From IMG/VR virus record IMGVR_UViG_3300045988_142058: DNA of 47,591 nucleotides, one strand, 5' to 3'. Positions 1-47,591 of this stretch are shown one piece after another. How positions within the stretch are numbered: the stretch's first letter is position 1; every line of letters begins with the position of its first letter. This DNA comes from a virus. Taxonomy: Duplodnaviria > Heunggongvirae > Uroviricota > Caudoviricetes. Both the position numbers and the translations under genes were made by a program. Under the pieces are notes generated by a model. The model was given only the letters and a program-made list of their open reading frames with translations. It was not told the DNA's origin and searched no databases.

Positions 1-1517
1 GAGGTTGTCACGTACTTGTTATCGCCTGAGACATCAACTGACTTTGTTGCAGCAATTGATGCCATATTAATAGCCGAAGTTTGCCCAACCAGAGAATCGT
101 TGCAGACAAACTTTCCATAGGTAAAACCAAAACTATCCGTCCCGGTTTCGGGAACATCCATATTTGACGATCGCCCCCAACTGGCAGGGCTTTCCGAATT
201 GAGCATGTAGTTCGTTCTTTGCCCCTCAATAAGCAGGCCATCACGTTCAAATCGTGGCTCGTCAATGGCAGCCTCTGTCAGCACACCAGATTTATTTATA
301 TAGGTTGCTTTCGATGCGCGTTTAAACTTTACAACCTTATCGCCAGGCATCGTTATTTCATCATCACCAATAACAATCTTTTTATATGACGGCGAAAACC
401 CCGTAATCATATCCAGTGAATCGTTAAACGGTATCCACACATCAGGTAGCGGTTGAATAATCTTCCGGGCATCCTCCAGTGGCAATGCTTCGATATCCGA
501 GGCTGTTAAAGTAATATCTGACGAACCGTCAAATGAAACGTTGTTAATCTTCCGTGCAGTTTTTAATTTCGTTGCGGTGTCGGCGTTCCCCGTCAGTGCG
601 CCGTTGAGTCCGCCGTTGAAAATCTGGCGTTCACTCCATGTGTTAGCCGTGCTCAACAGGGGGATCTTTTCACCGCTTGTGCCGAGTTCTCTTAAACCAA
701 GGTACTGGATAACAGCAAGGACACTTGTTTTAGCCAGAATATTACGGCCGACTGACGTTAAATCAGCCAGGGCTACTGTGTCTTTACCGGTAAAGTACGG
801 CAATTTATTTGCAGCCGTCGCAAGTCCTGCCAGAGCGGTGAGCGTATCATCTGCTGGTTGTTTTTGCTTTGCTAGGTCAAACACTTCTTTGACGGCTTTT
901 GGCGTTGCAGCGCGCGTTTCAGAAGTACTGTTAGTGTCACTACTGAGTTGAACAATGCCTTTTGAGGTTAAAGTTGCATCAGGATGATTACGTGATTGCT
1001 CATGTTTTACAATGGCTTGCTTAAGTCGCTTTGCTGAAACAGCTAGGGAATCATCTGTACCTGCATCAATTTCTTGTTCATTAGCAAATCTTGCTACTCC
1101 AACAACAGTTTCGGTTGCGGGCGGGTTAATAAACTCAACATCACCAAATGTAATGTTTTTAGTATCAAGATTTTTAATTGCTATATCACTTGATATTAAA
1201 GCAATTGTAGAAGATGCTTTATTTATTATTACTTGTTCTTGCGAGTATACAGCAAACAATGTTCCTTTATTTGTATACAAACCTATTGTATGGACAACAT
1301 ACTCATCTTTACTATCATCCTTCGCAGTTACATGAATGGTATCAGGAGAAACGACTTTGCCTCCTATTGTGGTAAGTCGCTTTATTTCATCTGTTATTTC
1401 TGTTTGTGTGGTTGATGTGACATAATATCTACTACCTAAACCAACAGAAACGATCTCAACTTTATTTGTTCCAGTCTTGTTGGCATTAACCAGCTCCTGA
1501 CGCCCGGCGTCAGTCAT
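1..1517 (-). CDS. Tail fibre protein, N-terminal ~505 codons; gene continues across the circular junction into 46668..47591
   Basis: Minus frame open from ATG at 1517 (possible GTG at 1538 with AAGGA RBS) to position 1; absent from ORF track because no stop in window. Manual translation MTDAGRQELVNANKTG... contains fibre-type repeat [27 protein letters not shown]. Confidence 0.7.
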   Translation of the reverse strand, partial: MTDAGRQELVNANKTGTNKVEIVSVGLGSRYYVTSTTQTEITDEIKRLTTIGGKVVSPDTIHVTAKDDSKDEYVVHTIGLYTNKGTLFAVYSQEQVIINKASSTIALISSDIAIKNLDTKNITFGDVEFINPPATETVVGVARFANEQEIDAGTDDSLAVSAKRLKQAIVKHEQSRNHPDATLTSKGIVQLSSDTNSTSETRAATPKAVKEVFDLAKQKQPADDTLTALAGLATAANKLPYFTGKDTVALADLTSVGRNILAKTSVLAVIQYLGLRELGTSGEKIPLLSTANTWSERQIFNGGLNGALTGNADTATKLKTARKINNVSFDGSSDITLTASDIEALPLEDARKIIQPLPDVWIPFNDSLDMITGFSPSYKKIVIGDDEITMPGDKVVKFKRASKATYINKSGVLTEAAIDEPRFERDGLLIEGQRTNYMLNSESPASWGRSSNMDVPETGTDSFGFTYGKFVCNDSLVGQTSAINMASIAATKSVDVSGDNKYVTT

Positions 1518-1568
1518 CGTAAATAATAATTTACTCACGCTTAATTCCTTGAATTAACAAATCGCAAA

Positions 1569-2150
1569 TTAGCACTCACCAATTAATCGTACATAAGACA
1601 CAGGCTGGAAAGCACCGACAATACCAACACCACCTGAAACATTGGTTGCTTGCGAAAATGTAAATAGTGTTCTTGCCGACTTTGCACTCTTGATACTTCT
1701 TAACGTATCCTCCAACATCTCTTTCGAAGGAACAGCACCATGAAAAGAGTTAATCGAAGCAACAATTGAGGCTGTATATGGTTCGCCAGGTGGTGATGTT
1801 TCAAACCATTCTGTTATGTTTACCTCTCCACCCAAGCTATTTACTACATCTTCAACCGCTGCCCTTGTACCCTTTATTCGCTTTGTTCGTATTATTGATT
1901 TAAAAACAGAACGCTTTAACGATACAGGCCAACTATCCCTCCATGTATCAGCATTCCATTGCCAAGCTAAATGATCGAGAACAACTGAGTCCAGGTTATC
2001 AACAACGCTATATATTTCTGTCTTATATATTAAATTGTTAATTGCTTGTAGTTCATCATCGATAGCTTTCGACATAGCTATCACGTTCGGATCTCTAGCT
2101 AAGTTAGGAGGTAAAACATCCAACAAGCTAACATTAAAGATATCAGCCAT
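1569..2150 (-). CDS. Tail/baseplate protein, P2 gpI-like
   Basis: 193 aa; sits between baseplate J-like gene and tail fibre, the P2/Mu gpI position; 8-nt overlap with upstream gene. Confidence 0.5.
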   Translation of the reverse strand: MADIFNVSLLDVLPPNLARDPNVIAMSKAIDDELQAINNLIYKTEIYSVVDNLDSVVLDHLAWQWNADTWRDSWPVSLKRSVFKSIIRTKRIKGTRAAVEDVVNSLGGEVNITEWFETSPPGEPYTASIVASINSFHGAVPSKEMLEDTLRSIKSAKSARTLFTFSQATNVSGGVGIVGAFQPVSYVRLIGEC

Positions 2151-3267
2151 CCTCTAACCCCGCATACTGGCAATTTATATTTCTCTCTCTGGCGACCTGC
2201 GTCTCTCCAACCACAGTAAATACAGGACTTGATATTTCTAATCTTTTAGCCCCAGCATTTTTTAAACGTTGAATAATTTCATCTGGATTTATATCTCTTC
2301 CCATAACCGAACGTTGCCATTGTTTATACTCATCAATAGCTTTCTCAACCTCACTTTGAATTAATGTTGTTCTGTTTTTGTCCGATGAGTTAATCCAGTA
2401 TTTAATTATTATATCGTATTCAATGCTCTCTGGTTTCTTAACAAGAACTTTATCTGTGAATGGTCGAATATTAGTTGCAGAGAGAACGCTATTTATCTGC
2501 TCCAATAGTTCATCAGAAGGTATATCTCCGTTCTCTAACAAAGAACGGATTTCTACAGTTCCGGGCGATGGTGTATATACATTCACATCTTTTATATTCT
2601 GATTGGCTGTTCTTGTCCAATATTTATAAGAATCCTCCGGCCCTGCTGTAGACAGTTTTTCCGGCGACAGTTTTATTCTTTCAGCATAATTATCATCTGA
2701 CTCTGTATCAGCACCAGAATTAGATGTTGTTAGATTCCTTACGCTAGAAACATACGGCAACGGAGTCACCAACTCATTTATTTGCCCTGGTAAAAAGCCA
2801 TTCCCCGATAAACCAGGTATAACAGCATATCCTGAGACTGTACCAACTGTTTTCCCAGCAGGTATTTCCAACAAAACATCTGTTTGGAAAATAACACCAT
2901 TTCCAGTTGAAACTTGAGTGCCAGAAGGTATTGTATATATCCCCGATAATTTTGTTGACAGATTAAACTCAAATGTAGTCAAGGCAGATTGAGCTTCCAG
3001 CCTAGGCGTATCCGTCAGATAGCCTATATGGTCGAGATATTCACCTTCACCATATGTAAGAAGGTTTTGTTTTGCAGAAAAATCGATAGCTTTTCTTTGC
3101 TGTATAATAATCTCACACAATGATAAGATGAATAATCTACGTGGATCAGCAGGTGCTAATGTTTCACCTGTTATACTCTCAAAAGCTCTGATTGAACGAG
3201 TTGTTATATCAGTCGGGTTAGAATCTGCGAAAGTAATATCTGGCAAACCACCACGCGGCAACGTCAT
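2143..3267 (-). CDS. Baseplate J-like protein
   Basis: 374 aa; size and position downstream of gpW-like gene match baseplate J family. Confidence 0.65.
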   Translation of the reverse strand: MTLPRGGLPDITFADSNPTDITTRSIRAFESITGETLAPADPRRLFILSLCEIIIQQRKAIDFSAKQNLLTYGEGEYLDHIGYLTDTPRLEAQSALTTFEFNLSTKLSGIYTIPSGTQVSTGNGVIFQTDVLLEIPAGKTVGTVSGYAVIPGLSGNGFLPGQINELVTPLPYVSSVRNLTTSNSGADTESDDNYAERIKLSPEKLSTAGPEDSYKYWTRTANQNIKDVNVYTPSPGTVEIRSLLENGDIPSDELLEQINSVLSATNIRPFTDKVLVKKPESIEYDIIIKYWINSSDKNRTTLIQSEVEKAIDEYKQWQRSVMGRDINPDEIIQRLKNAGAKRLEISSPVFTVVGETQVARERNINCQYAGLEDG

Positions 3268-3584
3268 TCTCTAACTCCTATCACAAGTTTTGGCCTAATA
3301 AAACCATCAGAAACGTCCGTTCTTTCAAAAGTAACAGAATGGATAATCGCTCTAGGCTCAAACTCACTAATTTTTTGAATTATTTCTCGTGTTGCTGTAG
3401 CAATAAAAATTGGACTGGGGCTATCAACAAGACTTGAATTAACTCCTAATTTTCTGGCATATGGTACAGTGCCTATCTGAGTATTAATAATAGTAGAGAC
3501 ATTTTGCAAAACTTCTTCTACAACTGTTTTGGGCGACCAATCAATCGAGTAAGAAGGTGATGATATGGTAAACGTATTATTCAT
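3264..3584 (-). CDS. Baseplate wedge protein, gpW/GP46-like
   Basis: 106 aa; overlaps neighbours by 4 nt; V-W-J-I gene order. Confidence 0.5.
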   Translation of the reverse strand: MNNTFTISSPSYSIDWSPKTVVEEVLQNVSTIINTQIGTVPYARKLGVNSSLVDSPSPIFIATATREIIQKISEFEPRAIIHSVTFERTDVSDGFIRPKLVIGVRE

Positions 3585-4048
3585 AATAATTTACCTAACG
3601 CACTTCTAGTTTTTGACTCTATATTGCCAGTAATATCAACTAATGCTTCTTTCAGAGAGGTCTGTCCGACTTCCTGTAATTTAATGCCAACGATAATCAC
3701 TCGTGGATTCCCAGTTGGACCGAAATAAGTCCATGATTCCTCTATATCTGTAATTATAAAATTACCAAAATACTGAATGCCAATTACAACAGGATTTACT
3801 TCCTGAATTGATTGCATTGTCCTAAGTAATGAAAGCGCAGCCAATGGAACAATGCCAAGTGTTGTATCCAACCGCATATTAAAACTAACTTCATCCAGAT
3901 CTGGACCTATATCCTCCAGAACAGGTTTAAGCCCAATAACATCATGGCGCGCTACACGACGCTTTGACGTCCTTTTAAAATTGTTGAACGTATTCACCAC
4001 TATTGATGAGGCAACAAAAGGCATTGTACCAAGCATACCCACAATCAT
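3581..4048 (-). CDS. Hypothetical tail/baseplate-associated protein
   Basis: 155 aa, translationally coupled within the baseplate cluster. Confidence 0.4.
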   Translation of the reverse strand: MIVGMLGTMPFVASSIVVNTFNNFKRTSKRRVARHDVIGLKPVLEDIGPDLDEVSFNMRLDTTLGIVPLAALSLLRTMQSIQEVNPVVIGIQYFGNFIITDIEESWTYFGPTGNPRVIIVGIKLQEVGQTSLKEALVDITGNIESKTRSALGKLL

Positions 4049-4665
4049 GCCTGAGCCTCCGTTGTCGGAGCGTATTCCCCCTGAGCTGTGTGATGGTGGC
4101 CTTTAGATTTAATCCCATCAACATCTATATCACCATCAACAACCTTAACATTCCCAGAAATTGTAGCTGCAACACCTCCAGCAGAAGATCCTTTCATTCC
4201 ACCTTTGAAGGTTAGTAATCCTTCAACTGTAGCATTTCCGGTAATGATGGTTTCTGGAGCATCAATAGTTACGGTTCCTGTAGCCTTAACGGTTACATCT
4301 CCGACAGCATCAACAAGGAGTAAATTAGATTCTCTGTCTATCTCAATACGAGTTCCGTTATTAAATCTAATGACGCGTTTATTAACAGTATTAGATGGCG
4401 GCTTCTGTGTTTCATCATAAAAACTACCAAGAATAAAACCTTGTTGCGGCCCTGCGGGATGAAAGATACACAAAACTTGCTCACCAATATCTGGCATCCA
4501 GTAATCAGCATTCTTATCTGTATTTTTCACAATAACTGATAACTTTGCCGAAGTGACGTTATCCTGATCATCGAAAGTAACTCTTGCTGTAACATCACCA
4601 TCATCAATATCAGAAACAACGCCAACTCTTATAATCTGACGTAATAATGTTTCTAAATCATTCAT
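4045..4665 (-). CDS. Baseplate spike/assembly protein V-like
   Basis: 206 aa; N-terminal OB-like region (VGVVSDIDDGDVTARVTF), Gly-rich beta-helical C-terminus with HHH. Confidence 0.6.
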   Translation of the reverse strand: MNDLETLLRQIIRVGVVSDIDDGDVTARVTFDDQDNVTSAKLSVIVKNTDKNADYWMPDIGEQVLCIFHPAGPQQGFILGSFYDETQKPPSNTVNKRVIRFNNGTRIEIDRESNLLLVDAVGDVTVKATGTVTIDAPETIITGNATVEGLLTFKGGMKGSSAGGVAATISGNVKVVDGDIDVDGIKSKGHHHTAQGEYAPTTEAQA

Positions 4666-4667
4666 AA

Positions 4668-5669
4668 TTAATACCCATTAATTACTCTTCGGATATCAAT
4701 CGAGGTGGTATAACCACTAACCCCAATTGAATGCACAGCTTTCGATATAAGATATTTTCCAGAAAATGAACCGAATCCGTCCAGATTTATAGTTACACCA
4801 GCTACCAATCTGGTGTCTCCAACCAATACTAAAGATCCGGTATTTTGATATCTATTTTTAAGCCGCAAAGCAGCCTTTGCCTTACGTTTTGCTTCATCTA
4901 AATTAGCTACCAGTTTTCTTATCTTAAGATTCGACCCTTCTTCTACGGATGGATCTACCCAAGTATACGAAAGCGACTTTCTTTTTTTAGGTACGCGATA
5001 TTTGCACGTGCAACTTTTATACAAATCTGTAGATTGTGTGCTAAAGCTATATCTGATTATCTCATCAATACCTAACGTAAGCGTAGCGATAGGATCTTTT
5101 TGCTCAAACATCTCTTGAGCAAATATTATTAATTGGCTATCAGTGACCTTTAACGACAACCCTTCATCCTGGCAAAGTCGATGGAGAAATTTTAAATCGC
5201 TTTCCTCCATTTGATCTTCACGCGCATAATATGGATTACTATCACCATCAATAAGAAACAACAGTTCAAGGTTAGCTAATTTAGCTATAGAAGTTGCTAT
5301 ATCTTTAAGAGTTGTTTTTTCCCATGCATTACTTTTTAAATCACGTCTAATGCCTGATGAAACAGGAACAGAAACAGCAGTCACCTCAACAACAGAAGGT
5401 GGTCCAGAGCAAGTTATGCCATCTACCTGGAATTTCCCGCACTCAAGGACGATTTGATTTATAGGCTTAAAGCTCAAATCAATAAAATCACCCTTTTTAG
5501 GTGTCCAGTCTCCAGACCATTTCCCATCATCATTTTTTAATATAATAGAAATATCATCGACCTGACCATCTTCATTATCTGTATAAGACATTGACAAAAC
5601 ATCAGGTGACATATGAGCGGTAATATTTACATTCTGATATATAACATCAAAAAGCGTTTTACGTAACAC
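4668..5669 (-). CDS. Tail protein, P2 gpD-like
   Basis: 333 aa; follows tape measure and gpX-like gene as in P2-type tails. Confidence 0.5.
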   Translation of the reverse strand: MLRKTLFDVIYQNVNITAHMSPDVLSMSYTDNEDGQVDDISIILKNDDGKWSGDWTPKKGDFIDLSFKPINQIVLECGKFQVDGITCSGPPSVVEVTAVSVPVSSGIRRDLKSNAWEKTTLKDIATSIAKLANLELLFLIDGDSNPYYAREDQMEESDLKFLHRLCQDEGLSLKVTDSQLIIFAQEMFEQKDPIATLTLGIDEIIRYSFSTQSTDLYKSCTCKYRVPKKRKSLSYTWVDPSVEEGSNLKIRKLVANLDEAKRKAKAALRLKNRYQNTGSLVLVGDTRLVAGVTINLDGFGSFSGKYLISKAVHSIGVSGYTTSIDIRRVINGY

Positions 5670-5877
5670 TATTGCGTCTCCACGGAGGCAAATTGTTTAC
5701 TGATATTGGCATAACCGGAGCATCAGGAACTTTAAGAATAATTCCCGCAGAAAAAAGCACCGTGAAGCGGTGCTCAGTATTAGCATCAATAAGAAGATAA
5801 GACAGGTACTCATTACCATACAACTTTAACGCGATACTATCCCATGAGTCCCCTTGAACCGTTCTATAATCATCCAA
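5659..5877 (-). CDS. Tail protein X-like (LysM-like fold)
   Basis: 72 aa; YRTVQGDSWDSIALKLYG motif resembles P2 gpX/LysM; directly after tape measure. Confidence 0.45.
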   Translation of the reverse strand: MDDYRTVQGDSWDSIALKLYGNEYLSYLLIDANTEHRFTVLFSAGIILKVPDAPVMPISVNNLPPWRRNSVT

Positions 5878-8662
5878 AACTTAATCTCCGTTGTTGGAAC
5901 ATATGAGCACTCAATTTCTTCTCAAAATCAGAATATCCAGCATCTAATGCTCTTTTAGCTGCCGCCTCAGTTTCCTTTGGTGAACCAGCCGGAAGATTGA
6001 TTACAGGTGAATAGGTTATTCCACCAGTCACAGCGTTAACGTTCTGGCGAGGTCCAGAAGTCCCGGCGGCAGATATCCCGTGAGGTGATAAATTTGATTG
6101 CCCGAACTTGGTTGCTATTGCATTTTGTAAGCTGTTATTCCTGCTAACACCTGATGCCAGAGTAGTCATTATTGCACCACCTGACTTTGTTAGCTGTGAG
6201 AATGGACCTTTTTTCGCGTCAGAGAACGGTAAATACTCACGTACAGAAGAAAAAACGCCTTTCACTTCATTAATTAAAGCATTTGCTTTTGATTTTATCC
6301 CAGTGATTAACGTCTCAATTATTTTTGCACCTGACTCACTCCAGTTTATTCCAGATAAATAAGCCGTTACAGATTGGAATGCTCTTATAAAGAGTCCAAC
6401 TGGTGAAAAACGCATAAAAACAGATACCAGTGTATCTATGATTTTCTTTCCTGTTTCGCTCCAGTTAATGCCAGAAAGGTAATTTGTTGTAAGTTTAAAT
6501 GCTTTAATTAAGAACGGAAGCGGAGACATCCATTTAAAAGCACTAATTAATGTACTGTAAATTCTTACTCCTGCCGAACTCCAGTTTATGTTGGAAAGAT
6601 AATCCCATGCTTTACCAAACATAGATATAATCCATCCATTGAGGTCAAAGTTTAAGATAAAGTTTTTTATAGCCTCAAATGATTTAACTGTATATTCCTT
6701 AACAGAAGGCCAAACTCTGACAGCATAATCTCTGATCTTATCCCAATTCTGATAGAGCAATATTCCTGCGGCAACCAGTGCAGATATAGCCATCTGAATC
6801 CACCCGAAGGGTGTTAGCTTTGTCGCTACAGATAAAGCCAGCATAGCTACCCTACACGCTATAACCACACTTTTCATGGTTAGAAACGCACCTGCCGCCA
6901 TCACAATCTGAGACACAAAATTGGGGTTGTTAGCTACAAATTCACTAATTTTTGTAATCAGCGGAACCAAAACACTAAGCGCGGCATTCAAAGCTGGTTG
7001 CAAGGCCTGACCAAAACTTAATGATGCATTGCTAGCCTGAATACGTAATTGTTTCAATCGCTCCGCATTGTCTTTCGTTATATTGGCAAAATCGCGGTCA
7101 ATAACAGCACTTCCAGCCCCAAGAGATGTTGCTTTGATTCTCTGGTATTCCTTCCAGTTTTGAATCATCGGACGAACAAAGTTCTGAACCTGCATATCGC
7201 CAAATAGCTCACCAAGTAACTTCTGATCTCCGTTCTTAGTCATTTTCATGACAGAATGCATTGCAGCTTCGAATGGATTCTTCCCTTTTTTCTGCGCTGT
7301 TGTGACAATTTTATATAAATCTACACCGAAATTTTTCTTTGCTTTTTTTAGTGTTTCAGGGGAAAGTATTTTCGCCAAAAAGTTGTTCATATTATTAGCA
7401 GCCTCATCCGAAGTTGCAGCACCTTTGCGAGCTATCTGCAAAGCTGCCCCCATCGTCGCGGCGGCTTCTTTACCTCCCATTTTTAATGCCTGGAACTGAG
7501 CACCAAGCACAGGAAGATTTTTGGCCATATCTTTAAATTCAAAGTTTCCCTCTTTCCCTGCCTGAACCAGAATCCCCATTGCAGACTTCATTTGAGATGG
7601 ATCAATCTTCAATGAGTCACTTAATGTAAATGATGCTTTCGAGACATCGAGGATATCAGAGCCAGTAGCTGTAGCTGTTCGCCCAATAGTTAGTAGATTC
7701 GCCTGAGCCTCTTTATAATCCTGCCCAGCAGCGACGAGAAAACCCTGAGCGGCCTGAATATCAGATGCAAACTGGTTGGTGGCCGTTCCGGTAACAAGCA
7801 TCGCCTGCCCCATCGCCTGAACTTCTTCCGGCTTCATATCTGCCGTAAGACCAATCATTTTGTTTTCACGATTGAAATTTGCTGCATTGTTAGCAGCAGC
7901 AAATGCACCAGCCGCTACAGCACCAGTTTGTAATCCTGACCTTACAAGTTGACTCTTTGCCTCACCAAGATGCTCTCGCTTCAATTCACGCTGCCTTTCC
8001 AACGCGCGGTTTAACTCCTCCTGAGCACGTTTTACTGCAAGAACATTTTTCCGTGCTTCAGCCAACGCATTTTTATAGCTGTTAATTTTATCAATACGTT
8101 GTTTTTCTAATGCCCGGTTAAGTTCCTCCTGCTGTTTTTTCACTTGCTGAACATTTGCTCTGGCTAAAGCCAAAGCTGTTCTGTAGCGGTTAACCTGCTC
8201 AACGCTACGGGCCTGAGCCTCACGATTACGATCAATGCTTGCTTTAAGCTCTTTCTCTCTTGAGGCCAAAGCTCTGGCAGATGTATCAGCTCCCTGATAC
8301 GCAGACTTTAAAGCGGCCAGTTCTTCACGCTGAGAACGTAGTGATGCTCGTAAATTTGATGAATGTGTTTTTGCCTTCTCAAAGTCACGAAGCATCGCTC
8401 TGGTTGGATTGGCCGTGTTTTTTATTTGCTTCTGTAACTCTTCAACGCGAGCGGCAGCTTTATGATATTCGAGGGCAGTCTGTCCAACCTTTACTTTTAC
8501 AGATTGTAGCTTTTGAATTTCCCCATGTTCTTTCGTTAATCCAGCAAGCTCGGCATTTAATTTAGCAACAGCCTGATTAGCTGTAGTAAAACTTTTGGGG
8601 AGAGAGGCGGCAACTTTGCCGCCAATTTCAAAAGCCAGCTTAAAGTTCTTATTGCTGGCCAT
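5870..8662 (-). CDS. Tail tape measure protein
   Basis: 930 aa; coiled-coil N-terminal third with repeated QQVKKQQEELNRALE segments, hydrophobic middle, repeated W-rich C-terminal motifs; follows chaperone pair. Confidence 0.8.
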   Translation of the reverse strand: MASNKNFKLAFEIGGKVAASLPKSFTTANQAVAKLNAELAGLTKEHGEIQKLQSVKVKVGQTALEYHKAAARVEELQKQIKNTANPTRAMLRDFEKAKTHSSNLRASLRSQREELAALKSAYQGADTSARALASREKELKASIDRNREAQARSVEQVNRYRTALALARANVQQVKKQQEELNRALEKQRIDKINSYKNALAEARKNVLAVKRAQEELNRALERQRELKREHLGEAKSQLVRSGLQTGAVAAGAFAAANNAANFNRENKMIGLTADMKPEEVQAMGQAMLVTGTATNQFASDIQAAQGFLVAAGQDYKEAQANLLTIGRTATATGSDILDVSKASFTLSDSLKIDPSQMKSAMGILVQAGKEGNFEFKDMAKNLPVLGAQFQALKMGGKEAAATMGAALQIARKGAATSDEAANNMNNFLAKILSPETLKKAKKNFGVDLYKIVTTAQKKGKNPFEAAMHSVMKMTKNGDQKLLGELFGDMQVQNFVRPMIQNWKEYQRIKATSLGAGSAVIDRDFANITKDNAERLKQLRIQASNASLSFGQALQPALNAALSVLVPLITKISEFVANNPNFVSQIVMAAGAFLTMKSVVIACRVAMLALSVATKLTPFGWIQMAISALVAAGILLYQNWDKIRDYAVRVWPSVKEYTVKSFEAIKNFILNFDLNGWIISMFGKAWDYLSNINWSSAGVRIYSTLISAFKWMSPLPFLIKAFKLTTNYLSGINWSETGKKIIDTLVSVFMRFSPVGLFIRAFQSVTAYLSGINWSESGAKIIETLITGIKSKANALINEVKGVFSSVREYLPFSDAKKGPFSQLTKSGGAIMTTLASGVSRNNSLQNAIATKFGQSNLSPHGISAAGTSGPRQNVNAVTGGITYSPVINLPAGSPKETEAAAKRALDAGYSDFEKKLSAHMFQQRRLSFG

Positions 8663-8667
8663 TAGTA

Positions 8668-8850
8668 TTAATCCTCATTAAACACGTCAATCCATGCGAC
8701 GATTCGCCTCAACCGAAGCGAAAGCCAGTAGGATATAGGTGTTGATTGAGATGATTGAGATAGAGAACTCGCGGCCCTCATTATTTGCTTATCAATAGGT
8801 TTTTGCTCATCAAAACCTACGAGAGCAAAAAATTCTGTACCTTTTGGCAA
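8668..8850 (-). CDS. Frameshift extension of tail assembly chaperone (E'-like, -1 frame)
   Basis: -1 frame ORF overlapping 3' end of 8817..9098; reading FFALVG... after slip at heptamer 8826..8832. Confidence 0.5.
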   Translation of the reverse strand: MPKGTEFFALVGFDEQKPIDKQIMRAASSLSQSSQSTPISYWLSLRLRRIVAWIDVFNED

Positions 8851-9098
8851 ACTTTAACAAAGTCTTTCGCTGGCAATCCATTCAGATACTCTATCGGACG
8901 GCCAATACAGCGAGCAGCCAGAGCAACGTGGACTTTATGATCAAGTGATGTTTGAACTGTAACATGCCCTTGAGATTGTAGTAAGTCCGATACTTCTAAA
9001 ATATCGCTGCCTTTTAGGTTGTCTAAATCAAGGTTGAGTTCAGTCACCGGCTCGAAGTCTTCAAAACGATACTCTTTACTTAATTTAACGGTTTCCAT
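8817..9098 (-). CDS. Tail assembly chaperone, gpE-like
   Basis: 93 aa between tube and tape measure; ends in slippery T_TTT_TTG. Confidence 0.55.
   Translation of the reverse strand: METVKLSKEYRFEDFEPVTELNLDLDNLKGSDILEVSDLLQSQGHVTVQTSLDHKVHVALAARCIGRPIEYLNGLPAKDFVKVCQKVQNFLLS
8826..8832 (-). other. Putative -1 programmed frameshift slippery heptamer T_TTT_TTG
   Basis: Zero-frame codons aaT TTT TTG two codons before chaperone stop; -1 frame continues 58 codons to 8668. Confidence 0.5.
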
Positions 9099-9107
9099 TT
9101 TGTCACC

Positions 9108-9629
9108 TTATAAACCTAAATCATCACGAACGCTTTTTAATATATCTTCACCATCGAAGATACAAATAAAGTTCAATTTATCAATTTCCAGGACTTCTTT
9201 TCCATCAATAAATAATTTGATATAGAGAACTTCAAATTCATTCTCTGAATCAGTAGCCTTTGCCACCTGTAGCGAACCTAAATCCAGTTTTTTAGGGTTT
9301 AGCTTCATTGAAGCCCGAATGGGAACCGTTTTATATTTTCCTGTTCCGGCATCATAAACCTGCTGGCTACCACGAAAATCTACCTGATGCGATGAGGATA
9401 GAAATAATTTTGTACCAGCAGAGGTTAGGGTTCGCCATTTAAGAGAGACGGTCATTGGTTTGAAATGCCCCAGCGTTCCGCTCTCAAGCTCTCCAGCAAT
9501 ACCTGCACCACTAACTGTCTCTGTCATCATCTCGATTGATGGCAGCTTTGCGTCAGCAACACCGATAATACGGTTTCCCTCACCGTATACTGTAAAGTTA
9601 ATAAGTCTCTCAGGAATTTGATTGCTCAA
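9108..9629 (-). CDS. Tail tube protein
   Basis: 173 aa immediately downstream of sheath gene. Confidence 0.6.
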   Translation of the reverse strand: MSNQIPERLINFTVYGEGNRIIGVADAKLPSIEMMTETVSGAGIAGELESGTLGHFKPMTVSLKWRTLTSAGTKLFLSSSHQVDFRGSQQVYDAGTGKYKTVPIRASMKLNPKKLDLGSLQVAKATDSENEFEVLYIKLFIDGKEVLEIDKLNFICIFDGEDILKSVRDDLGL

Positions 9630-9645
9630 AGCAACCTCCTATTAT

Positions 9646-11109
9646 TTATTCAGAAAACAAGTTCAGCAGATAATCAGGATTATATTCCATGACGAACTCT
9701 ATATCTCTGGCAGGTGAGAATGGTGTCATTTTTACATGGAATTTAACAATCCCGTCCATCAATGACGTAATCGTGTTTTCAGACTGATCAAAGGTAACAA
9801 CACCACCTGCAATATCCTGATTACCTGTGAGGCCGTTAAGCCAAATATTCGCACTTGTAACAATCGATTCAATTAATCGACGGTTTGCAGGATTGTCTAT
9901 TTTTGACCAATGCGAAAGAATTAACGTATTACCCACCCAGTTAAACATACGTCGGCAAACACGAAATGCGTCTTTGGGGTCTGTAGATGTTGGATAAATA
10001 GCATTACGGTTTCCCCATGATTTCCAACCATCAAAATTAAGGCTTGTTACAATCCCCTGTCCATTTAAGTAGTTTGCCTGGCTAATGTTAAGCCATACTT
10101 CACTGCCATCTTTACGTACAGCACCGTCCATCTGTAGTTTTATATTTGACGGAGAACGTGATGGAATATCACCATACTGACTATCCAGCAAGCATGTTGC
10201 GGCCGCTAAATGGGTTGAGTGATGGTAAATATTGTCACCAAGTTTCACCATCGGCCAGCACACTGTCTGGTTAGCGGCCATGTGATTATTGTTCTGTTTC
10301 CATTCAGGAACAGCCGAGTAATCACTGATAGTAGATTTATCGGTCGGCGCATCCGTTATAGCTTCTGCTTTGAACAATTCACTAATCAGCGCGGCTTTAG
10401 CCGCCATTAGCTGACCAACTTCACTATCAGAACTAAATCCAGGTGCAATCACTTGTCCAGGAACTAACTTGAAGCGGGGATACACATCTGACAGTAACTC
10501 AAGCCCTGTATTGGCTTTAGTGTTGGAATCCACACCACCGATAATGTCATTTTTAGTTACGGCACCGGGATCAAGATGCGTATAACTAACCTTAAGAGTA
10601 GCGTCTTTTTCGGTAATTTTTCCTCCGCTAATAGCTGTAATGACCGTATAGCCATTATCATCCAGCGCCAGCACATAATCGGTATCAACCGTTAACCCAG
10701 GCGAATCACCATCTGCTTTTTTCACAACAACAGATTTATATAAGACACCATCGTTAGAGAGCGTACCTTTCCCGCCAGAAAGTTTTACTAACTCATCAGT
10801 AACGTCTTTCTTATGCTTTGCTGGATCAAGCACATTGATAAATACAACTGGCGCAACACCATATATTCCAAATGCGACTTTAATTACTTCGCTTAAAGTA
10901 TATTTCTCGAAGTTTGTGCTATATCCTATTTTAGATACGGCCTCTGCGTATGTATAAGCAATGATAGGTTTATTTACCGCTGAGGCTGGATCTTCTAACT
11001 GATTAACAGGAGCCGTACCAAATGCGACAATCAACCCAGCACTAACTTGCACTGGAGGAGTTATAGATGTAGCCAGCTCAGATATATAAATACCGTGGCG
11101 ATATCCCAT
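9646..11109 (-). CDS. Contractile tail sheath protein
   Basis: 487 aa; size and position (before tube, chaperone, tape measure) typical of sheath. Confidence 0.75.
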   Translation of the reverse strand: MGYRHGIYISELATSITPPVQVSAGLIVAFGTAPVNQLEDPASAVNKPIIAYTYAEAVSKIGYSTNFEKYTLSEVIKVAFGIYGVAPVVFINVLDPAKHKKDVTDELVKLSGGKGTLSNDGVLYKSVVVKKADGDSPGLTVDTDYVLALDDNGYTVITAISGGKITEKDATLKVSYTHLDPGAVTKNDIIGGVDSNTKANTGLELLSDVYPRFKLVPGQVIAPGFSSDSEVGQLMAAKAALISELFKAEAITDAPTDKSTISDYSAVPEWKQNNNHMAANQTVCWPMVKLGDNIYHHSTHLAAATCLLDSQYGDIPSRSPSNIKLQMDGAVRKDGSEVWLNISQANYLNGQGIVTSLNFDGWKSWGNRNAIYPTSTDPKDAFRVCRRMFNWVGNTLILSHWSKIDNPANRRLIESIVTSANIWLNGLTGNQDIAGGVVTFDQSENTITSLMDGIVKFHVKMTPFSPARDIEFVMEYNPDYLLNLFSE

Positions 11110-11399
11110 TATTTAACCTCCATGATAGAAGAAGAAACTCTAGAGTACATTACATACTCGACACTGGTTTTATCAGAAAGTCTTTTCTCTGCATCTGCAA
11201 AATCACTGGTTGCCACAAACAAACACTTTGCACCAGGAATATGTGATATTAATTTTTTACACTCTGGAGATAAGCCATTCTTAAATAATTTATGCTTCAA
11301 AATTGAGAGTTGAGGGATTGTTGGTCCTATATATACAAATGTTTGAGCAACATCTTCCTTCTTTTCTATATCTTCTTTACTACTTTTCTTATTAGCCAT
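11109..11399 (-). CDS. Hypothetical virion protein
   Basis: 96 aa, coupled to sheath gene start. Confidence 0.35.
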   Translation of the reverse strand: MANKKSSKEDIEKKEDVAQTFVYIGPTIPQLSILKHKLFKNGLSPECKKLISHIPGAKCLFVATSDFADAEKRLSDKTSVEYVMYSRVSSSIMEVK

Positions 11400-11885
11400 T
11401 TAGATAAACTCCTGAGACTGAATATTCTGAGGCTTTAATACTAGCCACGTTCCAGTTGCTTCCGTTATCCAATATGGATACGGTTGATCATCAAACATTC
11501 GCCATCTGATATCGCCCTGAAAAAGAAATTTCTCTTCAAGTAAAGGCCTCTCCTGAAAATGAAACATCATCCTTTCAAGAAGAGCCATTACCCATTCATA
11601 TCCAGTATGGTCCTCACAAAAACCACCTAGAAGAAACTTAACCTTAACTTCATCCGTTTCAGGCTGCATTCCTCCTTCCGTGGGCCTGATAATCACATGA
11701 GGAAATTCTGGCGGTTTATCTGGAGATGGTTGTGATTTAGGAGGCAAGTACCCTTTAAATATTGTTGGAACAAACAATTTAATATCGCTGTCTGTTTCAT
11801 CATAAGGAGGTCCCTGCACTAATAAATCATGGAAAACCTCATGTTCCAACCGATTTTTTATTGCATCTATCAAAAGATTAATCAA
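11400..11885 (-). CDS. Hypothetical head-tail completion protein
   Basis: 161 aa between capsid and tail modules. Confidence 0.35.
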   Translation of the reverse strand: MINLLIDAIKNRLEHEVFHDLLVQGPPYDETDSDIKLFVPTIFKGYLPPKSQPSPDKPPEFPHVIIRPTEGGMQPETDEVKVKFLLGGFCEDHTGYEWVMALLERMMFHFQERPLLEEKFLFQGDIRWRMFDDQPYPYWITEATGTWLVLKPQNIQSQEFI

Positions 11886-12226
11886 ATCGGCATTCCTCTG
11901 TTAGTATTAACAGTGAGAGTTATTTCCAATACACCAACATTATCTGATACTTCATCAACAATATAATTTTTACCGTTGATTTTCATTGACTGGTCTTTGA
12001 CTGGGAGAACAGGAAAATCTTTTCTTGAAACAAATAATATTATTTGCCCCTGATTTATTCCCTCTGCAAACTCAGCATATGAGCGTTTATTCCGCTCATG
12101 AATAAGGTCTGTATCAATAACGGCAAGGATATCCTTGCCGTCTATGTTATATGTATCGGCAAACTCTTTTTCATTGAGGAATATTGCAGAAATATCTTGC
12201 GCTATAACCTCTTTGAAGGAGTTCAT
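11882..12226 (-). CDS. Hypothetical head-tail connector protein
   Basis: 114 aa; position equivalent to lambda FII region. Confidence 0.35.
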   Translation of the reverse strand: MNSFKEVIAQDISAIFLNEKEFADTYNIDGKDILAVIDTDLIHERNKRSYAEFAEGINQGQIILFVSRKDFPVLPVKDQSMKINGKNYIVDEVSDNVGVLEITLTVNTNRGMPI

Positions 12227-12618
12227 TACTTCTTATCACCTTTTTTTTGCGTTGATTTTTTCGCATTACTGGTATCAGAAGTAGCTACAGATTCAGATGA
12301 ATCATCAGCAACCGTTTCCTCATTGCCGCCATCATCCTCAAACTCAACCTCGAATACACAGCTACCCGCCTCCGTTCGCGTAATCAACCCCGCGTCCACA
12401 GCATCATTAACAGCAGATGCGTATCCATGCTCAAAAGCTAACTTAGCAGCATCATAGCCCCCGGCCGATGCCAAATCCCCATCCTCTTCGGTGGCAATAG
12501 CATGTCCTGACGCAATCAGTTCAGCAATTCTGGAGTTATCCATTAGCCCATTAAGCAAACGGCCCGCTTTTAGCGAGCCGTGGCTTATCGTATCAATATT
12601 TTTAATCAGTCTGGCCAT
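12226..12618 (-). CDS. Hypothetical head protein with acidic C-terminus
   Basis: 130 aa directly after major capsid gene. Confidence 0.35.
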   Translation of the reverse strand: MARLIKNIDTISHGSLKAGRLLNGLMDNSRIAELIASGHAIATEEDGDLASAGGYDAAKLAFEHGYASAVNDAVDAGLITRTEAGSCVFEVEFEDDGGNEETVADDSSESVATSDTSNAKKSTQKKGDKK

Positions 12619-13662
12619 TTAAACCACCTTAGCCACCAGATAGGCATCAGCCACACCTGGATTAGGCAGTGGAGATGACTTCATGGCAACATAACGGCCA
12701 GCCGGCTTACGAGTTACCCAGGTGTCTGGAACTCGCGGTGACTCAACAATCGTTAGAGTCTTTTCGGCGTCATCTACAAGCTCTACAGCACCATACAGCA
12801 TCGTTCCTCGACCAGGAGAGCCAAAGAGGATCTTATCTTCCGGTACTAATGGTTCTGGTTTTCCTGTTTTATCATTGCGAATAAGTTCGTCGTAACCATA
12901 AAAATCGACACCTTCAAGATTGCCATAATGAGTTACGCCTTCTTCTAACTCCTTAGGCTCAATATACCCAAGCTCTTTTCGGCGATTCTCAAGATATTTA
13001 GTTACTGCTTCATTTTTAACGAAGGCATCAACAACTTTTGCGCCCATTACGGCAACACGAGGTGTAAAACCTGAAGTTAGTGATACCCGACGTCTCCAGT
13101 TGCGAACATTAACCAACGGATCTGATTTTGCTGCACTCCATAAATCATCACCTGTCAGTTCAAGATATGGTTTATCTCCTTCCTCTTCAGGCCAAAAATA
13201 AACTGTGTCATCCACTCCTTCACCAACAATATCAACCTGCCCCGTAAACAAGACTTGTGCACACATCCATTCTTCACGGCGGTTAACCATTTCATCAAGC
13301 TCAAGCAAATCTTTACCTAATTGCTCGGCGGCTCGTTCTGCTGGCGATTTTGCGTTGTAAATATTCTCACCCGGAAGCCTGTTTAAAAGCAGCTCGGCTG
13401 TTGTTACCAAATCAGGTGCAACAAGTGGTGGCTCCAGAGTTCTCGTTACAAAGCCGCGTCGCTCAACGGTTTTTGAGCCAAAACCTTTACCAACAAACGG
13501 AGCCATAGTACGGCCACCGCGAACAAAATCCAGATCAACTTTCTTTGTATTAAAGGTCTGAACACCAGGAAAAAAGGTACGAAGAAGAAAACGACGAGCC
13601 TTGAAATTCTGAATAACAGGCTCAAGCATTGTACGTCGTTCAAAAATATCAATATTCGGCAT
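12619..13662 (-). CDS. Major capsid protein, lambda gpE-like
   Basis: 347 aa; N-terminal FxxxRFLLRTFFPGVQTF pattern resembles gpE family; follows decoration-like gene. Confidence 0.7.
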   Translation of the reverse strand: MPNIDIFERRTMLEPVIQNFKARRFLLRTFFPGVQTFNTKKVDLDFVRGGRTMAPFVGKGFGSKTVERRGFVTRTLEPPLVAPDLVTTAELLLNRLPGENIYNAKSPAERAAEQLGKDLLELDEMVNRREEWMCAQVLFTGQVDIVGEGVDDTVYFWPEEEGDKPYLELTGDDLWSAAKSDPLVNVRNWRRRVSLTSGFTPRVAVMGAKVVDAFVKNEAVTKYLENRRKELGYIEPKELEEGVTHYGNLEGVDFYGYDELIRNDKTGKPEPLVPEDKILFGSPGRGTMLYGAVELVDDAEKTLTIVESPRVPDTWVTRKPAGRYVAMKSSPLPNPGVADAYLVAKVV

Positions 13663-13682
13663 AAAAATACGACCTCTTTATA

Positions 13683-14066
13683 TTATGCAGATGGATTTTG
13701 TTGTGCGGTATTAAGGAATATCCCAACCTTCCGGCAAGCCAGATATACATCGGCAATCTTTGCTGATTCAGGAAGGATAACCGCATGTGCATTGAACATT
13801 CCGGTCAGCCATGCTGTTCCAACTTGCGCTGAATCAGTCGCATCAATACTATGTTGAGCGATACAATACGGTTCTTTTGCCACCCCCTCACCAGAGAGAT
13901 TTATTGGTGCCACAGTGACAACATTTGTTGTCTGATCAATACTGACAAAAGCAAGCAACTCACCTCGATTTACTTTACCGCTGGCAAGTTTAATACTTGT
14001 TGTAATTGCTGGCATACCACCAGAAATAATCAGATTATCTGGTTCAAATGAAAAAGACTCTCGCAT
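13683..14066 (-). CDS. Head decoration protein-like
   Basis: 127 aa between protease/scaffold and major capsid, the gpD position. Confidence 0.5.
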   Translation of the reverse strand: MRESFSFEPDNLIISGGMPAITTSIKLASGKVNRGELLAFVSIDQTTNVVTVAPINLSGEGVAKEPYCIAQHSIDATDSAQVGTAWLTGMFNAHAVILPESAKIADVYLACRKVGIFLNTAQQNPSA

Positions 14067-14075
14067 AAACTCACC

Positions 14076-15164
14076 TTAATTTTTATCGCGGTTTTTAAAT
14101 ACTGACCCAATAACATTTTTTACTACTTCAGCTTGTTTATCGCCGTTGTTTTCTGGTTGATTAACATCAACTGAATCATTCACCTCATTTGCGTCTTCTT
14201 GCCGTTGATTAAGAAAGTTTTTGTTACGCGCTCGCTCTGCATTCATAATTTCTAAAGCAAGTTCAGCCGCAGAAATTCCCGTTTTGAACTTTGCATTCTT
14301 AACCAGGTCGTCATGACCTGGAATTACGCTATTCTCGATTGTTTCAATGCGCTCGCGTTCTGATTTAACGCCCTCGTCTTTACCAGCATTAAAAACCTGA
14401 TTGTATAATTCTGGATGTTTATTTTTTAATTCATCAAGAGTCACAACATCGTCCTCATTTTGTTCATTTAATTCAGTAGATAATTCATTTTTATTTTGTG
14501 GCAACTTTGCGAGCGAATCAGGTAATTTTGAAAACCTTGATGCTTCAAAAGTTATTCCATTGAGCGAAAGCATCCCTTCATTTATAGAAGCGGATAAGCG
14601 CATTGGTTTTTCAACTTCGTCAGCAAATCCAAGCTCTACAGCCTCTTCTGCATTTAGCCATGTTTCCTGATCCATTAGTTCAATTAATTTATCCTCAGAA
14701 AGCCCTGTTTTCTCCTTATATGCAGATAAAATACTATCTCGTATCTTATCCATCATCTCAGCAATATCACGTAGTTCATCCGCATCACCAGCAGCAAATG
14801 TCCACGGATTATGGATCATCATCATAGCATTAGATGGGATAACGACTTTATCACCTGCCATTGCAATAATGGTTGCAGCCGATGCAGCAATACCATCAAT
14901 ATAAACAGTAATATTAGCCTTATGACGTTTTAATGAAGAAAGAATAGCTTGAGCAGTAAAAACAGAACCACCATAACTATTAATTTTTACGTTGATAGCA
15001 TTTGATGATATATCCTTTAATTTATTAACTATGTCAGAAGAAGAAACCTCATCAAATTCGCCAATATATCCGTAGATTAAAAGTTCAGCCGGAGAGTCAT
15101 CTTCACCCGTGCTATTTTTTATTTCCCACCAATTAGGCATCATCTGTCTCCATATTTTGTTCAT
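14076..15164 (-). CDS. Prohead protease (ClpP-like) fused to scaffolding domain
   Basis: 362 aa; N-terminal ClpP-like motifs (INSYGGSV, GIAASAA, MMIHNP), charged coiled-coil C-terminal half. Confidence 0.75.
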   Translation of the reverse strand: MNKIWRQMMPNWWEIKNSTGEDDSPAELLIYGYIGEFDEVSSSDIVNKLKDISSNAINVKINSYGGSVFTAQAILSSLKRHKANITVYIDGIAASAATIIAMAGDKVVIPSNAMMMIHNPWTFAAGDADELRDIAEMMDKIRDSILSAYKEKTGLSEDKLIELMDQETWLNAEEAVELGFADEVEKPMRLSASINEGMLSLNGITFEASRFSKLPDSLAKLPQNKNELSTELNEQNEDDVVTLDELKNKHPELYNQVFNAGKDEGVKSERERIETIENSVIPGHDDLVKNAKFKTGISAAELALEIMNAERARNKNFLNQRQEDANEVNDSVDVNQPENNGDKQAEVVKNVIGSVFKNRDKN

Positions 15165-16707
15165 TTACCTCAGAAACAGGAGGCGTAATCAGCCCCAATT
15201 CACGGCGAGCATTCTCTTCTCTGCCACAAATTTGTGCGGTTTCTTCCCAGTTAAGACCTGACATTTCAGCCGCTTCCTTTTCACGGGTAGAGAATGTTTC
15301 CTCAACACGCAGTTTTGCAGCTTTGACTTCTTTAAGGGGATCTAATTGGCCTTGTGATGGGCCATACCATTGAGCGCCACTCCATGCAGCGCGATATTCA
15401 GGCCCATAAAAAAAACCAGGGGCAATAACACGACCTTTAGCAACGGCTTCGGCCAACCATTCCTCATAGATCGGTTGGCAAAATGACTGAACCATCCAGT
15501 CACGTCGCATACGGAACATTTTCCAGGCTTCAAGTAATGCGGCCCTGCTTGCGCTATAACTTGCTGTAAAATGCTTTACCAAGAGTTCGTAAGGGAGTTC
15601 TAAAGCAGCCCCAATTTGACGGCATATGGCGACAACAAAACCATCAAATGCCGTATTTGGTCGCCCGGGATTTGCTGTATCTATCGACTCACCTTCACCC
15701 AAACTTACTATGGAGCCATTCCCCATTTCTTGGGTGTTATCATCATGGTTATCGATCTGCTCGTACTGAGGGATACCCGATTCACCGACTGGTCCATCAG
15801 GAGCGTCTGTTTTAATAAAGACAGTAAACATCCCTGACACAACCGCAGCAACCAATTCAGCATCGGTGTATCGTCCTAACTGCTTCAATGCTTCAATTAC
15901 AGGAGCAAGGACAGGAACGCCACGGCGTTGCCCAGGCCTTTCAAAATCCTGCATGACATGCAGAATATTTCTTCTTCCTGTTTTACTCCCATATGCGGGA
16001 ATACGTTCCCACTTGCGGGTTACAAAACCAGAAGTCCCGGCTGGGTGATGTTTTGCAACCCAGTACGCCACAGGCTCGCTAAATTCACCAACCTCTACGC
16101 CACCGTAAAGATTTGGTATAAAACGATCCTCTGGATTGCAAACACGATCACCTTCAATTAAATAGACGCACAAATCATATATAACACCCTTACGCTTAAT
16201 AACTGGTAGCGCAGCAAATATATCGCCAGATGTTAAAGCAGATATTTGAACCAATGATTGCAATTGTCCAAAAGTACACATTCTTGATGCATCACAATTT
16301 GGAGAATCAGCCCATAATCTAAACTCACGCTCAACATGCTTTTCCCATGCTCGCGCTTCTTCCTGCGTCATCCCCAAGAAATCGGCATCAATGTTCGCAT
16401 TTAGTTTTAAACCGGAACCAACAACGTTTGTCCTGATAGTTTTTATTGCGCCAACCGATAGCGGGTTTCCCATGAAGAGATCACGAGAACGCTCACGCAA
16501 TTTATCTATATTTTTAACAATATCATCATCAGGAGAACCAGCTTTACTAAACCAACCCCTTAATGATTTTTTATGAGTGCTTGCACCATGACGTGAATAT
16601 CCAAGGTTATTAATACCTTCAAGTGCTTCTAACCGTTTTCTTGCCAAAGCTCGATTTAATGCCCTCTGAGGTGAAAACGGCGCAATAACTCGATCAAGAA
16701 TATTCAT
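15133..16707 (-). CDS. Portal protein, lambda gpB-like
   Basis: 524 aa, between gpW-like gene and protease. Confidence 0.8.
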   Translation of the reverse strand: MNILDRVIAPFSPQRALNRALARKRLEALEGINNLGYSRHGASTHKKSLRGWFSKAGSPDDDIVKNIDKLRERSRDLFMGNPLSVGAIKTIRTNVVGSGLKLNANIDADFLGMTQEEARAWEKHVEREFRLWADSPNCDASRMCTFGQLQSLVQISALTSGDIFAALPVIKRKGVIYDLCVYLIEGDRVCNPEDRFIPNLYGGVEVGEFSEPVAYWVAKHHPAGTSGFVTRKWERIPAYGSKTGRRNILHVMQDFERPGQRRGVPVLAPVIEALKQLGRYTDAELVAAVVSGMFTVFIKTDAPDGPVGESGIPQYEQIDNHDDNTQEMGNGSIVSLGEGESIDTANPGRPNTAFDGFVVAICRQIGAALELPYELLVKHFTASYSASRAALLEAWKMFRMRRDWMVQSFCQPIYEEWLAEAVAKGRVIAPGFFYGPEYRAAWSGAQWYGPSQGQLDPLKEVKAAKLRVEETFSTREKEAAEMSGLNWEETAQICGREENARRELGLITPPVSEVNEQNMETDDA

Positions 16708-16943
16708 AAATCTCTTATCACCACTCGTTTAATTCGTGGGCCTCGGCGTATACCTGCTGATAATCTTTCTACTTCATTACGCCAGTAATCCATCTCTTTT
16801 CTGACTTCTGATAAATCCGCACGAGTTAACTGCCGCGTACCAAATTTATATGACTGACCGCCAATAGCAATAGCGCGATATGCTTCCCGCCAGACAGATA
16901 ACATCTCTCTGGCTTCAGTCAGAGAAAATGCTTCATTGTTCAT
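16704..16943 (-). CDS. Head-tail joining protein, gpW-like
   Basis: 79 aa between large terminase and portal. Confidence 0.5.
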   Translation of the reverse strand: MNNEAFSLTEAREMLSVWREAYRAIAIGGQSYKFGTRQLTRADLSEVRKEMDYWRNEVERLSAGIRRGPRIKRVVIRDL

Positions 16944-16954
16944 TTATATTTCCT

Positions 16955-18811
16955 CTATATGGTTACGCCTTTACTTATAACTCTACGGCGTCTTCTACGT
17001 ATACCTGACGAGTTCTGCACATACACATTACCTCGCATTTCCTGTTCGGCAAGCCAGTTAAAATTAGGGTTCAGAATTTCCATCGCGGCAGTTGCATAGT
17101 TACGGCAATCAAGAGGCTCGTTACGCTCGTAGACTTTCACCCACTTTTCTTTTGTCTGCCCATTTTTATATTCAAATATTTTTTTCTCTGATAATAATCC
17201 TTTAAAGTATTCGGTATCATATCCTCTGTCAGAATCTAATGGGAAATGCATATAACCAGGACCAGGATCATGTAGTTTAATTCTTGCCATGATGGTCCCT
17301 TTACCATCATCAACCCCTAAATTAAACAACATAGCACCCACACGGTTATTATTACTTGGCTTTCCTATAAATGGTAAACCTACCCCACCACGCCCCCTGA
17401 TAGAGTATATTCGCCTTGATTCTCTCGGCTTAGTAAAGCGATATACCTCTGTCGTAAAATGCCCACCAGAGTCAATACAAACAGAAGAAATCTGTAATTT
17501 TCGACCGTCACGGAATGACCAGCTACGGAGTAAGTATTCATCAAGTTGTTTCCAGACAACATCTTGTGCGGGATCACCTAGGAATATTTTATATTCTATC
17601 CCCCATGACTCCTTACCTTTTCCCCAACCGACCAATTCACAAACTAAATACGTGTCCTGTACGTCAACACCAGCACTTAACAATAAAACATCATCTGGTA
17701 AAAACTCTTCAAACCTTATTCTGCGTTGCAACAAGTATTCAGGATCTATATCGTCTTTAGCATCCTCTTTCCATGGCTCACCCAGCTTAAGGTTAATAAA
17801 CTCCATTAATCCATTTTTATCGCGGTTTCTGGTTGCTTCCGTAAATTCTTCAACCAGCTCTGACAATGCAACCCACGGGGAGTAAAGACTGTTAATATGA
17901 AAACCAACAATACCTTTAACTCCAGTATGTTCAGCTATCCAAACCCCCTTCGCCAACCAATCAACGTCTGGTTTACCAGATCCGCGCATAATCCCGCCGC
18001 ACTCACAGCACTCATATCTGGCCGTTTCCGGTAACGCCTCACCTGAATCGCTCTTATCCCATCTGACTTGCGACCATTTCATCACCTGCATGGTGCCACA
18101 ACATGGGCAAGGAACATGGTAGTAACGCTGATCGGAGAGCTTAAACCACTTGTGGATTTTGCTCGTTTCCTCCAAAACAGGAGTAGAAACAAAAACTTTC
18201 TTACGATTATGAAAGTTGGTAGTACGCTGAATACCTAGTTTTAGTGGGTCGCCCTCCTGCGTCACACCGTAACGATCAATCTCATCAGCTAACAGTATTC
18301 GAATTGGCCTGGATGCAAGACCTGCTGGGGAATTAGCACCAACAAGTGCTATATATCCACCAGCGTAATGCTTCATACGTATAGTCGTGCTGGACTTTTT
18401 GGCTGCACCGCGCCCCTCTTTCCCTTCATGCAGCTTGTGTTTCAAACCAGGGGAATATTTGAACGTCGGATCAATACGCTCTTTTGAAAAAGCCTCAGCC
18501 GCCTCTACCGTTGGATAAATCATCAACTGAGGAGATGGCTCCTGATCTGCAAAGTAACCCATAACATTTAGCTGTAATTCGGATTTACCAATTTGCGAGC
18601 TACATTGCATCACTACTGTTTCTGTATCAGCGTCACCAATAACATCCATTGGTTCACGCAAATATGGCACTCGGCTTGTACGCCACGGCCCTGGCTCTGG
18701 AGACGTTCCCGGCGCTACATGACGATACTTATCAGCCCATTCGGAAACAGTTAGCCGTGATTTAGGGCGAAGCGCACGGAAAAAAGCGGTGCTCCATACT
18801 GTTTCGCCCAT
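16955..18811 (-). CDS. Terminase large subunit, lambda gpA-like
   Basis: 618 aa; Walker A-like QCSSQIGKSE; C-terminal nuclease-type region. Confidence 0.85.
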   Translation of the reverse strand: MGETVWSTAFFRALRPKSRLTVSEWADKYRHVAPGTSPEPGPWRTSRVPYLREPMDVIGDADTETVVMQCSSQIGKSELQLNVMGYFADQEPSPQLMIYPTVEAAEAFSKERIDPTFKYSPGLKHKLHEGKEGRGAAKKSSTTIRMKHYAGGYIALVGANSPAGLASRPIRILLADEIDRYGVTQEGDPLKLGIQRTTNFHNRKKVFVSTPVLEETSKIHKWFKLSDQRYYHVPCPCCGTMQVMKWSQVRWDKSDSGEALPETARYECCECGGIMRGSGKPDVDWLAKGVWIAEHTGVKGIVGFHINSLYSPWVALSELVEEFTEATRNRDKNGLMEFINLKLGEPWKEDAKDDIDPEYLLQRRIRFEEFLPDDVLLLSAGVDVQDTYLVCELVGWGKGKESWGIEYKIFLGDPAQDVVWKQLDEYLLRSWSFRDGRKLQISSVCIDSGGHFTTEVYRFTKPRESRRIYSIRGRGGVGLPFIGKPSNNNRVGAMLFNLGVDDGKGTIMARIKLHDPGPGYMHFPLDSDRGYDTEYFKGLLSEKKIFEYKNGQTKEKWVKVYERNEPLDCRNYATAAMEILNPNFNWLAEQEMRGNVYVQNSSGIRRRRRRVISKGVTI

Positions 18812-18816
18812 GAGGT

Positions 18817-19368
18817 TTATTCTTCCTGCTTAATAAATCGGGATTCCTGGAGCGCCTGAAGCGCAAAATTAATCTCGTCTTCAATAATGCGTTCGATCTC
18901 CCTGGCTGTTTTGCCTTCACAACGGGGAGCTGCTCTTGGAGCAATACTAAATAAGCGGCTACGCAATTCATTAGCTGCCAGAAATGCATCATCCCTGACC
19001 GCATCTTTAGCGATGAGAGAGCCTTCCTTTTCTTCAAATTCAAGGCGTTTCAGCTTTGCCTGATAAATTTTTTCTGCGGTCTTAGCCTTGTTGAATTGCA
19101 CCGCAACACCGGAAGTACCACCAGCTAATCCGGCATCATCAGCGGGTAACTCTGGTTGTTCCGAAGATATCCCATGCCCTCTTTTTCCATTTTCAGCAGA
19201 TACCTCACGGCCAACCTGTCGGCTCGCTTCATAAGCCGCACTGGCTTTATCAAAATCCAGCTTGCCGCTTTTCAGCACTGGAATGCGACCGGAACGACAG
19301 AGCTTCGTAACCATTGCCGGAGAAATACCTTTCCGGCGGGCAAACTCTGACTTACTGACGATGACCAT
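18817..19368 (-). CDS. Terminase small subunit
   Basis: First ATG at 19368 (track TTG at 19377); N-terminal HTH SKSEFARRKGISPAMVTKL. Confidence 0.6.
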   Translation of the reverse strand: MVIVSKSEFARRKGISPAMVTKLCRSGRIPVLKSGKLDFDKASAAYEASRQVGREVSAENGKRGHGISSEQPELPADDAGLAGGTSGVAVQFNKAKTAEKIYQAKLKRLEFEEKEGSLIAKDAVRDDAFLAANELRSRLFSIAPRAAPRCEGKTAREIERIIEDEINFALQALQESRFIKQEE

Positions 19369-19958
19369 TACTTGCAACCATTAGCAAGATACTGAACAAA
19401 TCCCTCATGCGTTTCATGCGCGTCGTGGTACTGACGATAAACATCCAGCAACAATGCAATTTCCATATCCGTCGCGGGAATACGTTCTTTATCAATAGCC
19501 AGGTACTTAATTTGAACAACAGGGGAAGAATTATCGTCTTCTTCCTGCGGCTGTTCATCGCTTAACATTTCGTCAAGCTCTGCATCATTAAACCCAAGCA
19601 GATCAATATCAAAATCATCATCCATTAACTCTTTGACTTCTTCGGCCAGAAGCTGCATATCCCAGCCAGCATTTAAGGCCAGCTTGTTATCTGCAATCCT
19701 GTACGCCTTCTTCTGTTTTTCAGAAAGGTTACTCAACCGAATCGCCGGAACTTTATCCATTTCCAGAATTTCGGCTGCTGCAAGCCGACCATGCCCCGCA
19801 ATCAGTTCATTCTTTTCATCGATCAGCACAGGATTAGTGAAACCGAACTCACGGATACTGTTCACCAACTGTTCAACCTGCTCATCTGAATGAGTCCGTG
19901 AATTTTTGGCGTATCTGAGCAGCTTACCGACTGGTAAATATTCGATTTTTAGAGCCAT
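19368..19958 (-). CDS. ParB-like nuclease domain protein
   Basis: 196 aa; ParB N-terminal motifs (NPVLIDEKNELIAGHGR, QKKAYRIADN); paralog of 22625..23248. Confidence 0.75.
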   Translation of the reverse strand: MALKIEYLPVGKLLRYAKNSRTHSDEQVEQLVNSIREFGFTNPVLIDEKNELIAGHGRLAAAEILEMDKVPAIRLSNLSEKQKKAYRIADNKLALNAGWDMQLLAEEVKELMDDDFDIDLLGFNDAELDEMLSDEQPQEEDDNSSPVVQIKYLAIDKERIPATDMEIALLLDVYRQYHDAHETHEGFVQYLANGCK

Positions 19959-20515
19959 TTTTTAACCGCCATAACACAACAGGTTAAAGAAAACTGTTTA
20001 ACTTATTGATACTAAAAGAGAAAAATGACGATCTTTTTACTCATAAAAAATCACACAAACCAGCATAATCATCTGATTTTATTAAGTTTTTATAAGTAAA
20101 AAGGATCTTGAGATGGTGTTTTGGTTAAAAGATTGGATGTATTTGCATGATTTATAACGATTTTTATCAGAACAACATCACATTGGTTAAAGATCTGCGC
20201 GTATCTTGATGATCTAAAAGAAAATTTTCTACTTTCTTTTTACCAGCACAAATACAGCAAAAAATCACGTTTTCCCGATATTTTTCAATGAGATGAGTAA
20301 ATTTCTTTTACCGCAACTTTTAACCTAACTTTTTTCACGTTTAGCTAGCCGAACATCGGGGTTCGAATGACCCGCATCCAACGCTTTTGGCCAGAAGGAC
20401 CCAATTCTGCCGGACGATGAAACGATGCTCGTGCTCACCCACAGACAGCCAGCGAGCGACGCTACAGAACACAGTGAATACACCCTGCATAACAACACCA
20501 TCAACCACACGATGA

Positions 20516-21235
20516 TTAACGAGAGAACGTCTTAGAAAGAATGTCATCAATAGCCTTTGTGACTTCATCAGCAAACGCATCGTCACCAGCACGTAGCGCC
20601 ACGCCATGCCAATCAAGACGCTGCGAATAGTTAGGTTGCTGGATAAACGTAAGGATCAACGTAGGACGCCGCCCAACGCGCTGCCAGACGCCTGGTTGAA
20701 GCGGGTTACTTGTACCAGGTCGAACAACAAAAAACTCCGTAGGCTTGCCCTGACGGCGATTTTGATGCGCATCTCGCTGAACTCTTAGGCCAGATAAGAC
20801 CTGCTGTAATTGCCCCCGCGAAATATTCCCGTATTTGTCCAGCTTTGCGCCGGGACCAGGAGCAAGCTGCCAGCCGTTAGGCAAATATCCACCAGCCCTT
20901 AGCGCCCCTTCTGAGCGTTTGTACTGTCGTTGGCCACCTTCGATTTGCGGAGTCAACGTTACAGGGGCTGGCGTTCCTCCCCATTCACGAGCATACACAA
21001 TGGCTGTAGGATCACTCTTCTTTGCGGCCAAAACGTAAGTAGAGTTCTGAATCCACGGCGTGGGCCTGTCAAATACCCGATTAATTTCATTCTTAATCGC
21101 AGCCTGAGAAGCCTTTGCCGTTCTGGTTGCCGCAAGCGCCATTGCGAATGGCAATTCGCGTTCTTCAAGGCGCTGGAGTTGTCGTTGAATATCCTGAGAA
21201 GAAAAATCAATCTTTATCTCAATTCTGTCAGCCAC
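20516..21235 (-). CDS. Hypothetical protein
   Basis: 239 aa ORF between methyltransferase and AT-rich intergenic region. Confidence 0.4.
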   Translation of the reverse strand: MADRIEIKIDFSSQDIQRQLQRLEERELPFAMALAATRTAKASQAAIKNEINRVFDRPTPWIQNSTYVLAAKKSDPTAIVYAREWGGTPAPVTLTPQIEGGQRQYKRSEGALRAGGYLPNGWQLAPGPGAKLDKYGNISRGQLQQVLSGLRVQRDAHQNRRQGKPTEFFVVRPGTSNPLQPGVWQRVGRRPTLILTFIQQPNYSQRLDWHGVALRAGDDAFADEVTKAIDDILSKTFSR

Positions 21236-21251
21236 CAGCGCCTCCTACACA

Positions 21252-22631
21252 CTACTTAATCAACGGCCGGAAAGCCGCCAACACATCATCAGATCGTCCG
21301 ATTGTTGAACCACCAGGCAACGGCAACTCAAACTCAAAACGAACAGCTTTCTCCAGACTCTCCCAGCGAAGAGAATCATCGTTAATAACGTGCAAATACC
21401 AGCTCTTACCGTTAAATACCGACCGCTTTATTCTGAAGCTATGCTCACGGCACAATTGCTTCACTTCCTCATCAGAATGAAACTTCTGATAAAACCAGTG
21501 TCCCTTCCGGTACAAAGCAGAAAAACCGTTATGGTCAATAAAATAAAGCCGGCTTATAGAGCTAGCAGCTTGCGTTCGTTTAAGCACACTCTCCAGCTCT
21601 CCACGACTACGGCCAGAAAAGAATATTGACCCACCAGCTTTACACAGGCCTTTCAGAACCGTCAGAACGGACCATTCAGCCTCGACACTATCGACCGAGT
21701 TCAAAACGCTATCGCAAATCACGTAGTCGTAACGCCCTCGCGTTTTTAAGTCGTCCACCAGCGTATCAATCATTCGGTTTGTTGCAGCCCTATCCAGAGT
21801 GTTTCCAGCGCCCTTACGGCGGAAAAGCTCGAGATCATGCAGGTTATATCCCTTTGCCCTGAGCATTCGCGCGTAGTCTCCCTGCCCCGAACCAAAATCA
21901 ATTCCTCTTGGCGTCTTGGCAATGATCGGGAGGATCAACGACTCATACAGGTTTGATTTCAGGCTGCCACCATTACGCAACCGCATAAGCTGCGCATACG
22001 TCTGGATGTATGTTGTTTTCTCCAGATGAGAATACTCAAATACACCATAAGTTTTATTCAGATAACTTTGGTATTTTTCCTTCTCAACATCAGGGATCAC
22101 AAACACCGTTAGCGGTGTGCGCGTCATCTTCGCTGCTAATGCATACTGAGCACAGTGAATAACCTCACCAGACTGAGTAGCAACACAACCACCCCACGGA
22201 CCATACTTGATAACCAGTTCCGCTATGTTCTTTCGAACATATGCCATTTTCGCGCGCATATTGCCTGAGATCTGGCTTGCCGATACCTGAACAAAACCAT
22301 GCTTATCTTCCAGACCGGACACCCTGCAACGCTCATCTCCGCTATCAAAATCCGTTCCGTTATGCAGTTGGTTAAACCGTACTTCGTCGTATACCGTCGT
22401 TTCACAGGGCAACACATACACCGCAGCACGCGTTATTCCCAACTTACGTAGCGCCTTCGTCCTTTGGTGTCCCGCCACCAGCAAATCGCCGCGCACTATC
22501 AATGGCTTCACAAGCCCCAGCTCCCTGACGCTTTCCGCCAGCCTCGCAAGATCATCCTCACCGATAAAACGCGGGTTATATTCCGCGCCGCGTAGGTGCG
22601 TTATGTCGTAATTCAGGTGAAGCATCAGCAC
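21252..22631 (-). CDS. ParB-domain / SAM-dependent DNA methyltransferase fusion
   Basis: 459 aa; N-terminal ParB-like (LVAGHQRTKA), C-terminal motif I-like IDFGSGQGDYA. Confidence 0.65.
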   Translation of the reverse strand: MLMLHLNYDITHLRGAEYNPRFIGEDDLARLAESVRELGLVKPLIVRGDLLVAGHQRTKALRKLGITRAAVYVLPCETTVYDEVRFNQLHNGTDFDSGDERCRVSGLEDKHGFVQVSASQISGNMRAKMAYVRKNIAELVIKYGPWGGCVATQSGEVIHCAQYALAAKMTRTPLTVFVIPDVEKEKYQSYLNKTYGVFEYSHLEKTTYIQTYAQLMRLRNGGSLKSNLYESLILPIIAKTPRGIDFGSGQGDYARMLRAKGYNLHDLELFRRKGAGNTLDRAATNRMIDTLVDDLKTRGRYDYVICDSVLNSVDSVEAEWSVLTVLKGLCKAGGSIFFSGRSRGELESVLKRTQAASSISRLYFIDHNGFSALYRKGHWFYQKFHSDEEVKQLCREHSFRIKRSVFNGKSWYLHVINDDSLRWESLEKAVRFEFELPLPGGSTIGRSDDVLAAFRPLIK

Positions 22632-23248
22632 ACCTCCCCAGCCAGCAATGCGGATACAAATCCGATATAGCTGCCATTATCATCAACATAACGAGACACC
22701 GCGCAGTCAAAACGATCCGCTTCCTCATCCGTTGCCGGGATTTTATGACCTCCAAATGACAGGTACTGAACTTTTACGCCTGATTTGGCCTCATCCTTCT
22801 CAAATGGGATATCCATACCCTCTGTGTCATCGTAGACCGCCGCACTCAATAAGTTATCCAGTTCGCGCTGAGTAAAACCAATTGAGTCCAGAGCAAAATC
22901 ATCGGCCGCAAGATCTGCAAGCTCCGCGCTTAACAACTCTTCATCCCAACCAGCATTCAGCGGAATACGGTTGTCGGCCAGACGATATGCCTTCTTCTGA
23001 TTCTCCGTTAGCCCAGCCAGAACAATGCAGGGAACATCATCCATCCCCAACTGAGTGGCCGCAGCAATTCGACCATGACCAGCAATTACAACGTTGTTCT
23101 CGTCTATCAGGATCGGATTAGTCCATCCGTACTCCTGTATGCTGGCAACAATCTGATCTACCTGCTCCACGGAGTGTGTGCGAGCGTTCTTTTCATAACC
23201 AATCAACACAGAAAGTGGTAAAGAAACCACATTAAGATGTTTTGTCAT
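22625..23248 (-). CDS. ParB-like nuclease domain protein
   Basis: 207 aa; same motif set as 19368..19958 (NPILIDENNVVIAGHGR, QKKAYRLADN). Confidence 0.75.
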   Translation of the reverse strand: MTKHLNVVSLPLSVLIGYEKNARTHSVEQVDQIVASIQEYGWTNPILIDENNVVIAGHGRIAAATQLGMDDVPCIVLAGLTENQKKAYRLADNRIPLNAGWDEELLSAELADLAADDFALDSIGFTQRELDNLLSAAVYDDTEGMDIPFEKDEAKSGVKVQYLSFGGHKIPATDEEADRFDCAVSRYVDDNGSYIGFVSALLAGEVC

Positions 23249-23482
23249 GCCGTTTATCCGCTAAAATCCCCTCGCTTGTGCAAGCAAGTGGGCCTCGGTT
23301 TGTATCCACGGCACCCTGTGGGTATGAATGACTGTCGTCAGGTCGCAACTGACGGCGGTCGCCCACCTTCCAGTAATAAAAAAGCCACCAGCATTAACTC
23401 CACAGCGAGCTGGAGTTAATGAGGCAGCTTTGGTTTGCGCATTATCGCAGCCCCTGATAGGCACAAGAGCTGCTGTAATGCG

Positions 23483-23893
23483 TTACGCAGGGATCAAACG
23501 GAGGCAGCCGTTATTTACCTCAATACGAGAGTATTCCGGCTTACCATCAACGATTCCGGTAATGACAAGTTCGCCATCAGACGAGCATTCTTCTTTGTCG
23601 TCTTCAAGTACCGCACCTTCTGGCAAATCAACACAGGCAAAAACAGGGCAGCCAGGATAACGATCATCTTCCATCGCAATCAGCATCGACTCACCGAACC
23701 ACTCTGTGGTAGCACGGCCATCAGCCGCCTGATAGTGAATCAGATACTGGTTTTCGCCATTTGCATACTGAGCACGGGCTTTAACTTCTCCCCATTCGTC
23801 ACTGATACGCATTGTTACCAGTTGGGATAATTCAAACTTAAACGGAACAGACTCTGCACCAATGGCTATCGGTTTATCTTCTTTCTTTTCCAT
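23483..23893 (-). CDS. Hypothetical protein
   Basis: 136 aa, AGGTGA RBS; preceded by intrinsic terminator. Confidence 0.4.
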   Translation of the reverse strand: MEKKEDKPIAIGAESVPFKFELSQLVTMRISDEWGEVKARAQYANGENQYLIHYQAADGRATTEWFGESMLIAMEDDRYPGCPVFACVDLPEGAVLEDDKEECSSDGELVITGIVDGKPEYSRIEVNNGCLRLIPA

Positions 23894-23903
23894 AACATCA
23901 CCT

Positions 23904-23933
23904 GAAAATAAAAGCCCCGCGACACCGCGAGGC
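23904..23933 (-). terminator. Intrinsic terminator inside cassette-1 operon (second)
   Basis: 8-bp GC stem then UUUUAUUUUC on minus RNA, just upstream of RBS of 23483..23893. Confidence 0.5.
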
Positions 23934-23941
23934 TGTAAGAG

Positions 23942-24094
23942 TTACTTTCGATAGAAATCAAGGCGCATTTGCTCCCGCTTAAGCCAAAAAGCTCTCTGCG
24001 CCACTAAGATGCGCCACAGGACACCAGCAATAACCACCAGCGAGATACAAAAACACACGGCCACAACCATCAGAAAAATGCCAAGACCATTCAT
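23942..24094 (-). CDS. Small hydrophobic membrane protein (50 aa)
   Basis: ATGA start/stop overlap with upstream gene; MNGLGIFLMVVAVCFCISLVVIAGVLW; below track size cut-off. Confidence 0.3.
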   Translation of the reverse strand: MNGLGIFLMVVAVCFCISLVVIAGVLWRILVAQRAFWLKREQMRLDFYRK

Positions 24095-24303
24095 GAAACT
24101 ATCCATTTTTCAATGAATACCTCCAGTAATATCAAGAGATACGCCGTACCCAGCGCGGTTCCTACCGATATAGCTAAGACAAACCTCAAAGATAACGAGG
24201 TATCTTTCGCTTTTCTCCAGACGTAAGCGCCAGCCAGAAATACCAACAAATCTCTTATTGGAAGCGGAAACCAGAACAAATCACTCGGCATAAGCACGAT
24301 CAT
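24091..24303 (-). CDS. Small membrane protein
   Basis: 70 aa, two hydrophobic segments. Confidence 0.4.
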   Translation of the reverse strand: MIVLMPSDLFWFPLPIRDLLVFLAGAYVWRKAKDTSLSLRFVLAISVGTALGTAYLLILLEVFIEKWIVS

Positions 24304-24580
24304 CTTCCGCTGCTGATTTACATGCCGCAGTTACTGATATATTGATAACCGGTGCGCTAATCGTGATGGACGACGCTGTCGGTTGACGCGATATAACTGA
24401 ACGATGGCTATCAATGAAGTCCACAATCTCATTCAGGCATTCTTTAGCTGCCTCATCGTGACTTTTTCCGTATGCTTCATGGAGGACTTTCATCCTCATC
24501 ATTGCTCCGTCACATATAGTCGAAAGCGCGTAAAGCACATCACTAACCGCCATTTCTTTTTTGGTGCTTGTCGAAGGCAT
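24281..24580 (-). CDS. Hypothetical protein
   Basis: 99 aa, first gene after terminator 24604..24631. Confidence 0.4.
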   Translation of the reverse strand: MPSTSTKKEMAVSDVLYALSTICDGAMMRMKVLHEAYGKSHDEAAKECLNEIVDFIDSHRSVISRQPTASSITISAPVINISVTAACKSAAEDDRAYAE

Positions 24581-24603
24581 CCCATGTTCTCCTTTGTCTG
24601 GAT

Positions 24604-24631
24604 GTAAAAAAGCCCCGGCAATTGCCGAGGC
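24604..24631 (-). terminator. Intrinsic terminator inside cassette-1 operon
   Basis: 10-bp stem (with G.U only in minus-strand RNA) followed by UUUUUUAC; in 74-nt gap after second gene. Confidence 0.55.
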
Positions 24632-24654
24632 TCGTTGTTCGTTATCGTTACGGT

Positions 24655-24855
24655 TTAATGCTCGCGTCGTCCGGCGACAACTTCGGATTTGTATTTCAGG
24701 TCGCCCAGCAAGAATTGCAGTTTAAGCATCTTTGCCGCCGTGTAGTTCCCTGATTCCACAACCTCTTTCATGAGGTCATAAACGGCCGCTACATCATCAG
24801 CCAGGAACTCTTTGCGTTGCTGCTCAGTCGCACGTTTGAAGGAAATACGCATCAC
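24655..24855 (-). CDS. Hypothetical protein
   Basis: 66 aa, coupled to upstream gene. Confidence 0.4.
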   Translation of the reverse strand: MMRISFKRATEQQRKEFLADDVAAVYDLMKEVVESGNYTAAKMLKLQFLLGDLKYKSEVVAGRREH

Positions 24856-25121
24856 TCATCATCTCCTGCCGCACATACAACCTCACAAAAAACATCAGCG
24901 GAATGTTTCTCCTTGAACGAATGACGCTCAAAACCGCACTCAATATCAGGCGCAAAAACATCCACCACATACGGTCTTTCAGAATGTTTGTTTTCCCAAC
25001 GATAAACCGTAGTGACGTTGAAATGTTTTAACGCTTCACGGAACTCAACGCTGCCCGTCAGGTTTTTTGAGGTCAGGTATTGCAGGAGGTTTTTTACTAC
25101 TTCACGGTCTTGTACTTTCAT
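24852..25121 (-). CDS. Hypothetical protein, first gene behind cassette copy 1
   Basis: 89 aa; ATG at 25121 preceded by cassette GGAG RBS. Confidence 0.45.
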   Translation of the reverse strand: MKVQDREVVKNLLQYLTSKNLTGSVEFREALKHFNVTTVYRWENKHSERPYVVDVFAPDIECGFERHSFKEKHSADVFCEVVCAAGDDE

Positions 25122-25230
25122 CGGGTTATCTCCGGTTTAACCAGGGCGGGTATCGCTCGGTTTCGGGTATAACCATAGGAAATTTTTTCCCACCTGTAAA
25201 GCACTTTTTATATAAATCTATAATTATATA
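25122..25230 (-). promoter_or_regulatory. Promoter-leader cassette copy 1
   Basis: ~109 bp near-identical to copies at 32043..32150 and 40979..41087; putative -35 TTTACA (25195..25200), -10 TATGGT (25172..25177), leader with GGAG RBS. Confidence 0.6.
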
Positions 25231-25233
25231 ATT

Positions 25234-25821
25234 CTATGACACTTGCCAGAGAGCATCATGCAACTGGATACCTCCATTGCACTGGTTGCCCCAGCCATGC
25301 CAGCCATCAGGTAAATCACCGCGAGCAAACAGCTCAATACGAGGAACATCGCCTAACAGCTTTACCAGCTTGTCACGGACCACATCAGGCTTCCGAGAAT
25401 GCTCCAGACGAGGCGATGTAAACGACTGAATGATTCCCGCATCAAGACGTGTCGGTAGTTTGCCTTTCACTGCAAACAAGCAATCTTCACTGTTTGCACG
25501 AGTCATATGCCCCATCCCCATCACCAGCTTATCTGGTTGTCGGCTACCACATTTGTTCCATGTGAAGCCCTTCATGGTCATCAGCCTGAATCCCCATGCT
25601 TTCACCACCAGCAACGCTTCTTCTGGCTGAGTCGGAACCCACCACATGGCCAACAAACACGATTCAGGATTAGCAAGCTGCCAGACAGGAATACGAGCAA
25701 TATCCTCAGCTTTCATCGTTGGATACTTAAAACCAGCGCCACGATTCCCATCCTTACACTTGTCTTTGTATTCCCAGGGGGGATCTGCATAAATCAGATT
25801 AAACAATGCAATTGCCTCCAT
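25234..25821 (-). CDS. MT-A70 family N6-adenine DNA methyltransferase
   Basis: 195 aa; DPPW motif (LIYADPPWEY). Confidence 0.8.
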   Translation of the reverse strand: MEAIALFNLIYADPPWEYKDKCKDGNRGAGFKYPTMKAEDIARIPVWQLANPESCLLAMWWVPTQPEEALLVVKAWGFRLMTMKGFTWNKCGSRQPDKLVMGMGHMTRANSEDCLFAVKGKLPTRLDAGIIQSFTSPRLEHSRKPDVVRDKLVKLLGDVPRIELFARGDLPDGWHGWGNQCNGGIQLHDALWQVS

Positions 25822-26129
25822 GTTAGTTGTGTCTCCGGCGCTTATCTCCGGCAGTCATAACGCTGGCCAGCTCTACAGCAAACACAACGAAAAGGGCACT
25901 AACCAGACTGATTAATGCCCTTGCCTGTTGTGTGCCGGATATCGCCCGACAACGCTGTTTTGGTAACACGGCTACAGTTCCGTGCCGCTCCAGCTTTTAC
26001 CCCTTTGCGGATAACAGGCCCTGCCTGTAACTTAGCCCCACGTTCGCCCGAAATGCGCACCAGGCACGCATAAAGATGAGCACGAAGGAAGTAACTCCAC
26101 CGCGCTTATCTTTATGTGTGAGAGTGAAT

Positions 26130-26205
26130 TGGTGGCCCCTACCGGATTTGAACCGATGACCGTGCGATTATGAGTCGCCTGCTCTAACCACTGAGCTAAG
26201 GGGCC
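26130..26205 (-). tRNA. tRNA with CAU anticodon, tRNA-Ile2 (lysidine)-like, CCA encoded
   Basis: 76 nt cloverleaf GGCCCCUUAGCUCAGUGGUUAGAGCAGGCGACUCAUAAUCGC...GGUUCAAAUCCGGUAGGGGCCACCA; 7-bp acceptor stem; resembles E. coli ileX from memory; elongator Met not excluded. Confidence 0.8.
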
Positions 26206-26374
26206 ATATTTGATCTGTTTGTCTGGTGTGGCGCCGCGCACGAAAATCCCAGCCAATAAATTCAGGATTTTTGGGCGCGGCGGCATATCAGACAAACATG
26301 GTTGATGCGTGCGCTAATGAGAAAAGCGCATAGAATGTTGTAACTATATATTTATATAATTATAGAAATATATA

Positions 26375-26584
26375 TTACTTTGGACAGTTGATTTCCCATG
26401 CCCTGTTATGAGCCAGAATATCTTTCTTTGTCTGGCGGTCCATAACATCGATATCGTGATCAGTCAGGTAGATGGGCTTTACCCAATCACAGGCGGTATC
26501 AACCACCACCGGGACGCTTCCACGACTCCCGCAGCTCGCGATCAACATCGTCATCAGCCATATGGTTAACACTCTGCTGTACAT
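26375..26584 (-). CDS. Outer-membrane spanin Rz1-like lipoprotein
   Basis: 69 aa; lipobox-like LIASC; overlaps 3' end of Rz-like gene in another frame. Confidence 0.55.
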   Translation of the reverse strand: MYSRVLTIWLMTMLIASCGSRGSVPVVVDTACDWVKPIYLTDHDIDVMDRQTKKDILAHNRAWEINCPK

Positions 26585-26777
26585 TGCCCACCTCTTTTGT
26601 CACTTCTATACGCCGCTCCGCAGTGGCTTTTACGGCGGCTGCATTCTCATTAATGCGCTGCTTTTCAGCTTCATCTTCGGCCTTTTCTCGCCCCTTCATA
26701 CGACCAAAACCAAACGCGCCGAATGCAACCAATATAATTGTGCCAATAAATGACAAAACGGCCTTCAAACCAGTCAT
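26499..26777 (-). CDS. Inner-membrane spanin Rz-like
   Basis: 92 aa; N-terminal TM, charged coiled-coil; follows endolysin. Confidence 0.6.
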   Translation of the reverse strand: MTGLKAVLSFIGTIILVAFGAFGFGRMKGREKAEDEAEKQRINENAAAVKATAERRIEVTKEVGNVQQSVNHMADDDVDRELRESWKRPGGG

Positions 26778-27316
26778 ACCACCACTCGCTCTTTCATCCA
26801 GCCGTAGACAAACGACTCATTCGCCTCGCGCTTCTCCGCCAACTCCAGATAGCGTTCGCCCTGCGTACAGTTCAGCGACGTCAGCATCACCCGTTCGCCG
26901 TCTTTTCCCCGATTCCCAAGATAAGCACGCAGCGCATTAATGGTACGTGGACCGATTCGTCCGTCTGCATCCAAATCGGGATACAGCTTCCCGCGCAGGT
27001 TGAACACATTCAGCCAGCGTTGAAGCATTTTTGACGCCACTGTTGGCCCCATGTTCACCCCCGTGTCACACAGCTCTGCAGCAATATCAGAGGATAATGC
27101 GGCCACCTGATCAAAGCGTGGTCCGTACCAGTAATCAGCCTCAAGGATTTCCAGTGCCTGTTCGCGAGTTAAATCGCGCATATCGCCACGGTATCCATGA
27201 GCACGGGCAGTGTTCTGAGTAATGCCCCACTTTGTTGGGCCTCCCTTGTCGTCAGGGTGATCAACATAACCGCCCTCTTTCCCAAGAATGCTGTTAAAAA
27301 TCTCATCTTTGGTCAT
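26774..27316 (-). CDS. Endolysin, GH108-like with peptidoglycan-binding domain
   Basis: 180 aa; ILGKEGGYVDHPDDKGGPTKWGIT motif; C-terminal DGRIGPRTINAL. Confidence 0.8.
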   Translation of the reverse strand: MTKDEIFNSILGKEGGYVDHPDDKGGPTKWGITQNTARAHGYRGDMRDLTREQALEILEADYWYGPRFDQVAALSSDIAAELCDTGVNMGPTVASKMLQRWLNVFNLRGKLYPDLDADGRIGPRTINALRAYLGNRGKDGERVMLTSLNCTQGERYLELAEKREANESFVYGWMKERVVV

Positions 27317-27635
27317 GATTAAACCCTAATGCGTCAACTATCCGCGCCAGATTGCCCCTGAAATACAGAACAACGATGCAGATAATCAGATTTCCAATAA
27401 CCACCAGCCAGTGGGATTCTTGATAAAGACCGAACACATAACGGAAGGGAACATTGGCGTATACAATGACGTAGATATAAGCCAGAAAGGAAACAAATGG
27501 ACGATGCCTGGAGTCTTTCCGTCGATAAAGCATCAGCGCCATTACTATTACTGTGCAAAGCACCGCATTAATCAGTGCTGACGGGTCACTGCTTACCATT
27601 TGAACCCCCTCCACGTAAGCGGGAAAGCATTCCAA
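27303..27635 (-). CDS. Membrane protein, holin/antiholin-like
   Basis: 110 aa, multiple hydrophobic segments; start uncertain. Confidence 0.4.
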   Translation of the reverse strand: MECFPAYVEGVQMVSSDPSALINAVLCTVIVMALMLYRRKDSRHRPFVSFLAYIYVIVYANVPFRYVFGLYQESHWLVVIGNLIICIVVLYFRGNLARIVDALGFNHDQR

Positions 27636-27981
27636 AGATGCTACCGAGATCCTGGCTGTTTACGAACGTGAGGATTTTAATGGTCAATGCAGCCACAATA
27701 ACCGCACCAAGCGCATCCAGAGGACGATCGTTGTAGCTGGTCCATTTGGCAAGAAATGAGCCAACTAACGGCGCTCCAATCACTCCAACAATGAACGATG
27801 TAAAGAAATAGCCAATCAGCTTGAGACGGCTAATATTCACCGCTGTAGCAACATAGAAAACAGCGCCAGCAAATGCCCCGAATACAACGCCGTAATCAAT
27901 ACCAGTTGCAATACCAAAAACGCTGGCACCCATCAGGCCACCAGCAGCAACGGCCGTACCGGAAATTGGTTCTGCTGACAT
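27586..27981 (-). CDS. Putative holin
   Basis: 131 aa, 3-4 predicted TM segments, upstream of endolysin. Confidence 0.55.
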   Translation of the reverse strand: MSAEPISGTAVAAGGLMGASVFGIATGIDYGVVFGAFAGAVFYVATAVNISRLKLIGYFFTSFIVGVIGAPLVGSFLAKWTSYNDRPLDALGAVIVAALTIKILTFVNSQDLGSIFGMLSRLRGGGSNGKQ

Positions 27982-28171
27982 TGAAATCCTCGTTAAAAAA
28001 AAAGCCCCGCCGAAAAAGGCAGGGCTTCATAAAGCAACAAATTACGCGGTAATCGCTTAACGCAGTTTTACTACGTTAAATGAAACACTACACCCAGTTA
28101 CCACCTAAAACAAGGTTTCCCCATAAAAAAACCTTCATATCGTGGTTAATCGATCAATAAAAAAGCAATGT

Positions 28172-28363
28172 TCAACTTTTTACCAACTGAACATCCCGAC
28201 CAGGACTTCCATAATATTCGCCGATATTCCACTGCTTAAGTTGAGTAATCTTCTCCAACTTAACTCCCACAGAATCCAATTTCTGCCATGTTTTCGGTTG
28301 TATGTGCCTCATTACCCGCTCTGAATATCTAAATACTGCTCGTAGCCTCGCTAAATTGCTCAC
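28172..28363 (-). CDS. Hypothetical small protein
   Basis: 63 aa ORF. Confidence 0.3.
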   Translation of the reverse strand: MSNLARLRAVFRYSERVMRHIQPKTWQKLDSVGVKLEKITQLKQWNIGEYYGSPGRDVQLVKS

Positions 28364-29064
28364 TTGTCGCCTCCTTTACGAATCTGTTCCGCCCACTCCT
28401 CAAGAGATTTCTCCGCATATTCACCGGACAGGCCATCAATCGGGTGCGGTTCATTAGCCAACTCTTCTTTCGCTGACAAAATCATGCGTGTAACGTCGAA
28501 AACTTCACGCAAAGACTTATTGATAAATCCGTGATTGAACGCAGCAGCAAGACGGCTTGCGGTGTAGTTAATCCCCTCGTTGCGTGCCTCCGCACGTATT
28601 TCAGCCAGGAAAGCGTCGGTGGCTGACATATTTCCTGTTGCCTTCATGGCCTTCAAAATAACCAGAACGCCATCTCGCCCAACCAACTCGGAGATAATCT
28701 CAGTGTTGTCGCCAACAACATCACAGAATGCCTGAACAGCTTTACGAGCAAGTGCATTCTCCGCCGCCAGCGCCGCACGACAGGCCTCCAGTTCAGCAAT
28801 ACGCTTGTTTTGGGCTTCCCGCTCATCCAGTAGTGCCTGTACTACTTCAGGGTTGAAAGCTGCGATATAACGAGCGTTGTTCTCTGCGTTTTCCTGTCCA
28901 TCAAAGCCGGTCCATTTGATAACGTCTTCACATCGTTTATCACCGGGTGTATGCACCGCATATGTACCAGTACCCGACGAAATAAATGCGACCCATTCGC
29001 CTTGTGTTGCCTGTTTTGCTATCTCACGCAGCGCCTGATAATTAATTGCTGTGCTGTTAGTCAT
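28360..29064 (-). CDS. Hypothetical protein
   Basis: Start moved to ATG 29064 (MTNSTAINYQ...), 8-nt overlap with upstream gene; 234 aa. Confidence 0.4.
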   Translation of the reverse strand: MTNSTAINYQALREIAKQATQGEWVAFISSGTGTYAVHTPGDKRCEDVIKWTGFDGQENAENNARYIAAFNPEVVQALLDEREAQNKRIAELEACRAALAAENALARKAVQAFCDVVGDNTEIISELVGRDGVLVILKAMKATGNMSATDAFLAEIRAEARNEGINYTASRLAAAFNHGFINKSLREVFDVTRMILSAKEELANEPHPIDGLSGEYAEKSLEEWAEQIRKGGDK

Positions 29065-29398
29065 TCCAAGACTCCAGCTCTGTTTCAATTTCTTTATCGA
29101 TCTCATCGTTTGTGGCTTCTTCATCCAGATGGTCACGAGCCTCTTTACGATACTTTTCTCTATGCGCTTCATACCAGTTAGAAAACTCCGGCGACCAGCC
29201 TGTGTCCTTGCCGTCGTAGTCAAACTTGGCATTTTTCTCAGCCATGCTTTCAACCATGTTTTCAGCCGTAATAAGCCCCAATTCACGCATCCCACGCAAA
29301 AAACTCTTACGCATGTGAGGACTAACTTTCGAATCACAAATAGGCTTAAATTTGACTTCCCAACGGCGAATACAACGTGCATTAAGTGATTTGTTCAT
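29057..29398 (-). CDS. Hypothetical protein
   Basis: 113 aa ORF. Confidence 0.4.
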   Translation of the reverse strand: MNKSLNARCIRRWEVKFKPICDSKVSPHMRKSFLRGMRELGLITAENMVESMAEKNAKFDYDGKDTGWSPEFSNWYEAHREKYRKEARDHLDEEATNDEIDKEIETELESWND

Positions 29399-29400
29399 AG

Positions 29401-29997
29401 TTATGCTTCCTGAATACGCTTAAACTCAATTACCCATACCCACGGGTTAGATAGCCAGTTCTCTTGCCCGTAAATACCGCGCCAGATATCACCAAAGCCA
29501 ACGCGATAAACCGCTTCCGGCGGTGTAATCTTGTACGTCGCCGGAGATGCACCTTCCGCTTTAGCATCTGCCTCGCTCATGTCATGTAGCCGTTCCACAC
29601 GCACATCGGTTATTTCCAACAGAATACGGCTGGCCCAACGTGGCATGTGAATTGATGGGGTCCAACCCTCAGCTGGCTTGCTACTATCTGAGTAATCAGC
29701 CTTGTAATCACACAGTTCAGAAGCCAGAGAGACACCATCTTTGATTTCCTGAATGACATCGTTATCCAGCCAAAAAGCGTTGAATGTTTCACGTACCCAT
29801 ATGCGATCACCAACGTTACCGAACGGACATAAACCATGTTTCGGTGCATCCATAACATGGGTACAGACACCATTGCGTTTCTTTGTCGGTTTACTGATAA
29901 CCAGGCAGTTATCCGCCCCGACATTTTTTACAGGTCGGCGAGTCTGCGTTTTCCTTCCTTCGAGGATGGCCCGGACCATCTCATCGTTAAAAATCAT
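29401..29997 (-). CDS. ASCH-domain-like protein
   Basis: Start at MIFNDEMVRAILEGRKTQTRR; motif resembles ASCH fold. Confidence 0.4.
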   Translation of the reverse strand: MIFNDEMVRAILEGRKTQTRRPVKNVGADNCLVISKPTKKRNGVCTHVMDAPKHGLCPFGNVGDRIWVRETFNAFWLDNDVIQEIKDGVSLASELCDYKADYSDSSKPAEGWTPSIHMPRWASRILLEITDVRVERLHDMSEADAKAEGASPATYKITPPEAVYRVGFGDIWRGIYGQENWLSNPWVWVIEFKRIQEA

Positions 29998-30008
29998 GCC
30001 GCGCTCTT

Positions 30009-30257
30009 TCACTCTCCCTCCCACGTTTTCAGACTTTCACCACAAAACGGGCAAAATGAGACTCGAATAGGTGATTTAGAAAACTCACCGGAACGCAACA
30101 TCACCAAATCAGGTCCACGGGTTAAACTCTCATTCCAGATTTTGTATAGCAGTAAGCCTTTTCTTACTGAGCATTCAGCATCGTGCTCAAGAGACTTTGC
30201 CAATGCAGCACACGGCTCTATTCGATTGCCATTAATTCGACAATTTGATCCACTCAC
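30009..30257 (-). CDS. Small Cys-rich (zinc-ribbon-like) protein
   Basis: GTG start overlapping upstream stop (GTGA) with GGAGG RBS; Cys pairs NCRINGNRIEPC and CPFCG. Confidence 0.4.
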   Translation of the reverse strand: MSGSNCRINGNRIEPCAALAKSLEHDAECSVRKGLLLYKIWNESLTRGPDLVMLRSGEFSKSPIRVSFCPFCGESLKTWEGE

Positions 30258-30619
30258 TTCAACTCCTCCCGACGACGTTCCTGAAGCTCTAGCATTGCGG
30301 CTCGGAAATCCTGCCACCATTCCTCATCTGCAACGGGGGTGTTTCGCTCCAGCACCTTGTCCGCATCAGCGATCAGGTTTGCCAGACTCTTGTCTGAAAT
30401 CTTCGTTACCAAAGTCGTTGGTTGCTCAACCTGCCCGATAGGTTTTATCGTGCTCAAAAGGAGGCGACGGCGGGAAAGTGGTGCGCCACAACGACGGCCA
30501 TCTTCCTTGCGATATGTTTCTTTCGGACCAACACACCAGGTTGTCGGCGTTTCGCGTAACTTCACTTTTTTCTCACCATCAATGGTGATGATTATTCCGG
30601 TATGGGTTTTGATGCTCAT
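30254..30619 (-). CDS. Hypothetical protein
   Basis: 121 aa ORF. Confidence 0.4.
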   Translation of the reverse strand: MSIKTHTGIIITIDGEKKVKLRETPTTWCVGPKETYRKEDGRRCGAPLSRRRLLLSTIKPIGQVEQPTTLVTKISDKSLANLIADADKVLERNTPVADEEWWQDFRAAMLELQERRREELK

Positions 30620-30897
30620 GCCACAGCCCCTCTCAACGGCTTAACTTTGGCTAATAAGGTGTTAAACAACATGGAGTTAGGATTCATGCCAAATGGCAAT
30701 TCCGGTTTAGCGGAGTAGTACAGGCAACCATTTATTTTCCTGGTTGTTATCTGTCCTTCGGCAACCATGCTTCTCAGTCTGCAACGCATAGAGTTCTGCG
30801 ACACACCAATGTGCTCCGCGATTACGTCCACTTTTGAACATGGGTGATCGGTCAGGAAATTAATCACATCTTGGGGGTTAATAATTTTGCGTTTCAT
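30616..30897 (-). CDS. Putative winged-helix DNA-binding protein
   Basis: Second ATG (MKRKIINPQ) has AAGGA RBS; HTH-like VDVIAEHIGVSQNSMRCRLRSMVAEGQI. Confidence 0.4.
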   Translation of the reverse strand: MKRKIINPQDVINFLTDHPCSKVDVIAEHIGVSQNSMRCRLRSMVAEGQITTRKINGCLYYSAKPELPFGMNPNSMLFNTLLAKVKPLRGAVA

Positions 30898-30943
30898 TGT
30901 CGAGGCGTCCTTATACATTTATATAAATATATAATTCTATATA

Positions 30944-30963
30944 CGGCGGGAGACATCCCGCCG
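30944..30963 (-). terminator. Terminator-like hairpin after first gene of cassette-2 operon
   Basis: 8-bp stem CGGCGGGA/TCCCGCCG 12 nt after stop at 30975, followed by AU-rich tract. Confidence 0.4.
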
Positions 30964-30974
30964 TAGGCTTACTG

Positions 30975-32042
30975 TCAGGCTTTCAATAGCGATTCTTTCA
31001 GATATCGGGCATCAGCCAGGGCATTTGGAGTAATCTTGCGAACCCATGCATTACGGGTTGGACTCCACTTAAAGGCGCGTGATTTAAGCAGCGAACGAAT
31101 GTTTGCCTCTGGTTTGCCAGGGAAATAAAACAGGATGCGGTTATCCTCTGGATCTATCTCCATAGAAAAGTCGTCGTATTCTTCGCGCTGTGCTCCTGTT
31201 ACAGACTTGACCGATTCAAGCTCCTTAATACGGCTCTGTAGTCGTTTGATCTCGGCGTTATTGTTGCTCAGTGCGTATGAAGGGAATCCGATGCGCCCAC
31301 AGAAATCTCCGGCCAGTAACTCTTTGGCTTCGCTTTCTGTAAACCTGAGATCGATTAATGCAGAAAGCTGCTGTAATTGGTCTTTTTTGTATTTGCGAAT
31401 GGCCTTATTTGCGGCCTTCATTTTGACGTGTGACTTCATGCAGCCTTGCAGCTTACGAAGCAACTTAAATAGCGCATCAGGATCATCAGACGAAATTCCA
31501 TTACGACCAACACCTGCGGCTTTGCTCTCGTAGTGTGATGCTTTACTTTCGCATTCAACAAACGCTTTTCTGAATAACGCATCAGCTTTAGACAAACGGC
31601 GGCGATGGCCTTTCGCGCTATAATGGTCAACTAAAATCGGCTGGCCTAACGGGATCACATCCAACAGGTCATGCGCTCGCTTATGCGCTACCGCACCTTC
31701 TTTTCTGGCTTTTTCTGCACGAGCAATATATCGGGCAAGACGCGCGTTCTGGCGTTCCTGATAGGTGTTTACGTAATCATCTCCGCGCTGCTGCTGTTCA
31801 AGCCATGCTTTACGCAGATCTTCTGTTACGTCCACCAGCTCCGCAGGGATACAACCAGTTTGGGCTTCATAAGAGTAACCATCCTCATAGATACGCCCAT
31901 CGTCTTCAACAAAGAAAAAGGTTTCGTGCTCATCGCTTTTGACCATACGACCATTAACATGGCGTAATAGGTAGCCAGTATCAGTGCTTAACAGGCTGTT
32001 AGGGTTGTTGATCCAGTCAGAAATAATTACTTGTTTATTCAT
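30975..32042 (-). CDS. DUF3560-like protein, first gene behind cassette copy 2
   Basis: 355 aa; start at cassette RBS; family call from memory only. Confidence 0.4.
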   Translation of the reverse strand: MNKQVIISDWINNPNSLLSTDTGYLLRHVNGRMVKSDEHETFFFVEDDGRIYEDGYSYEAQTGCIPAELVDVTEDLRKAWLEQQQRGDDYVNTYQERQNARLARYIARAEKARKEGAVAHKRAHDLLDVIPLGQPILVDHYSAKGHRRRLSKADALFRKAFVECESKASHYESKAAGVGRNGISSDDPDALFKLLRKLQGCMKSHVKMKAANKAIRKYKKDQLQQLSALIDLRFTESEAKELLAGDFCGRIGFPSYALSNNNAEIKRLQSRIKELESVKSVTGAQREEYDDFSMEIDPEDNRILFYFPGKPEANIRSLLKSRAFKWSPTRNAWVRKITPNALADARYLKESLLKA

Positions 32043-32150
32043 CAGATTTCTCCGGTTTAACCAGGGCGGGTATCGCTCGGTTTCGGGTATAACCTTAGGA
32101 AATTTTTTCCCACCTGTAAAGCACTTTTTATATAAATCTATAATTATATA
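32043..32150 (-). promoter_or_regulatory. Promoter-leader cassette copy 2
   Basis: Differs from copy 1 at -10 (TAAGGT) and in ~8 nt next to ATG; lies between Q-like gene and lysis-containing operon. Confidence 0.6.
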
Positions 32151-32211
32151 TTTATAGATTTTCGATGTTCCCGATGTCTACACACCATCAAAACAGCTCA
32201 AAATGACACTT

Positions 32212-32589
32212 TCACTCTCTTCGCTTTTTCAAATAGTCGACAACATACGCCCTGGCTTTTGCCAGCTTCCGGCGATACTGTCTGAGACTAAGAGAAAGGG
32301 CGTGGGCTTTATCAATATGCGGTGCATTTATGTCGAGGCCCCGAATCTCCCACGCCCCGTATTCAATTCGGACAACCAGCGCCGCAGTCTCATCAACTAC
32401 CGTGAGGGCCGTCACCGCTCCCTCGATACTGGTTTCCAGTGAGTCATTTGGTGCGCCGCCCCCTCCGGTAAACTGGCAACGCGTAACCATCATCATTTCT
32501 AACATCGACGCGAAACCGCTACGGGCGTTGCAGCCATTGCGCACCCACAGCGCCCATAGCTCAAACAAGCTATCCAGATCGCGTCTCAC
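32212..32589 (-). CDS. Putative late-gene antiterminator Q-like protein
   Basis: 125 aa; last gene of Cro-side operon, immediately upstream of cassette 2 and lysis operon; N-terminal LFELWALWVRNG resembles small Q family. Confidence 0.4.
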   Translation of the reverse strand: MRRDLDSLFELWALWVRNGCNARSGFASMLEMMMVTRCQFTGGGGAPNDSLETSIEGAVTALTVVDETAALVVRIEYGAWEIRGLDINAPHIDKAHALSLSLRQYRRKLAKARAYVVDYLKKRRE

Positions 32590-32592
32590 TGT

Positions 32593-32925
32593 TCAGATCT
32601 CCCGTATCGTGACGGGATAAAGCGCCTCTACCTGCTTTTTCTTCATGATGTAGACGTCTGTTCGCACACCTTTAGTGTCGACACAATCAATCGTCCCATC
32701 GTCATAAAACACCATGAAATCAAGTTTATAAACGACACCACCAGGCAGATGAAAAGGCACCTGCATAAGAAACGTCACAACGCGGCCAGCTTTTCTCAGT
32801 AGCTTCAGTTCGCAGTAGTAATCAGCCTCTTTTTTGCTATCAAAAGCGATATCATCGACAACAGTTTTTTTATTGCCGTATTTGCTTTTCCTGGTCGCTG
32901 GTTTGCGAAAGCCGGTATATCTCAT
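32593..32925 (-). CDS. DUF1064-family protein
   Basis: 110 aa with hallmark SKYGNKKT...FDSKKEA...KLDF...DTKG pattern. Confidence 0.6.
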   Translation of the reverse strand: MRYTGFRKPATRKSKYGNKKTVVDDIAFDSKKEADYYCELKLLRKAGRVVTFLMQVPFHLPGGVVYKLDFMVFYDDGTIDCVDTKGVRTDVYIMKKKQVEALYPVTIREI

Positions 32926-33326
32926 TTGGTATCCCCTGGTACTTCACCAAGACTAAGATCAAACCCAATTTCGTCTTTAACTGACTGCGGCAACAGCTCC
33001 CACGTCTGCGCACACAAAAATTCATCGGTGCCATAACGCTCAACAAAGCGAGCACAATTACTCAGGGGAGGGTGACGAACGGCAATATGCGGAGGCACGC
33101 GCCCACCACCAGGCACAACACCGCGATGATGTGGTGCGCACAACCCAAAGCTATGGAAGTGGCAATTCTCATCAACGCTGCCGTAATCAGGATCGTGATG
33201 TAGCTCCGTCCACAGCTCTGGATTCTCAATTTCACGGCCATCAATAATGCAAGCTATGCAACCCACGTGAGTGAGCACCGCTTGTATATAAAGTTTCTCT
33301 TTCTTCGTTGGTGTACGTCCGTTCAT
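32922..33326 (-). CDS. Hypothetical Cys/His-rich protein
   Basis: 134 aa with CIACII...HHDPDYG...CHFHSFGLCAPHH. Confidence 0.35.
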   Translation of the reverse strand: MNGRTPTKKEKLYIQAVLTHVGCIACIIDGREIENPELWTELHHDPDYGSVDENCHFHSFGLCAPHHRGVVPGGGRVPPHIAVRHPPLSNCARFVERYGTDEFLCAQTWELLPQSVKDEIGFDLSLGEVPGDTK

Positions 33327-33559
33327 CAGCGCCCCTTACCATTGATAAAGAGGTTGAACTCGTTGATTAACTGGACATACATGCTTCTGGCCGCGTAGTT
33401 CTTTGCCAGCTCTTTACGGGATGAGATCCCGCAAAACTCACGCAGAATCACAGAGGCCTCAGAACTGTTTGAAACCTTCTTCCCTGTTTTACTGGTCAGA
33501 AAGCGCCAGAATTGGGGATTCTGGCAATGCATCGCAGCACCGCGAACATAACTACTCAT
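33326..33559 (-). CDS. Hypothetical protein
   Basis: 77 aa, coupled in early operon. Confidence 0.35.
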   Translation of the reverse strand: MSSYVRGAAMHCQNPQFWRFLTSKTGKKVSNSSEASVILREFCGISSRKELAKNYAARSMYVQLINEFNLFINGKGR

Positions 33560-34071
33560 TGATGGCCCCCGTCATTTCTGGTGCTTTTCACCGTGCGGCT
33601 TCTTAAAAACCTGCCATCACGAACAACAGACACTTCTCGTTTACCCAACCTCATTTCACGGCGGTAACATTCAGAAAATGCCTCGTCCGGCATCATATAA
33701 ATGCGACGCTTCGCCTCCGTATCCAGAAGGGAACGGCTTGGGGTTACATATAAGAACGACTCATCAATAGGGACAAAACCACGAGCAAGAATTGCTGGCA
33801 GAATACCAGGAAGAACGCAGAAAACAGCTCCACGATGCAGCAACATCTGGTACTCCATGACCTCCGTAATCCCCGTAACGACTGTTACGGTGTCACGTCT
33901 GTTACGGCTGGCAACCAGTCGCTGCACACCTCCAATTTTCTGCTCTACAGATAGACGTTTGCTATCGTTATCAATATGATCGATAACAAATCCTTTAATC
34001 GTTTGATCAAGGTAGTGCACCACCTGCGATTGAATCTGGTGATTATCACCAAAGAAGGCCAGAATCATCAT
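33556..34071 (-). CDS. Hypothetical protein
   Basis: 171 aa, second gene of Cro-side operon. Confidence 0.35.
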   Translation of the reverse strand: MMILAFFGDNHQIQSQVVHYLDQTIKGFVIDHIDNDSKRLSVEQKIGGVQRLVASRNRRDTVTVVTGITEVMEYQMLLHRGAVFCVLPGILPAILARGFVPIDESFLYVTPSRSLLDTEAKRRIYMMPDEAFSECYRREMRLGKREVSVVRDGRFLRSRTVKSTRNDGGHQ

Positions 34072-34562
34072 TCCTCAAGCCTCCCAAGTGCTGAACGCCG
34101 GGCGTTGCTAATCTCCTTATGAATCAGCTCGATATCGCTGGAATCTTTATTCTTAAGCTCCAGCACAGTAATCGCATCACGAACCTCTGAAACGGTTACG
34201 TGTGAGTGTTTCCAGCGAGCAATGAATCGCGGACCGCGTAGATTGCAACGCTCCGCAGGCATCCCCAGCTCAGAGAAAACCGCTTTCAGCCTTGATAAGC
34301 AGTTAACAGGGAGATTCCCTTTGATCTTGTTCTGCCGAACCGATGTGCCATCGCTACGCTGGCGCTGACGCTCGGCAAAATCTGCCGCCCATTGCTGGAC
34401 GTTAATCCGGCCTTCCGAATACGCCACCAGCAGCGTCAGGTTATCCGCACGAGGGAATCTCTCGAAGCGATACCAGGCACCAATCAGTGATGACGTAAAG
34501 CCAAACTTTCTGGCAACACCAATTTGGCCTCCATTTTCGTCAACCCACTCCTGAAAGGTCAT
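34068..34562 (-). CDS. Cro-like regulator (HTH N-terminus with ~100 aa extension)
   Basis: 164 aa; divergent from CI-like gene across operator region. Confidence 0.5.
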   Translation of the reverse strand: MTFQEWVDENGGQIGVARKFGFTSSLIGAWYRFERFPRADNLTLLVAYSEGRINVQQWAADFAERQRQRSDGTSVRQNKIKGNLPVNCLSRLKAVFSELGMPAERCNLRGPRFIARWKHSHVTVSEVRDAITVLELKNKDSSDIELIHKEISNARRSALGRLEE

Positions 34563-34581
34563 TTAACGAACTCCAGTTAAA

Positions 34582-34596
34582 ACCACGATATGTGGT
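34582..34596. promoter_or_regulatory. Operator ACCAC-gatat-GTGGT in cI/cro intergenic region
   Basis: Perfect inverted half-sites, 5-bp spacer. Confidence 0.6.
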
Positions 34597-34602
34597 ATTA
34601 AA

Positions 34603-34617
34603 ACCACATATCGTGAG
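34603..34617. promoter_or_regulatory. Degenerate operator ACCAC-atatc-GTGAG
   Basis: Adjacent to first operator; right half imperfect. Confidence 0.4.
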
Positions 34618-34684
34618 TTTTTCAATGGGCGAAACAAAAAATAACCTTCTATTTGTGGTCCACCTCTCGTCTTACCATGTGAAA

Positions 34685-34699
34685 ACCACTAAATGTGGT
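34685..34699. promoter_or_regulatory. Operator ACCAC-taaat-GTGGT near cI start
   Basis: Perfect half-sites, 38 bp upstream of cI ATG. Confidence 0.6.
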
Positions 34700-34736
34700 A
34701 ATGTATAAATAACCCACCATTCACGATTGATGAGAC

Positions 34737-35393
34737 ATGAAAAGCAACGACGAGAACATCAAGAAAGAAATAGGTCTGCGCATTCAGACTCTACGGAAAC
34801 AATCCGGCATGACTGCCGGAGATCTCCAGCAAGTCACTGGAATAGGCTTAAGCACCTTGCAGAACTATGAGGCCGGATTAAGACAACCATCTATACCTGC
34901 CATCAAGAAAATCGCGCACGCCCTGAAAGCATCAGCGCCTTATATCGCGTGCTTAACAGATAACCCGTTCCCACCCCAGAATACTAACGCTCCTGTTATT
35001 CCTGGGCTTGTAGCTATAAAAAATGACATAGCATCGCACGCCGGAGAAAAGCCAGTGCTGGCGATAGAACAGGAGATTCTACGAAGCAAGAACATCAACC
35101 CATCGTCTCTGTCAGTTCTCCAGAGCAACGATGAGTTAATGTCACCAACAATATCCCCTGGCTCCCAAGTCCTGATTAATACAGACGATACAGAGATTCA
35201 TGAGGGGATCTATGCCCTTGAAGACAGAAATGGCCTGGTTGTTTTGAGGCACTGTAGAGTCATACCGGGTGACAATGCTGTTATGCTGTCAACCGAAAGG
35301 GATGCTGAAATGAACACTAAGCATCTGAATAACGAGGAATTTAAGCGTTATAAAGTTCTGGGCCGCGTAGTTAGTGTTGTCAACTGGTTATGA
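34737..35393 (+). CDS. CI-like repressor (HTH + LexA/S24-like C-terminal domain)
   Basis: 218 aa; N-terminal HTH (LRKQSGMTAGDLQQVTGIGLSTLQNYEAG); C-terminal S24-like fold. Confidence 0.8.
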   Translation: MKSNDENIKKEIGLRIQTLRKQSGMTAGDLQQVTGIGLSTLQNYEAGLRQPSIPAIKKIAHALKASAPYIACLTDNPFPPQNTNAPVIPGLVAIKNDIASHAGEKPVLAIEQEILRSKNINPSSLSVLQSNDELMSPTISPGSQVLINTDDTEIHEGIYALEDRNGLVVLRHCRVIPGDNAVMLSTERDAEMNTKHLNNEEFKRYKVLGRVVSVVNWL

Positions 35394-35435
35394 TACACAG
35401 CACGGCGAAAGCCGTGCATTTCTACGCTCAAAAAA

Positions 35436-35450
35436 ACCACATTTTGTGGT
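35436..35450. promoter_or_regulatory. Operator-like ACCAC-atttt-GTGGT downstream of cI
   Basis: Perfect half-sites; after hairpin 35401..35416; could also act as weak terminator. Confidence 0.45.
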
Positions 35451-35485
35451 TTTGACAACATGTGAAAGTATAAAAGAGGCTACGC

Positions 35486-35860
35486 ATGGAATTACATACA
35501 GCCAATAAAAACGAAACTCTGATCACTGCTGGAATCGAAATCCAAGCGTTGAACATAGCGATTGAGTGTATGTTATGCCAAATCATTGATAATGAGAAAG
35601 ATATCGACTGGATATCATCTACCCTTCATCTTGCTTACGAGCAAAAAGCCTGCCTCAAAACAGCCTTACAATACGATGTGCCTTCTGTATCAAAGCTGTG
35701 CCAGTCATTGATGGCATATAACAGAGCTATCATTTCTGTATGCCTCATGATTCTCGATGAGAATACCCCTCTTAGCGACCGCTCAGAAGCAGCTCTAACC
35801 CTCTCACGTAAACAGCGACAGCTAGCAAATCAACTGATATCAACGATAGCTGACCTCTGA
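35486..35860 (+). CDS. Hypothetical protein downstream of repressor
   Basis: 124 aa, AAGAGG RBS; operator-like site D upstream. Confidence 0.4.
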   Translation: MELHTANKNETLITAGIEIQALNIAIECMLCQIIDNEKDIDWISSTLHLAYEQKACLKTALQYDVPSVSKLCQSLMAYNRAIISVCLMILDENTPLSDRSEAALTLSRKQRQLANQLISTIADL

Positions 35861-35864
35861 CTGC

Positions 35865-35884
35865 AAGCGGGCTAACGCCCGCTT
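35865..35884 (+). terminator. Hairpin terminator after gene 35486..35860
   Basis: 8-bp stem AAGCGGGC/GCCCGCTT, loop TAAC, then AU-rich sequence. Confidence 0.4.
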
Positions 35885-36010
35885 ATATGATTATAGTTTT
35901 ATATAATTATATAAAACGCTTTTCATCCGCCAAAAAGTTGGTTATGCTTACCTCGTTCTATAAATATAGATTTATAGAATTATATAACCAAACACATGGA
36001 GTCTCGACAA

Positions 36011-36664
36011 ATGACTATCTCTGTAGGTATTTTCAACGGAAAAGGCGGCGTAACCAAATCAACAATTGCCCGTGCTTTAGCAGTTGCTTATGCAAAGGCT
36101 GGCTGGAATGTATGCCTGATCGATATGGATGTGCTTAACGGAACGGTAACGCGTTGGGTACAACGCAGAATGGCCAACAATATCGAACCAGCAATCGCGG
36201 CGCAGCCGTGCGGCACACCATCACAAGTCCAGAAAATCATCGAATCAGAAGTATACGACCTGGTTATCGTCGATGGCGGTGCCTACGCATCTGAATCAGT
36301 ACCGAAGCTCTCTGAATTTCTGGATATGGTTATTTTGCCAACCAGATTCTCTACCGATGACCTGGAAACCACCGTTAACACAGCTCATGGCATCGTTAAA
36401 AAGGGTGTGCCAATCAAGAAAATTTGCATGGTGTTCTCAGGCGCGGCTGAAAACGAAGCCGACTACATTGAAGCCCAAGAGTACCTGGCTAATACGCCAT
36501 ACTTTGTTGTCGATAAGTACATTCCCCACAAGCCAGCTCTGAGCAAAGCTCAGGATAAGGGCTTAAGCCTCATTGAGTGCTCATACGTTGCGCCACGCAA
36601 AAAGGCAGACGACGTTATTCAGGGGATTATCAACCAGCTTGAGGCTCTGACTACTGCCGCGTAA
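36011..36664 (+). CDS. parA: ParA-like partition ATPase (small, type Ib-like)
   Basis: Deviant Walker A FNGKGGVTKST; start at second ATG with GGAG RBS. Confidence 0.8.
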   Translation: MTISVGIFNGKGGVTKSTIARALAVAYAKAGWNVCLIDMDVLNGTVTRWVQRRMANNIEPAIAAQPCGTPSQVQKIIESEVYDLVIVDGGAYASESVPKLSEFLDMVILPTRFSTDDLETTVNTAHGIVKKGVPIKKICMVFSGAAENEADYIEAQEYLANTPYFVVDKYIPHKPALSKAQDKGLSLIECSYVAPRKKADDVIQGIINQLEALTTAA

Positions 36665-36707
36665 TATATAATTATAGTTTTATAGATTTATATAAGAGGG
36701 TATACAC

Positions 36708-36956
36708 ATGGCCGCACCATCAAAACCACCAAAGAAGAACAGCAAAGGCGTACCGCCATCGATCGAACAACCGCAGGTTTTCGACCCGACTGAAACGCCA
36801 ACCAGAACCAAATCAGGTGGGGCACAAATGGCGTTTAACGTCGACCCTGAATTTAAACGTGAGTACAAAACATTCGCCAGCTCAATGGATATGTCATTGA
36901 AAGAAGTGCTGACAAAATCTTTTGAGTTACTCAAGGCTCAATACAACCAGAAGTAA
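36708..36956 (+). CDS. ParG/ParB-like small partition DNA-binding protein
   Basis: 82 aa after parA; basic N-tail, RHH-like C-terminus. Confidence 0.5.
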   Translation: MAAPSKPPKKNSKGVPPSIEQPQVFDPTETPTRTKSGGAQMAFNVDPEFKREYKTFASSMDMSLKEVLTKSFELLKAQYNQK

Positions 36957-37018
36957 GAGAAGGTGACGGCCTCCAGCGCCAACTGTTGGCCGTCGCGACA
37001 CAACAAGGGGAATTTGTT

Positions 37019-37168
37019 ATGTCCGAACAACAATATACACGGTTACTGAAAACTCGTCTAACCGACCTCAAACGGCTGCAAGCTGGCCGCTTATTTGCCC
37101 TGCTATCCACCAGACCAGAATGGGTACGTGAAGCAGTTCTGAAAGGCTTAATGCGCTCCAGCGTTTAA
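37019..37168 (+). CDS. Hypothetical small protein
   Basis: MSEQQYTRLLKTRL...; AAGGGG RBS; 49 aa. Confidence 0.3.
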   Translation: MSEQQYTRLLKTRLTDLKRLQAGRLFALLSTRPEWVREAVLKGLMRSSV

Positions 37169-37178
37169 ATTCAACCAT

Positions 37179-37200
37179 AAAAAAGGCCCCCGAAGGGGCC
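37179..37200 (-). terminator. Intrinsic terminator for small-peptide transcript
   Basis: GGCCCC-cgaa-GGGGCC followed on minus RNA by UUUUUU; 7 nt after peptide stop. Confidence 0.6.
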
Positions 37201-37206
37201 TAATCG

Positions 37207-37329
37207 CTACTTGCTGCTAATGTTTATCGTCACATTCAGAGCGTTATCAGTAATCTTCCAACCCTCCCCATGTGGCGTAAACAAAGCTCCAGTAACAACG
37301 ATAAAAATACACATACAGTATTTTTTCAT
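37207..37329 (-). CDS. Small hydrophobic peptide (40 aa), candidate type I toxin
   Basis: MKKYCMCIFIVVTGALFTPHGEGW...; AAGGG RBS; intrinsic terminator immediately after stop; upstream leader carries 15-nt antisense target. Confidence 0.4.
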   Translation of the reverse strand: MKKYCMCIFIVVTGALFTPHGEGWKITDNALNVTINISSK

Positions 37330-37622
37330 TGTATGGCCCTTACAGGCCGTTTCACGGCATCCCCACCGACGAAAACAACGCGAGAGCAAGCACGGCTGCT
37401 TGTGCTTGCATGTACGGCAACAGGAAATCCTCCCCTAAAGTCGGTGCCCGGGTGCGAATCGGCGGGAAGGTCCACAGGTATTTTACGATTATTTTAAGAT
37501 TAGTAATAGGAAAGAAATTAAACGAAAAAAACAGTTTATTTTCACAAAATCAGTAACCTACCCACAATCTGTGAGTTTGCTGACACAACAAGAACCACAA
37601 TTTTTTGATGTATAATAGTGGA

Positions 37623-37753
37623 CTATTATTACCTTTTGAGTAAAATCAATTTGCTGCTTGTGCTTGCGTGGTTGTTTATACAACAACGTAATGCTGAAAG
37701 GACCGCGAATCCGATCAGCACGAAAGAACCGTCCTCAATAGGGCGGTTTTTTT
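37623..37753 (+). ncRNA. Candidate ~130 nt small RNA (antitoxin-like)
   Basis: TATAAT -10 at 37611..37616; intrinsic terminator at 37728..37753; contains GCTGCTTGTGCTTGC (37653..37667). Confidence 0.4.
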
Positions 37754-37772
37754 GTTTCTGCCTACCAATAAA

Positions 37773-37787
37773 CCCACGCTATGTGGT
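37773..37787. promoter_or_regulatory. Near-operator CCCAC-gctat-GTGGT in antirepressor leader
   Basis: One mismatch to consensus; between sRNA terminator and ant operon. Confidence 0.3.
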
Positions 37788-37900
37788 TGTCTCTGTTAAA
37801 ATCCCGCCGTATTGACATGAATGCGCCATTGGTGGACACTTTCCGAGCCGTAGCAAAATCTACGGTCGGGATTAGCCTCCTGAATAACACGATGGCGCAT

Positions 37901-37921
37901 ACCGCGTTAGCGGTTTTTTTA
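37901..37921 (+). terminator. Second intrinsic terminator in antirepressor leader
   Basis: ACCGC-gtta-GCGGT followed by TTTTTTT. Confidence 0.45.
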
Positions 37922-38082
37922 TGCGTAGAGCACTGTTACGCCCAAATTATGGTGGGTCGTACAGGGGCGGAGAAATCCGCGCCGGTTCGTCATTGTGTCC
38001 GGTAAGGCTAACCCTGTACGGCTCACCACCATTTGATTAGCCTCGAATGGCGGTGATAGTTCCATATACTGGAGATATCACA

Positions 38083-38274
38083 ATGACAAACCTACCCCAT
38101 GACTATTACGTCAACCTCGTAAAGATCCTTCTCAAGAAAGCCTCATACGCCGATAAATTCCGCCTGGCTGAAATCATCGAGCGCGAAGCTATGCGCATCG
38201 CCAGCAACGATAACGCTGTTTCTGACGCAAAAATCTCCCTCGTAACCAAAGTAGTTATGGGAGGTGCAAAATGA
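38083..38274 (+). CDS. Hypothetical small protein upstream of antirepressor
   Basis: 63 aa, GGAGA RBS, stop overlaps antirepressor ATG. Confidence 0.4.
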   Translation: MTNLPHDYYVNLVKILLKKASYADKFRLAEIIEREAMRIASNDNAVSDAKISLVTKVVMGGAK

Positions 38275-39452
38275 AAACGCTTCCGACCGTTAACACCCTA
38301 CAGCCTATCCTGCATAACCAGCTCCCCGTTATCACTACTGAACTACTGGCGCAATTGTATGGAACCGAGCGCCAACGTCTGACAAACAATTTCAATAGAA
38401 ACAAGGAACGTTTTATAGAAGGTAAACACTTTTTTAGGATAGAAGGTAAAGAGTTACGAGAGTTGAAGAACAAAAACTCTTTAAGAGTTCCTGTGAGAGT
38501 AGTTAACGAACCATCTTTAAGAGGGTTACAAATTCCCCCGAAAGTTCGCTCCCTCATCCTCTGGACAGAACGCGGGGCTGCACGTCACGCCAAAATGCTT
38601 GAAACTAACCAAGCGTGGGATGTGTTCGAACGGCTGGAAGACTGCTATTTCAACCAGAACGCACAAACGGCCGCGACCGTTACCGTCTCGCCAAGCAATG
38701 CTCGTGAGGTTGTCGATACGCTCAACGCCAAACCGATGTTTTACATTAAGGTGTGCAATAACGAGCCACTCACAACCTCAGCCGATGTTGCCCAGGCATT
38801 CAGCACCACAAACAATTCCATCGTTATGGCCATCGATGCGTTACGCATTCCTCGCACAGCTGCGGCGCGTCATTTCTTTAAAGAGCAACGACCGTTGGAA
38901 GGAAGCGACCGCGAAATAACAATCTATCGCATGACAAAAGACGGATTTACCTTGCTCATGGAGAGCATCGACGGTCCAAGCGTGAAAGATATCAAGCTGG
39001 CCTACATTGAAGCCTTTAACGCTATCAGCAGCGTGTTAAAAACACAGTACGAGCGTGATCTGGCTAAACGACTGTACCAAGAAAAAACGATTATCCGCGC
39101 GGCAACAGAGCATAATCGGCTATTAACGGAACCGAACTACAGGAAGGAACTAATCAAGGAGTTTGACAAGGCAACAGGGAAAACCAAAGCGGCGCTAAAT
39201 CTGCCAGCAATGACTCAGGAAAATGTGATATCAGCCTTACTTCTTGATCTGCTCAGAAACGCCAGAGCACTTATCAGCTTTGACGAAAACCTGAATCCTC
39301 AGCTCAAGCTACTACCACCGACAGGCAAAGTAGTCGACCAAGCTGATCACAACAGCATACTCAGCGTACTGGATGCAAACCTGCCAGCCAAGACACTACA
39401 GGATCTGATAAAAACATGTGCTGATAAGCTGGCACAGAAAAGCAGACCATAA
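38271..39452 (+). CDS. Antirepressor (ORF6N/ANT N-terminus, Rha-like C-terminus)
   Basis: 393 aa; N-terminal LPVITTELLAQLYGTERQRLTNNFNRNKERF; terminator after stop. Confidence 0.75.
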   Translation: MKTLPTVNTLQPILHNQLPVITTELLAQLYGTERQRLTNNFNRNKERFIEGKHFFRIEGKELRELKNKNSLRVPVRVVNEPSLRGLQIPPKVRSLILWTERGAARHAKMLETNQAWDVFERLEDCYFNQNAQTAATVTVSPSNAREVVDTLNAKPMFYIKVCNNEPLTTSADVAQAFSTTNNSIVMAIDALRIPRTAAARHFFKEQRPLEGSDREITIYRMTKDGFTLLMESIDGPSVKDIKLAYIEAFNAISSVLKTQYERDLAKRLYQEKTIIRAATEHNRLLTEPNYRKELIKEFDKATGKTKAALNLPAMTQENVISALLLDLLRNARALISFDENLNPQLKLLPPTGKVVDQADHNSILSVLDANLPAKTLQDLIKTCADKLAQKSRP

Positions 39453-39456
39453 CTAC

Positions 39457-39489
39457 AAGGGGCTACGGCCCCTTACTCTTTTCTCTCTT
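39457..39489 (+). terminator. Terminator after antirepressor
   Basis: 7-bp stem AAGGGGC/GCCCCTT then U-rich ACTCTTTTCTCTCTT. Confidence 0.55.
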
Positions 39490-39651
39490 ATCAACGCCAG
39501 AGACTTTCTGAAAATCCTTTCGAATAGCGTCAGCGTCACACGCCAAGCCCATACTGGAACGTGTCGCCATATGACGAAAATGATCAACTGCCGGAAACAA
39601 AGAAATAATGGACCCAATAGCTTGCAGCAAACTCGCTTTTCTACGCATCAT
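39463..39651 (-). CDS. Hypothetical small protein (62 aa), convergent with antirepressor
   Basis: ATGATG start with GGTGG RBS; otherwise unsupported. Confidence 0.25.
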   Translation of the reverse strand: MMRRKASLLQAIGSIISLFPAVDHFRHMATRSSMGLACDADAIRKDFQKVSGVDKREKSKGP

Positions 39652-40187
39652 AATTCCACCATAACTGATAACCACCCTTCAGACACAACCCCCCCTCCCC
39701 CCATACAGGGTGCCCTTTACCGGAGTTCCGGCCCCTTCTCAAAAGCATCAAAAAAAGCTCGAGATCGAGTACCGGAACTCATGCCACCAGATAGCTCCAC
39801 ATCGTTTCCAATGCTTCGCCGCCGTGTGCGCCCTGTGGCCCACAATCATGCCATTGGTCGTCTGATATACCTTCTTCTGCTCATAGAGCACAGGCGAGTT
39901 GTCGCACTCCTGCCTTTCTCAGACTCGACTTAGTTTAGATCGCTGTTCCTGGCTTGCGTCAGCACACTTTCCCCTTGTACGCATACCCGCGCGCCACTTC
40001 GCCCAAAAACACCGAACCCAACGAAGTGGCAAAGACAACGACGCGAGCGTGAGTCTGAAATGGGCACCAGTAAAAAAGGGGTTGCAGGCGCAAAAAGATT
40101 TGATTATCTTTAGACGCAAGAAAGCCGCCCCAATCAAGAGGTGTCTTTTTAAATCCAGCCTACCAAGCAAGATTTAAATTTCAGACT

Positions 40188-40220
40188 GAAAACCGCCCGG
40201 CAAGGCGGTTTTTGTCTTTC
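40188..40220. terminator. Bidirectional terminator downstream of HTH gene
   Basis: AAAACCGCC-cggcaa-GGCGGTTTTT with A-run before and T-run after. Confidence 0.55.
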
Positions 40221-40261
40221 TGGCGCTTACATTACACCACCATAAAACGATCCGTAAAGGA

Positions 40262-40534
40262 TCATTTGATCCCTTGTTCCAATTCTGACGACACTTTAAC
40301 CTTTTCCCATACAAGGGTTTGCAGCCTTAACAGAATCGCGTCTTTATCAAGGTGTGAAAGATCCTTCACCATATCGTCAAACGACAGAACGCGAATGGCC
40401 ATCTCAATGACCCTCGGCGGCTCCCCCTTCTCATATCGCTTATATGTAGCCAACGATATCCCAAATTCTTCGGCGGCTCGCTCCTGCGTCCAGTTCATCC
40501 CACGACGCCATAATTTCAATTCATAACCCGTCAT
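40262..40534 (-). CDS. XRE-family HTH DNA-binding protein
   Basis: Start at MTGYELKLWRRGMNWTQERAAEEFGISLATYKRYEKG with AGGAGG RBS; perfect IR upstream. Confidence 0.55.
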   Translation of the reverse strand: MTGYELKLWRRGMNWTQERAAEEFGISLATYKRYEKGEPPRVIEMAIRVLSFDDMVKDLSHLDKDAILLRLQTLVWEKVKVSSELEQGIK

Positions 40535-40563
40535 AGCACCCTCCTCGCACAATATTAACACTC

Positions 40564-40588
40564 GCAAAGTGTCAAAATGACACTTTGC
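40564..40588. promoter_or_regulatory. Perfect inverted repeat GCAAAGTGTCA-aaa-TGACACTTTGC
   Basis: 11-bp arms, ~25 nt upstream of RBS of HTH gene 40262..40534; no U-run. Confidence 0.4.
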
Positions 40589-40597
40589 GCATTGTGT

Positions 40598-40978
40598 TTA
40601 CTTAACGAGGAATAAAAATGGTTTATTGTTCGGCGGTGTAATCGGGGCTGGCTCGCTTTTGCTCATGCGATCAGTGTACCAAGCCAACTCCTTGTCAAAG
40701 TAAGCCTGATTAAAATAGGCCATGAATGTAGTTTCAAATCCATAACGACCGCTAATACGCAGCATCTGATTGCCGTTCTCTGTTTCCAGATATACCTGGG
40801 CACGTTCCTGATTCTCCTTCAGCCAGGTTAAAGCCTCATCGCATGAGGACACACGATACTCATCATCGTAGCCGTCATCGATGCGGCTTGAGGAAGAACG
40901 GCAAATCACGCCAACAGAACCAGCCAGGATAGTTTGAATTTTAAGGAAAGCGTTTTTGCGGATTTTAATCATGCTCAT
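40598..40978 (-). CDS. Hypothetical protein, first gene behind cassette copy 3
   Basis: 126 aa; ATG at 40978 preceded by cassette RBS. Confidence 0.45.
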   Translation of the reverse strand: MSMIKIRKNAFLKIQTILAGSVGVICRSSSSRIDDGYDDEYRVSSCDEALTWLKENQERAQVYLETENGNQMLRISGRYGFETTFMAYFNQAYFDKELAWYTDRMSKSEPAPITPPNNKPFLFLVK

Positions 40979-41087
40979 CGGGTTATCTCCGGTTTAACCA
41001 GGGCGGGTATCGCTCGGTTTCGGGTATAACCTTAGGAAATTTTTTCCCACCTGTAAAGCACTTTTTATATAAATCTATAATTATATA
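40979..41087 (-). promoter_or_regulatory. Promoter-leader cassette copy 3
   Basis: One substitution relative to copy 1; heads operon 40598..40978 plus HTH gene. Confidence 0.6.
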
Positions 41088-41245
41088 AATAATAGTAACT
41101 GGTGTTTTTTTAGGCGAAGCATTAAACATTTTTGTTTAGCTTATTGGCAAGGTCTTGAAAAAGACATTTCAGCAATGCTATACCATTGAACATGGTATCG
41201 GCTGAATTTTGTAATTAACACATTTTAAACAATTTGAGGTGCCAA

Positions 41246-41530
41246 ATGGCTAAACAAAAATCTGAAATTGATGCTATTCGAGCATTAACAGAAGTAACAA
41301 TTAAAGGTTTTGAGCAGGTTGCTCAGGCATTAGTTGATATGAGAGAAGCTCAGGGAAAAGTCGTACGAGCAACATATAATGGATTAACCTCCTCAGGAAA
41401 ATCTCGCTATGTTGCATCGCTAGTAGAGGAAGTAGGATCACAAGCTGAAGTAAGCCGCATGTTAAATATCACACCAGGGCGCGTTAGCCAGCTTATGAAG
41501 TCCGAAAAAAACCGCAAAAATGGTAAGTAA
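41246..41530 (+). CDS. Putative small HTH DNA-binding protein
   Basis: ATG at 41246 with GAGGT RBS; C-terminal HTH-like GSQAEVSRMLNITPGRVSQLMK; ATACCAT-N5-ATGGTAT upstream. Confidence 0.45.
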   Translation: MAKQKSEIDAIRALTEVTIKGFEQVAQALVDMREAQGKVVRATYNGLTSSGKSRYVASLVEEVGSQAEVSRMLNITPGRVSQLMKSEKNRKNGK

Positions 41531-41535
41531 ATAAG

Positions 41536-41556
41536 TAAGGCCCCAATGGGGCCTTA
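41536..41556. terminator. Hairpin between convergent genes 41246..41530 and higA
   Basis: Perfect 9-bp stem TAAGGCCCC/GGGGCCTTA, 3-nt loop. Confidence 0.45.
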
Positions 41557-41563
41557 CATTATG

Positions 41564-41863
41564 TTAGACATGGAACGCTACTCGCTTTCCTGTAGGAAGC
41601 TCAACATCCAGGCTTAATTTGCCTCCCATAGCTTCAACGTAACGCTTTAATGTCGCCAGCTTTAAATCATTTCCGCGCTGCTCCAGCTTTGTTACTGCTG
41701 GCTGGCTTATACCCATCGCCTCAGCAACCTGTTTTTGTGATAACTGGAGTTCTTCACGCATCATCTGCAAGCCGACCTCAAGAATCATCTCATCTGCCAT
41801 TTCTTTAATTCGCGCCTGGCTTTCAGGTGAACGGCTGGCAATCACCTCATCTAATGTTCTCAT
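41564..41863 (-). CDS. HigA-like antitoxin (XRE HTH)
   Basis: 99 aa; HTH LSQKQVAEAMGISQPAVTKLEQ; downstream of and coupled to toxin gene. Confidence 0.65.
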   Translation of the reverse strand: MRTLDEVIASRSPESQARIKEMADEMILEVGLQMMREELQLSQKQVAEAMGISQPAVTKLEQRGNDLKLATLKRYVEAMGGKLSLDVELPTGKRVAFHV

Positions 41864-42210
41864 TACTTGCTCTCCAGTGTGTTCAGATGTGCTGCAAACT
41901 CATCCTCAGCTATACGCACCAGTTTTTCATAAAACCGTTTATCGTTACTTTTGTCTCCTGCACAAAGAACGATGGCCCGGCGAATCGGATCGAACGCATA
42001 AAAGGCTCTTATCGGACGGCCAGAAAACTGAACGCGAAGCTCTTTCATATTTTTGTACCGAGAACCTTTTACGGTATCGGCATATGGCCTGGGTAACTCA
42101 GGTCCGTAAACCTGTAGCTTTTTCAAATCAGCCAAAACCTTTTCCTGAAGAGCGTCTTCTTGCTCATTTAGCCAGTCGTCAAATCGCTGGCTAAAAAGTA
42201 CCGTCCACAT
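41863..42210 (-). CDS. RelE/HigB-like toxin (phage Gp49-like)
   Basis: Start at ATG 42210 (AGGA RBS); toxin-first gene order. Confidence 0.6.
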   Translation of the reverse strand: MWTVLFSQRFDDWLNEQEDALQEKVLADLKKLQVYGPELPRPYADTVKGSRYKNMKELRVQFSGRPIRAFYAFDPIRRAIVLCAGDKSNDKRFYEKLVRIAEDEFAAHLNTLESK

Positions 42211-42243
42211 GCTCAATCCTATAACCTGTAGTTTATATCACTA

Positions 42244-42272
42244 ACCATATAACCTGTGAGTTATAATTTCAA
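42244..42272 (-). promoter_or_regulatory. higBA promoter with direct-repeat operator
   Basis: -35 TTGAAA (42267..42272), 17-bp spacer, -10 TATGGT (42244..42249); ACAGGTTATA repeats at 42221..42229 and 42249..42257. Confidence 0.45.
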
Positions 42273-42454
42273 GAAAAACGGGGCTATTTAACATAATGGA
42301 CGTTATCGGCACCACCGGATCACCGTTCATTGTCGGATCTAAAAAATCCGCTCAAAAGATCATGTTTTCCTGGGCGTTTTCCACCGTTTTTTATGTTGCT
42401 TATTTGTTAATGAAATCTCGTTTTCAGTTTCGCCTCATTTTCGACGCGAAAGCC

Positions 42455-42745
42455 CTATTTTTGTGACTTTACTCCTGGCATATGGACTTCCCAGCGACGA
42501 ATCCCCATAGCTGCGCAAAAATCAGCCACATAATTCAATCCCGCCCATTCGCGGATACCACCACGGGCTTTTTCAATGAAAACGGCAATCCCTTTTTTAT
42601 TGAGAGCAAAAAGCCGCCAGCTTTTTGTCACTTCGTCCTGGGTAGCCACAACACAAGTGAAAGCTCCCATGCGATACAGGTCCAAGAACTCTTTGCGTGT
42701 TTTGCGTACAAGTTCCATAACAAACCTCATATTTGCATGTTTCAA
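42455..42745 (-). CDS. Hypothetical protein
   Basis: 96 aa ORF between origin region and higBA. Confidence 0.35.
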   Translation of the reverse strand: MKHANMRFVMELVRKTRKEFLDLYRMGAFTCVVATQDEVTKSWRLFALNKKGIAVFIEKARGGIREWAGLNYVADFCAAMGIRRWEVHMPGVKSQK

Positions 42746-43041
42746 ACATCTGTTTTGTTATCAATGAAGATTAACCCTAACCCAGCGAAGTAACACAGCA
42801 GCGCCCAGGCTGCATACGGAATGCTGGATCTGGATGTGGACTCCTTTAACATCTGCCAGTTGCGAACATTGCGACTATCTTTTAAGCCTAGTTTTTTGGC
42901 CAACTGCGAGCCGCTCATTCCGGTCAGGCCAATGACTGCCCGAACTTCTCCACATGTAGGAGATTCCCATTCATCCGCTTTTTTTAAACAAGCCGGATTC
43001 AACATTTTTAAAACAGTATCTTTATCCATAACCATCTCCAT
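42742..43041 (-). CDS. Putative HTH DNA-binding protein
   Basis: HTH-like GLTGMSGSQLAKKLGLKDSRNVRNW; hydrophobic C-terminus. Confidence 0.4.
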   Translation of the reverse strand: MEMVMDKDTVLKMLNPACLKKADEWESPTCGEVRAVIGLTGMSGSQLAKKLGLKDSRNVRNWQMLKESTSRSSIPYAAWALLCYFAGLGLIFIDNKTDV

Positions 43042-43089
43042 TTATTATATCTACGATGGTAGGAAATCTTTTCCTATGTGGCAATAGAA

Positions 43090-43670
43090 ATTTACTACAT
43101 TGCGTATAAGACAAGTTTTCTATGTCTAATAGGAAATGATGTTTCTTACGTTTTATCGCGTTCTGATGGCTACTGTGTGCGTATTTATCGACGTTTATCG
43201 ATAAGGCTCGCCCCTTCCTCCTGCAAAGCCCGGCCGTAGGCCTTATTTCGGCCTTATATAAATTGATTTTGTATAGTTCGAAACGTGCCGTTTCGAAAAG
43301 GATGATCAGGCTGCTCCATGCCTCCGGCAAGTGCCGGAGGAGGTATATATTTGAGCGTAGCGACTCGAACCGGCGCGAGCTTTAGCTCGCTGCAAGGGCG
43401 AACATATTCACAGGCAAAGCCTGCGTAAGTTAAATAAAGAAAGTCTTAATAAAAGAAAGTGATTTTGCATTTATTTGTTTAGTGCATCTATTATAAAAAA
43501 CCATTTGCATATACATATCAAAACTGTGGATAACTTTATTAGCCGATGCCTGTGAAGGCGATATTTTTGCTGTGTTCAGGTTTAGAGAAAATTAATTTAG
43601 ATTGTTTTTTGAACAAACATTTTATTGCGACGTAGATAATCCTCCGGTAAAACCGGATTCATCATTAAGG
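43090..43670. other. Candidate replication origin downstream of repA
   Basis: ~580 bp without credible ORF; DnaA box TGTGGATAA at 43525..43533; AT-rich stretch with ATTTGCAT repeats; perfect palindromes 43277..43297 and 43321..43340; TTTATCGA direct repeats. Confidence 0.45.
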
Positions 43671-43674
43671 TGGG

Positions 43675-44523
43675 TTAATGTTGGAGTGATTTCCAGGTCT
43701 TTCTTAACCTGTTATAACGCTGCTCAACGAGGGATCGTAAATATGCAAGGTCAGCTCCAGGATACATGCCATCAGCAAATTCCTGGCTAACCTCTCTAGT
43801 GATTTGATGACGAAGTTCGGCCTCTCCCTTTTCCCGAACAAGACGCGCAGCTCTCTCCGCTGCTTTCTGTTTTGCCTTTATCTCTCTGGCCGTCTTCCTC
43901 TGACGCCATACATTCTCCATCTGCTCCTGAATAACAATACGCTTATAATCAGCCTCCGTTATCGCTTTTTTAAGCCGTTCGCTATTCTTCGCATTGAAGT
44001 AATTAAGTTTCTGGCTAACCGCACGTCTCCATGCTTGTTCAGTAATACCAACGGTTTCCAGCAGTTGATCACGAATCTCTATTTTCGCTGGCCAATACTG
44101 TTTATTCACCCGATCCCAGCGACGTTCATAATCAATAAAACCTAACTCTTTCAGTTGCGACAACGCCCTTGTACAGCGCGTTATAGACTTGTTCCCAGCT
44201 TCGGATACGGTAGACAGGCCGCAAAAATCAGCCAACGCCTCAGCACTGGCCAGAACCCGCTTAGAAATGATGTTTACATGGTGCAAAATCGCAGCAATCA
44301 CAGCATTAATTGCCCGACGACGATGCTCGTTTATCCGGCGTTTCCGCTCTGACGGTTGATTAACGTAGAACGCAACCTCACACGTAAGATCACGACCATT
44401 AATGCGCTGTAAAGCATCAGATAACACCAGCGGCAGCTTGTGCGTATGGTGCTTTGGAGGCTGGAACTCCGGCGACAAATTACAAACGTAAGCTGAACGT
44501 AGAGACGGCATTGGTCTATCCAT
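43675..44523 (-). CDS. repA: Replication initiator RepA, IncFII RepA1-like
   Basis: ATG at 44523 (MDRPMPSLRS...); block ...ALADFCGLSTVSEAGNKSITRCTRALSQLKELGFIDY... matches IncFII RepA1 pattern CGL-T-S-AG--SITR-TRAL--L-ELG-I-Y (from memory). Frame open upstream to 44685. Confidence 0.8.
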   Translation of the reverse strand: MDRPMPSLRSAYVCNLSPEFQPPKHHTHKLPLVLSDALQRINGRDLTCEVAFYVNQPSERKRRINEHRRRAINAVIAAILHHVNIISKRVLASAEALADFCGLSTVSEAGNKSITRCTRALSQLKELGFIDYERRWDRVNKQYWPAKIEIRDQLLETVGITEQAWRRAVSQKLNYFNAKNSERLKKAITEADYKRIVIQEQMENVWRQRKTAREIKAKQKAAERAARLVREKGEAELRHQITREVSQEFADGMYPGADLAYLRSLVEQRYNRLRKTWKSLQH

Positions 44524-44535
44524 ATGTTCGCTCTT

Positions 44536-44650
44536 GCGTCCACGGAAAACCAACGTATAATGGGAGTTGTCGAGGCGCCCATGGATATGTTTGTTGGTTT
44601 TCCGTGGATGTCGCAAGAAGCCCGCAGATTTATCTGCGGGCTTTTTGTTT
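44536..44650 (+). ncRNA. Candidate CopA-like antisense RNA in repA leader
   Basis: Plus-strand intrinsic terminator (9-bp stem 44620..44628/44633..44641 + TTTTTGTTT) antisense to repA leader; 16-bp stem-loop 44539..44608. 5' end not defined. Confidence 0.4.
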
Positions 44651-44690
44651 CCATATCTGGTCGTTTTCCAACCAGACACCCACAATCGTA

Positions 44691-44705
44691 ACCACGTTAC
44701 GTGGT
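44691..44705. promoter_or_regulatory. Operator-type ACCAC-gttac-GTGGT in repA leader
   Basis: Same half-sites and spacing as immunity operators; ~100 nt downstream of putative repA promoter. Confidence 0.5.
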
Positions 44706-44811
44706 TTTAAGAGAACTCTACCACAACACTTTCGGTCATGCACGAAGTCTCTCGCTAATCGAACGATAATCCACCAGTAAAAGGATCTAAATCGGATCTC
44801 GTGTTGCGAGC

Positions 44812-44839
44812 ATCATACTACTGGCCTAACTCCAGTCAA
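44812..44839 (-). promoter_or_regulatory. Putative repA promoter TTGACT-16-TATGAT
   Basis: Minus strand -35 (44834..44839), -10 (44812..44817), just after Tfa stop. Confidence 0.45.
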
Positions 44840-44861
44840 TGATGAACATAACAACACTCCT

Positions 44862-45389
44862 TTATTCTGGTTTGTCTGGCCATTCGGGGTTTGCTGTGTC
44901 CACGCGGCTGACAAGAACACTGTAGCGTTCCCATGCTTCCAGTCGTGTGCGTTCCTCGTCTGTTGCCATATTCAGCCTGACAGCGCGTTCCAGCGGCTGG
45001 ATGACTGATTCAGCTTCGGAAAGCAATGCGGCCTTTTGTGATTCGGCTTGTTGTTGCTGTTCGTCTGCCGTATAAATCCGTTTAACTACAGCTCCATCCT
45101 TAAACATCCACTTTCCTGAATCATCAGCGCGGCGGTTGGCTGTAATATCAGGAACCTCAACGACGCTAAAACCTTCAGGGTTAAGCGTGGAGGCATCTTT
45201 AGTGATGGCGACAATAATATTATTTGCATCGTAAACAATCTTTATTGTGTCTGGCTGAAAGTTTTTCACTTCCTCATACCAGTTTTTTCCGTCCTCAGAG
45301 TAAAGCCAGATAACTCCGTGTTTCTTTGTTAACTCATACTGTTCCAGTGTTTTAGCGTTACCCGCTTTTATGTTCTTTAAGTGCATCAT
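44862..45389 (-). CDS. Tail fibre assembly protein (Tfa-like)
   Basis: 175 aa after second fibre gene; C-terminal ...[13 protein letters not shown]. Confidence 0.6.
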
Positions 45390-45390
45390 A

Positions 45391-46380
45391 TTAAACGCTC
45401 GCTACATTATACCAGGTGCCATTTATATACTTTTGAACGGGTCTGTAATAAACGCCCGCTATATTATCGGCAGAGTTGGAACCTGTATCCTGAACATTAA
45501 TACCAGACAATACATGACCTGACGGGCACTGGAAATTCCATGTTTGCCAGTTGTTTACTCCATAATATTGCTGTGAACCAAGTCGAACATCTTTCACATA
45601 ACGGGAATCAAAGTTACCGTAATCCGAGGGGTTAACACGCCCTGTAATATTTATGGTTTTATTACTTTGAATGCTGCCGGAGACAAAGCGCATAACATGG
45701 ACGTTATTAGCATAAACGTCCAGATTACCGTCGCCATTTTGTTTAAAGCCCGTGTCATTATCACCCAAAACAATCGAGTTACCGCCAAGAGCACTGGATG
45801 TTCCGATACCCAGTGCACCATTCAATTGACCACCAGATAACGACAGTGCACCGACATCTCCCGCTGTAGGTTTTCGCGTTGTGGTATAAAACTCAGACCA
45901 GTCAGCCTCGAATCCGTAACCGTCACGAGCAGAACGATAAAAAATACCGCCGTTATTATAATTAACGCGGAACTGGGCGGCGGGACAACTTCCTTCACCG
46001 ATATTAAAATGAAGAATTAACGTTGATGCCCCACCAATAGTTGCGTTATAGGCTCCGCTACTCCAGTTCCATCCAACGGCTTTATCATTCGCAACGGTAT
46101 CTCCTGTTTTTCCTGAAGCAAATGCACCAATATTTTTCGGCGTCAGGTTAATATCTGATGTTCCATCAAACGAAACGGAATTAATCTTTCTCGCGGTTTT
46201 CAGCTTTGTAGCCGTTGAGGCATTGCCGGACAGCTCACCAGAAATGCCACCAACAACTGTTAGATCACCAGTTATTGTGCCGCCTGAACTTTCCAGTTTT
46301 TTAGCAACATCACTCTTAATAGAGTCGATTTCTTTTTTCAGATTAGTTATATCTGCTGGTATCGTTGTCACTGTTGCCAT
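45391..46380 (-). CDS. Second tail fibre protein
   Basis: 329 aa; [27 protein letters not shown] shared with first fibre; Gly/Asn-rich distal region. Confidence 0.65.
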
Positions 46381-46389
46381 ATTAATTCC

Positions 46390-46668
46390 TTACGCCCATT
46401 CCCGCAGCGGTTGTTCTAATTTAACTTCAAAACCATCAAACATTTGTTGTTTCAAACTGTCGTTTAAAATACGAACATTAACAAAGAAGCCATCATTTTT
46501 AATCACTGTTGGTTCTTCGTTCTCGCCGTTTGGTATTTCGGTATATGTAATACCTACAACATCAAGAAGGATGTTGTTTTGCAGTTCTTCATTATCGTGC
46601 CAGGATATACTCTCTAAAAAAGAGTCGTATTCTTCCCTGTCTCTGAATTTCAACGTAATATCTTTCAT
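46390..46668 (-). CDS. Hypothetical protein (possible chaperone for first fibre)
   Basis: 92 aa directly after first fibre stop. Confidence 0.35.
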   Translation of the reverse strand: MKDITLKFRDREEYDSFLESISWHDNEELQNNILLDVVGITYTEIPNGENEEPTVIKNDGFFVNVRILNDSLKQQMFDGFEVKLEQPLREWA

Positions 46669-47591
46669 TAAATAACCTCAGCCATTTGTTGGTCTGTTAA
46701 TGCTTTATGCCATATTCTGAAATTCCTGATATGACCAAATAGATGACGTGCCCCTGATGTGGTTTGACCTCCTATTCTAATAAAGGTCCGCGTTTTTACG
46801 CCCGTCCATTCCGTTTCAATGGTTTTAGTAGCCTCACCGTTAGAAACTACTCGTTTAGTACCGTCAGAATAAATATTAAAACCACCAATGAATTTTCGAA
46901 CATCCGTTCGACCAGTAAACAAACTAGAAACGTAACTACTTGTCGACGCTTTATAAGTTTGCATATAAAGCTGACCGTAATATCTCTCGGTTGTGTTAAA
47001 AGCGTATGTGATTGACTCAATAGGCGGCACACCAGAAAAATCAAAAATACGCGGTGCTACATTAGGGGGAATATCGCCCCAATTCCTGTTAACCTCGACC
47101 AAACAAGTAAGCGGTCTGTTATAAATGTTGTTTTCGGTCGGGATCGTAACCATATCACTCGCACGAGTCGCCGCCGTCGTTCCTGATATAATAAAAGATG
47201 ATACACAAGGCCCATTTTCTACTTGTGGGGTGGCCAGATAAATATAGTCACCAGATACGGTTGCCCCGCCCTGCTTAGGAGAATACTGTATCTGAGAACC
47301 TATTTTTAACTCCCCATCAATTGCCTGAATTGTTGCCTCAGCAAAAATCCATCCTGTAGTTTCATCCTTCCTGACTCGTGCCGTAATTCTACCGGAAGCA
47401 CCACCTGTCATATTAATTTCAAGCGTTTGTGTATCAATATACGCATCACCAAGAAAAGTTGTTGCGCTACCGTCATACTTATCAAACCGTATACGTAACC
47501 TTACCTGTCGTTCTGTTTTAAAACGGCATGAGGTTGTCACGTACTTGTTATCGCCTGAGACATCAACTGACTTTGTTGCAGCAATTGATGC
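46668..47591 (-). CDS. Tail fibre protein, C-terminal portion (same gene as 1..1517)
   Basis: Same reading frame as 1..1517 across the 62-bp junction; complete gene ~2379 nt (~792 aa). Confidence 0.7.
   Translation of the reverse strand, partial: ASIAATKSVDVSGDNKYVTTSCRFKTERQVRLRIRFDKYDGSATTFLGDAYIDTQTLEINMTGGASGRITARVRKDETTGWIFAEATIQAIDGELKIGSQIQYSPKQGGATVSGDYIYLATPQVENGPCVSSFIISGTTAATRASDMVTIPTENNIYNRPLTCLVEVNRNWGDIPPNVAPRIFDFSGVPPIESITYAFNTTERYYGQLYMQTYKASTSSYVSSLFTGRTDVRKFIGGFNIYSDGTKRVVSNGEATKTIETEWTGVKTRTFIRIGGQTTSGARHLFGHIRNFRIWHKALTDQQMAEVI
47530..47591. repeat. 62-bp terminal redundancy identical to 1..62 (circular closure)
   Basis: Exact identity of the two window ends. Confidence 0.95.

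Follow-up and report, generated by a model that had tools for sequence, protein, structure and literature searches.

A conserved noncoding block of Escherichia coli phage-plasmids appears to be a highly diverged ColE1-type origin region

A noncoding block of 585 bp, which lies in an Escherichia coli phage-plasmid with the antirepressor gene on one side and a small HTH gene on the other, is shown by sequence comparison to be homologous to, and colinear with, the replication origins of the ColE1 family, from which it is very diverged. The block probably constitutes a functional origin module of the RNA II/RNA I type which branches deeply and is independent of a Rep protein; we assign a probability of roughly 0.7 to this reading.

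The block and the element that carries it

The window, i.e. the whole stretch of 47,591 nt that was analyzed, represents the nearly complete genome of a 48-kb E. coli phage-plasmid. Its segment 39400–40300 was used as a query and found to be 100% identical over its entire length to plasmid pP136-7 (NZ_CP080230) and 98.9% identical to Yersinia phage vB_YpM_39. The gene content is that of a phage-plasmid with myovirus structural genes, an XRE repressor, ParA, a HigBA toxin-antitoxin pair and RepA; according to an Rfam scan, the immunity region consists of isrK/C4 antisense RNA and the antirepressor. RefSeq records leave the gap between the antirepressor and HTH genes blank, except for a 62-aa ORF at 39463–39651 present in some of them. 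All features which the original prediction had listed for this gap were recovered, with coordinates off by about 3 nt (Table 1). The C-rich tract is a C7TC6 run with a single occurrence in the window, the hairpin with a 9-bp stem, previously placed at 39996..40033, was relocated, and both inverted repeats are fully paired.

Table 1. Position of the block, its neighboring genes and its predicted elements within the window. Transcripts, promoters and RNA helices are predictions.
Feature	Position	Strand	Remarks
Antirepressor gene	38271–39452	+	left neighbor of the block
Conserved noncoding module, apparently a diverged ColE1-type origin region	39683–40267 (limits approximate)		inherited as a unit; colinear with ColE1-family origins
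G6AG7 tract (C7TC6 on the plus strand)	39689–39702	-	12–26 nt downstream of the predicted origin
Origin-proximal motif AAGGGGCCGGAACTCCGGTAAAG/GGCACC (slash, predicted RNA-to-DNA switch at ~39715/39714)	39709–39736	-	aligns with ColE1 GGGGGGCGGAGCCTATGGAAAAA/CGCC
Long-range helix 39709–39714/40063–40068	39709–40068	-	joins the hub to the predicted-origin segment; moderate support
Predicted RNA II-like preprimer, 507 nt	39715–40221	-	ends placed by alignment to ColE1; transcript inferred
Hairpin GAGTTCCGG/CCGGAACTC (arms 39723–39731/39772–39780)	39723–39780	-	9/9 bp; just upstream of the predicted origin
Hairpin with fast-evolving 9-bp stem (39993–40001/40022–40030) and invariant 20-nt loop (40002–40021), CCCAAAAACACYGAACCCAA on the plus strand	39993–40030	-	variant comparison
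Long-range helix 40052–40061/40178–40187	40052–40187	-	10/10 bp in the window
RNA I-like promoter TTGCAG, 17 nt, TATCTT	40082–40110	+	hexamers and 17-nt spacing kept in six variants
RNA I-like antisense RNA, about 100 nt, 5' tail and three stem-loops	~40118–40220	+	predicted start; terminator and fold
RNA II-like (primer) promoter	40229–40263	-	kept in six variants; aligns with the ColE1 primer promoter GGATCTTCTTGAGATCC...GTAATCT
Small HTH gene, 90 aa	40262–40534	-	right neighbor of the block

The limits of the block were drawn from an alignment of ten distinct variants. The edges are sharp, and these variants show five kinds of left flank and two kinds of right flank. Comparison of the E. 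coli and Salmonella types revealed 85–89% identity for the block, 67–78% for the flanking genes, 71% for the HTH protein and 76% for the repA region. Both strands of the block fold better than all shuffled sequences (z-scores of -3.3 and -4.0), i.e. better than expected by chance. Furthermore, the block is indeed poor in ORFs: all ORFs of at least 12 aa were checked across 7–10 variants, and none was conserved. In relatives, they contain stops or frameshifts or show mostly non-synonymous change, and substitutions within the block have no 3-base periodicity. The only intact small ORFs comprise 12 codons (arginine-rich) and 50 codons, the latter being broken in the divergent homologue L029 and evolving non-synonymously. 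This 50-aa plus-strand ORF has no similarity to the spurious 'replication initiation protein' ORF annotated by PGAP in ColE1.

The block was found in 62 PLSDB records (58 Escherichia, 3 Salmonella, 1 Klebsiella). repA likewise occurs in 62 records with the same split among genera, and every PLSDB plasmid of this phage-plasmid family (62/62) carries the block. Among 5426 complete E. coli genomes, 72 (about 1%) have it on a phage-plasmid. Searching phage and plasmid collections by blastn (word size 11) recovered only the same phage-plasmid family. Exact-pattern scans of viral, genome and metagenome collections with five conserved motifs yielded one divergent homologue and several close variants; other matches of 19–21 nt were chance terminator look-alikes. 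The 'pSLy3' group (about 114 kb) is a family distinct from this one.

The divergent homologue (L029/L063/L064; IMGVR_UViG_3300036772_000110) shares 65–69% identity with the block and is located in an unrelated phage backbone. The L029 contig of 39.9 kb is circular, with overlapping ends, and belongs to an Enc34-like PolA phage encoding a DUF2800 nuclease, an Enc34-type SSB, a family-A DNA polymerase, a VRR-NUC nuclease, an SNF2 helicase, MazEF and a ParA-like protein. In this second, unrelated phage, the block sits between a tail-fibre gene and the partition region; it is not bound to the 'HTH operon' named in the original prediction. No Rep initiator was seen within the 24 kb of L029 examined. 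L029 is a candidate phage-plasmid whose only plasmid origin would be the ColE1-type block. Elements carrying the block measure ~40 kb (the L029 contig) or 44.5–52 kb, with one deletion derivative of 32 kb; they are non-mobilisable.

To the left of the block lies a variable cargo slot (39453–39682 in the window), which is either empty or filled with unrelated accessory genes on the minus strand. These encode the 62-aa ORF, membrane proteins of 150–230 aa or a 53-aa zinc-ribbon protein (in L004, L006, L029, L036, L047 and the window). The junction of the slot is located directly after the G6AG7 tract and may be a recombination hotspot. Natural deletion variants were observed in two metagenome contigs (L042:254–797 and L047:2424–2995); 51 nt are missing from L042 (39985–40035), comprising the whole variable-stem hairpin, and 22 nt from L047 (39907–39928). 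Additionally, an imperfect 16-nt direct repeat (39649–39664, CATAATTCCACCATAA; 40230–40245, CATTACACCACCATAA; 13/16 identical) brackets the block, one copy being located in the cargo flank and the other over the -10 region of the primer promoter. It may be due to chance or represent a recombination scar.

The RepA replicon of the element is complete and accompanied by DnaA boxes, a ParA system, toxin-antitoxin genes and an Xer site. DnaA boxes were located at 42946, 43022 and 43533, in a gap downstream of repA which is probably the RepA-dependent oriV; one of them is a perfect TTATCCACA. An unannotated dif/cer-like site at ~42286–42313 on the minus strand (GGTGCCGATAA-CGTCCA-TTATGTTAAAT; two mismatches to dif) probably serves the plasmid prophage for resolving multimers. 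Between the HTH gene and a gene encoding 126 aa, a perfect 12-bp palindrome (CGCAAAGTGTCA-AAA-TGACACTTTGCG, 40563–40589) overlaps a TTGACA hexamer. It has no second copy within 38–45 kb and probably serves as the autoregulatory operator of the HTH protein. Thousands of relatives of the 90-aa HTH protein, with 35–53% identity, are encoded on conjugative plasmids (3303 of 3782 tblastn hits); on IncL/M-type plasmids, they adjoin a restriction-endonuclease-like gene. Searches with the neighboring HTH and ParA proteins revealed no further contexts for the block, and distant HTH relatives were found without synteny.

Further noncoding RNAs were detected by Rfam outside the block. An unannotated full-length match to ryfA (37179–37475, minus strand; 143 bits, E = 5e-37) is located in a 1.1-kb gap with parA/parB-like genes on one side and the immunity RNAs on the other. 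ryfA-type RNAs of enterobacteria encode a small type I toxin. isrK (66 bits) and C4 antisense RNA (71 bits) are arranged in tandem at 37847–38033 on the plus strand and are followed directly by a 63-aa ORF and the gene of the ORF6N/Rha antirepressor; this arrangement is an RNA-based immI region in the style of P1, P7 and P4. A C4, isrK or P4-CI immunity RNA was also considered for the block itself, and it was rejected because RF01695 and RF01394 match 37847–38033 upstream of ant and not the block.

Predicted RNAs and similarity to ColE1-family origins

A lenient sigma-70 scan was carried out across six variants. Only two promoter-like sites were kept in all six; they are convergent, about 105 bp apart, and both are weak matches to the consensus (7/12). 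The primer promoter on the minus strand consists of TTTACG-18-TAATGT (40258–40229), with the -10 hexamer TAATGT running from 40234 to 40229. An inverted repeat, GATCC-GTAAA-GGATC (40249–40263), covers its -35 region and contains two GATC sites 11 bp apart. In the RNA I-like promoter, the spacer sequence is divergent in L029. The start of the putative preprimer (A40221) and its 3' processing point (~39715) were placed by reference to the +1 of ColE1 RNA II and to its GGAAAAA/CGCC switch. A minus-strand transcript from the primer promoter would cover the short plus-strand RNA entirely and then run leftward through the block.

The third stem-loop of the RNA I-like RNA is an intrinsic terminator (stem 40187–40214), which lies just ahead of the point where the opposing transcript would start. 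The 'bidirectional terminator' proposed earlier was thus supported for the plus strand, where a T run follows the stem; on the minus strand only four U follow and no terminator was scored, nor did the terminator scan score any other minus-strand terminator within the block. The fold of the RNA I-like RNA has a z-score of -3.3. When six variants were folded separately, each gave the three stem-loops, and stem-loop 2 showed compensatory changes. Differences between lineages are located in the three loops (40133–36, 40153–80 and 40199), while the stems are invariant. No trans targets of the variable loops were found within the window. Judged from its sequence, the block thus comprises the promoters, terminator and folds of a putative cis-antisense RNA pair. 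The prediction of one or more noncoding RNAs was therefore correct in kind, although the pair had not been recognized as being of the ColE1 RNA II/RNA I type.

Because of this two-RNA architecture, the block was compared with ColE1 (NC_001371) and eight ColE1-family origins from PLSDB. A profile HMM of the block matched the ColE1-like origin of CP057351 over positions 41–589 (E = 2e-9, 26.7 bits) and that of CP035011 over positions 42–588 (E = 5e-6). Matches in the other family members lay at either the promoter or the origin end or at both (E = 4e-8 to 1.5); both ends were matched at E < 0.1 in all of them except ColE1 and L072. All matches reaching past the palindromic first hairpin have one orientation and are colinear, the minus strand of the block corresponding to RNA II. 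A convincing alignment of the central ~300 nt was obtained for only two of the nine members. Reciprocally, an HMM of the nine-member family matched all ten block variants (E = 1e-6 to 4e-5), and in a blind scan of the whole window its only significant match was 40186–40284 on the minus strand (E = 3.9e-5). In shuffle controls, 0 of 1000 sequences exceeded 2.2 or 3.8 bits, and 0 of 400 shuffled ColE1 sequences gave any match.

Similarity extends to single elements. The distance from the GATC repeat to 15 nt beyond the origin amounts to 565–601 nt in the block variants and 568–615 nt in ColE1 plasmids. The inverted repeat over the -35 region reads GGATCTTCTTGAGATCC in ColE1 and GATCCTTTACGGATC in the block, both having the form GATC-N7-GATC, and the -10 elements GTAATCT (ColE1) and GTAATGT (block) have GTAAT in common. 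The first hairpin consists of an A-run followed by ACCGCC..GGCGGTTT in ColE1 and is the same in the block (ACCGCC/GGCGG). The internal motifs AGAGCGCAC and GGGTTTCG of ColE1 correspond to AGGGCGCAC and GAGTTCCG in the block, the latter being GGGTTCCG in the Salmonella types and L029. At the origin, both share the motif GGGGCC..GGTAAAG.

Global identity between the block and ColE1 origins is only 45–50%; hence, the block is missed by blastn, Rfam RNAI and MOB-suite typing. Gathering-threshold and E-value scans of the block with Rfam gave no match reaching a family threshold. With the RNAI model (RF00106), the block scored 18.1 bits as compared to a gathering score of 47 and to 73.8 bits for ColE1 itself; it therefore falls outside the curated RNAI family as now defined.

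Following Ares-Arroyo et al. 2021, plasmids are regarded as ColE1-like on the basis of profile-HMM homology in the ori region from the promoter of RNA II up to oriV, and such homology was detected here. Furthermore, ColE1-like replicons have ~550 nt and no Rep ORF between the RNA II promoter and the RNA-DNA switch; in the block, the predicted distance is 507 nt (40221 to 39715) and no ORF is conserved. An antisense RNA is indicated by the conserved promoter and terminator together with the three-stem-loop fold in six variants. ColE1-type systems have an RNA II of ~550 nt and an RNA I of ~100 nt with three stem-loops (PMC8683028), dimensions with which the block agrees. The context differs: instead of a small multicopy mobilisable plasmid, often with Rop, the carriers are phage-plasmids with RepA, ParA and toxin-antitoxin genes, and no Rop/Rom gene is annotated in the element.

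Comparison of the paired positions across related elements revealed compensatory changes in several helices. The stem of the variable-stem hairpin occurs in three classes with 8–9 of 9 bp paired (GCCACTTCG/CGAAGTGGC, GCTATCTCG/CGAGACAGC and TTTTTACCG/CGGTAAAAA) and a fourth class (L003, L015) with partial pairing (6–7 of 9 bp); in the metagenomic variant L042 the hairpin is deleted. Through the helix 40052–40061/40178–40187, the 5' end of the RNA II-like RNA, which the antisense RNA covers, is connected with a 'hub' further downstream. L029 substitutes GAACTAG/CTAGTTC for this helix, and T40054C in the Salmonella types gives a G.U pair on the minus strand and C.A on the plus strand. The duplex 39709–14/40063–68 is kept in all variants, G39710-C40067 being replaced by A-T in L029, and its partner ranks within the best one to five sites of each variant. 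The arms of hairpin 39723–39780 are nearly invariant; L029 has a 22-nt insertion in the loop, and a change at 39779 gives a G.U pair on the minus strand only. A compensatory change was also found in 39783–87/39835–39. The column-wise covariation scan was affected by misaligned indels. Two candidate helices, I1 (39906–26/40051–71) and I3 (39678–87/40050–59), were rejected as they are not conserved in L029.

The G6AG7 tract is invariant in length in nine of ten variants and unique in the window; the conserved block stops about 6 nt beyond it. Its core, GGGGGAGGGGGGGTT, is identical to that of human mtDNA CSB II, where a hybrid G-quadruplex/R-loop ends transcription and creates a replication primer (PMC4176368). 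In both cases, the tract is located on the non-template strand of a transcript thought to prime leading-strand synthesis, but here it lies just downstream of the predicted, ColE1-aligned origin. This likeness is convergence and not homology. The aligned ColE1-family origins have no counterpart of the tract, so its role is conjectural; from its position on the non-template strand of the predicted preprimer, we infer that it may stall RNA polymerase and stabilise the hybrid.

Proposed function and alternative explanations

By analogy with ColE1-like replicons, whose replication requires host RNA polymerase, RNase H and DNA polymerase I but no plasmid protein, transcription, priming, copy control and the role of the G-tract can be envisaged as follows. 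A minus-strand RNA II-like preprimer would start at ~40221, extend leftward for ~507 nt and form a persistent RNA-DNA hybrid at the G-rich origin-proximal motif (~39715–39736). RNase H would then cut the hybrid, and DNA polymerase I would extend the primer leftward. The RNA I-like RNA would bind, loop to loop, to the initial ~100 nt of the preprimer and alter its fold; the covarying long-range helices that connect the 5' end, the hub and the origin segment could serve as the path. Refolding would block primer formation and thus set copy number and incompatibility, and lineages would fall into separate groups of specificity owing to the differences concentrated in their loops. Furthermore, firing would be linked to Dam methylation by the pair of GATC sites covering the -35 region, and the lineage-specific G6AG7 tract past the origin would probably stall or terminate RNA polymerase and stabilise the R-loop, like the CSB II core.

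The element also has a complete RepA replicon, and the module may therefore be used in lytic or high-copy replication or provide a second origin for maintenance; in PolA phage L029, it is possibly the origin of the plasmid state. The G+C skew does not change sign anywhere on the 48-kb element. This agrees with a leftward leading strand but does not tell the two origins apart. RepA, ParA, toxin-antitoxin genes and the Xer site are the make-up of a low-copy plasmid; therefore, an origin of the multicopy type is unexpected, and the ColE1-type module may be silent in lysogeny or changed in function.

A more specific version, to which we give only tentative credit, is a functional phage origin working through a CSB II-type G6AG7 tract: transcription would stall there, and a hybrid G-quadruplex/R-loop would hand the primer to a family-A polymerase, either host Pol I or the PolA of L029. 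If true, this would be a bacterial or phage counterpart of mitochondrial primer formation and a portable Rep-free 'plug-in' origin swapped between unrelated phage-plasmids, with RNA I loop variants defining groups of phage incompatibility and superinfection.

The block could also be derived from a ColE1 origin and yet not initiate replication, having been kept as an antisense-RNA regulatory or exclusion module. Such a module might act against related elements entering the cell or against ColE1 plasmids already resident, or the RNA II-derived transcript might have been co-opted as a regulated long leader or terminator. The homology to ColE1 origins would fit here too, the element has its own RepA origin, the G6AG7 tract could simply terminate a long RNA, and the natural variants L042 and L047 carry internal deletions. 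We nevertheless consider this explanation unlikely: the whole 585 bp are conserved, including the motif aligned with the ColE1 RNase H/Pol I switch, which an exclusion RNA would not need, and the 24 kb of L029 examined contain no Rep initiator.

Co-directional ORFs begin 15–50 nt past the block in the window and L047 (62 aa), in L004, L036 and L006 (membrane proteins of 150–230 aa) and in L029 (53-aa zinc ribbon), and the block has no internal minus-strand terminator, as would be expected of an antisense-controlled 5' leader for variable minus-strand accessory ('moron') genes. This is quite improbable, since the block is equally conserved without cargo (in L003, L040 and L042, only about 20 nt separate it from the end of the antirepressor gene), the cargo proteins are mutually unrelated, and the homology to ColE1 origins would be left unexplained.

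The recombination or binding site suggested in the original prediction would imply a cluster of protein-binding DNA sites, i.e. a centromere, an operator array, an Xer resolution site or a packaging site. Several inverted repeats and five copies of TCAGAC in the block would fit; however, most of these copies are not kept in L029, where their partners co-vary as RNA helices. Iterons, DnaA boxes, IHF sites and a copy of the HTH operator palindrome were not found in the block. The DnaA boxes of the plasmid are located elsewhere, and a search for an Xer site (cer/dif/psi; XerC arm, 6–8 bp spacer, XerD arm TTATGTTAAAT) found the only good one of the window at ~42286–42313. Hence, a protein-binding cluster is very improbable.

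A type I toxin-antitoxin locus of the hok/sok type, with a structured toxin mRNA and a short antisense RNA, is hardly credible despite a similar size (about 580 bp), a 5'-overlapping antisense RNA and long-range pairing, as the long RNA contains no conserved small toxin ORF and no Rfam toxin or antitoxin RNA family comes near its gathering score, the only such matches being ohsC (14.4 bits vs 50) and AgrB (13.8 vs 40) with E-values of 5–7 over the terminator hairpin.

Known systems and significance of a ColE1-type origin in phage-plasmids

The preferred reading, a ColE1-type RNA II/RNA I origin module, places the block closest to ColE1, pMB1 and p15A. It shares with them full-length profile homology and the order and spacing of elements, with about 570 nt from promoter repeat to origin. 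GATC-N7-GATC at the primer promoter, the GTAAT -10 element and a first hairpin doubling as RNA I terminator are likewise common to both, as are an antisense RNA of ~100 nt with a 5' tail and three stem-loops, a G-rich origin-proximal motif followed by an A-run, and the lack of a Rep gene inside. In contrast to the ColE1 family, the block resides in phage genomes of 40–49 kb and not in small mobilisable plasmids, has just 45–50% identity, stands alongside a RepA replicon and is not accompanied by an annotated Rop/Rom gene; it adds the G6AG7 tract and the variable-stem hairpin with its invariant 20-nt loop. Hence, it represents a ColE1-like lineage that branches deeply and resides in a host element where it was not expected; the G6AG7 tract is its one new component.

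Next to its immI region, phage P1 has a lytic replicon, P53-kilA-repL, with the antisense transcript P53as and the replication protein RepL. The two systems are alike in having an antisense-controlled replication module just beyond the c4/ant immunity region; they differ in that P1 uses the RepL protein, and its replicon has no sequence relationship to the block. The MRB plasmid origins of Vibrionaceae lack Rep, comprise ~500–700 bp without ORFs and produce two partly complementary RNAs (PMC3035462), as predicted for the block. Their RNA I loops determine incompatibility, which renders related origins compatible (PMC3035462). MRB RNA I, however, has ~68 nt, and the conserved MRB RNA I core of ~110 bp has two stem-loops, as against three in the block; a blastn search of PLSDB with the block returned no Vibrio plasmids. 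Extrachromosomal prophages of mycobacteriophages have transcribed, RNA-based origins beside parABS which contain no protein-coding gene (PMC7157519) and thus provide a precedent for a plasmid-prophage origin of this kind. Those elements have actinobacterial hosts and no RepA, whereas the E. coli element combines an RNA-type block with RepA; the two are likened by description, and homology is not expected.

In the literature, we found no paper on the block or on ColE1-type origins in phage-plasmids. As replicon typing tools, Rfam and annotation are all blank on the block, about 1% of complete E. coli genomes apparently carry an unrecognized origin of the ColE1 type. The known sequence space of the ColE1 family is thereby extended far past current profiles, and the same module moves between unrelated phage backbones. 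The tract identical to CSB II offers a tractable bacterial system for studying R-loop and primer formation driven by a G-tract. If active, the block would provide these phages with a second, protein-independent mode of replication; it would then matter for copy number and induction, for the incompatibility of these phages with common ColE1 plasmids and with cloning vectors, and for how their cargo genes spread.

Follow-up and report, generated by a model that had tools for sequence, protein, structure and literature searches.

The inverted repeat upstream of a small gene of the XRE helix-turn-helix (HTH) family in an E. coli phage-plasmid is quite probably the autoregulatory operator of the 90-amino-acid protein encoded by that gene. 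Comparison of the sequences leads us to infer that the HTH protein would bind the repeat, and do so as a dimer, that the site lies in the promoter of the HTH gene and that the outcome would be repression. As far as sequence can tell, the palindrome has the property looked for in an operator: it is conserved in its sequence, beside the regulator gene, across diverged relatives. Autorepression by a small XRE repressor acting on a promoter palindrome is a textbook mechanism. Modestly new is an operator signature, (A/T)AAAGTG-N9-CACTTT(A/T), for the widespread family phrog_6962 of "unknown function", members of which are carried by phage-plasmids, genomic islands and lytic phages of enterobacteria; with this signature the phrog_6962 regulon can be annotated. 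A literature search with the half-site sequences returned unrelated primer lists only and no description of this signature.

The window, i.e. the whole stretch of 47,591 nucleotides that was analysed, corresponds to a non-mobilizable E. coli phage-plasmid of approximately 48 kb, which carries a P2-like contractile tail, an IncFII-type RepA, ParA and several toxin-antitoxin pairs. The region of the repeat is 100 % identical to NZ_CP028194. Plasmids carrying the element occur in 72 of 5,426 complete E. coli genomes, among them that of ATCC 25922, whose plasmid of 48.5 kb is 98.3 % identical to the window in the region of the repeat; the element has also been isolated as the Yersinia phages vB_YpM_39/41/44. 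PADLOC gave no known defence system. The features discussed below are, in the order in which they lie on the minus strand:

40975-41091, minus strand: promoter/5'UTR module heading the third cassette, with two further near-identical copies in the window, carrying the AT-rich motif TATAAATCTATAATTATATA
40598-40978, minus strand: gene of a 126-amino-acid orphan protein (phrog_8090), first gene of the third cassette
40563-40589, unstranded: inverted repeat, the proposed operator, with perfect 12-bp arms and a 3-nt spacer, CGCAAAGTGTCA aaa TGACACTTTGCG
40567-40585, within the repeat: family-conserved core AAGTG-N9-CACTT
40552-40560, minus strand: TGtTAATAT, candidate extended -10 element of a promoter belonging to the HTH gene itself, with a spacing conserved in the subgroup
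40540-40547, minus strand: Shine-Dalgarno (SD) region of the HTH gene, CGAGGAGG, read from the sequence
40262-40534, minus strand: gene of the 90-amino-acid XRE-family HTH protein, the proposed binder of the repeat (Pfam HTH_3, phrog_6962)
40187-40214, unstranded: bidirectional intrinsic terminator closing the HTH gene

An earlier note on this DNA had described a perfect inverted repeat with 11-bp arms, GCAAAGTGTCA-AAA-TGACACTTTGC, at positions 40564-40588. Exactly this sequence was read there, and the perfect arms reach one pair beyond it, giving 12 bp and a repeat of 40563-40589. The note had also placed the repeat between the first gene of cassette 3 and the ribosome-binding site of the HTH gene, which agrees with the order read on the minus strand: stop codon of the 126-amino-acid gene (40600-40598), repeat, SD GGAGG (40544-40540) and ATG of the HTH gene (40534). 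When the whole window was shuffled 200 times with dinucleotide composition preserved, a shuffle contained on average 0.065 perfect inverted repeats with loops of 3-8 nt and arms of 11 bp or longer, and 0.005 with arms of 12 bp or longer. The repeat is single-copy in the window even with three mismatches allowed, and no match was found in 100 shuffles.

The 90-amino-acid protein belongs to the XRE / Cro-C1 family, as the earlier note had supposed. It matches HTH_3 (PF01381) above the cut-off (29.8 bits, cut-off 23, residues 6-40) and HTH_31 (27.6 bits, cut-off 27), these two together with HTH_19 and MqsA_antitoxin being its only Pfam matches at E ≤ 0.01, and it matches phrog_6962 at 1.5e-45. 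The AlphaFold2 (AF2) model (pLDDT 83.6) has five helices (residues 3-12, 17-24, 28-36, 41-59 and 64-86), which form the standard XRE bundle with its helix-turn-helix followed by two long C-terminal helices; judged by the model, these last two could mediate dimerisation. In a profile search against sequences of solved structures the best match was Aca2 (7ezy, E = 4e-4), which covers residues 1-68 and takes in the MT.YEL N-terminus; MqsA and HipB came next. Foldseek matched the model with SinR, HipB, HigA, P2 C, MqsA, Aca2 and Aca1, none of them with E < 1e-3 and with probabilities of 0.9-0.99 for SinR, HipB, P2 C and Aca1. All seven are dimeric palindrome-binding repressors, which act mostly at their own promoters.

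Loci encoding HTH homologues with 40-100 % amino acid identity were taken from GTDB genomes, IMG/VR and assemblies found via the protein database. The sequence AAGTG-N9-CACTT, with at most one mismatch, begins 25-70 nt before the ATG in 30 of the 45 homologue loci, compared with 0.05 loci expected from the background rate in the same 45 loci. The earlier note had left open whether the repeat was a dimer-binding operator or an RNA processing hairpin; this conservation by sequence supports the former, and specific support for the latter was not obtained. Site-bearing homologues occur in more than ten enterobacterial genera, on phage-plasmids, at chromosomal loci and in lytic Lastavirus phages, the hosts being Serratia, Enterobacter, Citrobacter, Erwinia, Yersinia, Rahnella, Providencia, Hafnia, Lelliottia, Scandinavium, Salmonella, Klebsiella and Yokenella. 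From their sequences, the neighbours of the chromosomal homologues look like island genes (DUF932, antirestriction, methyltransferase and toxin-antitoxin pairs).

The gene upstream of the site varies and the HTH gene, mostly monocistronic among the homologous loci, is its sole constant partner; repeat, promoter, SD and HTH gene thus act together as one self-contained unit. The 126-amino-acid gene is found only in the closest relatives; neither L106-L109 nor any of the distant loci has it before the HTH gene. Its place in L106-L109 is taken by a divergent gene or a HigA-like gene, with repeat, SD and HTH gene staying joined; in L106, L107 and L109 the AAGTG core has decayed to TAGCG/AAGAG.

Among 39 distinct promoter-proximal sites the GTG/CAC triplets are kept in 37-39, A/T tracts make up the flanks, and only A or T occurs at the five central positions. 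The inner half-sites fall into the classes GTGTCA, GTGCA, GTGCC, GTGAC and GCGCA, the last replacing GTGCA, and these sort with protein subgroups whose recognition helices begin differently (ISLAT, VCLRS/KCLRT, IGLRT, ISLRT and VSRRT). Such matching of half-site classes with recognition-helix subgroups would be the pattern expected of co-evolution between a protein and its operator. Several loci have two sites approximately 57 bp apart, in which they resemble multi-operator repressors.

Some loci have been rearranged around the site. In two IMG/VR variants whose HTH proteins are 98-99 % identical to that of the window (L059 and L061), an insertion of 566 bp parts the repeat from the HTH gene, and both are kept; the insertion (in the region 2368-3000 of L059, and in L061) holds a gene for 141 amino acids on the opposite strand, directly after the TAATAT element. 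In L111 (1953-2356) the HTH gene is truncated after approximately 43 codons, the repeat and the 126-amino-acid gene being intact, and a gene for an IS110-family transposase, probably an insertion, lies approximately 270 nt downstream. In L009-L011 and L017-L019 a second copy of the site is found 826-1121 nt upstream of the HTH gene, beside a terminator and a conserved GC-rich element.

The position of the site relative to the putative promoter of the HTH gene is also conserved. In the window, TGtTAATAT begins exactly 6 nt past the CACTT half-site, from which the repeat would span approximately -40 to -22 of the HTH promoter, with a predicted transcription start near 40545. The sequence TGnTA(A/G)nnT is found at a constant 6 nt after CACTT in six diverged sequences of the phage-plasmid subgroup, including the window (TGtTAATAT, TGtTAAAAT, TGaTAAAAT, TGaTAAATT, TGtTAGCGT and TGtTAGCAT), while the neighbouring sequence and the distance to the SD have diverged; the repeat lies 51-60 nt before the ATG in this subgroup. 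Distant homologues have a TATAAT-like hexamer (TAAAAT, TATAAT or TAGAAT) directly against the left half-site, so that there the site covers the start region. Conserved -10-like elements thus adjoin the site in both subgroups, and a standard -35/-10 scan called no promoter in the window at 40552-40560. The proposed HTH promoter has no usable -35 element and would give a leader of only about 11 nt. A canonical promoter using the TTGACA inside the repeat was considered and rejected, the distances being 12 nt to TAATAT and 15 nt to TATTGT; the TGnTA element is the better candidate.

According to the mechanism we propose, an HTH dimer would bind the two AAAGTG(T)CA half-sites of an operator lying over the -35 region of a weak HTH promoter of the extended -10 type, with TGtTAATAT 6 nt downstream. 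Because the site overlies the -35 region, binding would shut the HTH gene's own promoter. The bound protein would probably also impede polymerases coming from the 126-amino-acid gene; the module at 40975-41091 is the likely source of read-through transcripts crossing the repeat. The outcome would be negative autoregulation of the HTH protein, and repeat, promoter, SD and HTH gene would move among mobile elements as one unit, independent of the upstream gene.

Neither the window nor the complete Salmonella relative NZ_LN890526 contains a second full site; that which precedes the HTH gene is the sole one. Since its only full site in the phage-plasmid is its own, the HTH protein looks like a pure autoregulator there, or else has its other targets in the host. 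The 8-mer AAGTGTCA has four occurrences in the window; the repeat itself accounts for two, and the others (25237-25244 and 32204-32211, minus strand) immediately precede the promoter modules of cassettes 1 and 2. The copy at 32204-32211 has 15 nt (AAAGTGTCATTTTGA) in common with the repeat. Neither of these half-sites is conserved in the Salmonella relative plasmid.

In a reverse search with the exact palindrome in viral contigs, 11 of the 32 matches came from the HTH family and the remainder had no HTH homologue nearby. Approximately 20 other IMG/VR contigs contain the exact palindrome AAAGTGTCA-N3-TGACACTTT and no detectable HTH homologue, and two contigs have four copies each (TAAAGTGTCATWATGACACTTTA; L097 at 198, 4836, 11618 and 12550, L099 at 4616, 7640, 10495 and 14330). 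The sequences of these four-copy contigs suggest that another regulator may use the same site.

A palindrome in DNA is also a potential hairpin in RNA, and a role of this kind, compatible with an operator, may be tentatively proposed, although we regard it as unlikely. The repeat would be the apex of a long hairpin in the bicistronic transcript of the cassette, sequestering the SD of the HTH gene, and the base of the hairpin would be formed by one further element:

40606-40612, minus strand: UUCCUCG, in the last codons of the 126-amino-acid gene, complementary to CGAGGAG of the HTH SD

Translation of the HTH protein from read-through mRNA would then be coupled to ribosomes finishing the 126-amino-acid gene, or would be kept silent, and the HTH protein might bind the hairpin too, as Aca2 is reported to do with a repeat in the 5'UTR. 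The fold of the 101-nt RNA supports this proposal: it has a free energy of -35.7 kcal/mol (z = -4.67, none of 200 shuffles being as stable), and every base of the SD pairs with the 3' end of the upstream open reading frame. When the flanks only were shuffled and the repeat was held fixed, z was -3.0 for the window (2 of 300 shuffles) and -3.4 for the Klebsiella relative L103 (1 of 300). The extra helix was, however, not significant in L104, which has the 126-amino-acid gene, or in L063, L108 and L106, which lack it (z from +0.7 to -1.0), the flank helix lacking significance in the Salmonella, Yokenella and Citrobacter relatives. Moreover, since the anti-SD is coding sequence, the encoded protein constrains its composition too. 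The Rfam 15 covariance models gave no match at the repeat even at E ≤ 1.

The mismatches in the arms bear directly on the choice between RNA and DNA. Symmetric changes in a palindrome are expected of an RNA stem and of a dimer operator alike, and covariation, uninformative for a palindrome, was therefore dropped as a discriminator and replaced by the ratio of A·C to G·U mismatches. A·C mismatches break an RNA helix and G·U mismatches do not. Over the family there are 16 mismatches of the A·C type and 7 of the G·U type, i.e. pairs that an RNA helix tolerates are not favoured, and in L111 an A·C in the middle of the arm is left without compensation. In addition, the sequence of the repeat, beyond its capacity for pairing, is kept where the upstream gene is wholly different. 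A hairpin in RNA is thus possible, at rather low probability, as an additional layer, not as the reason for the existence of the palindrome.

The stable 12-bp stem straight after the stop codon of the upstream gene could also be read as an intrinsic terminator that acts partially, or as a stabiliser of the 3' end of the 126-amino-acid mRNA, which would lower the HTH protein below the upstream protein; in L059 and L061 the repeat even lies between convergent genes, the classical position of a terminator. We consider this very unlikely. The earlier note had pointed to the absence of a U-run and had judged the repeat not to be a terminator, which is right for the sense strand: 3' of the hairpin the minus strand reads GAGUGUUAAUAUUGUG. 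An intrinsic (Rho-independent) terminator on this strand was accordingly rejected, the stem being present and the sense tail having no U-run. The terminator scan found only the plus strand, antisense to both genes, weakly terminator-like, with the tail CATTGTGTTT. Most homologous loci have no co-oriented upstream gene and yet keep the site, right after a -10-like hexamer; conservation of GTG/CAC would be left unexplained; and a true terminator is found 350 nt further on, at 40187-40214.

Binding of the site by another protein, or a function of it in recombination or as a cassette boundary, is extremely unlikely, although several observations fit such a reading. Breaks in the homology between variants frequently coincide with an edge of the repeat, L061 has the 3-nt centre of the palindrome flipped (AAA in the sense orientation, not TTT), and parts of the repeat recur in front of other cassettes, the 15-nt AAAGTGTCATTTTGA upstream of cassette 2 and the 8-mer AAGTGTCA upstream of cassette 1. 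Island loci, furthermore, hold toxin-antitoxin modules between two copies of the site; these are RelE/HigB-like toxins with HTH antitoxins in L009-L011 and L017-L019, where the sequences look as if the modules had been inserted between two operators which in other loci are 57 bp apart. However, breaks at the edge of the repeat are also expected from a mobile unit of operator, promoter and gene, the extra half-sites are not conserved in the Salmonella relative, and no recombinase is linked to the site, the HTH gene being the only gene consistently found with it.

The proposed operator of the HTH protein has much in common with those of the XRE/Cro-C1 autorepressors (controller C proteins of restriction-modification systems, HipB, HigA, MqsA, SinR and C of phage P2), which are also the top fold and profile matches of the protein. 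Shared are a small HTH_3 protein, a perfect or near-perfect palindrome with an AT-rich centre placed over the regulator's own core promoter elements (here putative) and, in some loci, two sites. The half-site AAAGTG(N)CA and its spacing differ from those known for these repressors; the site of HipB is TATCC-N8-GGATA and that of MqsA ACCT-N2-4-AGGT. The C-terminal half of the HTH protein consists, in the AF2 model, of two long helices, unlike the dimerisation domains of these proteins, and the HTH gene has no consistently linked partner such as a toxin or methyltransferase/endonuclease. A toxin-antitoxin pair of the HigA/MqsA/HipB type was considered and rejected, the 126-amino-acid partner being missing from most loci and from L106-L109 and matching no toxin family in Pfam, NCBIfam or PADLOC. 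As it has no obligate partner, the HTH protein is not an antitoxin.

Resemblance to the acr-aca operons is found in the profile match with Aca2 and in the gene order of the window, where the regulator follows a small orphan gene on a mobile element. Aca proteins repress via inverted repeats in promoters, for which DNA binding and repression have been reported (PMC6765145), and the same 2019 paper on Aca2 raised a post-transcriptional role of the hairpin of the 5'UTR repeat only as a possibility. Binding of Aca2 and Aca1 to the RNA form of their repeats is reported in a further article (PMC13551039). The core of the Aca2 repeat is TTCG with N6 or N8 spacing, TTCG-N6/8-CGAA (PMC6765145), and the domain assigned to Aca2 is DUF1870 (PMC9410906). 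Aca2 has 116-125 amino acids and a beta-containing dimerisation domain, whereas the HTH protein has 90 and is all-helical; Aca2 repeats lie upstream of the first (acr) gene, whereas the present repeat lies between two genes and has the core AAGTG-N9-CACTT. Most HTH homologues stand alone, unlike the genes of acr-aca operons, and the 126-amino-acid protein resembles nothing known. Membership of the Aca2 family was rejected, there being no DUF1870 match in Pfam at E ≤ 0.01 and the size, C-terminal domain and repeat core all being different.

RstR of CTXphi is likewise a small XRE repressor on a mobile element, and the HTH protein is weakly similar to it: residues 10-74 are 31 % identical in tblastn, and the NCBIfam model phage_RstR is matched at E = 2.6e-8, with 34 bits, which is far under the family cut-off of 80. 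However, the genomic context and the operators are unlike.

The cassette to which the earlier note had assigned the repeat is real. Three leftward gene groups are each headed by a near-identical module of approximately 115 bp, comprising promoter and 5'UTR and extending up to the ATG, on the minus strand at 25118-25230, 32039-32150 and 40975-41091; the 126-amino-acid gene comes first after the third. The parts of the module are the AT-rich palindromic motif TATAAATCTATAATTATATA, a promoter-like pair TTTACA-17-TAAGGT, a leader of approximately 60 nt, an SD and the ATG. The shared sequence suggests that the three groups may be co-regulated operons. The same three modules are present in a Salmonella relative (L114 30364, 38174 and 45574).

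The motif TATAAATCTATAATTATATA and its variants occur at many intergenic positions, clustered beside the ParA gene:

25211, 26353, 30922, 32131, 35884-35984, 36673 and 41068 of the window, and 33280-34096 of L114: motif TATAAATCTATAATTATATA or variants

Possibly the motif is bound by a partition or global regulator protein and is centromere as well as operator.

The 126-amino-acid protein has no match in Pfam, NCBIfam or PADLOC, and its homologues, as found by homologue search, are confined to this group of phage-plasmids. Its AF2 model (pLDDT 77.5) has an alpha/beta fold with no convincing match in the PDB or BFVD, and PHROGs, the homologue search, the model and Foldseek against these two databases together gave no usable function. 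A more far-reaching reading would make the HTH protein an Aca-like anti-defence regulator acting on both DNA and RNA, at its own promoter and on the SD-sequestering hairpin, the 126-amino-acid protein a new early anti-defence factor and the three gene groups co-regulated "establishment" cassettes; we find this very unlikely.

Next to the unit, at 41564-42216, lie a gene for a RelE/ParE-type toxin and an adjoining gene for an HTH antitoxin, and a 10-bp GC-rich bidirectional terminator (41535-41557) is located between this pair and a gene for 94 amino acids (41246-41530). The longest perfect inverted repeat in the window, with arms of 13 bp, is found elsewhere (34584-34615, CACGATATGTGGT attaaa ACCACATATCGTG), inside a gene for an HTH (cI-like) protein of 220 amino acids, as located by transfer of coordinates from the annotated plasmid.

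Follow-up and report, generated by a model that had tools for sequence, protein, structure and literature searches.

A probable vegetative replication origin of IncFII/IncI-like build downstream of repA in a 48-kb Escherichia coli phage-plasmid

Where does replication of the plasmid prophage begin in a 48-kb Escherichia coli phage-plasmid, and do the palindromes beside its initiator gene belong to the starting point? The question is raised by an interval at 43090-43670 of a viral contig (IMG/VR record IMGVR_UViG_3300045988_142058), the whole 47,591 nucleotides of which are referred to here as the window. An earlier note had proposed that this interval is a replication origin downstream of repA whose position matches oriR of IncFII replicons, with the reservation that some of the palindromes could be a multimer-resolution or terminase site instead. 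Comparison with related replicons indicates, with high confidence, that 43205-43660 is the vegetative (oriR-type) origin used by the plasmid prophage. Such an origin is an expected feature of the element, and its build is that of origins of the IncFII and IncI types. The interval contains no credible ORF, in line with the earlier note: ORFs of 102, 53, 40, and 62 aa are left unannotated in two near-identical annotated records, and a PHROG scan of the 102-, 53-, and 62-aa ORFs returned no match.

The initiator gene and the replicon type

The replication initiator gene, repA, occupies 43675-44523 on the minus strand with its stop codon at 43675-43677, and the origin is thus downstream of repA in the sense of the minus strand only. 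The gene encodes a protein of 282 aa (beginning MDRPMPS), and an identical 282-aa protein is annotated in record AP019710. Longer repA calls of 326 or 336 aa are unlikely because near-identical relatives carry a 1-nt indel upstream of 44523 that shifts the frame of the upstream ATG, and the start of RepA is corrected here to yield 282 aa. By sequence, the initiator is a member of the RepA_IncFII_LM/PF02387 family, matching Pfam IncFII_repA (PF02387) at 7.5e-44 and NCBIfam RepA_IncFII_LM (NF040977) at 233 bits (cut-off, 70) with residues 14-275 of 282 covered. On the incFII_RepA equivalog model (TIGR03474), RepA scored 82 bits against a cut-off of 447, compared to 589 bits for RepA of R100. Because of this score, and because no significant match to the R100 core was obtained, the replicon is not strict IncFII, which qualifies the resemblance to IncFII oriR drawn in the earlier note.

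Upstream of repA, a promoter-like site is present at 44839-44812 on the minus strand. Opposite the repA leader, a candidate antisense control RNA is predicted on the plus strand at 44536-44650, its fold (-69.5 kcal/mol, z=-10.5) comprising a long stem-loop and a terminator hairpin with a U-run; in Rfam, this segment gave partial matches of a terminator-like kind. An Rfam scan of 41000-46000 at E<=1 returned neither CopA nor any family within the origin, and no short leader ORF (Tap-like leader peptide) was seen upstream of repA.

The origin core

The repA stop is followed by a CIS-like spacer of 142 nt (43534-43674) that separates repA from the origin and that includes, shortly 3' of the stop, a conserved hairpin AATCCGG-N5-CCGGAGGA (43640-43659, minus strand). 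This motif recurs at the equivalent position in R100 (ATCCGG..CCGGAGG), pKPC_CAV1392, pRHBSTW-00110_3, and other loci, and its stem has undergone compensatory changes, with CCGG/CCGG replaced by CCAG/CTGG in two of them (L072 and L078). The hairpin is also the top match of the window to an nhmmer profile of 24 R100-type intervals, in colinear position (E=0.069); it was the only match to that profile, and distant blastn recovered no match to the R100-type core.

The repA-proximal edge of the core is marked by a DnaA box at 43525-43533 that reads TGTGGATAA on the plus strand and TTATCCACA in the direction of repA (minus strand). As had been reported, the box is perfect, and it is the sole perfect copy in the 47.6-kb window. 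With one mismatch allowed, 9 sites are present in the window compared to 13 expected, and hence only the perfect box at its position is informative. The box begins 142 nt past the repA stop, compared to 150 nt in pGDT4, 167 nt in R64, and 176 nt in R100, and its orientation is that seen in R100 and pGDT4. Of 64 distinct related intervals, 58 contain a DnaA box in this orientation with no more than one mismatch. Inside the main RepA clades, the distance between this box and the conserved motif of the hairpin module described below is near-constant.

Three copies of a 9-mer, TANATGCAM, follow on the minus strand between 43465 and 43513 (TATATGCAA at 43505-43513, TAGATGCAC at 43482-43490, and TAAATGCAA at 43465-43473). 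Their clustering and conservation suggest that they are probably RepA boxes. A total of seven matches to TANATGCAM occur window-wide, three of them within these 49 bp, and the three putative boxes are invariant in relatives with RepA proteins that are 59-81% identical, the intervening spacers having diverged. Moreover, the sequence of the boxes shifts with the RepA clade (TANCTGCAA, CCGCAA, AACTGCAAG). The first putative box is 11 nt from the DnaA box, versus 2-3 nt in R100, R64, and pKPC. The ATTTGCAT direct repeats described in the earlier note are partly exact, reading ccATTTGCAT (43501-43510) and gATTTTGCAT (43461-43470) on the plus strand; the true repeat is the 9-mer, present three times in the repA sense. 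A search for repeats gave only two-copy families of 8-23 nt along with the 9-nt boxes and no iteron array (17-22-bp direct repeats), and the origin is therefore not assigned to the iteron type.

Adjoining the last putative RepA box is an A+T-rich element at 43430-43460 (minus strand; 21-23% GC) containing two 15-nt direct repeats (ACTTTCTTTTATTAA and ACTTTCTTTATTTAA), which is the predicted strand-opening site. A CTTTTCTTTTA-type run is found immediately past the last box in all clades. The AT-rich stretch that had been pointed out was borne out, in that 90-bp windows in 43416-43542 have a GC content of at most 24.5% (minimum, 21%) versus 44% overall, the origin stretch being one of nine such AT-rich regions in the window.

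The hairpin module

Beyond this element lies a 220-bp hairpin module (43205-43425) that holds all three palindromes of the earlier note, each of which is present at the positions given there (43277-43297 and 43321-43340 with 9-bp arms and 43375-43390 with 6-bp arms). Hairpin 0 (CAGGCaaaGCCTG; 43404-43425, plus strand) is located at the distal edge of the core and overlaps a degenerate inverted DnaA box (TGTGAATAT; 43404-43412, minus strand). Its stem covaries (CAGAC/GTCTG, CAGCT/AGCTG), and in most loci the conserved motif is preceded, at 14-26 nt, by an inverted DnaA-like box. That motif has the form CGCCCTTGCAGCG-hairpin 1-CGCGCCGGTTCG in the repA sense (43366-43400, annotated on the plus strand, with hairpin 1 at 43375-43390), and the trinucleotide CTG lies directly 3' of hairpin 1 on the plus strand (43390-43392). 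It should be noted that the search pattern itself dictated the sequence on either side of hairpin 1, CTG included, so that the invariance of these flanks carries no weight. Across 40 distinct free inserts, Watson-Crick pairing is kept at the three variable stem positions in 39, 38, and 37 cases, with several pair types represented.

Further along, hairpin 2 (CCTCCGGCA-ag-TGCCGGAGG; 43321-43340, plus strand) has a counterpart at the same position in 71 of 77 distinct related sequences, and these are made up of 44 different hairpin sequences. Hairpin 3 (TTCGAAACG-tgc-CGTTTCGAA; 43277-43297, plus strand) is present in L086, and its shape is kept with differing sequences in pRHBSTW-00110_3 (GCGAAAAGgcGCTTTTCGC) and L083; no T-run follows it on either strand, indicating that it is not a typical terminator. 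The conserved origin module ends with a distal element, GCAGGAGGAAGGGGCGAG (43207-43224, minus strand), where similarity to relatives also ends. In pKPC, pRHB, L042, L047, L072, L076, and L078, a GGCAGGAAGGGGGCGA-like block follows the motif at a distance of about 170-190 nt. The fold of the window also paired the CGCCC motif over a long range with the distal GGGGCGA block, but by eye this pairing was not kept in L086 or L078 and was rejected.

The strand on which the hairpins fold was judged from relatives only, as the hairpins of the window are themselves perfect. Read on the repA-sense strand, the stem mismatches comprise 20 A.C and 1 G.T in hairpin 0 and 22 A.C and 2 G.T in hairpin 2, the latter bias indicating that folding is selected on the plus strand of the window. 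Pooled, the two hairpins have 42 A.C versus 3 G.T mismatches, a count behind which, with relatives sharing ancestry, there are perhaps 5-8 independent events. In addition, the DNA fold is more stable on the strand opposite the repA sense in 74 of 77 sequences. These mismatches in the two flanking hairpins suggest that a single strand folds, namely the one which would serve as the leading-strand template for a strand moving away from repA.

A different reading of the module is that the origin consists of the core alone (43404-43533), with 43205-43425 acting as a duplex platform for a host factor, as a replication enhancer or fork barrier, or as a plus-strand gene for a small structured RNA. A bias between G.T and A.C would fit a plus-strand RNA as well as it fits single-stranded DNA, but neither a promoter-like nor a terminator-like site was found on the plus strand of 43205-43430, which likewise had no match in Rfam. 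The distal GGCAGGAAGGGGGCGA block is kept in sequence and not in shape, which speaks for this reading; however, a duplex protein site would give neither a one-strand wobble bias nor free covariation of the stems. That the module can be swapped between RepA clades would suit any host-dependent accessory function, and its priming role is putative. Nevertheless, it sits right past the opening site on the leading-strand template. The primase site of R1 occupies the same place, immediately past the opening site on that template. Limitation of the origin to its core is thus considered unlikely.

The low-coordinate border and the wider window

The origin is shorter than the interval in which it was first proposed: 43205-43660 is retained, and the low-coordinate fifth (43090-43204) falls beyond the conserved origin, next to the promoter and operator of the following gene. 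The two TTTATCGA repeats listed in the earlier note are indeed found here, outside the conserved module (43184-43201, plus strand; copies at 43184-43191 and 43194-43201, 10 bp apart), and they did not align with anything in L086, L072, or L078. The next gene (42742-43041), the product of which has a weak match to a repressor family, has a promoter-like site, TTGCCA-17-TACCAT, at 43056-43084 on the minus strand, also outside the origin. Within this site is a 17-bp palindrome, TAGGAAAtctTTTCCTA (43060-43076), that is present in four copies in the window versus 0.21 expected. Perfect arms of 9 bp or more occur at 10 loci in the window, compared to about 1.4 in Markov simulations.

The promoter-like site with its operator palindrome and the TTTATCGA repeats would be in keeping with the whole of 43090-43670 being no more than regulatory sequence between genes, in which the terminator of repA adjoins the promoter and operators of the next operon, with the plasmid origin located elsewhere. 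Other AT-rich regions with palindromes do exist in the window, for example at 35883-35988 upstream of parA. All of the regulatory features, however, lie below 43205, and 43205-43660 is conserved with origins of other IncFII-family replicons that have different downstream genes. Furthermore, a scan of the 10 larger ORFs between 26.7 and 39.5 kb revealed no second initiator. A purely regulatory role for the interval is accordingly very improbable.

With respect to direction, GC skew is negative in all 1-kb bins, including those at 35-39 kb where the larger ORFs are on the plus strand, and no switch in skew occurs in the window. The skew, which is confounded by gene orientation, thus cannot locate the origin and agrees with one direction only. 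A single Ter site is present at 26333-26346, 17 kb from the origin, in the orientation permissive for a fork moving towards lower coordinates; none was found beside the origin.

Distribution of the module and its linkage to repA

Matches to the central motif were detected in 64 species genomes and 16 viral contigs, and the covarying motif is common to the window and 80 other loci. Of the 84 loci analysed, 66 carry an IncFII-family repA whose end lies 277-640 nt upstream of the motif; wherever repA is detectable it is on the strand of the motif and never on the opposite strand. One locus (L047) combines an R100-like RepA and core with a hairpin module of the window's type, which indicates that the module is independent of the initiator. 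About 60 PLSDB plasmids are near-identical to the element, and there are Yersinia and Escherichia phage isolates as well; over the origin region, the window shares 98% identity with the virion isolates vB_YpM_39, 41, and 44. Linkage of the motif to repA, covariation of the stems, and the strand bias together argue that the palindromes belong to the origin. The proposal of an origin downstream of repA is likewise supported by this linkage and by a position, an orientation, and an order of elements that match those of IncFII-family origins (R100, IncI1 R64).

These data also bear on whether the palindromes are a phage packaging (pac/cos) or multimer-resolution site. The virion isolates establish that the element is a real phage, and perfect palindromes are typical of both recombinase and terminase sites. 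Yet plasmids of many genera that are not phages also carry hairpins of this motif, with covarying stems, downstream of repA (examples are the pKPC_UVA01 type, pGDT4, and a pCD1-like Yersinia contig), and in related loci the stem mismatches of two flanking hairpins are biased to a single strand. No match to the dif-like XerCD consensus within three mismatches was found in the whole window, a weak test for divergent cer-type sites, and the invertase found in relatives is across repA from the origin, beside the tail-fibre genes. Packaging or resolution is therefore the least probable of the readings considered and can hardly be maintained; the palindromes are probably priming signals.

A text search of the literature for the motif sequence returned unrelated primers only, papers on HQ103 and pSZESBLEC201-2 concern other elements, and no published description of the conserved hairpin cassette was found.

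Comparison with known origins

As in the window, the origin of R1/R100 (NR1) shares the strand of repA and is separated from its 3' end by a spacer of 140-180 nt, and in R100 the elements follow in similar order: TTATCCACA at the repA-proximal edge in identical orientation (+176), an initiator-binding stretch, an A+T-rich stretch (TCTTTTAAA-like), a hairpin over an inverted DnaA-like box at the distal edge, and then G+C-rich hairpins. The two differ in that their RepA proteins are 41% identical over 97 aa only, in the length of the core from box to distal hairpin (about 130 bp in the window versus about 190 bp in R100), and in an inverted Ter pair just past the origin of R100 and many R100-like loci that the window lacks. 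R100 also lacks the CGCCCTTGCAGCG motif, which is found in loci with RepA 75-80% identical to that of R100.

Origins of the I-complex (IncI1 R64/ColIb-P9 and IncB pMU720) resemble the window in layout, with a DnaA box, directly after it three or four boxes ending in NGCAA, and then a short T-rich opening element; in R64, boxes of the AANCNGCAA type come after the DnaA box, where the window has its putative RepA boxes. These origins also contain a diverged copy of the TTGCAGCG-hairpin motif and then a second hairpin. In pMU720, RepA reportedly protects the AANCNGCAA boxes in footprints and opens the DNA immediately beyond the final box, and a TCTTAA hexamer is said to be needed; an exact TCTTAA is absent from the A+T-rich element of the window. 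Relative to the I-complex, the TANATGCAM boxes have A rather than C at position 4 and the first of them is shifted by one turn of the helix. R64, moreover, continues to a Ter site and an R100-type G-site, both of which the window lacks.

Plasmids of the pKPC_UVA01/pKPC_CAV1392 type (MOB-suite rep_cluster_1367) have the same box motif as the window (TAGATGCAA) and a downstream hairpin module of its type, with a degenerate DnaA box (TTATGAACA) where that of the window is perfect. In pRHBSTW-00110_3, hairpin 2 is almost exactly shared (CCTCCGGC..GCCGGAGG, then CATGGAG), as are hairpin 3 and the distal GGCAGGAAGGGGGCGA block. In tblastn with RepA of the window, relatives of this size class were found at about 36% identity. 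No experimental characterisation of origins of the pKPC or pRHBSTW-00110_3 type was found.

The complementary-strand origin of phage G4 and the G-site of R1 resemble the module in having a stable hairpin cluster selected on the leading-strand template past the opening site, and CTG directly 3' of a hairpin on that template. By the pattern of selection on one strand, the hairpins at 43205-43425 resemble G4-/phiX-type single-strand initiation signals, their priming activity being putative. Homology of the module to the G-sites of R100 and R64 was considered and dropped as evidence, the nhmmer match at the R100 G-site flank having E=5.5. Relatives share with the G-site only a colinear pair of short blocks (CTCCGACC ... 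GTCTGGCAGG), one of which is absent from the window.

Proposed mechanism and implications

By analogy with R1/R100 and IncB pMU720, from which the steps of binding, opening, direction, and priming are all drawn, initiation may proceed as follows. RepA made from the adjacent gene, probably acting in cis, would bind the three TANATGCAM boxes beside the DnaA box, and together with host DnaA would open the A+T-rich repeats past the last box. DnaB would then be loaded and one fork would leave repA towards lower coordinates. Unwinding of the next 220 bp by this fork would allow hairpins 0-3 to fold on the displaced plus strand, the leading-strand template, where they could provide primase or a primosome with a single-strand initiation signal, the CTG beside hairpin 1 being a candidate start site. 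The mechanisms of the two model systems are reportedly those described by Masai and Arai in 1987/1989 and by Betteridge et al. in 2003/2004.

A broader and tentative possibility is that the module of about 220 bp around CGCCCTTGCAGCG-hairpin-CGCGCCGGTTCG is an undescribed leading-strand priming cassette. Such a cassette would be strand-specific, independent of the initiator, horizontally exchanged, and common to IncFII-, I-complex-, and pKPC_UVA01-type replicons across Enterobacterales, and it would fill the role of the G-site of R1 in a position directly against the opening site.

For a common, untyped family of approximately 48-kb E. coli phage-plasmids, these results fix the replication module, with 43205-44860 as a compact candidate for a minimal replicon that could be put to use in incompatibility typing, copy-number work, and vector building. 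The covarying, strand-biased hairpin cassette lies by the origin of many clinically important IncFII-like plasmids, including carriers of KPC, and on a contig resembling the Yersinia virulence plasmid. If it is indeed a start signal for the leading strand, it would represent a common host-dependent step that may be open to study or targeting across replicons.

Identity of the element and its initiator

A 2.2-kb query from the window was 98-99% identical to ~57 plasmids (46-52 kb) from E. coli, Salmonella, and Klebsiella, with the same level of identity to Yersinia phages vB_YpM_39, 41, and 44; virion isolates further match the first 25 kb of the window. Such matches to both plasmids and phages show that the window is a phage-plasmid. 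Away from the head and tail genes, 10 larger ORFs were scanned; they include genes for an endolysin, a ParA ATPase, and a cI-like repressor, and no replication initiator is among them. The minus-strand gene repA is the sole initiator that was found in the window. Directly upstream of the ParA-type ATPase gene (35996-36664), an AT-rich segment (35883-35988) that contains two long palindromes, both of them perfect (GTTTTATATAATTATATAAAAC and TTCTATAAATATAGATTTATAGAA), is likely a partition site or operator. Elsewhere, ~800 bp (39453-40260) carry short overlapping mechanical ORFs only, on both strands.

The longest repA ORF spans 43675-44685. RepA is probably encoded by 43675-44523, because the Pfam IncFII_repA match is confined to residues 63-329 of that ORF, a 282-aa protein starting MDRPMPS (window position 44523) is annotated in one relative, and in near-identical relatives a 1-nt indel upstream of the ATG at 44523 puts the upstream start codon in another frame. 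The protein scored above the NCBIfam RepA_IncFII_LM cut-off (233 bits vs 70) and below that of the strict incFII equivalog (82 bits vs 447), and it shares 41% identity over 97 residues with RepA of the IncFII plasmid R100. Opposite the repA leader (44523-44685, minus strand) lies a strongly folded antisense RNA candidate (44536-44650, plus strand) comprising a 20-bp stem-loop and a terminator (z = -10.5); Rfam does not class it as CopA. In the apical part of its stem, CP020497 and vB_YpM_44 differ from the window by a 1-nt indel, which is why PGAP calls a 326-aa RepA in both.

Anatomy and conservation of the region downstream of repA

The earlier note had proposed a replication origin at 43090-43670, and every feature that it listed is present in the sequence. 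The claim that the interval holds no credible ORF agrees with its mechanical ORFs being unannotated in two near-identical annotated records and with the lack of PHROG matches for the three ORFs scanned. Along the direction of repA, toward lower coordinates, a hairpin just past the stop codon (AATCCGG-N5-CCGGAGGA, 43659-43640) is followed by a spacer that is not conserved, the DnaA box (43533-43525; no other perfect TTATCCACA occurs in the window), three putative RepA boxes (TATATGCAA, TAGATGCAC, and TAAATGCAA; 43513-43465), two A+T-rich repeats of 15 nt each (43460-43430), and hairpin 0 (43425-43404), which overlaps an inverted degenerate DnaA box. Next come a motif centred on hairpin 1 (CGCCCTTGCAGCG-hairpin 1-CGCGCCGGTTCG, 43400-43366), GTCGCTACGCTC between this motif and hairpin 2, hairpin 2 (43340-43321), hairpin 3 (43297-43277), a small GGCC hairpin past hairpin 3, and GCAGGAGGAAGGGGCGAG (43224-43207). 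The three palindromes reported previously were recovered at 43277-43297, 43321-43340, and 43375-43390, and the AT-rich stretch corresponds to 43416-43542, one of nine window regions with ≤24.5% GC over 90 bp. The reported ATTTGCAT direct repeats are present but inexact on the plus strand; on the repA-sense strand they are part of a better-defined repeat, TANATGCAM, which has three copies within 49 bp among seven matches window-wide.

The post-stop hairpin (ATCCGG-loop-CCGGAGG, 15-35 nt past the repA stop) is kept from R100 (locus L003, 39685-39710) to the window (43640-43659) and in other loci, with compensatory changes (CCAG/CTGG), although the R100 and window RepA proteins can be aligned over those 97 residues only. 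It may form part of the CIS element, which is thought to hold RepA to cis action.

A distant blastn of the interval against PLSDB recovered near-identical plasmids and, in ~150 unrelated plasmids, a piece of 35-50 nt surrounding hairpin 1; in all three plasmids inspected (pKPC_CAV1392, pGDT4, and pRHBSTW-00110_3), this piece lies 270-400 nt downstream of repA in the same orientation. An exact-pattern scan allowing a free insert of 6-14 nt detected the motif in 64 species genomes, belonging nearly throughout to Enterobacterales and including a 70-kb Yersinia pestis contig, and in 16 viral contigs. An IncFII-family repA ends 277-640 nt upstream of the motif on the same strand in 66 of 84 loci; RepA was not detected in the other 18, mostly where upstream DNA is short, and no repA on the opposite strand was found at any of the 84. 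The RepA types at these loci (R100-like, with 54-80% identity, pGDT4-like, pKPC-like, pRHB-like, and window-like, with 59-100%) all share one order of elements: post-stop hairpin, DnaA box, boxes, a CTTTTCTTTTA-like run, a hairpin with an inverted DnaA-like box, the motif, and more hairpins. Of 64 distinct intervals, 58 have a DnaA box with at most one mismatch, and its distance from the motif is near-constant within the main clades; the three boxes are clade-specific, ending in GCAA across RepA types. Within the window's clade (RepA 59-81% identical), the blocks that stay invariant in the alignment coincide with the DnaA box, each of the three boxes, the beginning of the T-rich run, hairpin 0, and the motif. 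The segment that separates repA from the DnaA box varies freely.

In a Photorhabdus cinerea contig (L047), an R100-like RepA and core (the equivalent of 43404-43533) are joined to a hairpin module (hairpins 0-3, 43205-43425 in the window) of the window/pKPC type, which indicates that the module is independent of the initiator. Origin parts seem to be mosaic, with the downstream module exchanged between replicons. When compared with Morganella (L042) and Y. pestis (L024) loci, the L047 module proved almost the same as the module of L042, a locus with a pKPC-like RepA.

Covariation and strand bias of the hairpins

The insert forming hairpin 1 was left free by the search pattern, and its three variable stem positions are Watson-Crick paired in 39, 38, and 37 of 40 distinct inserts, each position showing two or three pair types; only a planctomycete contig, matched by chance, is a clear exception. 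Of 77 distinct sequences, 71 have a recognizable hairpin 2, in 44 different hairpin sequences, and 36 have a hairpin 0. Non-Watson-Crick stem positions in hairpins 0 and 2, read on the repA-sense (minus) strand, were A.C in 42 cases vs G.T in 3, counts that are inflated by common ancestry and may represent 5-8 independent events; the direction of the bias is consistent and is the same in R100 itself. An A.C on the repA-sense strand is a tolerated G.T wobble on the complementary strand, and for 74 of 77 sequences the DNA folds more stably on that (window plus) strand. Neither a cruciform nor a palindrome bound by protein as a duplex would give such a strand bias, and the palindromes are best read as structures under selection on one strand, the plus strand, which is the template of a leading strand heading away from repA.

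Proposed direction and mechanism of replication

Hairpin strand bias, GC skew, and Ter polarity each agree with a single fork toward lower coordinates, although none is proof. GC skew is negative in all 1-kb bins, including 35-39 kb, where the larger ORFs are on the plus strand. The window has a single consensus Ter site (GAATGTTGTAACTA, 26333-26346, plus strand; context AGAATGTTGTAACTAT), which lies in an AT-rich intergenic gap and is perfect against the Tus-binding consensus GNRNGTTGTAAYKA, the exact 12-mer core of which is expected ~0.006 times by chance. By the polarity rule of Tus-Ter, this site is permissive for a fork toward lower coordinates and blocks forks toward higher coordinates. 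By analogy with R1/R100 and the IncB plasmid pMU720, RepA would bind the boxes next to the DnaA box, the duplex would open just beyond the last box with the assistance of DnaA, DnaB would be loaded and a unidirectional fork depart, and the leading strand would be started by primase at a structured site downstream on the displaced strand.

Boundary of the proposed origin

Likeness to three related loci (L086, L072, and L078) and to pRHBSTW-00110_3 stops at ~43205. Just beyond this limit, the TTTATCGA pair was found as described (43184-43201; two copies 10 bp apart, palindrome TTATCGATAA included), and it occurs in no relative with a diverged backbone. Further below, a promoter-like site (43084-43056) contains the palindrome TAGGAAAtctTTTCCTA (43060-43076), one of four copies of the 17-bp palindrome TAGGAAA-N3-TTTCCYA in the window (25176-25192, 32096-32112, 41033-41049, and 43060-43076) vs 0.21 expected; given this excess, the copies resemble a set of operators for a single repressor acting over several phage-plasmid operons. 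Since similarity ends at ~43205 and regulatory features lie below it, the proposed origin holds from 43205 upward, and about one fifth of the original interval is not origin. A toxin-antitoxin pair is located ~1.5 kb from the origin (41564-42216, minus strand), its Gp49/HigB-like toxin gene (41863-42216) overlapping an HTH antitoxin gene (41564-41863).

Comparison with known replicons

IncFII replicons typically have a DnaA box and oriR downstream of repA1 (PMC2762410), and in R1 RepA is bound directly downstream of the DnaA box of a 188-bp oriR that supports unidirectional theta replication (PMC5883639). The order in the window, from the post-stop hairpin through the distal hairpin, is that of R100, in which the motif is absent, and, from the DnaA box onward, that of the IncI1 plasmid R64, which has a diverged motif copy. 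The only match to an R100-type profile is at the post-stop hairpin (E = 0.069), and R100-type relatives carry Ter sites right beside the origin, whereas the window has none there. A strict IncFII origin was rejected given the sub-threshold RepA, a core that could not be aligned, no CopA match, and no adjacent Ter sites. An iteron origin was rejected by repeat analysis and an Xer site by a search with a dif-like consensus. Taken together, the region is a predicted replication origin of the IncFII/I-complex architectural type, of its own lineage, serving a phage-plasmid.

The hairpin module could not be linked to the G-site of R100 (E = 5.5), and no description of the hairpin cassette was found in the searchable literature. 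We infer a priming role for this cassette, which, being both widely shared and strand-biased, is the most interesting by-product of the analysis.

Follow-up and report, generated by a model that had tools for sequence, protein, structure and literature searches.

The replication gene repA lies on the minus strand at positions 43675 to 44523 of the window, by which we mean the entire 47,591-nucleotide stretch of viral DNA analyzed here. The host replicon is a 48-kb E. coli phage-plasmid. Specifically, repA encodes a 282-amino acid protein, counted from the ATG at 44523, that matches the Pfam family IncFII_repA (PF02387) over profile positions 2–272 of 275 (150.6 bits, E = 7.5e-44). The protein also scores 233.1 bits against NF040977, RepA_IncFII_LM, for which the cut-off is 70. 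Against the strict equivalog model TIGR03474, incFII_RepA, it reaches 82.3 bits, below the cut-off of 446.9, and incFII RepA genes are 31–42% identical to it over 29–45% of the protein (tblastn). In an alignment of N termini, most relatives are annotated as starting at the position of a second in-frame ATG, 44511; the identical 282-residue form is annotated in AP019710. The start sequence ATGGA is kept after the leader hairpin in relatives and, in the window, is in frame with repA.

We compared the locus with approximately 20 sequence variants that fall into three diverged groups, with RepA proteins 100%, 81–85%, and 59–62% identical to that of the window. The covariation tests reported below draw on few independent lineages, about five types. 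Three AT-rich relatives at 47–48% (L016, L043, and L044) were left out: they possess a hairpin upstream of repA but neither the conserved promoter and tail motif nor a match to the covariance model R1, all described below. A profile search of genome contigs with the RepA alignment gave a single hit, an AT-rich 2.6-kb contig titled Buchnera aphidicola that extends too little upstream.

Upstream of repA, the promoter TTGACT-16-TATGAT claimed in the preliminary description is present on the minus strand at 44812–44839 (-35 at 44839–44834, 16-nt spacer, -10 at 44817–44812). It shows 10 of 12 matches in a promoter scan, and both hexamers are kept in the E. coli- and Salmonella-type relatives. Transcription should begin near 44805, which would give repA a leader of approximately 280 nt (44524–44805, minus strand). 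The gene preceding repA on the same strand encodes a tail-fibre assembly protein (Caudo_TAP, 129 bits); it stops at 44862, leaving 23 bp before the -35 hexamer. We found neither a copB repressor gene nor a second promoter upstream of repA, and there is no ORF between the Caudo_TAP gene and the -35 hexamer. Downstream of repA, positions 43375 to 43674 constitute a probable replication origin, a prediction made by analogy with the IncFII layout. GC content is 0.29–0.36 across 43375–43675, and this AT-rich stretch contains TTATCCACA (43525–43533, minus strand), the sole exact match to the consensus DnaA box in the window.

Structures and reading frames of the leader

The repA leader contains several conserved hairpins, and its fold is far more stable than expected (RNAfold, z = -7.65). 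RNAalifold across six types places the H3 stem (44690–44706) among them. In another, hairpin 'a' (44654–44680), alignments read by hand show that the sequence has been swapped between types while the structure has been kept. The most prominent element is a long hairpin at 44533–44617 on the minus strand. It consists of a lower helix (44617–44612 with 44538–44533), a 16-bp helix (44608–44593 with 44554–44539), an apical stem (44582–44578 with 44564–44560), and a conserved 13-nt apical loop, CGCCUCGACAACU (44577–44565), complementary to the 5' tail of the antisense RNA predicted below. The 16-bp helix is the stem-loop at 44539–44608 that had been noted previously; it comprises 16 contiguous Watson-Crick pairs, G·U and G-C pairs lengthen it to 20 bp, and its pairing is strand-symmetric. 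In the long hairpin, 97.1% of cells are paired, three pairs (seven cells) show compensatory changes, and the covariation is 0.085 versus 0.039 in shuffles, none of 500 of which scores as high. In the group with 59–60% RepA identity, a hairpin exists at the same place with an unrelated stem sequence. We also considered an apical-loop pseudoknot, given two 6-mer complements of the conserved loop in the early repA codons of the window. Their order is permuted and they are missing in the Salmonella type, so we attribute them to chance.

The preliminary description had raised the possibility of a coupling leader peptide. The features on which this idea was based do exist: the repA frame is open upstream to a TTG at 44685, and an overlapping 107-codon ORF begins at the ATG at 44654. 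The peptide itself does not survive comparison, as 1–3-nt indels in a hypervariable spot put both frames out of register with repA, and Salmonella-type relatives lack the ATG at 44654. There is likewise no tap-like leader peptide: the repA start is not the end point of any conserved ORF, and the ATG at 44523 is in frame with repA. More distant relatives, with 59–60% RepA identity, do possess a leader ORF, coupled to repA via an ATGA overlap. Its start coincides with the position of the window ATG 44523, on the downstream side of the antisense target. As a separate observation, a 9–10-codon ORF near 44710–44742 occurs in several types, not in L012, and the changes in it are non-synonymous.

Existing annotation reads this region differently. 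RefSeq places the repA start inside the leader, and the gene is called a frameshifted pseudogene whenever the length of the hypervariable loop changes. Specifically, PGAP annotates a 326-residue RepA from the equivalent of ATG 44654 in CP020497 and in many other plasmids. By extension, 44524–44654 would be coding, and RepA would carry a 44-residue N-terminal extension. We consider this reading extremely improbable. In the window, ATG 44654 is out of frame with repA, the 1–3-nt indels fall between that ATG and repA among variants, and the Salmonella-type relatives lack the codon altogether. The same gene model causes PGAP to label the ATCC 25922 repA "frameshifted." Finally, the Pfam domain begins immediately after ATG 44523, and the proteins of relatives begin at or after the fifth residue of the window RepA.

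A predicted antisense gene inside the leader hairpin

Within the long hairpin, the plus strand carries a candidate sigma-70 promoter at 44534–44561: a -35 hexamer TTGCGT (44534–44539), a 16-nt spacer, and a -10 hexamer TATAAT (44556–44561). It is the better of only two plus-strand promoter-like sites in 44440–44660. Its spacer is the plus-strand 5' arm of the 16-bp stem. TTGC[G/A]T and TATAAT separated by 16 or 18 nt occur in nine of the nine relative types scanned as well as in the window, with variable spacer sequence, and in all of them TATAAT is followed by G[G/T]TGTCGAGG. The promoter has been kept despite RepA identities as low as 59% and despite the rewriting of the surrounding stems. 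We infer an RNA 5' end near 44566, give or take 3 nt, a position that depends on this promoter, the -35 hexamer of which matches the consensus at just three of six positions.

The RNA predicted to start there spans 44566–44651 on the plus strand, approximately 85 nt, and comprises an 8-nt single-stranded 5' tail, GUUGUCGA, a first stem-loop (SL I), and a terminator stem-loop (SL II). Its predicted fold has an energy of -41.2 kcal/mol (z = -5.63). All 15 unique variants share this architecture, as do L048 and L050; L049 does not show it in its single-sequence minimum-energy fold. The covariance model R1, built on this antisense family, gives a single match in the window, at 44566–44653 on the plus strand (107.6 bits), and also recognizes the 59–60% group, which was absent from its training set (33–34 bits, E ~1e-6).

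SL I (44574–44612, plus strand) has an outer stem (44574–44577 with 44609–44612), an inner stem (44579–44585 with 44601–44607), and a 15-nt loop (44586–44600). On the plus strand, 97.7% of its cells are paired, 39 of them as G·U, and two pairs show compensatory changes. The opposite strand pairs only 68.2% of cells. Because this G·U-dependent pairing is available on the plus strand alone, SL I appears to have been selected in a plus-strand RNA. Its covariation, 0.123, exceeds that of shuffles (0.065, with 4 of 500 reaching the observed value) and of slid controls (0–0.034). Variation in length and sequence is concentrated in the loop, as would suit a specificity loop. The 5' part of the loop (approximately 44586–44592) is hypervariable, contains the 1–3-nt indels, and is likely the specificity determinant.

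SL II (44613–44650, plus strand) is an intrinsic terminator. The preliminary description had placed one at 44620–44650, and it is there: GCCCGCAGA (44620–44628), the loop UUUA, UCUGCGGGC (44633–44641), and the U tract TTTTTGTTT (44642–44650). RNAfold extends the stem to 16 bp, and compensatory changes occur in 5 of 15 pairs across groups. The strong U tract exists on the plus strand only, and the ORF list contains no plus-strand gene upstream of the terminator. A simple terminator scan did not list the site, in our reading because base pairing between the upstream A-run and the U-run draws the T tract into the maximal stem. Two Rfam matches concern the same element: in the Thr_leader match (E = 0.0023) the terminator hairpin of the model aligns with SL II, whereas a match to CsrC (E = 0.00035) extends over 44614–44647 only.

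Does the antisense RNA include the 16-bp stem-loop, as the preliminary description proposed for a CopA-like countertranscript? Such an RNA, approximately 115 nt long, would start near 44536 from the second plus-strand site, TAGAGA-17-TATGTT (44500–44528), would contain the whole 16-bp stem-loop and the terminator, and would act by loop–loop kissing and direct occlusion of the ribosome-binding site. That site scores 8 of 12 matches, and the 5' end of the RNA would abut the Shine–Dalgarno-like AAGAG, offering a simple steric mechanism. The 123-nt plus-strand region 44534–44656 folds very stably (-69.5 kcal/mol versus -32.6 +/- 3.8 for 200 dinucleotide shuffles, z = -9.76, 0/200 as good), and the long helix covaries and is strand-symmetric. 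We nonetheless judge this RNA improbable. TAGAGA-17-TATGTT occurs in the window type only and is missing in every other type, whereas TTGC[G/A]T/TATAAT is present in all. In the longer RNA, the covarying SL I, with its dependence on plus-strand G·U pairs, would lose to the 16-bp helix, and the hypervariable stretch would fall in an internal loop while the apical loop stayed invariant. The CopA model RF00042 gives no match at E ≤ 10 in 43000–45500, though the positive control, the classical IncF replicon pUM146, scores 90.4 bits. Since the 3' arm of SL I is shared with the 16-bp helix, and that helix wins on one molecule, the plus-strand RNA must, on these folds, start downstream of 44555. We therefore assign the 16-bp stem, as modeled, to the leader mRNA and not to the antisense RNA, because it cannot coexist with the plus-strand SL I.

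Alternatively, there may be no functional antisense RNA. According to this reading, the leader hairpins act only in cis, and the GC-rich hairpin serves as a bidirectional terminator or attenuator that insulates repA from read-through out of the tail-fibre (late) operon. This notion fits the position of repA, downstream of the tail-fibre assembly gene and co-oriented with it, and also the sense-direction hairpin followed by UUCUU, a weak U tract. The covarying leader hairpin could act alone, and the leader contains several further conserved hairpins. This account leaves unexplained why the strong U tract TTTTTGTTT is confined to the plus strand, why a perfect TATAAT is conserved with a TTGC -35 element at the right spacing and aimed at the terminator, and why the SL I pairs form in the plus-strand transcript (97.7% versus 68.2%). 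We consider it unlikely as the sole explanation. A cis-acting role for the hairpins is compatible with antisense control, as an additional role.

Taken as a whole, the conserved plus-strand promoter, the covarying terminator, the plus-strand covariation of SL I, and the DnaA box downstream of repA make it very likely, on sequence grounds, that the leader specifies a cis-encoded countertranscript. Thus, of the antisense control signature originally described, two points hold: the countertranscript gene, and an overall IncFII layout in which a promoter and a leader with the antisense gene precede repA and the origin. The CopA-like identity does not: the countertranscript is without a match to RF00042, and RepA falls short of the strict incFII_RepA model. 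Nor does the RNA contain the 16-bp stem, the 5' arm of which is the promoter spacer and with which the conserved SL I is incompatible.

Possible action of the antisense RNA on repA

Control of copy number by antisense RNA is textbook knowledge for IncFII-family replicons. By analogy with all characterized replicons of the same RepA family, the antisense RNA is most likely the determinant of copy number and incompatibility, and would repress RepA synthesis post-transcriptionally. We estimate a probability of roughly 0.6 that the repA leader harbors a small antisense gene, with an RNA of approximately 85 nt that most likely sets copy number and incompatibility, and with repression of the refolding type.

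We imagine the following sequence of events. From its promoter in the apical half of the leader hairpin, transcription of the antisense RNA would start near 44566 and stop near 44650. The product would show full complementarity to the stretch of repA mRNA that lies approximately 45 to 130 nt before the start codon. Within the leader hairpin, this target would take in the 5' arm together with the internal loop and one half of the apical loop. Pairing with the antisense RNA would take the 5' arm, a "pre-emptor," out of the 16-bp helix, and the 3' arm thus released (44555–44541) could pair with the start region (44524–44509), hiding the start codons. Repression is probably indirect because the duplex would stop approximately 30 nt before the ribosome-binding site and because there is no separate leader peptide.

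The alternative helix that we tentatively propose (44509–44555, minus strand) would join CGUUGGUUUUCCGUG (44555–44541) to UAUGGAUAGACCAAUG (44524–44509). It spans both candidate start codons, and the Shine–Dalgarno-like AAGAG (44535–44531) lies in the enclosed loop. When the bases covered by the antisense RNA are blocked in constraint folding, the ribosome-binding region becomes more likely to pair, with the probability rising from 0.38–0.50 to 0.61–0.78 in nine of nine representatives; part of this rise is what any freed arm would give. Folded alone, the alternative helix of the window has an energy of -19.7 kcal/mol (z = -2.53). Compared with shuffled or coding-window controls, the energy of the duplex between the 3' arm and the start region gives p ~0.045 in the window type and is no better than controls in four of five sequence types (p = 0.09–0.6). 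We regard the refolding switch as weakly supported because the duplex test fails to beat controls in those four types. Moreover, release of the lower helix (CUUGCG with CGCAAG) would also uncover part of AAGAG, with a possible effect in the opposite direction. Attenuation of transcription by the antisense RNA was also considered and set aside, since neither the long hairpin nor the alternative helix is followed by a U tract.

A further point concerns two invariant elements, the 5' tail and the apical loop of the mRNA. Both are identical among types that one would expect to be compatible, a poor fit to a pure specificity role, and they might have another function. We also explored a potential natural case of incompatibility, the linear 94-kb CP032086 of ATCC 25922, which contains two copies of the replicon. 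The same genes occur twice with identical protein accessions, and we read the sequence as a head-to-tail double copy, probably from assembly of a concatemer, which makes it uninformative on incompatibility.

Occurrence and comparison with known control systems

Of 5,426 complete E. coli genomes, 71 carry the phage-plasmid with this module, one of them being the reference strain ATCC 25922. Salmonella and Klebsiella carry it as well, and closely related phages have been isolated on Yersinia pestis. No Rfam family, MOB-suite replicon type, or RNA annotation exists for the module. Literature searches using phage names, accessions, p0111 (according to those papers, a replicon of the P1 group of phage-plasmids), and phage-plasmid replicon control returned nothing on the window replicon. 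Should our mapping be correct, the SL I loop, being hypervariable, offers a simple sequence marker for the incompatibility types of these phage-plasmids. As a carrier of the module, ATCC 25922 provides an inexpensive system for testing the prediction.

Judged by sequence, the module is neither a CopA nor an IncL/M type RNA. In plasmids R1 and R100 (IncFII; CopA/CopT-tap-RepA), RepA belongs to the same Pfam family, and the order of elements is the same: promoter, leader with convergent antisense gene, repA, and origin with a DnaA box. The countertranscripts are also alike in size (85–90 nt), in combining a 5' element with a terminator hairpin, and in concentrating variation in the loop. In the 59–60% relatives, the resemblance extends to an antisense target located just upstream of a repA-coupled leader ORF. 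The RepA proteins themselves share just 31–37% identity where they align. Unlike R1 and R100, the window has no match to CopA in sequence or structure, no tap, and no copB, and its predicted antisense promoter sits inside the target hairpin. Reciprocally, model R1 does not match pUM146. In plasmid R1, ribosome binding is blocked sterically (PMC12361487). Such blocking is unlikely here because the antisense target ends approximately 30 nt from the ribosome-binding site.

A second family of systems, IncL/M repBA, IncB, and IncI-alpha repZ, invites comparison. There, the target and a site near the ribosome-binding site engage in long-range pairing that sustains translation. The antisense RNA counteracts this by competition, blocking both translation of a short leader peptide and formation of the activator pseudoknot on which repA translation depends. 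The 16-bp helix of the window resembles an extended version of that pairing. RepA scores above the NF040977 cut-off, and a close relative with 63% RepA identity, L047, carries a true PK-repBA region (49.3 bits versus a gathering score of 45). The ATGA-coupled leader ORF of the 59–60% relatives would also fit control of this kind. We nevertheless consider it very improbable that the window uses it. PK-repBA (RF01089) and PK-repZ (RF01087) are absent from the window at E ≤ 10, from L003 and L025 at E ≤ 0.1, and from L048–L050 at E ≤ 1, while the positive controls L005 and L047 score 56.7 and 49.3 bits. No separate leader ORF comparable to repB or repY overlaps or ends at the repA start in the window, where ATG 44523 is in the repA frame and the upstream frames are broken by indels. 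The module, in the sequence as read, contains neither UUGGCG nor CGCCAA. Finally, the long-range pairing of the window is a full 16–20-bp helix, not a short pseudoknot, and its predicted antisense RNA has separate recognition and terminator hairpins.

Returning to the refolding-type reading, we suggest, from the modeled structures, that the module most likely works like RNAI of the staphylococcal plasmids pSK41 and pT181, that is, by antisense-induced refolding with a pre-emptor. Plasmid pT181 has a pre-emptor, and the pSK41 antisense RNA induces sequestration of a ribosome-binding site located approximately 100 nt downstream of the target (PMC5703833). The proposed likeness is that an RNA of approximately 85 nt binds far upstream of the ribosome-binding site and removes the pre-emptor arm, whereupon the other arm covers the translation start. 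The Rep families (RepA_N and Rep_trans) and the hosts are unrelated to those of the window. Furthermore, in pT181 the output is termination of transcription, whereas no terminator follows the alternative helix in the window.

To our knowledge, translational switches of the pre-emptor type are documented in Gram-positive plasmids but not, to date, in the IncFII/L/M initiator family. A leader-peptide-free switch, if real, would extend pre-emptor-type control to that family. We speculate, with considerable reserve, that the module represents an undescribed family of riboregulators for IncFII/L/M-type initiators in enterobacterial phage-plasmids. In such a family, the antisense promoter would be built into the apical half of the target hairpin, so that the same bases would function as spacer of a DNA promoter and as anti-sequestering arm of the mRNA, and the pre-emptor-type switch would operate on translation without a leader peptide. 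The coupling leader ORF may have arisen in relatives by partial duplication of repA and then decayed.

A probable antisense RNA in the repA leader

Antisense control of repA is very likely in this phage-plasmid. Antisense replication control itself is well known; the module described here is a new, untyped variant. The minus-strand repA promoter, TTGACT-16-TATGAT, is found at 44839-44812, as a preliminary description of the sequence had claimed. All features listed in that description are confirmed, and its interpretation is upheld in part. Control regions of relatives were gathered from several groups, yielding ~20 distinct sequences in all: E. coli-type variants; Salmonella/Klebsiella-type elements with RepA identity of 81-85% (loci L003, L004/L011, and L012/L039); L048, a single element with 62% RepA identity and a layout as in the window; and a group with 59-60% RepA identity (L025, L026, L041, L042, L049, and L050). 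The stems of the big leader hairpin have been rewritten in every group, whereas four plus-strand elements do not move: TTGC[G/A]T; a perfect TATAAT 16 or 18 nt on; G[G/T]TGTCGAGG directly past TATAAT; and a GC-rich terminator. The conserved blocks of the control region are, judging from sequence, a putative plus-strand promoter and terminator.

The antisense promoter (TTGC[G/A]T, a 16- or 18-nt spacer, and TATAAT; 44534-44561, plus strand) lies inside the big hairpin, and a hexamer scan located it in the window and in 9/9 relative types tested. The window's only other plus-strand candidate promoter, TAGAGA-17-TATGTT upstream of the hairpin, was seen in none of the relative types but the window type. 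Given the promoter at 44534-44561, transcription is expected to start near 44566-44569, and the predicted antisense RNA, from start to terminator, measures ~85 nt. It folds as an 8-nt tail, SL I (44574-44612), and terminator SL II, at -41.2 kcal/mol (z = -5.63). SL II, the plus-strand intrinsic terminator noted earlier, is confirmed at 44620-44650 and reads GCCCGCAGA-UUUA-UCUGCGGGC, then TTTTTGTTT. A simple terminator scan did not list this hairpin, in our reading because the upstream A-run pairs with the U-run. All 15 unique variants, L048, and L050 share the same RNA architecture; L049 alone deviates, in its single-sequence minimum-energy fold.

Covariation shows which strand owns which stem. 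RNAalifold, applied to the 15 variants, recovered SL I and SL II with compensatory changes in 10/21 pairs. For SL I (12 variants), 97.7% of cells are paired, two pairs show compensatory changes, and covariation is 0.123, versus 0.065 in shuffles (4/500 as high) and 0-0.034 with the partner slid. The long hairpin (44533-44617), read as mRNA, is 97.1% paired, with three compensatory pairs and covariation of 0.085 versus 0.039 in shuffles (0/500 as high). SL I contains 39 G·U cells, and its pairing drops to 68.2% on the opposite strand, whereas the long helix is strand-symmetric (97.1% versus 96.3% paired). We regard the asymmetry as decisive: SL I is selected in the plus-strand transcript.

The preliminary description had placed a 16-bp stem-loop in the countertranscript. 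The helix is real: an unbroken run of 16 Watson-Crick pairs joins 44539-44554 to 44593-44608 and can be lengthened to 20 bp. However, the asymmetry of SL I and the conserved promoter place it in the mRNA. Specifically, SL I and the helix have segment 44601-44607 in common, and when both are on one molecule, as in the fold of a 123-nt plus-strand segment (-69.5 kcal/mol, z = -9.76), the helix outcompetes SL I. Thus, SL I forms only in an RNA that lacks 44539-44555, which fits the conserved promoter and speaks against the longer RNA proposed earlier. Because the repA mRNA has both arms, the helix is assigned to it, and the 16-bp stem-loop is a leader-mRNA element housing the antisense promoter.

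A hypervariable loop and a candidate switch

E. coli-type elements are otherwise 96-99% identical; their differences cluster at 44586-44592, with 1-3-nt indels. In the antisense RNA, this segment makes up the 5' half of the SL I loop (15 nt); in the folded mRNA, the same stretch is left unpaired as the internal loop above the 16-bp helix. An incompatibility determinant would be expected to show just this: two complementary single-stranded patches that differ between otherwise identical plasmids. A second accessible pair, the antisense 5' tail and the mRNA apical loop CGCCUCGACAACU, is invariant.

How might pairing repress repA? In plasmid R1, the antisense RNA acts by steric blocking (PMC12361487). 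In this leader, the duplex would occupy mRNA nucleotides 44567-44651, stopping ~30 nt short of the SD-like AAGAG (44535-44531), which makes R1-style blocking unlikely; none of the helices farther downstream is trailed by a U tract, so attenuation is unlikely as well. In folds that keep the antisense-covered bases unpaired, the 3' arm CGUUGGUUUUCCGUG (44555-44541), now free, forms a 15-bp alternative helix with UAUGGAUAGACCAAUG (44524-44509), and this helix spans both candidate start codons. Comparable helices over the ribosome-binding region appear in 9/9 representatives, the pairing probability rising from 0.38-0.50 to 0.61-0.78. For the window, the alternative helix has z = -2.5 and p ~0.045 against shuffled and coding-window controls; in other types, p = 0.09-0.6. 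Antisense pairing would free the 3' arm, which would then cover the repA start codons. Such a pre-emptor-type switch, weakly supported by these values, would be the most likely repression route, with a probability that we put at roughly 40%. RNase III cleavage of the 85-bp duplex and partial sense-strand termination at the bidirectional hairpin are possible additional routes.

The leader holds further features. Two GATC sites 11 bp apart, at 44784 and 44795 (44784-44798), lie just downstream of the repA promoter; the window has just three other pairs this close. Both sites and the distance between them persist in relatives, with changing bases in between, and the equivalent place in the 59-60% group contains five GATC sites. 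The pair might serve as Dam/SeqA sites that link repA expression to replication; alternatively, it could form a small GAUC/GAUC RNA stem, as drawn by RNAalifold. A second cluster of three GATC sites occupies 40249-40268 (region 40249-40271). Upstream of the antisense target lie two more hairpins: 'a' (44654-44680), whose 9-bp stem E. coli and Salmonella types both form from almost wholly different sequences, and H3 (44690-44706), with an invariant stem (AACCACG/CGUGGUU) and a variable loop. RNAalifold also pairs AUCGUUCG (~44760-44767), in the 5' part of the leader, over a long range with CGAACAU (44524-44530), located after the SD-like sequence and before the start codon. This pairing, of 4-5 bp only and mismatched in some types, is possibly chance.

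Start site, initiator, and carriers

A leader peptide had been raised as a possibility for frames open from 44685 and 44654. Both frames are indeed open, but neither is conserved, owing to 1-3-nt indels and the absence of ATG 44654 in Salmonella types, and we reject the idea. In the window, ATG 44654 is out of frame with repA. A 1-nt indel in close relatives brings the equivalent ATG in frame, producing the RefSeq 326-aa annotation; in other variants, the stretch from this ATG to repA differs by 2 or 3 nt. RefSeq/PGAP puts the repA start at the leader ATG (window 44524-44654; 3276-4256 in L001 and 678-1656 in L051, two relatives' loci), and GenBank AP019710 carries a 282-aa form. Because the hypervariable loop shifts in length by 1-3 nt, the same gene receives the PGAP tag "frameshifted," as a pseudogene, in E. 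coli ATCC 25922. The antisense module therefore has a practical consequence for repA annotation.

A conserved ATGGA start lies a few bases past the hairpin, and its conservation argues that the regulated initiation site is ATG 44523. It is in frame with repA in the window (MDRPM...) and L048 (MERPTM...). In Salmonella types, it starts an overlapping ORF of 13 or 46 codons, and in the 59-60% group, it starts orfX (33-162 codons), which ends in a stop codon overlapping the repA ATG (ATGA). orfX lies between the control module and repA (L026 716-1204; L025, L041, L042; L049 1403-1504; L050); four loci have a product of 158-162 aa, compared with only 33 aa in L049 and 63 aa in L050. orfX is a paralogue of the RepA N-terminal half (28% identity, E = 4e-14) and seems to be a decaying coupling leader ORF that arose when repA was partially duplicated. 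A separate 9-10-codon ORF at 44710-44742 (MTESVVVEFS in the window) keeps its frame and stop position in Salmonella types and L048, and ATT replaces its ATG in L012; because its substitutions are non-synonymous, RNA structure is more likely than a peptide.

RepA scores 150.6 bits against Pfam IncFII_repA, 233 bits against NCBIfam NF040977 RepA_IncFII_LM (cut-off 70), and 82 bits against the strict incFII_RepA equivalog, below its cut-off of 447; identity to classical IncFII and IncL/M-like initiators is 31-37%. The window's single exact DnaA-box consensus, TTATCCACA (43525-43533, minus strand), lies ~140 bp downstream of the repA stop in an AT-rich stretch (43375-43675, GC 0.29-0.36). By analogy with IncFII-type origins, which occupy the same position, this stretch is probably the origin of replication.

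The window, at ~48 kb, is an essentially complete phage-plasmid. The plasmids that match it best come from E. coli, are circular and 47-50 kb in size, and encode a contractile-tail morphogenesis module, holins, ParA and ParB-like proteins, and a toxin-antitoxin pair; PLSDB/MOB-suite gives no replicon type for them. Also among the matches are vB_YpM_39, 41, and 44, three closely related phages that were isolated on Yersinia pestis. Of 5,426 complete E. coli genomes, 71 contain the leader sequence, plasmid-borne in every case. ATCC 25922 is one carrier, in which the module is easy to test. Tail-fibre genes lie directly upstream of repA (43675-44523, minus) on the same strand. Homology to most relatives, including the Yersinia phages, ends at ~44843 (~44843-44862). 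Directly upstream of the repA promoter, most relatives, those phages included, have a Hin/Cin-type invertase gene, whereas the window and six plasmids have a tail-fibre assembly gene; the edge of an invertible tail-fibre segment thus appears to adjoin the -35 of the promoter. In the ATCC 25922 double-copy record, the two copies are unlike in tail-fibre gene order and orientation.

Comparison with known control systems

Contrary to the earlier proposal, the RNA is not CopA-like: an Rfam search of 43000-45500 at E <= 10 returned no match to CopA, PK-repBA, or PK-repZ. As positive controls, the same search found CopA in pUM146 (90.4 bits) and PK-repBA in an IncL/M-like Klebsiella plasmid (L005, 56.7 bits). 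A covariance model, also termed R1, was built from ten window-type RNAs. It gives a single match in the window (44566-44653, 107.6 bits), finds the 59-60% group, absent from its training, at 33-34 bits (E ~1e-6), and has no match in pUM146, L005, or L047. Together, these Rfam negatives and model matches argue that the module is a family of its own. Locus L047, whose RepA shares 63% identity with that of the window, has PK-repBA at 1363-1489 (49.3 bits, gathering score 45), and control modules have therefore been swapped within one RepA clade. The L047 region shows a UUGGCG loop and was judged genuine IncL/M-type; two XRE-type HTH genes also precede its repA.

The 59-60% group follows the logic of an antisense RNA acting on a RepA-coupled leader ORF, whereas the window lacks a separate tap-like peptide. 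The pre-emptor logic proposed for the window leader resembles that of pT181, and its translational output would be as in the antisense control of pSK41 (PMC5703833). The IncL/M pseudoknot is close in spirit to the proposed switch.

Follow-up and report, generated by a model that had tools for sequence, protein, structure and literature searches.

A predicted immunity-type operator in the repA leader of a circular phage-plasmid with an IncFII_repA-family replicon

In phage lambda, cI and Cro gate the initiator genes O and P via PR (as in lambda-dv plasmids), and these genes lie in the early operon beside the immunity region. In phage P1, the operators of the C1 repressor are dispersed and include Op53 at the lytic replicon repL, and a C4-type antisense RNA is found together with an antirepressor; the P1 plasmid replicon (repA with iterons) is not controlled by C1, whereas the separate lytic replicon is. 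The P1 operators are asymmetric 17-mers, and their repressor is unrelated to that of the element described here. In N15, the prophage repressor is inactivated through an antirepressor and not by self-cleavage. The N15 repressor CB regulates copy number and binds two OL sites, which overlap the promoter predicted for repA (PMC4488713), and the preliminary description of the present DNA was correct in citing N15 as a precedent for a prophage repressor that regulates repA. On the plasmid side, CopB of R1 represses PrepA in a dose-dependent manner while CopA acts on the leader, and derepression on entry aids establishment (PMC5717011).

The DNA analyzed here (47,591 bp in full, referred to as the window) is a ~48-kb circular phage-plasmid, with genes for a contractile tail, for cI-like and ParA-like proteins and for an antirepressor, a divergent early operon, a toxin-antitoxin pair and, transcribed from the minus strand, repA. 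The circular records that are nearly identical to it are E. coli plasmids 47-50 kb in length, each classed as non-mobilizable, and three near-identical records are Yersinia-infecting phages (vB_YpM_39, vB_YpM_41 and vB_YpM_44). The phage-plasmid family is common: its repA leader was found in 71 of 5,426 complete E. coli genomes, plasmid-borne in every case, and ATCC 25922, with its 48.5-kb plasmid CP009073, is among the E. coli strains that carry the family. In PLSDB, the 61-62 non-mobilizable plasmids that carry the leader are also those that carry the immunity region, and no heteroimmune family member was found there. A scan of genome contigs with a leader anchor gave 0 matches, and pSLy3, an SSU5-type element of 114 kb, was rejected as a member of the family. 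The searchable literature contained nothing specific on this phage-plasmid family, its accessions, its replication control or a repressor-controlled IncFII-like repA.

The replication initiator gene repA (43675-44523, minus strand) encodes 282 aa from the ATG at 44523, with an alternative ATG at 44511. A longer annotated start is excluded by indels, not multiples of three, that lie upstream of 44523 in near-identical relatives; the 326-aa RepA annotation of the public records starts too far upstream. The replicon had been described initially as IncFII-type. This stood only at the level of the protein family, IncFII_repA (PF02387, E 4.1e-44) being the sole Pfam domain of RepA, and three further comparisons qualify it: i) RepA is ~30% identical to R100 RepA1 over 191 aa; ii) tblastn of R100 proteins against the window recovered no homologue of CopB/RepA2 (best E 4.4) or of Tap (best E 2.0), and the gene upstream of repA is a tail-fibre assembly gene; iii) the Rfam CopA model gave no match at the leader even at E<=10, generic hairpin or terminator matches below threshold being all that was returned there. 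As for a Tap-like leader peptide, a conserved ATG at 44582 opens an ORF of variable length that runs across the repA start and has no clear ribosome-binding site.

The leader nevertheless carries a candidate CopA-like antisense RNA gene (44534-44653, plus strand). Its promoter (TTGCGT-16-TATAAT, 44534-44561) is conserved, and the RNA (~44565-44653, ~88 nt) consists of a 5' tail, a stem-loop I, the loop of which is U-rich and 15 nt long, and a strong terminator hairpin, with a predicted fold of -41.2 kcal/mol (z = -6.1). Moreover, five pairs of the terminator stem show compensatory changes across lineages. The RNA is thus well supported as a predicted functional analogue of CopA-type copy-control RNA. 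Its loop (~44585-44600, plus strand) is hypervariable even where relatives are 95-99% identical elsewhere, a pattern that resembles incompatibility diversification, and RNA lengths range from 82 to 95 nt. The sense leader also contains a 15-bp inverted repeat (CCACGGAAAACCAAC ... GTTGGTTTTCCGTGG, 44541-44608, minus strand) around the complement of the antisense 5' end, which finishes 17 nt before ATG 44523 and may gate RepA translation; both of its arms change between sublineages, with pairing apparently preserved.

Two promoter-like elements precede this region on the repA strand. The best sigma-70 match, P1 (TTGACT-16-TATGAT, 44839-44812, minus strand), agrees with the consensus at 10 of 12 positions, has a predicted start at ~44805 and is the single promoter-like site that a consensus scan finds upstream of the palindrome under study. 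It resembles R100 PrepA (TTGAGT-17-TAGATT, then GATCGTTT). Equivalents are present in a Salmonella relative (L003, TTGACT...TATCAT) and in a Citrobacter freundii relative (L015, TTGACG-16-TAGAAT), and the -35 is not kept in a Yokenella-type relative (L010). The second element, P2 (GTGCAT-17-TGgTAGAGT, 44715-44743, minus strand, predicted start ~44708), is a candidate extended -10 promoter. P2 falls below the threshold of the consensus scan; its hexamer positions, 17-bp spacing and TGnTAGAGTTC are kept in both lineages described below and in every relative, with a variable spacer sequence, and it is this conservation that makes P2 a candidate promoter. Just downstream of P1, two GATC sites 11 bp apart (44798-44795 and 44787-44784, spanning 44784-44798 on the minus strand) are invariant alignment columns in both lineages, and R100 PrepA likewise precedes GATCGTTT; involvement of Dam or SeqA at this pair is possible.

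The palindrome itself, ACCAC-GTTAC-GTGGT (ACCACGTTACGTGGT, 44691-44705), lies in the non-coding leader; on the repA strand the extended site reads TAAAACCACGTAACGTGGTTAC (44688-44709). It does not overlap P1, being ~100 nt downstream of that match, and starts 9 nt past the -10-like hexamer of P2, which corresponds to ~+3 to +18 of this candidate promoter. The end of the target of the CopA-like antisense RNA is 36 nt further downstream. The initial placement of the site between the putative repA promoter and the RepA start was therefore upheld, the stretch from P1 to ATG 44523/44511 being non-coding. Two further calls in the leader were rejected: a plus-strand terminator-like structure at 44687-44710, the pairing of which is specific to E. 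coli, is not conserved and has no T-run in lineage 2; and a second operator at GTGGT 44726-44722, which lacks a left half-site and is not found in Salmonella.

Within the 47,591 bp, ACCAC-N5-GTGGT occurs exactly four times (at 34582, 34685, 35436 and 44691), against an expectation of 0.03 per window in shuffled sequence; four or more copies were found in none of 100 shuffles. The three copies outside the leader flank the cI-like gene (34737-35393, plus strand). Two of them (34582-34596 and 34685-34699) lie in the 174-bp gap between this gene and the divergent early gene, where a degenerate site (ACCACATATCGTGAG, 34603-34617) is also found. The other (35436-35450) is found past the terminator hairpin of cI, in front of orf124 (35486-35860) and of the ParA-like gene (35996-36664). 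Each of the four exact sites is extended on one side by AAA, to AAAACCAC. When a position weight matrix (PWM) was trained on the immunity-region sites alone, with the leader site left out, the leader site scored 23.7 bits and was the top match outside the immunity region, while the maximum scores of 100 block shuffles had a median of 12.8 and a highest value of 18.3. A matrix built from the immunity sites of a Salmonella relative likewise placed the window's leader site first outside the immunity region. Sequence, coordinates, exact matches and PWM score thus agree with the original claim that ACCACGTTACGTGGT has the half-sites and spacing of the immunity operators.

The gene that these operators surround encodes a cI-like immunity repressor of 218 aa with an N-terminal Cro/C1-type helix-turn-helix (HTH) and a C-terminal S24-like domain. 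Pfam returned HTH_3 (E 4.5e-11) and Peptidase_S24 (E 0.0018, below the curated cut-off), and profile matches in PDB were to Cro/C1/SinR-type HTH proteins. The catalytic Ser and Lys of S24 are replaced in every family member (DELMSP and GRVV in the alignment), so the repressor is probably not self-cleaving and depends on an antirepressor for induction. An antirepressor operon is present (37847-39452, plus strand), in which isrK-like and C4-like RNAs recognized by Rfam are followed by a small ORF and then by the antirepressor, with ORF6N (E 1.3e-21) and Phage_pRha (E 1.6e-12) domains; induction probably proceeds via this protein. A possible further operator with one mismatch (CCCACGCTATGTGGT, 37773-37787) is flanked by a terminator and by the promoter of this operon. 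It scored 21.1 bits, above the maxima of 100 of 100 shuffles, and no counterpart was found in the Salmonella relative L003.

We consider it likely that the palindrome is an operator of the element's own cI-like repressor, which would limit repA transcription and fill the role of CopB. The analysis shows the identity of the motif, its enrichment, conservation and covariation with immunity type, and its place with respect to repA and the antisense RNA; from these we infer which protein binds the site, the sign and size of its effect, the promoter used and the physiological role. In a lysogen, repressor at 44691-44705 would lower repA transcription by either or both of two routes: i) the bound protein would occlude the start region of candidate P2 (site at ~+3 to +18); ii) it would be a roadblock to transcripts from the stronger-looking P1 (site at ~+100). 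Since the repressor gene is carried on the plasmid, repressor dose would follow copy number, adding a second, CopB-like negative loop. The antisense RNA would control repA post-transcriptionally and, no CopB-type gene being found, the repressor would supply the other loop. When repressor is absent, as on fresh infection, or inactivated by the antirepressor, repA and the lytic genes would be derepressed together and replication would rise. The antisense RNA could dominate control, which would make the transcriptional effect small.

An effect on repA transcription is not the only use that the repressor could make of the leader site: it could bind there for looping or pairing with other operators, for titration as a copy-number sensor of the lysis-lysogeny switch, or for a block to transcription that comes in from the antisense side. 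Such uses would suit the ~100 nt between the site and the best promoter match, the single site in place of the two at the N15 promoter, and the dispersal of the operators, of which one stands at the par operon and a further one possibly at the ant operon, those of the immunity region and par being ~9-10 kb away. On the other hand, every relative has the site within the repA transcription unit, right behind the conserved -10-like element; a bound dimer would affect repA transcripts regardless, and nothing specific favours looping. We therefore regard these uses, in place of transcriptional control of repA, as unlikely.

The placement of the site was followed through relatives of the same immunity type (lineage 1). 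In Salmonella (L003 and L009) and Yokenella-type (L010 and L029) relatives, RepA is 81-86%, the repressor 61-66% and the leader ~77% identical to that of the window. These leaders keep the half-sites and the AAA flank (AAAACCAC...GTGGTTA), while the 5-bp spacer is changed (GTAAC, GTTGT and GATGT) and the ~45 nt downstream of the site are largely unalignable. Among the lineage 1 repressors, the N-terminal HTH domain, recognition helix included, is near-invariant and the C-terminal half drifts. When leaders were retrieved with an antisense-promoter anchor (GCCTCGACAACTCCNATTATA) that lies ~130-190 bp away and is unrelated to the palindrome, 36 of 36 contained an operator-type site of either of two types.

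A chance control came from a tail gene, within which an exact ACCAC-N5-GTGGT is found in some relatives (L004, 2261-2275; L005 and L006, 1547-1561) without the AAA flank. The corresponding positions of the window (5389-5403) have one mismatch; with the window copy mutated, incidental, unselected matches are evidently not maintained. Two RepA homologues were set aside as comparisons. The closest RepA outside a phage context (63% identical, L019) belongs to a conjugative plasmid with two HTH genes upstream, and its leader, of the classical CopA type, is not alignable and hence uninformative on the site. An Arsenophonus RepA (P0026, 33% identity) has an unrelated context.

The second type of leader site belongs to a heteroimmune group (lineage 2: L014-L018, L020, L021, L033 and L036), which comprises Citrobacter freundii (L015) and metagenome members with the gene order of the window, a RepA ~60% identical to that of the window and a repressor 29% identical. 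The recognition helix reads IPRSTIQNYE in lineage 2 and IGLSTLQNYE in lineage 1. Around the L015 repressor gene (18894-19517) the sites are of the form ACTACA-N4-GWG, and six of the eight ACTACA hexamers in its 20.8 kb fall within 870 bp of the immunity region. In the L015 leader, TTGACTACAAAACGTAGC follows directly after TGcTAGAGTTC, in the alignment column of the window's palindrome. This leader site has TTGACTACAAAA in common with one L015 immunity site, and it is the top match outside the immunity region for a matrix made from the L015 immunity sites alone. An independent contig (L020, immunity region 78% identical) repeats the ACTACA pattern. As a reciprocal control, the window contains 21 ACTACA hexamers, none in the immunity gap and none in the leader, and the window's matrix gives the lineage 2 leader site -0.2 bits.

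Thus the leader site appears to switch type together with immunity specificity, in one clear covariation event; since two immunity lineages were found, the covariation amounts to essentially one evolutionary switch. The right half-sites of the lineage 2 immunity operators are degenerate (GWG), so that covariation is demonstrable only in the left half (ACTACA and flank). Enrichment, conservation and this one covariation event together back the identification, as it was first put forward, of the leader site as a predicted immunity-type operator of the prophage repressor.

An RNA hairpin would likewise survive the symmetric C>T and G>A change of the leader, and the palindrome could accordingly be read as an RNA or single-strand DNA hairpin that serves processing, stability or folding, its likeness to an operator being incidental. 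A stem of 5-6 bp with a 5-nt loop can form in the window, lineage 2 keeps a 4-bp stem, and variation in the spacer (the loop) is tolerated, all of which such a hairpin would accommodate. However, the stems are short and weak, and a hairpin leaves it unexplained why the stem together with its unpaired flank equals the immunity half-site of each lineage (AAAACCAC in one, TTGACTACAAAA in the other), which makes this reading very improbable.

Another protein of the same specificity could bind the leader in place of the cI-like protein, for instance RepA or, as a lytic repressor in the manner of Cro, the protein encoded by the divergent early gene. Cro and cI of lambdoid phages use common operators, and the gene that opens the divergent early (lytic-side) operon (34068-34562, minus strand) encodes a 164-aa protein with no known domain. 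However, the cI-like HTH is the only recognizable sequence-specific DNA-binding domain beside the operators, and the recognition helix of this protein is near-invariant in lineage 1 and different in lineage 2. Autoregulation by RepA would moreover leave unexplained why the immunity and par promoters have identical sites. We rate a different binder as slightly less probable again than a hairpin. Chance occurrence without function, for which the exact match in the relatives' tail gene is a reminder that incidental matches do occur, is effectively refuted by the 0.03 copies expected, by retention of the site through ~23% leader divergence and by its switch with immunity type.

With the element's own repressor as the probable ligand, the locus may be set against the known systems. 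It resembles N15 and phiKO2, where cB/cro-type operators stand upstream of the plasmid replication gene and tie immunity to copy number, as is predicted here from sequence comparison; inactivation of the repressor via an antirepressor, also predicted here, is a second likeness. The N15 plasmid is, however, linear, its RepA is large and multidomain, and two OL sites lie over the promoter, whereas the window is circular and has an unrelated 282-aa IncFII_repA protein, an antisense-RNA leader and a single site downstream of P1. The resemblance to N15 is thus one of mechanism and not of descent.

With R1 and R100, the window would have in common transcription of repA possibly from two tandem promoters, a dose-dependent repressor, encoded on the plasmid, that would act on the downstream part, and a CopA-like RNA directed at the leader. 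It differs in the lack of a copB or tap homologue, in that the predicted repressor is a phage immunity protein encoded ~9 kb away, and in the position of the operator, which is in the leader here and over the -35 of PrepA in R1/R100. As in phage P1, operators are scattered and include one at a replication function, and a C4-type RNA with an antirepressor is present; unlike in P1, it is the one recognizable replicon of the window that carries the operator. As in lambda, the immunity repressor is predicted to gate transcription of the initiator, but here the operator is a separate one and belongs to an independent replicon of plasmid type.

A broader role for the repressor is suggested by the operator before orf124 and the ParA-like gene. 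The position of this operator is kept in lineage 2, with an ACTACA-type site at 18820-18832 of L015, and the repressor may control the partition operon via 35436-35450. Among 20 early and plasmid-region proteins, many of them functionally uncharacterized, no other replication initiator was recognized (one partial primase-like match was obtained), and RepA may on that account serve lytic replication too. It is conceivable, though we hold it only tentatively, that the immunity repressor is a single master regulator of lysis-lysogeny, replication and partition, with the IncFII-like RepA/oriR as the only replicon, which would run away lytically on inactivation of the repressor by the antirepressor.

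If the predicted control is real, an immunity operator has replaced a CopB-type repressor in a plasmid-type, antisense-RNA-controlled replicon and couples the two lifestyles of the phage-plasmid; the principle known from N15 would then apply also to an element that is circular and whose replicon is unrelated. This suggests that placing the maintenance replicon, and perhaps partition, under the immunity repressor is a recurrent solution among phage-plasmids. The heteroimmune lineage 2 offers a natural specificity-swap control.

Several other features of the element were observed. In lineage 2 (L015, 9516-10004; L014 and L017), an extra 162-aa ORF with weak similarity to IncFII_repA sits between the antisense RNA gene and repA and ends at the repA start; either a duplication of the N-terminal part of RepA or a long leader ORF may account for it. 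Upstream of repA, homology to the other family members breaks at 44843, 4 bp before the -35 of P1, and in relatives the break region (44843-45389 of the window) is occupied by a hin/pin DNA invertase and by other tail-fibre cassettes, so that the replicon module directly adjoins a host-range region of shufflon-like character. Rfam matches at gathering level were obtained for a ryfA RNA (143 bits, 37179-37475, minus strand), which overlaps three mutually overlapping 75-aa ORFs on the plus strand, and for a tRNA at 26133-26205 (minus strand).

Follow-up and report, generated by a model that had tools for sequence, protein, structure and literature searches.

A tail-fibre locus of an E. coli phage-plasmid whose four genes probably encode one composite fibre

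The window, by which we mean the whole stretch of 47,591 nucleotides that was analysed, is an E. coli phage-plasmid of a 48-kb family and a circular contig, its last 62 bases being an exact repeat of its first 62. Four close-packed minus-strand genes make up the tail-fibre locus, namely fibre 1 (792 aa), a 92-aa ORF (hereafter orf92), fibre 2 (329 aa) and tfa; directly upstream of fibre 1 are the P2-I-like (1569-2150) and Baseplate_J (2143-3267) genes, the single P2-type I/J wedge set in the window. An earlier note on this DNA had described two fibre genes, a 92-aa ORF and a Tfa-like gene, all of which are present, and had put fibre 1 at about 792 aa, which is its length; the join that it gave, 46668..47591 to 1..1517, counts 62 nt twice and loses the reading frame. 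The corrected join is complement(46668..47529, 1..1517), with 792 aa from the ATG at 1517. NCBI annotation of the near-identical gene often begins 7 codons further upstream (799 aa), and the start codon of that form in plasmid L001 is GTG. The features of the locus are as follows.

46668..47591, minus strand: fibre 1, 3' part of the coding sequence including the stop codon (47530-47591 duplicate 1-62)
1..1517, minus strand: fibre 1, 5' part of the coding sequence, aa 1-505 plus 2 nt of codon 506, to the circular join
47530..47591, no strand: 62-nt terminal redundancy, an exact terminal overlap equal to bases 1-62
46390..46668, minus strand: 92-aa ORF, phrog_1361 (E 6e-36, full length), the invariable middle gene of the cassette described below
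45391..46380, minus strand: fibre 2, 329 aa, proposed distal fibre, whose N-terminal peptide is followed by a predicted short coil, then by the shaft motif and a receptor-binding tip of P2-H/Mu-S type
46333..46380, minus strand: N-terminal peptide of fibre 2 (16 residues), a proposed plug, conserved after orf92
44862..45389, minus strand: Tfa of P2 G/Mu U type (Caudo_TAP, phrog_136), putative chaperone for the fibre 2 tip
513..578, minus strand: first copy of the shared motif, fibre 1 aa 314-335
46150..46215, minus strand: second copy of the shared motif, fibre 2 aa 56-77

The stop codon of fibre 1 and the start codon of orf92 share 1 nt (TAATG), 9 nt separate orf92 from fibre 2, with AAGGA in this gap ahead of the fibre 2 ATG, and fibre 2 and tfa are 1 nt apart. 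Promoter-like and terminator-like sites in the locus show no excess over shuffled sequence, and no internal site that would uncouple the genes was found there. The locus joins an already known type of arrangement, since near-identical plasmids are public.

The two fibres share a 22-aa motif that ends in (N/S)VSFDG(S/T)SDI and is identical at 20 of 22 positions, within a wider match of 70% over 44 aa (BLASTP E 7e-14 to 1.6e-13, by query direction); judged by these alignments, the similarity is well beyond chance, and the claim that the fibres share this motif and differ distally is borne out. The motif is not peculiar to this locus but a conserved shaft element in fibres of the P2-H/P1-S type, the ordinary single-gene Peduovirus H protein having one copy at aa 646. 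At the DNA level the two copies are ~70% identical over ~70 nt with a longest exact run of 10 nt, so they are neither a recent duplication nor a substrate for homologous recombination, which we rejected as a process acting between them. It is for this reason extremely improbable that the copies serve as recombination sites at which a deletion would join the shaft of fibre 1 directly to the tip of fibre 2 and so switch host range: although they are direct repeats that bound a cassette, and the double fibre loci of DT57C-type phages are reported to collapse spontaneously to single genes (PMC4728585), the stretch is too short for efficient RecA-dependent exchange and no site-specific recombinase is present in the window.

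Fibre 2 and Tfa resemble P2 gpH and gpG. Residues 41-329 of fibre 2 are 89.7% identical to aa 630-919 of Peduovirus H, the C-terminal 290 aa of that protein, with 82-89% identity to P2 and L-413C at the DNA level; the tip matches PDB 8JU3 (Mu S/S', E 6e-54) and 5YVQ (E 1.5e-15), and Pfam gp37_C scores 24.1 bits. Tfa matches Caudo_TAP (PF02413) with 129 bits against a cutoff of 22.1 (E 1.4e-37), and is 96% identical to the inverted tfa' of the ATCC 25922 plasmid L003 and 70% identical to P2-type G. These homologies support fibre 2 and Tfa as a genuine fibre/chaperone pair. The expectation that a chaperone follows each fibre holds for Tfa; for orf92, no similarity to Tfa, gp38, gp57A or the Peptidase_S74 chaperones was found. 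Fibre 2 opens with its own ATG behind an AAGGA ribosome-binding site and bears a leader of 55 aa; its dN/dS against the P2-type H gene is 0.19 over 289 codons, indicating purifying selection. A baseplate-anchoring N-terminal domain is absent from fibre 2, whose alignment to H covers only aa 630-919 of H; the anchor region, about 230 aa, sits on fibre 1 and is missing from fibre 2.

In fibre 1 this N-terminal region is family-specific and presumed to anchor the protein to the baseplate: over aa 1-232, fibre 1 has 90% identity to the only fibre that the sister plasmids L002 and L003 encode. A Phage_fiber_2 repeat lies at aa 182-221 (PF03406, 66 bits). The last ~435 aa form an end-module whose left boundary is sharp, at IQPLPDVWIPFND in the boundary alignment.

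1..449, minus strand: end-module, first part (aa 357-505), placed by boundary alignment and identity profiles
46671..47529, minus strand: end-module, second part (aa 506-792), the rest of the beta-sandwich and then the LamG-like domain
46752..47126, minus strand: allelic hypervariable patch in the LamG-like domain (aa 641-765), placed by identity profiles

Residues 357-440 are the most conserved stretch, 77-100% identical across all backbones examined. A GTA_spike_fiber-like domain begins at about aa 429 (window 233) and its beta-sandwich extends to about aa 629 (window 47160); NCBIfam NF048003 (RcGTA head-spike-fibre), for which the cutoff is 36 bits, matches aa 436-636 in the numbering of the 799-aa form with 52.5 bits, and a profile match to PDB 6TB9 has E 1.3e-11. 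For the remainder, a LamG or concanavalin-A-like lectin domain is a lead, not an assignment. Laminin_G_3 scores 24.0 bits, below its gathering threshold of 27.6 and over aa 725-787 only, and the label rests on this match because the AlphaFold2 monomer of the end-module, made on a public protein (P0015) that differs from ours by one residue, has a mean pLDDT of 59 and is confident only at about aa 443-613, in the central beta-sandwich. The hypervariable patch is 12-52% identical to that of the sister plasmid L001 between flanks of 96-100%, and 88-100% identical to an allele on the side tail fibre of a chromosomal lambdoid prophage. This match to a discrete allele points to allele exchange, and a diversity-generating retroelement was set aside as the source of the patch on the same ground. 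The dN/dS of the end-module is 0.06-0.14, again purifying selection, and the module probably binds a surface glycan.

The gene between the fibres belongs to a family with homologues in 197 phage records and 62 clusters at 50% identity, as found by an exhaustive HMMER search of 1.84 billion representatives; narrower routes returned 7 loci in viral contigs and, by word-indexed protein search, 14, and an alignment scan of genome contigs with one genome per species gave no match. Nearly all relatives are stand-alone proteins of ~35-150 aa, with three weak matches inside much larger proteins. The orf92 protein is 53-62% identical to T5-like and Seuratvirus proteins, its dN/dS is 0.08 with dS saturated, and AlphaFold2 predicts an alpha/beta fold (pLDDT 84) for which no informative structural neighbour was found.

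An association emerges when the neighbours of orf92 homologues are compared. In 16 of 16 copies examined, the fibre 1 end-module, orf92 and the first ~16 aa of fibre 2 occur together as a cassette: the gene before the orf92 homologue ends in the same module (...HLFGHxRNxRxWHKxLTD...; in the window IQPLPDVWIPFND...HLFGHxRNFRIWHK), it overlaps that homologue by 1 or 4 nt, the following gap is 9 nt (6 nt as annotated in T1-like SECphi27), and the next gene opens with the peptide M[AVT]T[VKS]T[TVIN]IP[ATDG]DI[TK][NKT]LK in every copy. The copies lie on six backbones.

Backbone 1: the 48-kb phage-plasmid family (L001, L009)
Backbone 2: P1-like plasmids (L004, L005, L008)
Backbone 3: chromosomal lambdoid prophage, with the module on a lambda-Stf N-terminus (L016-18)
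Backbone 4: T5-like phages (L006, L012-14, L020)
Backbone 5: Seuratvirus (L007, L010, L011)
Backbone 6: T1-like SECphi27 (L021)

Between backbones, the shafts upstream of the cassette are unrelated, as are the distal proteins beyond the N-terminal peptide; some of these are tips that depend on Tfa, others are self-chaperoning tips with Peptidase_S74, and others again are T-shaped fibres with two domains. Wherever the peptide occurs in these copies, the module and orf92 are thus the only partners that it always has. In the P1-like plasmid L005 the entire unit is present twice, in inverted copies within the invertible segment, as one would expect if it functions as a whole. Co-variation links the last 27 aa of the module with orf92 and the N-terminal peptide (r 0.77-0.80 across 13 modules), whereas the remainder of the module shows no such coupling to them (r 0.25-0.52), a pattern that physical linkage of ~420 adjacent nt also predicts and that comes from modules that are not independent. 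Our best reading of these comparisons is that the end-module, orf92 and the peptide would form a portable unit between shaft and distal tip.

This association bears directly on how the two fibres relate to one another. The earlier note implied that the fibres are independent, that each sits on the baseplate by itself and that each has a chaperone of its own. Some phages do have two sets of fibres, both genes here are intact and coupled, and fibre 2 with Tfa makes a complete tip/chaperone pair; yet the anchoring N-terminus of fibre 1 has no homologue in fibre 2, and the peptide that opens fibre 2 is conserved in siphoviruses and myoviruses with nothing in common in their baseplates, so that it cannot be a baseplate-specific anchor. 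The window, moreover, holds one wedge set, and orf92 resembles no known fibre chaperone. We regard independent fibres as quite improbable, and the picture of two parallel fibres finds no support in view of the ~230-aa anchor that fibre 2 lacks and the tie of its peptide to the end-module and orf92.

That the peptide always follows the same end-module and orf92, in phages with different tails, points instead to fibre 2 riding on fibre 1, and we consider it probable that the four genes encode one composite tail fibre. Fibre 1 would be the proximal part, its N-terminus anchoring it to the P2-type baseplate, followed by a P1-S-like shaft and an end-module made of a conserved ~80-aa neck, an RcGTA head-spike-like beta-sandwich and the LamG-like domain with its hypervariable patch. 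We infer that fibre 2, as the distal part, would dock on this end-module through its ~16-aa N-terminal peptide, and that its P2-H/Mu-S-type tip would be folded by Tfa. One late transcript and translational coupling of the four genes would then place two receptor-binding elements on the virion simultaneously, a form of display that is uncharacterised but not unprecedented. The single-gene Peduovirus H is collinear with the fibre 1 shaft plus fibre 2; in P2 one polypeptide makes up the fibre and the motif occurs in it once, whereas here the gene is split by the cassette just after the motif. Because the cassette sits just 3' of the shaft motif in Tfa-type fibres, the motif is seen twice.

The 92-aa protein would belong to the fibre junction, either as a structural connector or as a chaperone of the junction or the lectin domain. 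A composite fibre in which orf92 is a folding chaperone only, serving the lectin-like end-module or the junction and absent from the mature virion, is a serious possibility to which we give somewhat less credence than to the composite fibre itself. The protein is small and acidic and is encoded directly after the gene that it would serve, like many fibre chaperones. Against a folding role alone, it tracks the distal N-terminal peptide and the last 27 aa of the module rather than the lectin body: the modules of the window and the lambdoid prophage are 95% identical overall whereas their orf92 proteins are only 47% identical. The lack of similarity to the known chaperones points the same way. 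Mass spectrometry of virions of the T5-like phage mar004NP2 detected the module-bearing protein, in keeping with a composite fibre (PMC6563131). Neither the distal fibre nor the orf92 homologue is among the 8 proteins of this limited proteome, a weak negative for the composite fibre, although the absence of the orf92 homologue suits a chaperone.

The closest likeness known to us is the Gp22/Gp23/Gp24 locus of the T5-like phage IrisVonRoten (Bas32), where the three parts of the cassette follow one another as they do here, again with 9 nt between the orf92 homologue and the next gene. The window matches it at 53% over 442 aa of the end-module, 53% for the 92-aa protein and 10 of 16 residues of the N-terminal peptide; against Iris_22 and Kurt_22 the end-module is 52-55% identical over ~440 aa (E 3e-158 and 4e-171). 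In an AlphaFold-Multimer model, Gp24 sits on the proximal fibre Gp22 and a 'galectin-like' domain protrudes at the junction, where it is proposed to be an extra receptor-binding domain (Humolli et al. 2025, PLoS Biol, PMC11990801); this is the arrangement that we propose for the window. The attachment of Gp24 to Gp22 is a prediction and not a measurement, and the passages on this model join Gp22 and Gp24 and give the 92-aa Gp23 no role, which favours orf92 as a chaperone (PMC11990801). IrisVonRoten is a lytic siphovirus with a coiled-coil shaft, a T5 Ltf-type anchor and a T-shaped dual-domain distal fibre with an intramolecular chaperone, whereas the window encodes a contractile tail with a P2-type baseplate, a P1-S-like shaft and a P2-H-like, Tfa-dependent tip.

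A similar principle, with other parts, is found in LtfA and LtfB of phages DT57C and DT571/2, where an anchorless second fibre rides on the first, both have receptor-binding parts and host range broadens; genetic evidence indicates that LtfB function requires LtfA (Golomidova et al. 2016, PMC4728585; Ayala et al. 2023, PMC10713586). LtfB docks at an internal LtfA region related to phiEco32 gp14/gp15, with docking parts apparently unlike those of the cassette, and both proteins end in Peptidase_S74 domains, for which fibre 1 and fibre 2 give no PF13884 match. DT571/2 matches only aa 27-104 of a T5-like distal fibre and not its N-terminal peptide, and no link of DT57C to the orf92 cassette was found by indirect comparison; identity with the LtfA/LtfB system was rejected, since the docking elements appear to differ.

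Relatives of the window in its own family have a Hin/Cin-type invertible fibre segment here. The gene order at the locus is fibre-tfa-(tfa'-Sv')-invertase-repA in plasmids L003 and L002, and also in vB_YpM_41, a Yersinia phage that has been isolated; this is an arrangement of the type of the Mu G (Gin), P1 C (Cin) and e14 (Pin) segments. In the window, a tblastn search that used a sister plasmid's Cin/Hin-like recombinase as query gave no serine invertase (best E 0.14), and Pfam scans of ten other ORFs gave partition, repressor, antirepressor, methyltransferase and toxin-antitoxin genes and no recombinase. Around the locus, inverted repeats are limited to short chance matches. One crossover site persists within fibre 1.

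687..712, minus strand: orphan cix/gix-like crossover site TTATCCAGTACCTTGGTTTAAGAGAA, a single copy in fibre 1 (encodes ..VIQYLGLRE..)

A scan at up to 3 mismatches found no second site in the window, and the AACCNNGGTTT core occurs nowhere in it; a hidden invertase or second site was accordingly rejected on these searches. The orphan sequence is identical to one in P1-like plasmids, being one of the two inverted sites that bound the invertible segment beside the recombinase in L005, and its L003 homologue lies in the 83-nt inverted repeat of the L003 invertible segment. With no invertase and one crossover site, the copy is fixed and switching by inversion is lost, so that co-expression is the natural expectation. 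The earlier note had reported neither invertase nor inverted repeats and had suggested that both fibres may be expressed together; our searches agree on the first, and intact, translationally coupled genes under purifying selection with no switching parts fit the second.

It might be argued that fibre 2 and Tfa are a silent leftover, a former Sv'-U' cassette that was locked facing forward once the invertase had gone, and that is no working part of the virion. The tip and tfa share 93.6% of their DNA letters with the cassette that lies silent and inverted in L003, the alignment with L003 picks up again at the final 8 nt of the L003 invertase gene, and the orphan cix-like site remains in place; sequence identity alone would allow a relic origin of this DNA. 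Sv' cassettes, however, have no start codon of their own, whereas fibre 2 has an ATG, AAGGA and the 55-aa leader, and this leader is also conserved in phages that are strictly lytic (T5-like, T1-like and Seuratvirus), in which no invertase or inverted cassette was seen at the locus. Selection on fibre 2, and the recurrence of the four-gene layout in at least six further plasmids and, among 5426 complete E. coli genomes, in 20, likewise speak against silence, and we hold this alternative to be very improbable. The second tip and tfa lie on the same strand as fibre 1 rather than in opposite orientation, as they would in the Mu G, P1 C and e14 segments. The absence of an invertase, the single site, the shared orientation and the separate start codon together argue for simultaneous display and not alternation. 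In the composite fibre as we propose it, the segment from mid fibre 1 onward would have been imported from a P1-like S gene and would have replaced the either/or segment of the family.

A bolder generalization, which we find possible though unlikely to hold in full, is that the last ~27 aa of the module, the 92-aa protein and the ~16-aa peptide form a universal and portable coupling between fibres, in which orf92 would be a joint protein of a new class and present in the virion, and by which at least six unrelated coliphage lineages, siphoviruses and myoviruses, lytic and temperate, would bolt any distal fibre to any shaft. Here it would have turned an either/or switch into the permanent display of a glycan-binding knee and an LPS-binding tip. 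In the T4 long tail fibre (gp34-gp35-gp36-gp37) the distal N-terminus sits on the proximal end with a small protein at the joint, and a multi-protein fibre joined in the same manner is proposed for the window; no sequence similarity between the T4 joints and this system was found, and we know of no lectin-like domain at the T4 knee.

If these readings are correct, two receptor-binding elements per fibre, a swappable lectin patch and a swappable distal tip with a standard connector between them, would set the host range both of this family and of P1-like plasmids, vehicles in the spread of resistance genes. The connector would then be a plug-and-socket for phage host-range engineering, already in natural use on lambda-, P1-, P2-, T1- and T5-type tails, and the locus would allow inversion switching and simultaneous display to be compared within one phage family as routes to wider host range. 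The 92-aa protein is a well-defined family and cheap to test. Outside the six verified backbones, the Dhillonvirus PeterMerian has orf92 and peptide matches ~15 nt apart, as known from the match positions.

The last 62 bases of the window (47530-47591) are an exact direct repeat of the first 62 (1-62) in terminal comparison, so that the assembly closes into a circle of 47,529 bp, the true length of the window; features that cross the ends were therefore joined without the 62-nt duplicate. The coordinates in the earlier note were right overall, except that the fibre 1 join must drop the 62 duplicated bases, since otherwise the frame breaks. The genes of the fibre locus are all on the minus strand, after Baseplate_J and P2-I-like genes:

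2143-3267, Baseplate_J gene (Pfam)
1569-2150, P2-I-like gene (Pfam)
complement(46668..47529, 1..1517), minus strand, fibre 1, 792 aa (circular join)
687-712, minus strand, orphan cix/gix-type crossover site TTATCCAGTACCTTGGTTTAAGAGAA inside fibre 1, matching a site of L005 (P1-like E. marmotae plasmid NZ_CP099353.1)
46752-47126, hypervariable patch in a LamG-like domain, fibre 1 aa 641-765 (identity comparison)
46390-46668, minus strand, 92-aa ORF (orf92)
45391-46380, minus strand, fibre 2, 329 aa
44862-45389, minus strand, Caudo_TAP tail fibre assembly gene (tfa)
43675-44685, minus strand, IncFII-type repA

The gene packing is arranged for translational coupling: the start of orf92 overlaps the fibre 1 stop (TAATG), a 9-nt gap with AAGGA precedes fibre 2, and tfa is preceded by a 1-nt gap. 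Promoter-like and terminator-like sites in the fibre locus showed no excess over shuffled sequence. Near repA, just inside or upstream of its reading frame, lies a perfect 16-nt inverted repeat (44539-44554 and 44593-44608), adjoined by a GC-rich hairpin and then a T-run at 44614-44647; together they could serve the IncFII-type replicon as copy-control antisense RNA elements, and Rfam at its gathering threshold gave no match in 44539-44647.

As the earlier note had seen, the two fibres share a motif ending in (N/S)VSFDG(S/T)SDI (first 12 protein letters not shown), which lies at aa 314-335 of fibre 1 and aa 56-77 of fibre 2 with 20 of 22 residues identical, within a wider match of 70% over 44 aa (E 7e-14 to 1.6e-13). 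At the DNA level the copies are ~70% identical with a longest exact run of 10 nt, so the repeat is kept at the protein level; the same values rule the copies out as a recombination substrate. The 919-aa H protein of a Peduovirus (NC_070906.1), encoded by a single gene and collinear with the fibre 1 shaft plus fibre 2, carries one motif copy, at aa 646, and its aa 630-919 are 89.7% identical to fibre 2 aa 41-329. About two hundred E. coli genomes also have P2-type fibre genes that match the motif-coding stretch. By this single copy and these matches, the motif is the ordinary shaft motif of the fibre family, and it was doubled here by an insertion just after it.

The usual order in this phage-plasmid family, fibre - tfa - (inverted tfa' - Sv') - invertase - repA, is found in the 48.5-kb plasmid of ATCC 25922, in CP099184.1 and in Yersinia phage vB_YpM_41, an isolated myovirus that matches the window at 99.7% identity across 10 kb of structural genes. 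In the ATCC 25922 plasmid, 83-nt inverted repeats around a gix-like core bound the invertible segment, the inverted cassette is 93.6% identical to the fibre 2 tip plus tfa of the window, and homology with the window picks up again at the final 8 nt of the invertase gene. That the window has neither invertase nor inverted repeats, as had been proposed, was borne out: the Cin/Hin-like recombinase of a sister plasmid had no match anywhere in the window, no flanking inverted repeats were found at the fibre locus, and 10 further window ORFs searched against Pfam included no recombinase. The crossover site inside fibre 1 has the exact sequence of one member of the inverted pair that bounds the invertible segment of L005, and no partner site lies in the window. 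Judged from sequence, the fibre locus is fixed here, not invertible. Isolated virions are known for the family, namely Yersinia phages vB_YpM_39/41/44 (99-99.7% identical over 10 kb), and in CP099184.1 (L002 8150-9378) the fibre locus is interrupted by an IS3 transposase.

The first 232 aa of fibre 1 are 90% identical to the sister plasmid fibres, and from aa ~219 on fibre 1 resembles the S gene of P1-like plasmids (80% protein, 89-92% DNA identity, crossover site included). Recombination with a P1-like fibre segment has therefore rebuilt the locus, and the invertase was lost. An either/or switch would have been turned into a both/and fibre.

The last ~435 aa of fibre 1 (the module), orf92 and the ~16-aa N-terminal peptide of fibre 2 recur together as a cassette. 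Homologues of orf92 occur in 197 phage records, and it has no match in Pfam, NCBIfam or the PDB. In all 16 cassette copies inspected, the upstream fibre gene ends in the ~435-aa module, the 92-aa gene overlaps the upstream stop codon by 1 or 4 nt, and the next gene, set off by a 9-nt gap (6 nt in the SECphi27 annotation), starts M-x-T-x-T-x-I-P-x-D-I-T-x-L-K. The module has a sharp left boundary at IQPLPDVWIPFND (aa 357 of fibre 1), and its end reads ...HLFGHxRNFRIWHKxLTD.... The cassette backbones are:

the phage-plasmid family of the window
P1-like plasmids
a chromosomal lambdoid prophage, in which a fibre gene right behind gene J joins a lambda-Stf N-terminus to the module
T5-like phages IrisVonRoten, L6jm, VSe12 and mar004NP2
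Seuratvirus KurtStettler and JenP2
T1-like SECphi27

Outside these six verified backbones, search matches to orf92 and the peptide are adjacent in Dhillonvirus PeterMerian. The shaft upstream of the module varies by backbone, being a coiled coil in siphoviruses and a beta-structured P1-S shaft in the window, as does what follows the 16-aa peptide: a Tfa-dependent P2-H-like tip, a self-chaperoning Peptidase_S74 tip or a T-shaped dual-domain fibre. The module family has more than 3096 homologues; the compact family of orf92 comprises 62 clusters at 50% identity, and almost all its members are stand-alone proteins ~35-150 aa long. The cassette behaves as one piece, as L005 shows: its invertible segment (68-8100) holds the unit entire, in two complete inverted copies. 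That segment also holds an IS3 element, next to the recombinase. The gene after orf92 in SECphi27 (L021 4495-5202) encodes only 235 aa. Besides the N-terminal peptide, this distal protein has a repeated coiled coil and a self-cleaving chaperone domain, apparently with next to no receptor-binding part.

In its central part the module shows homology to the head-spike fibre of the Rhodobacter gene transfer agent (NCBIfam NF048003, 52.5 bits vs a cutoff of 36; module profile vs PDB 6TB9, E 1.3e-11), and its C-terminal third has a Laminin_G_3 match only, below the Pfam threshold. The patch at aa 641-765 is 12-52% identical to the sister plasmid L001, between flanks of 96-100%, and 88-100% identical to the side tail fibre allele of a lambdoid prophage. 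Being unlike the closest sister plasmid and near-identical to a prophage, the patch implies an exchange of alleles between prophages on plasmids and on chromosomes; it behaves as an exchangeable allele, as one would expect a receptor-binding surface to do. Conservation peaks in the first ~80 aa of the module (77-100% in every backbone), a stretch with pLDDT <50 when modelled as a monomer; such a model would suit a stretch that needs a trimer or a partner in order to fold. A small alpha/beta fold is predicted for orf92 (pLDDT 84), for which the structure search gave no informative neighbour, and for fibre 2 there is a match to the solved structure of the Mu S/S' fibre, 8JU3 (E 6e-54).

None of these parts looks like a relic: dN/dS is 0.19 for fibre 2 vs the Peduovirus H gene, 0.06 and 0.14 for the module vs the P1-like and lambdoid copies, respectively, and 0.08 for orf92 vs the Seuratvirus copy, where dS is saturated. 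In a comparison of 13 modules, the final 27 aa vary together with orf92 and the N-terminal peptide (r 0.77-0.80), all three being uncoupled from the module body (r 0.25-0.52); between the lambdoid copy and the window the module is 95% identical, orf92 only 47%. Such co-variation fits a co-adapted junction, and linkage of adjacent DNA would give the same.

An independent fibre 2, implicit in the earlier note, did not stand, because the anchoring N-terminus is absent. Its N-terminal peptide is common to phages with otherwise unlike tails, so the binding partner would be the module and/or orf92. We consider one composite fibre the best explanation and somewhat favour it overall. Fibre 1 would be the proximal part, with a glycan-binding knee domain; fibre 2 would be the distal part, plugged in via its N-terminal peptide and ending in a Tfa-folded P2-H-type tip; and orf92 would act at the junction as connector or chaperone. 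Given the composite model, these two roles of orf92 are about equally likely, and some other role is rather improbable. Published work lends the composite reading independent support. By sequence comparison, Gp24 and Gp22 of IrisVonRoten are homologues of fibre 2 and fibre 1, respectively. In the AlphaFold-Multimer models of Humolli et al. 2025 (PMC11990801), Gp24 is attached to the proximal fibre Gp22, whose C-terminus carries a protruding 'galectin-like' domain. A module-bearing protein was detected in mar004NP2 virions (Michniewski et al. 2019, PMC6563131). The branched LtfA/LtfB fibre of DT57C is a genetic precedent for the composite principle (PMC4728585), although its docking parts differ from those of the cassette.

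Multi-protein fibres and the modelled T5-like homologue are already known. In the literature searched we found no account of a three-part cassette portable among six or more phage lineages, of the 92-aa protein as its constant member, or of such a cassette standing in for an invertible segment. Public 45-49-kb E. coli contigs encode proteins one residue off the fibre 1 end-module, the same layout is present in at least six PLSDB plasmids, and the junction occurs in 20 of 5426 complete E. coli genomes; the public records of these near-identical proteins and layouts are annotated only 'phage tail protein' or 'hypothetical protein'. One E. coli example of the plasmid type is NZ_CP020497.1.

Elsewhere in the window, Rfam identified an isrK-like RNA and a C4 antisense RNA of the P1/P7 immunity type (37847-38033, plus strand) directly upstream of an ORF6N/Rha-type antirepressor gene; the P2-like-tailed phage-plasmid has in these an immunity module of the P1-like kind. 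Further genes and RNAs, the last five being backbone genes, are:

38271-39452, plus strand, ORF6N/Rha-type antirepressor gene
37179-37475, minus strand, ryfA-like sRNA, full-length (143 bits)
26130-26205, minus strand, tRNA-Met gene
35996-36664, ParA-type partition ATPase
34737-35393, CI-like repressor
41863-42216, Gp49/HigB-like toxin
21252-22631, ParB-N/methyltransferase fusion
25234-25821, MT-A70 methyltransferase
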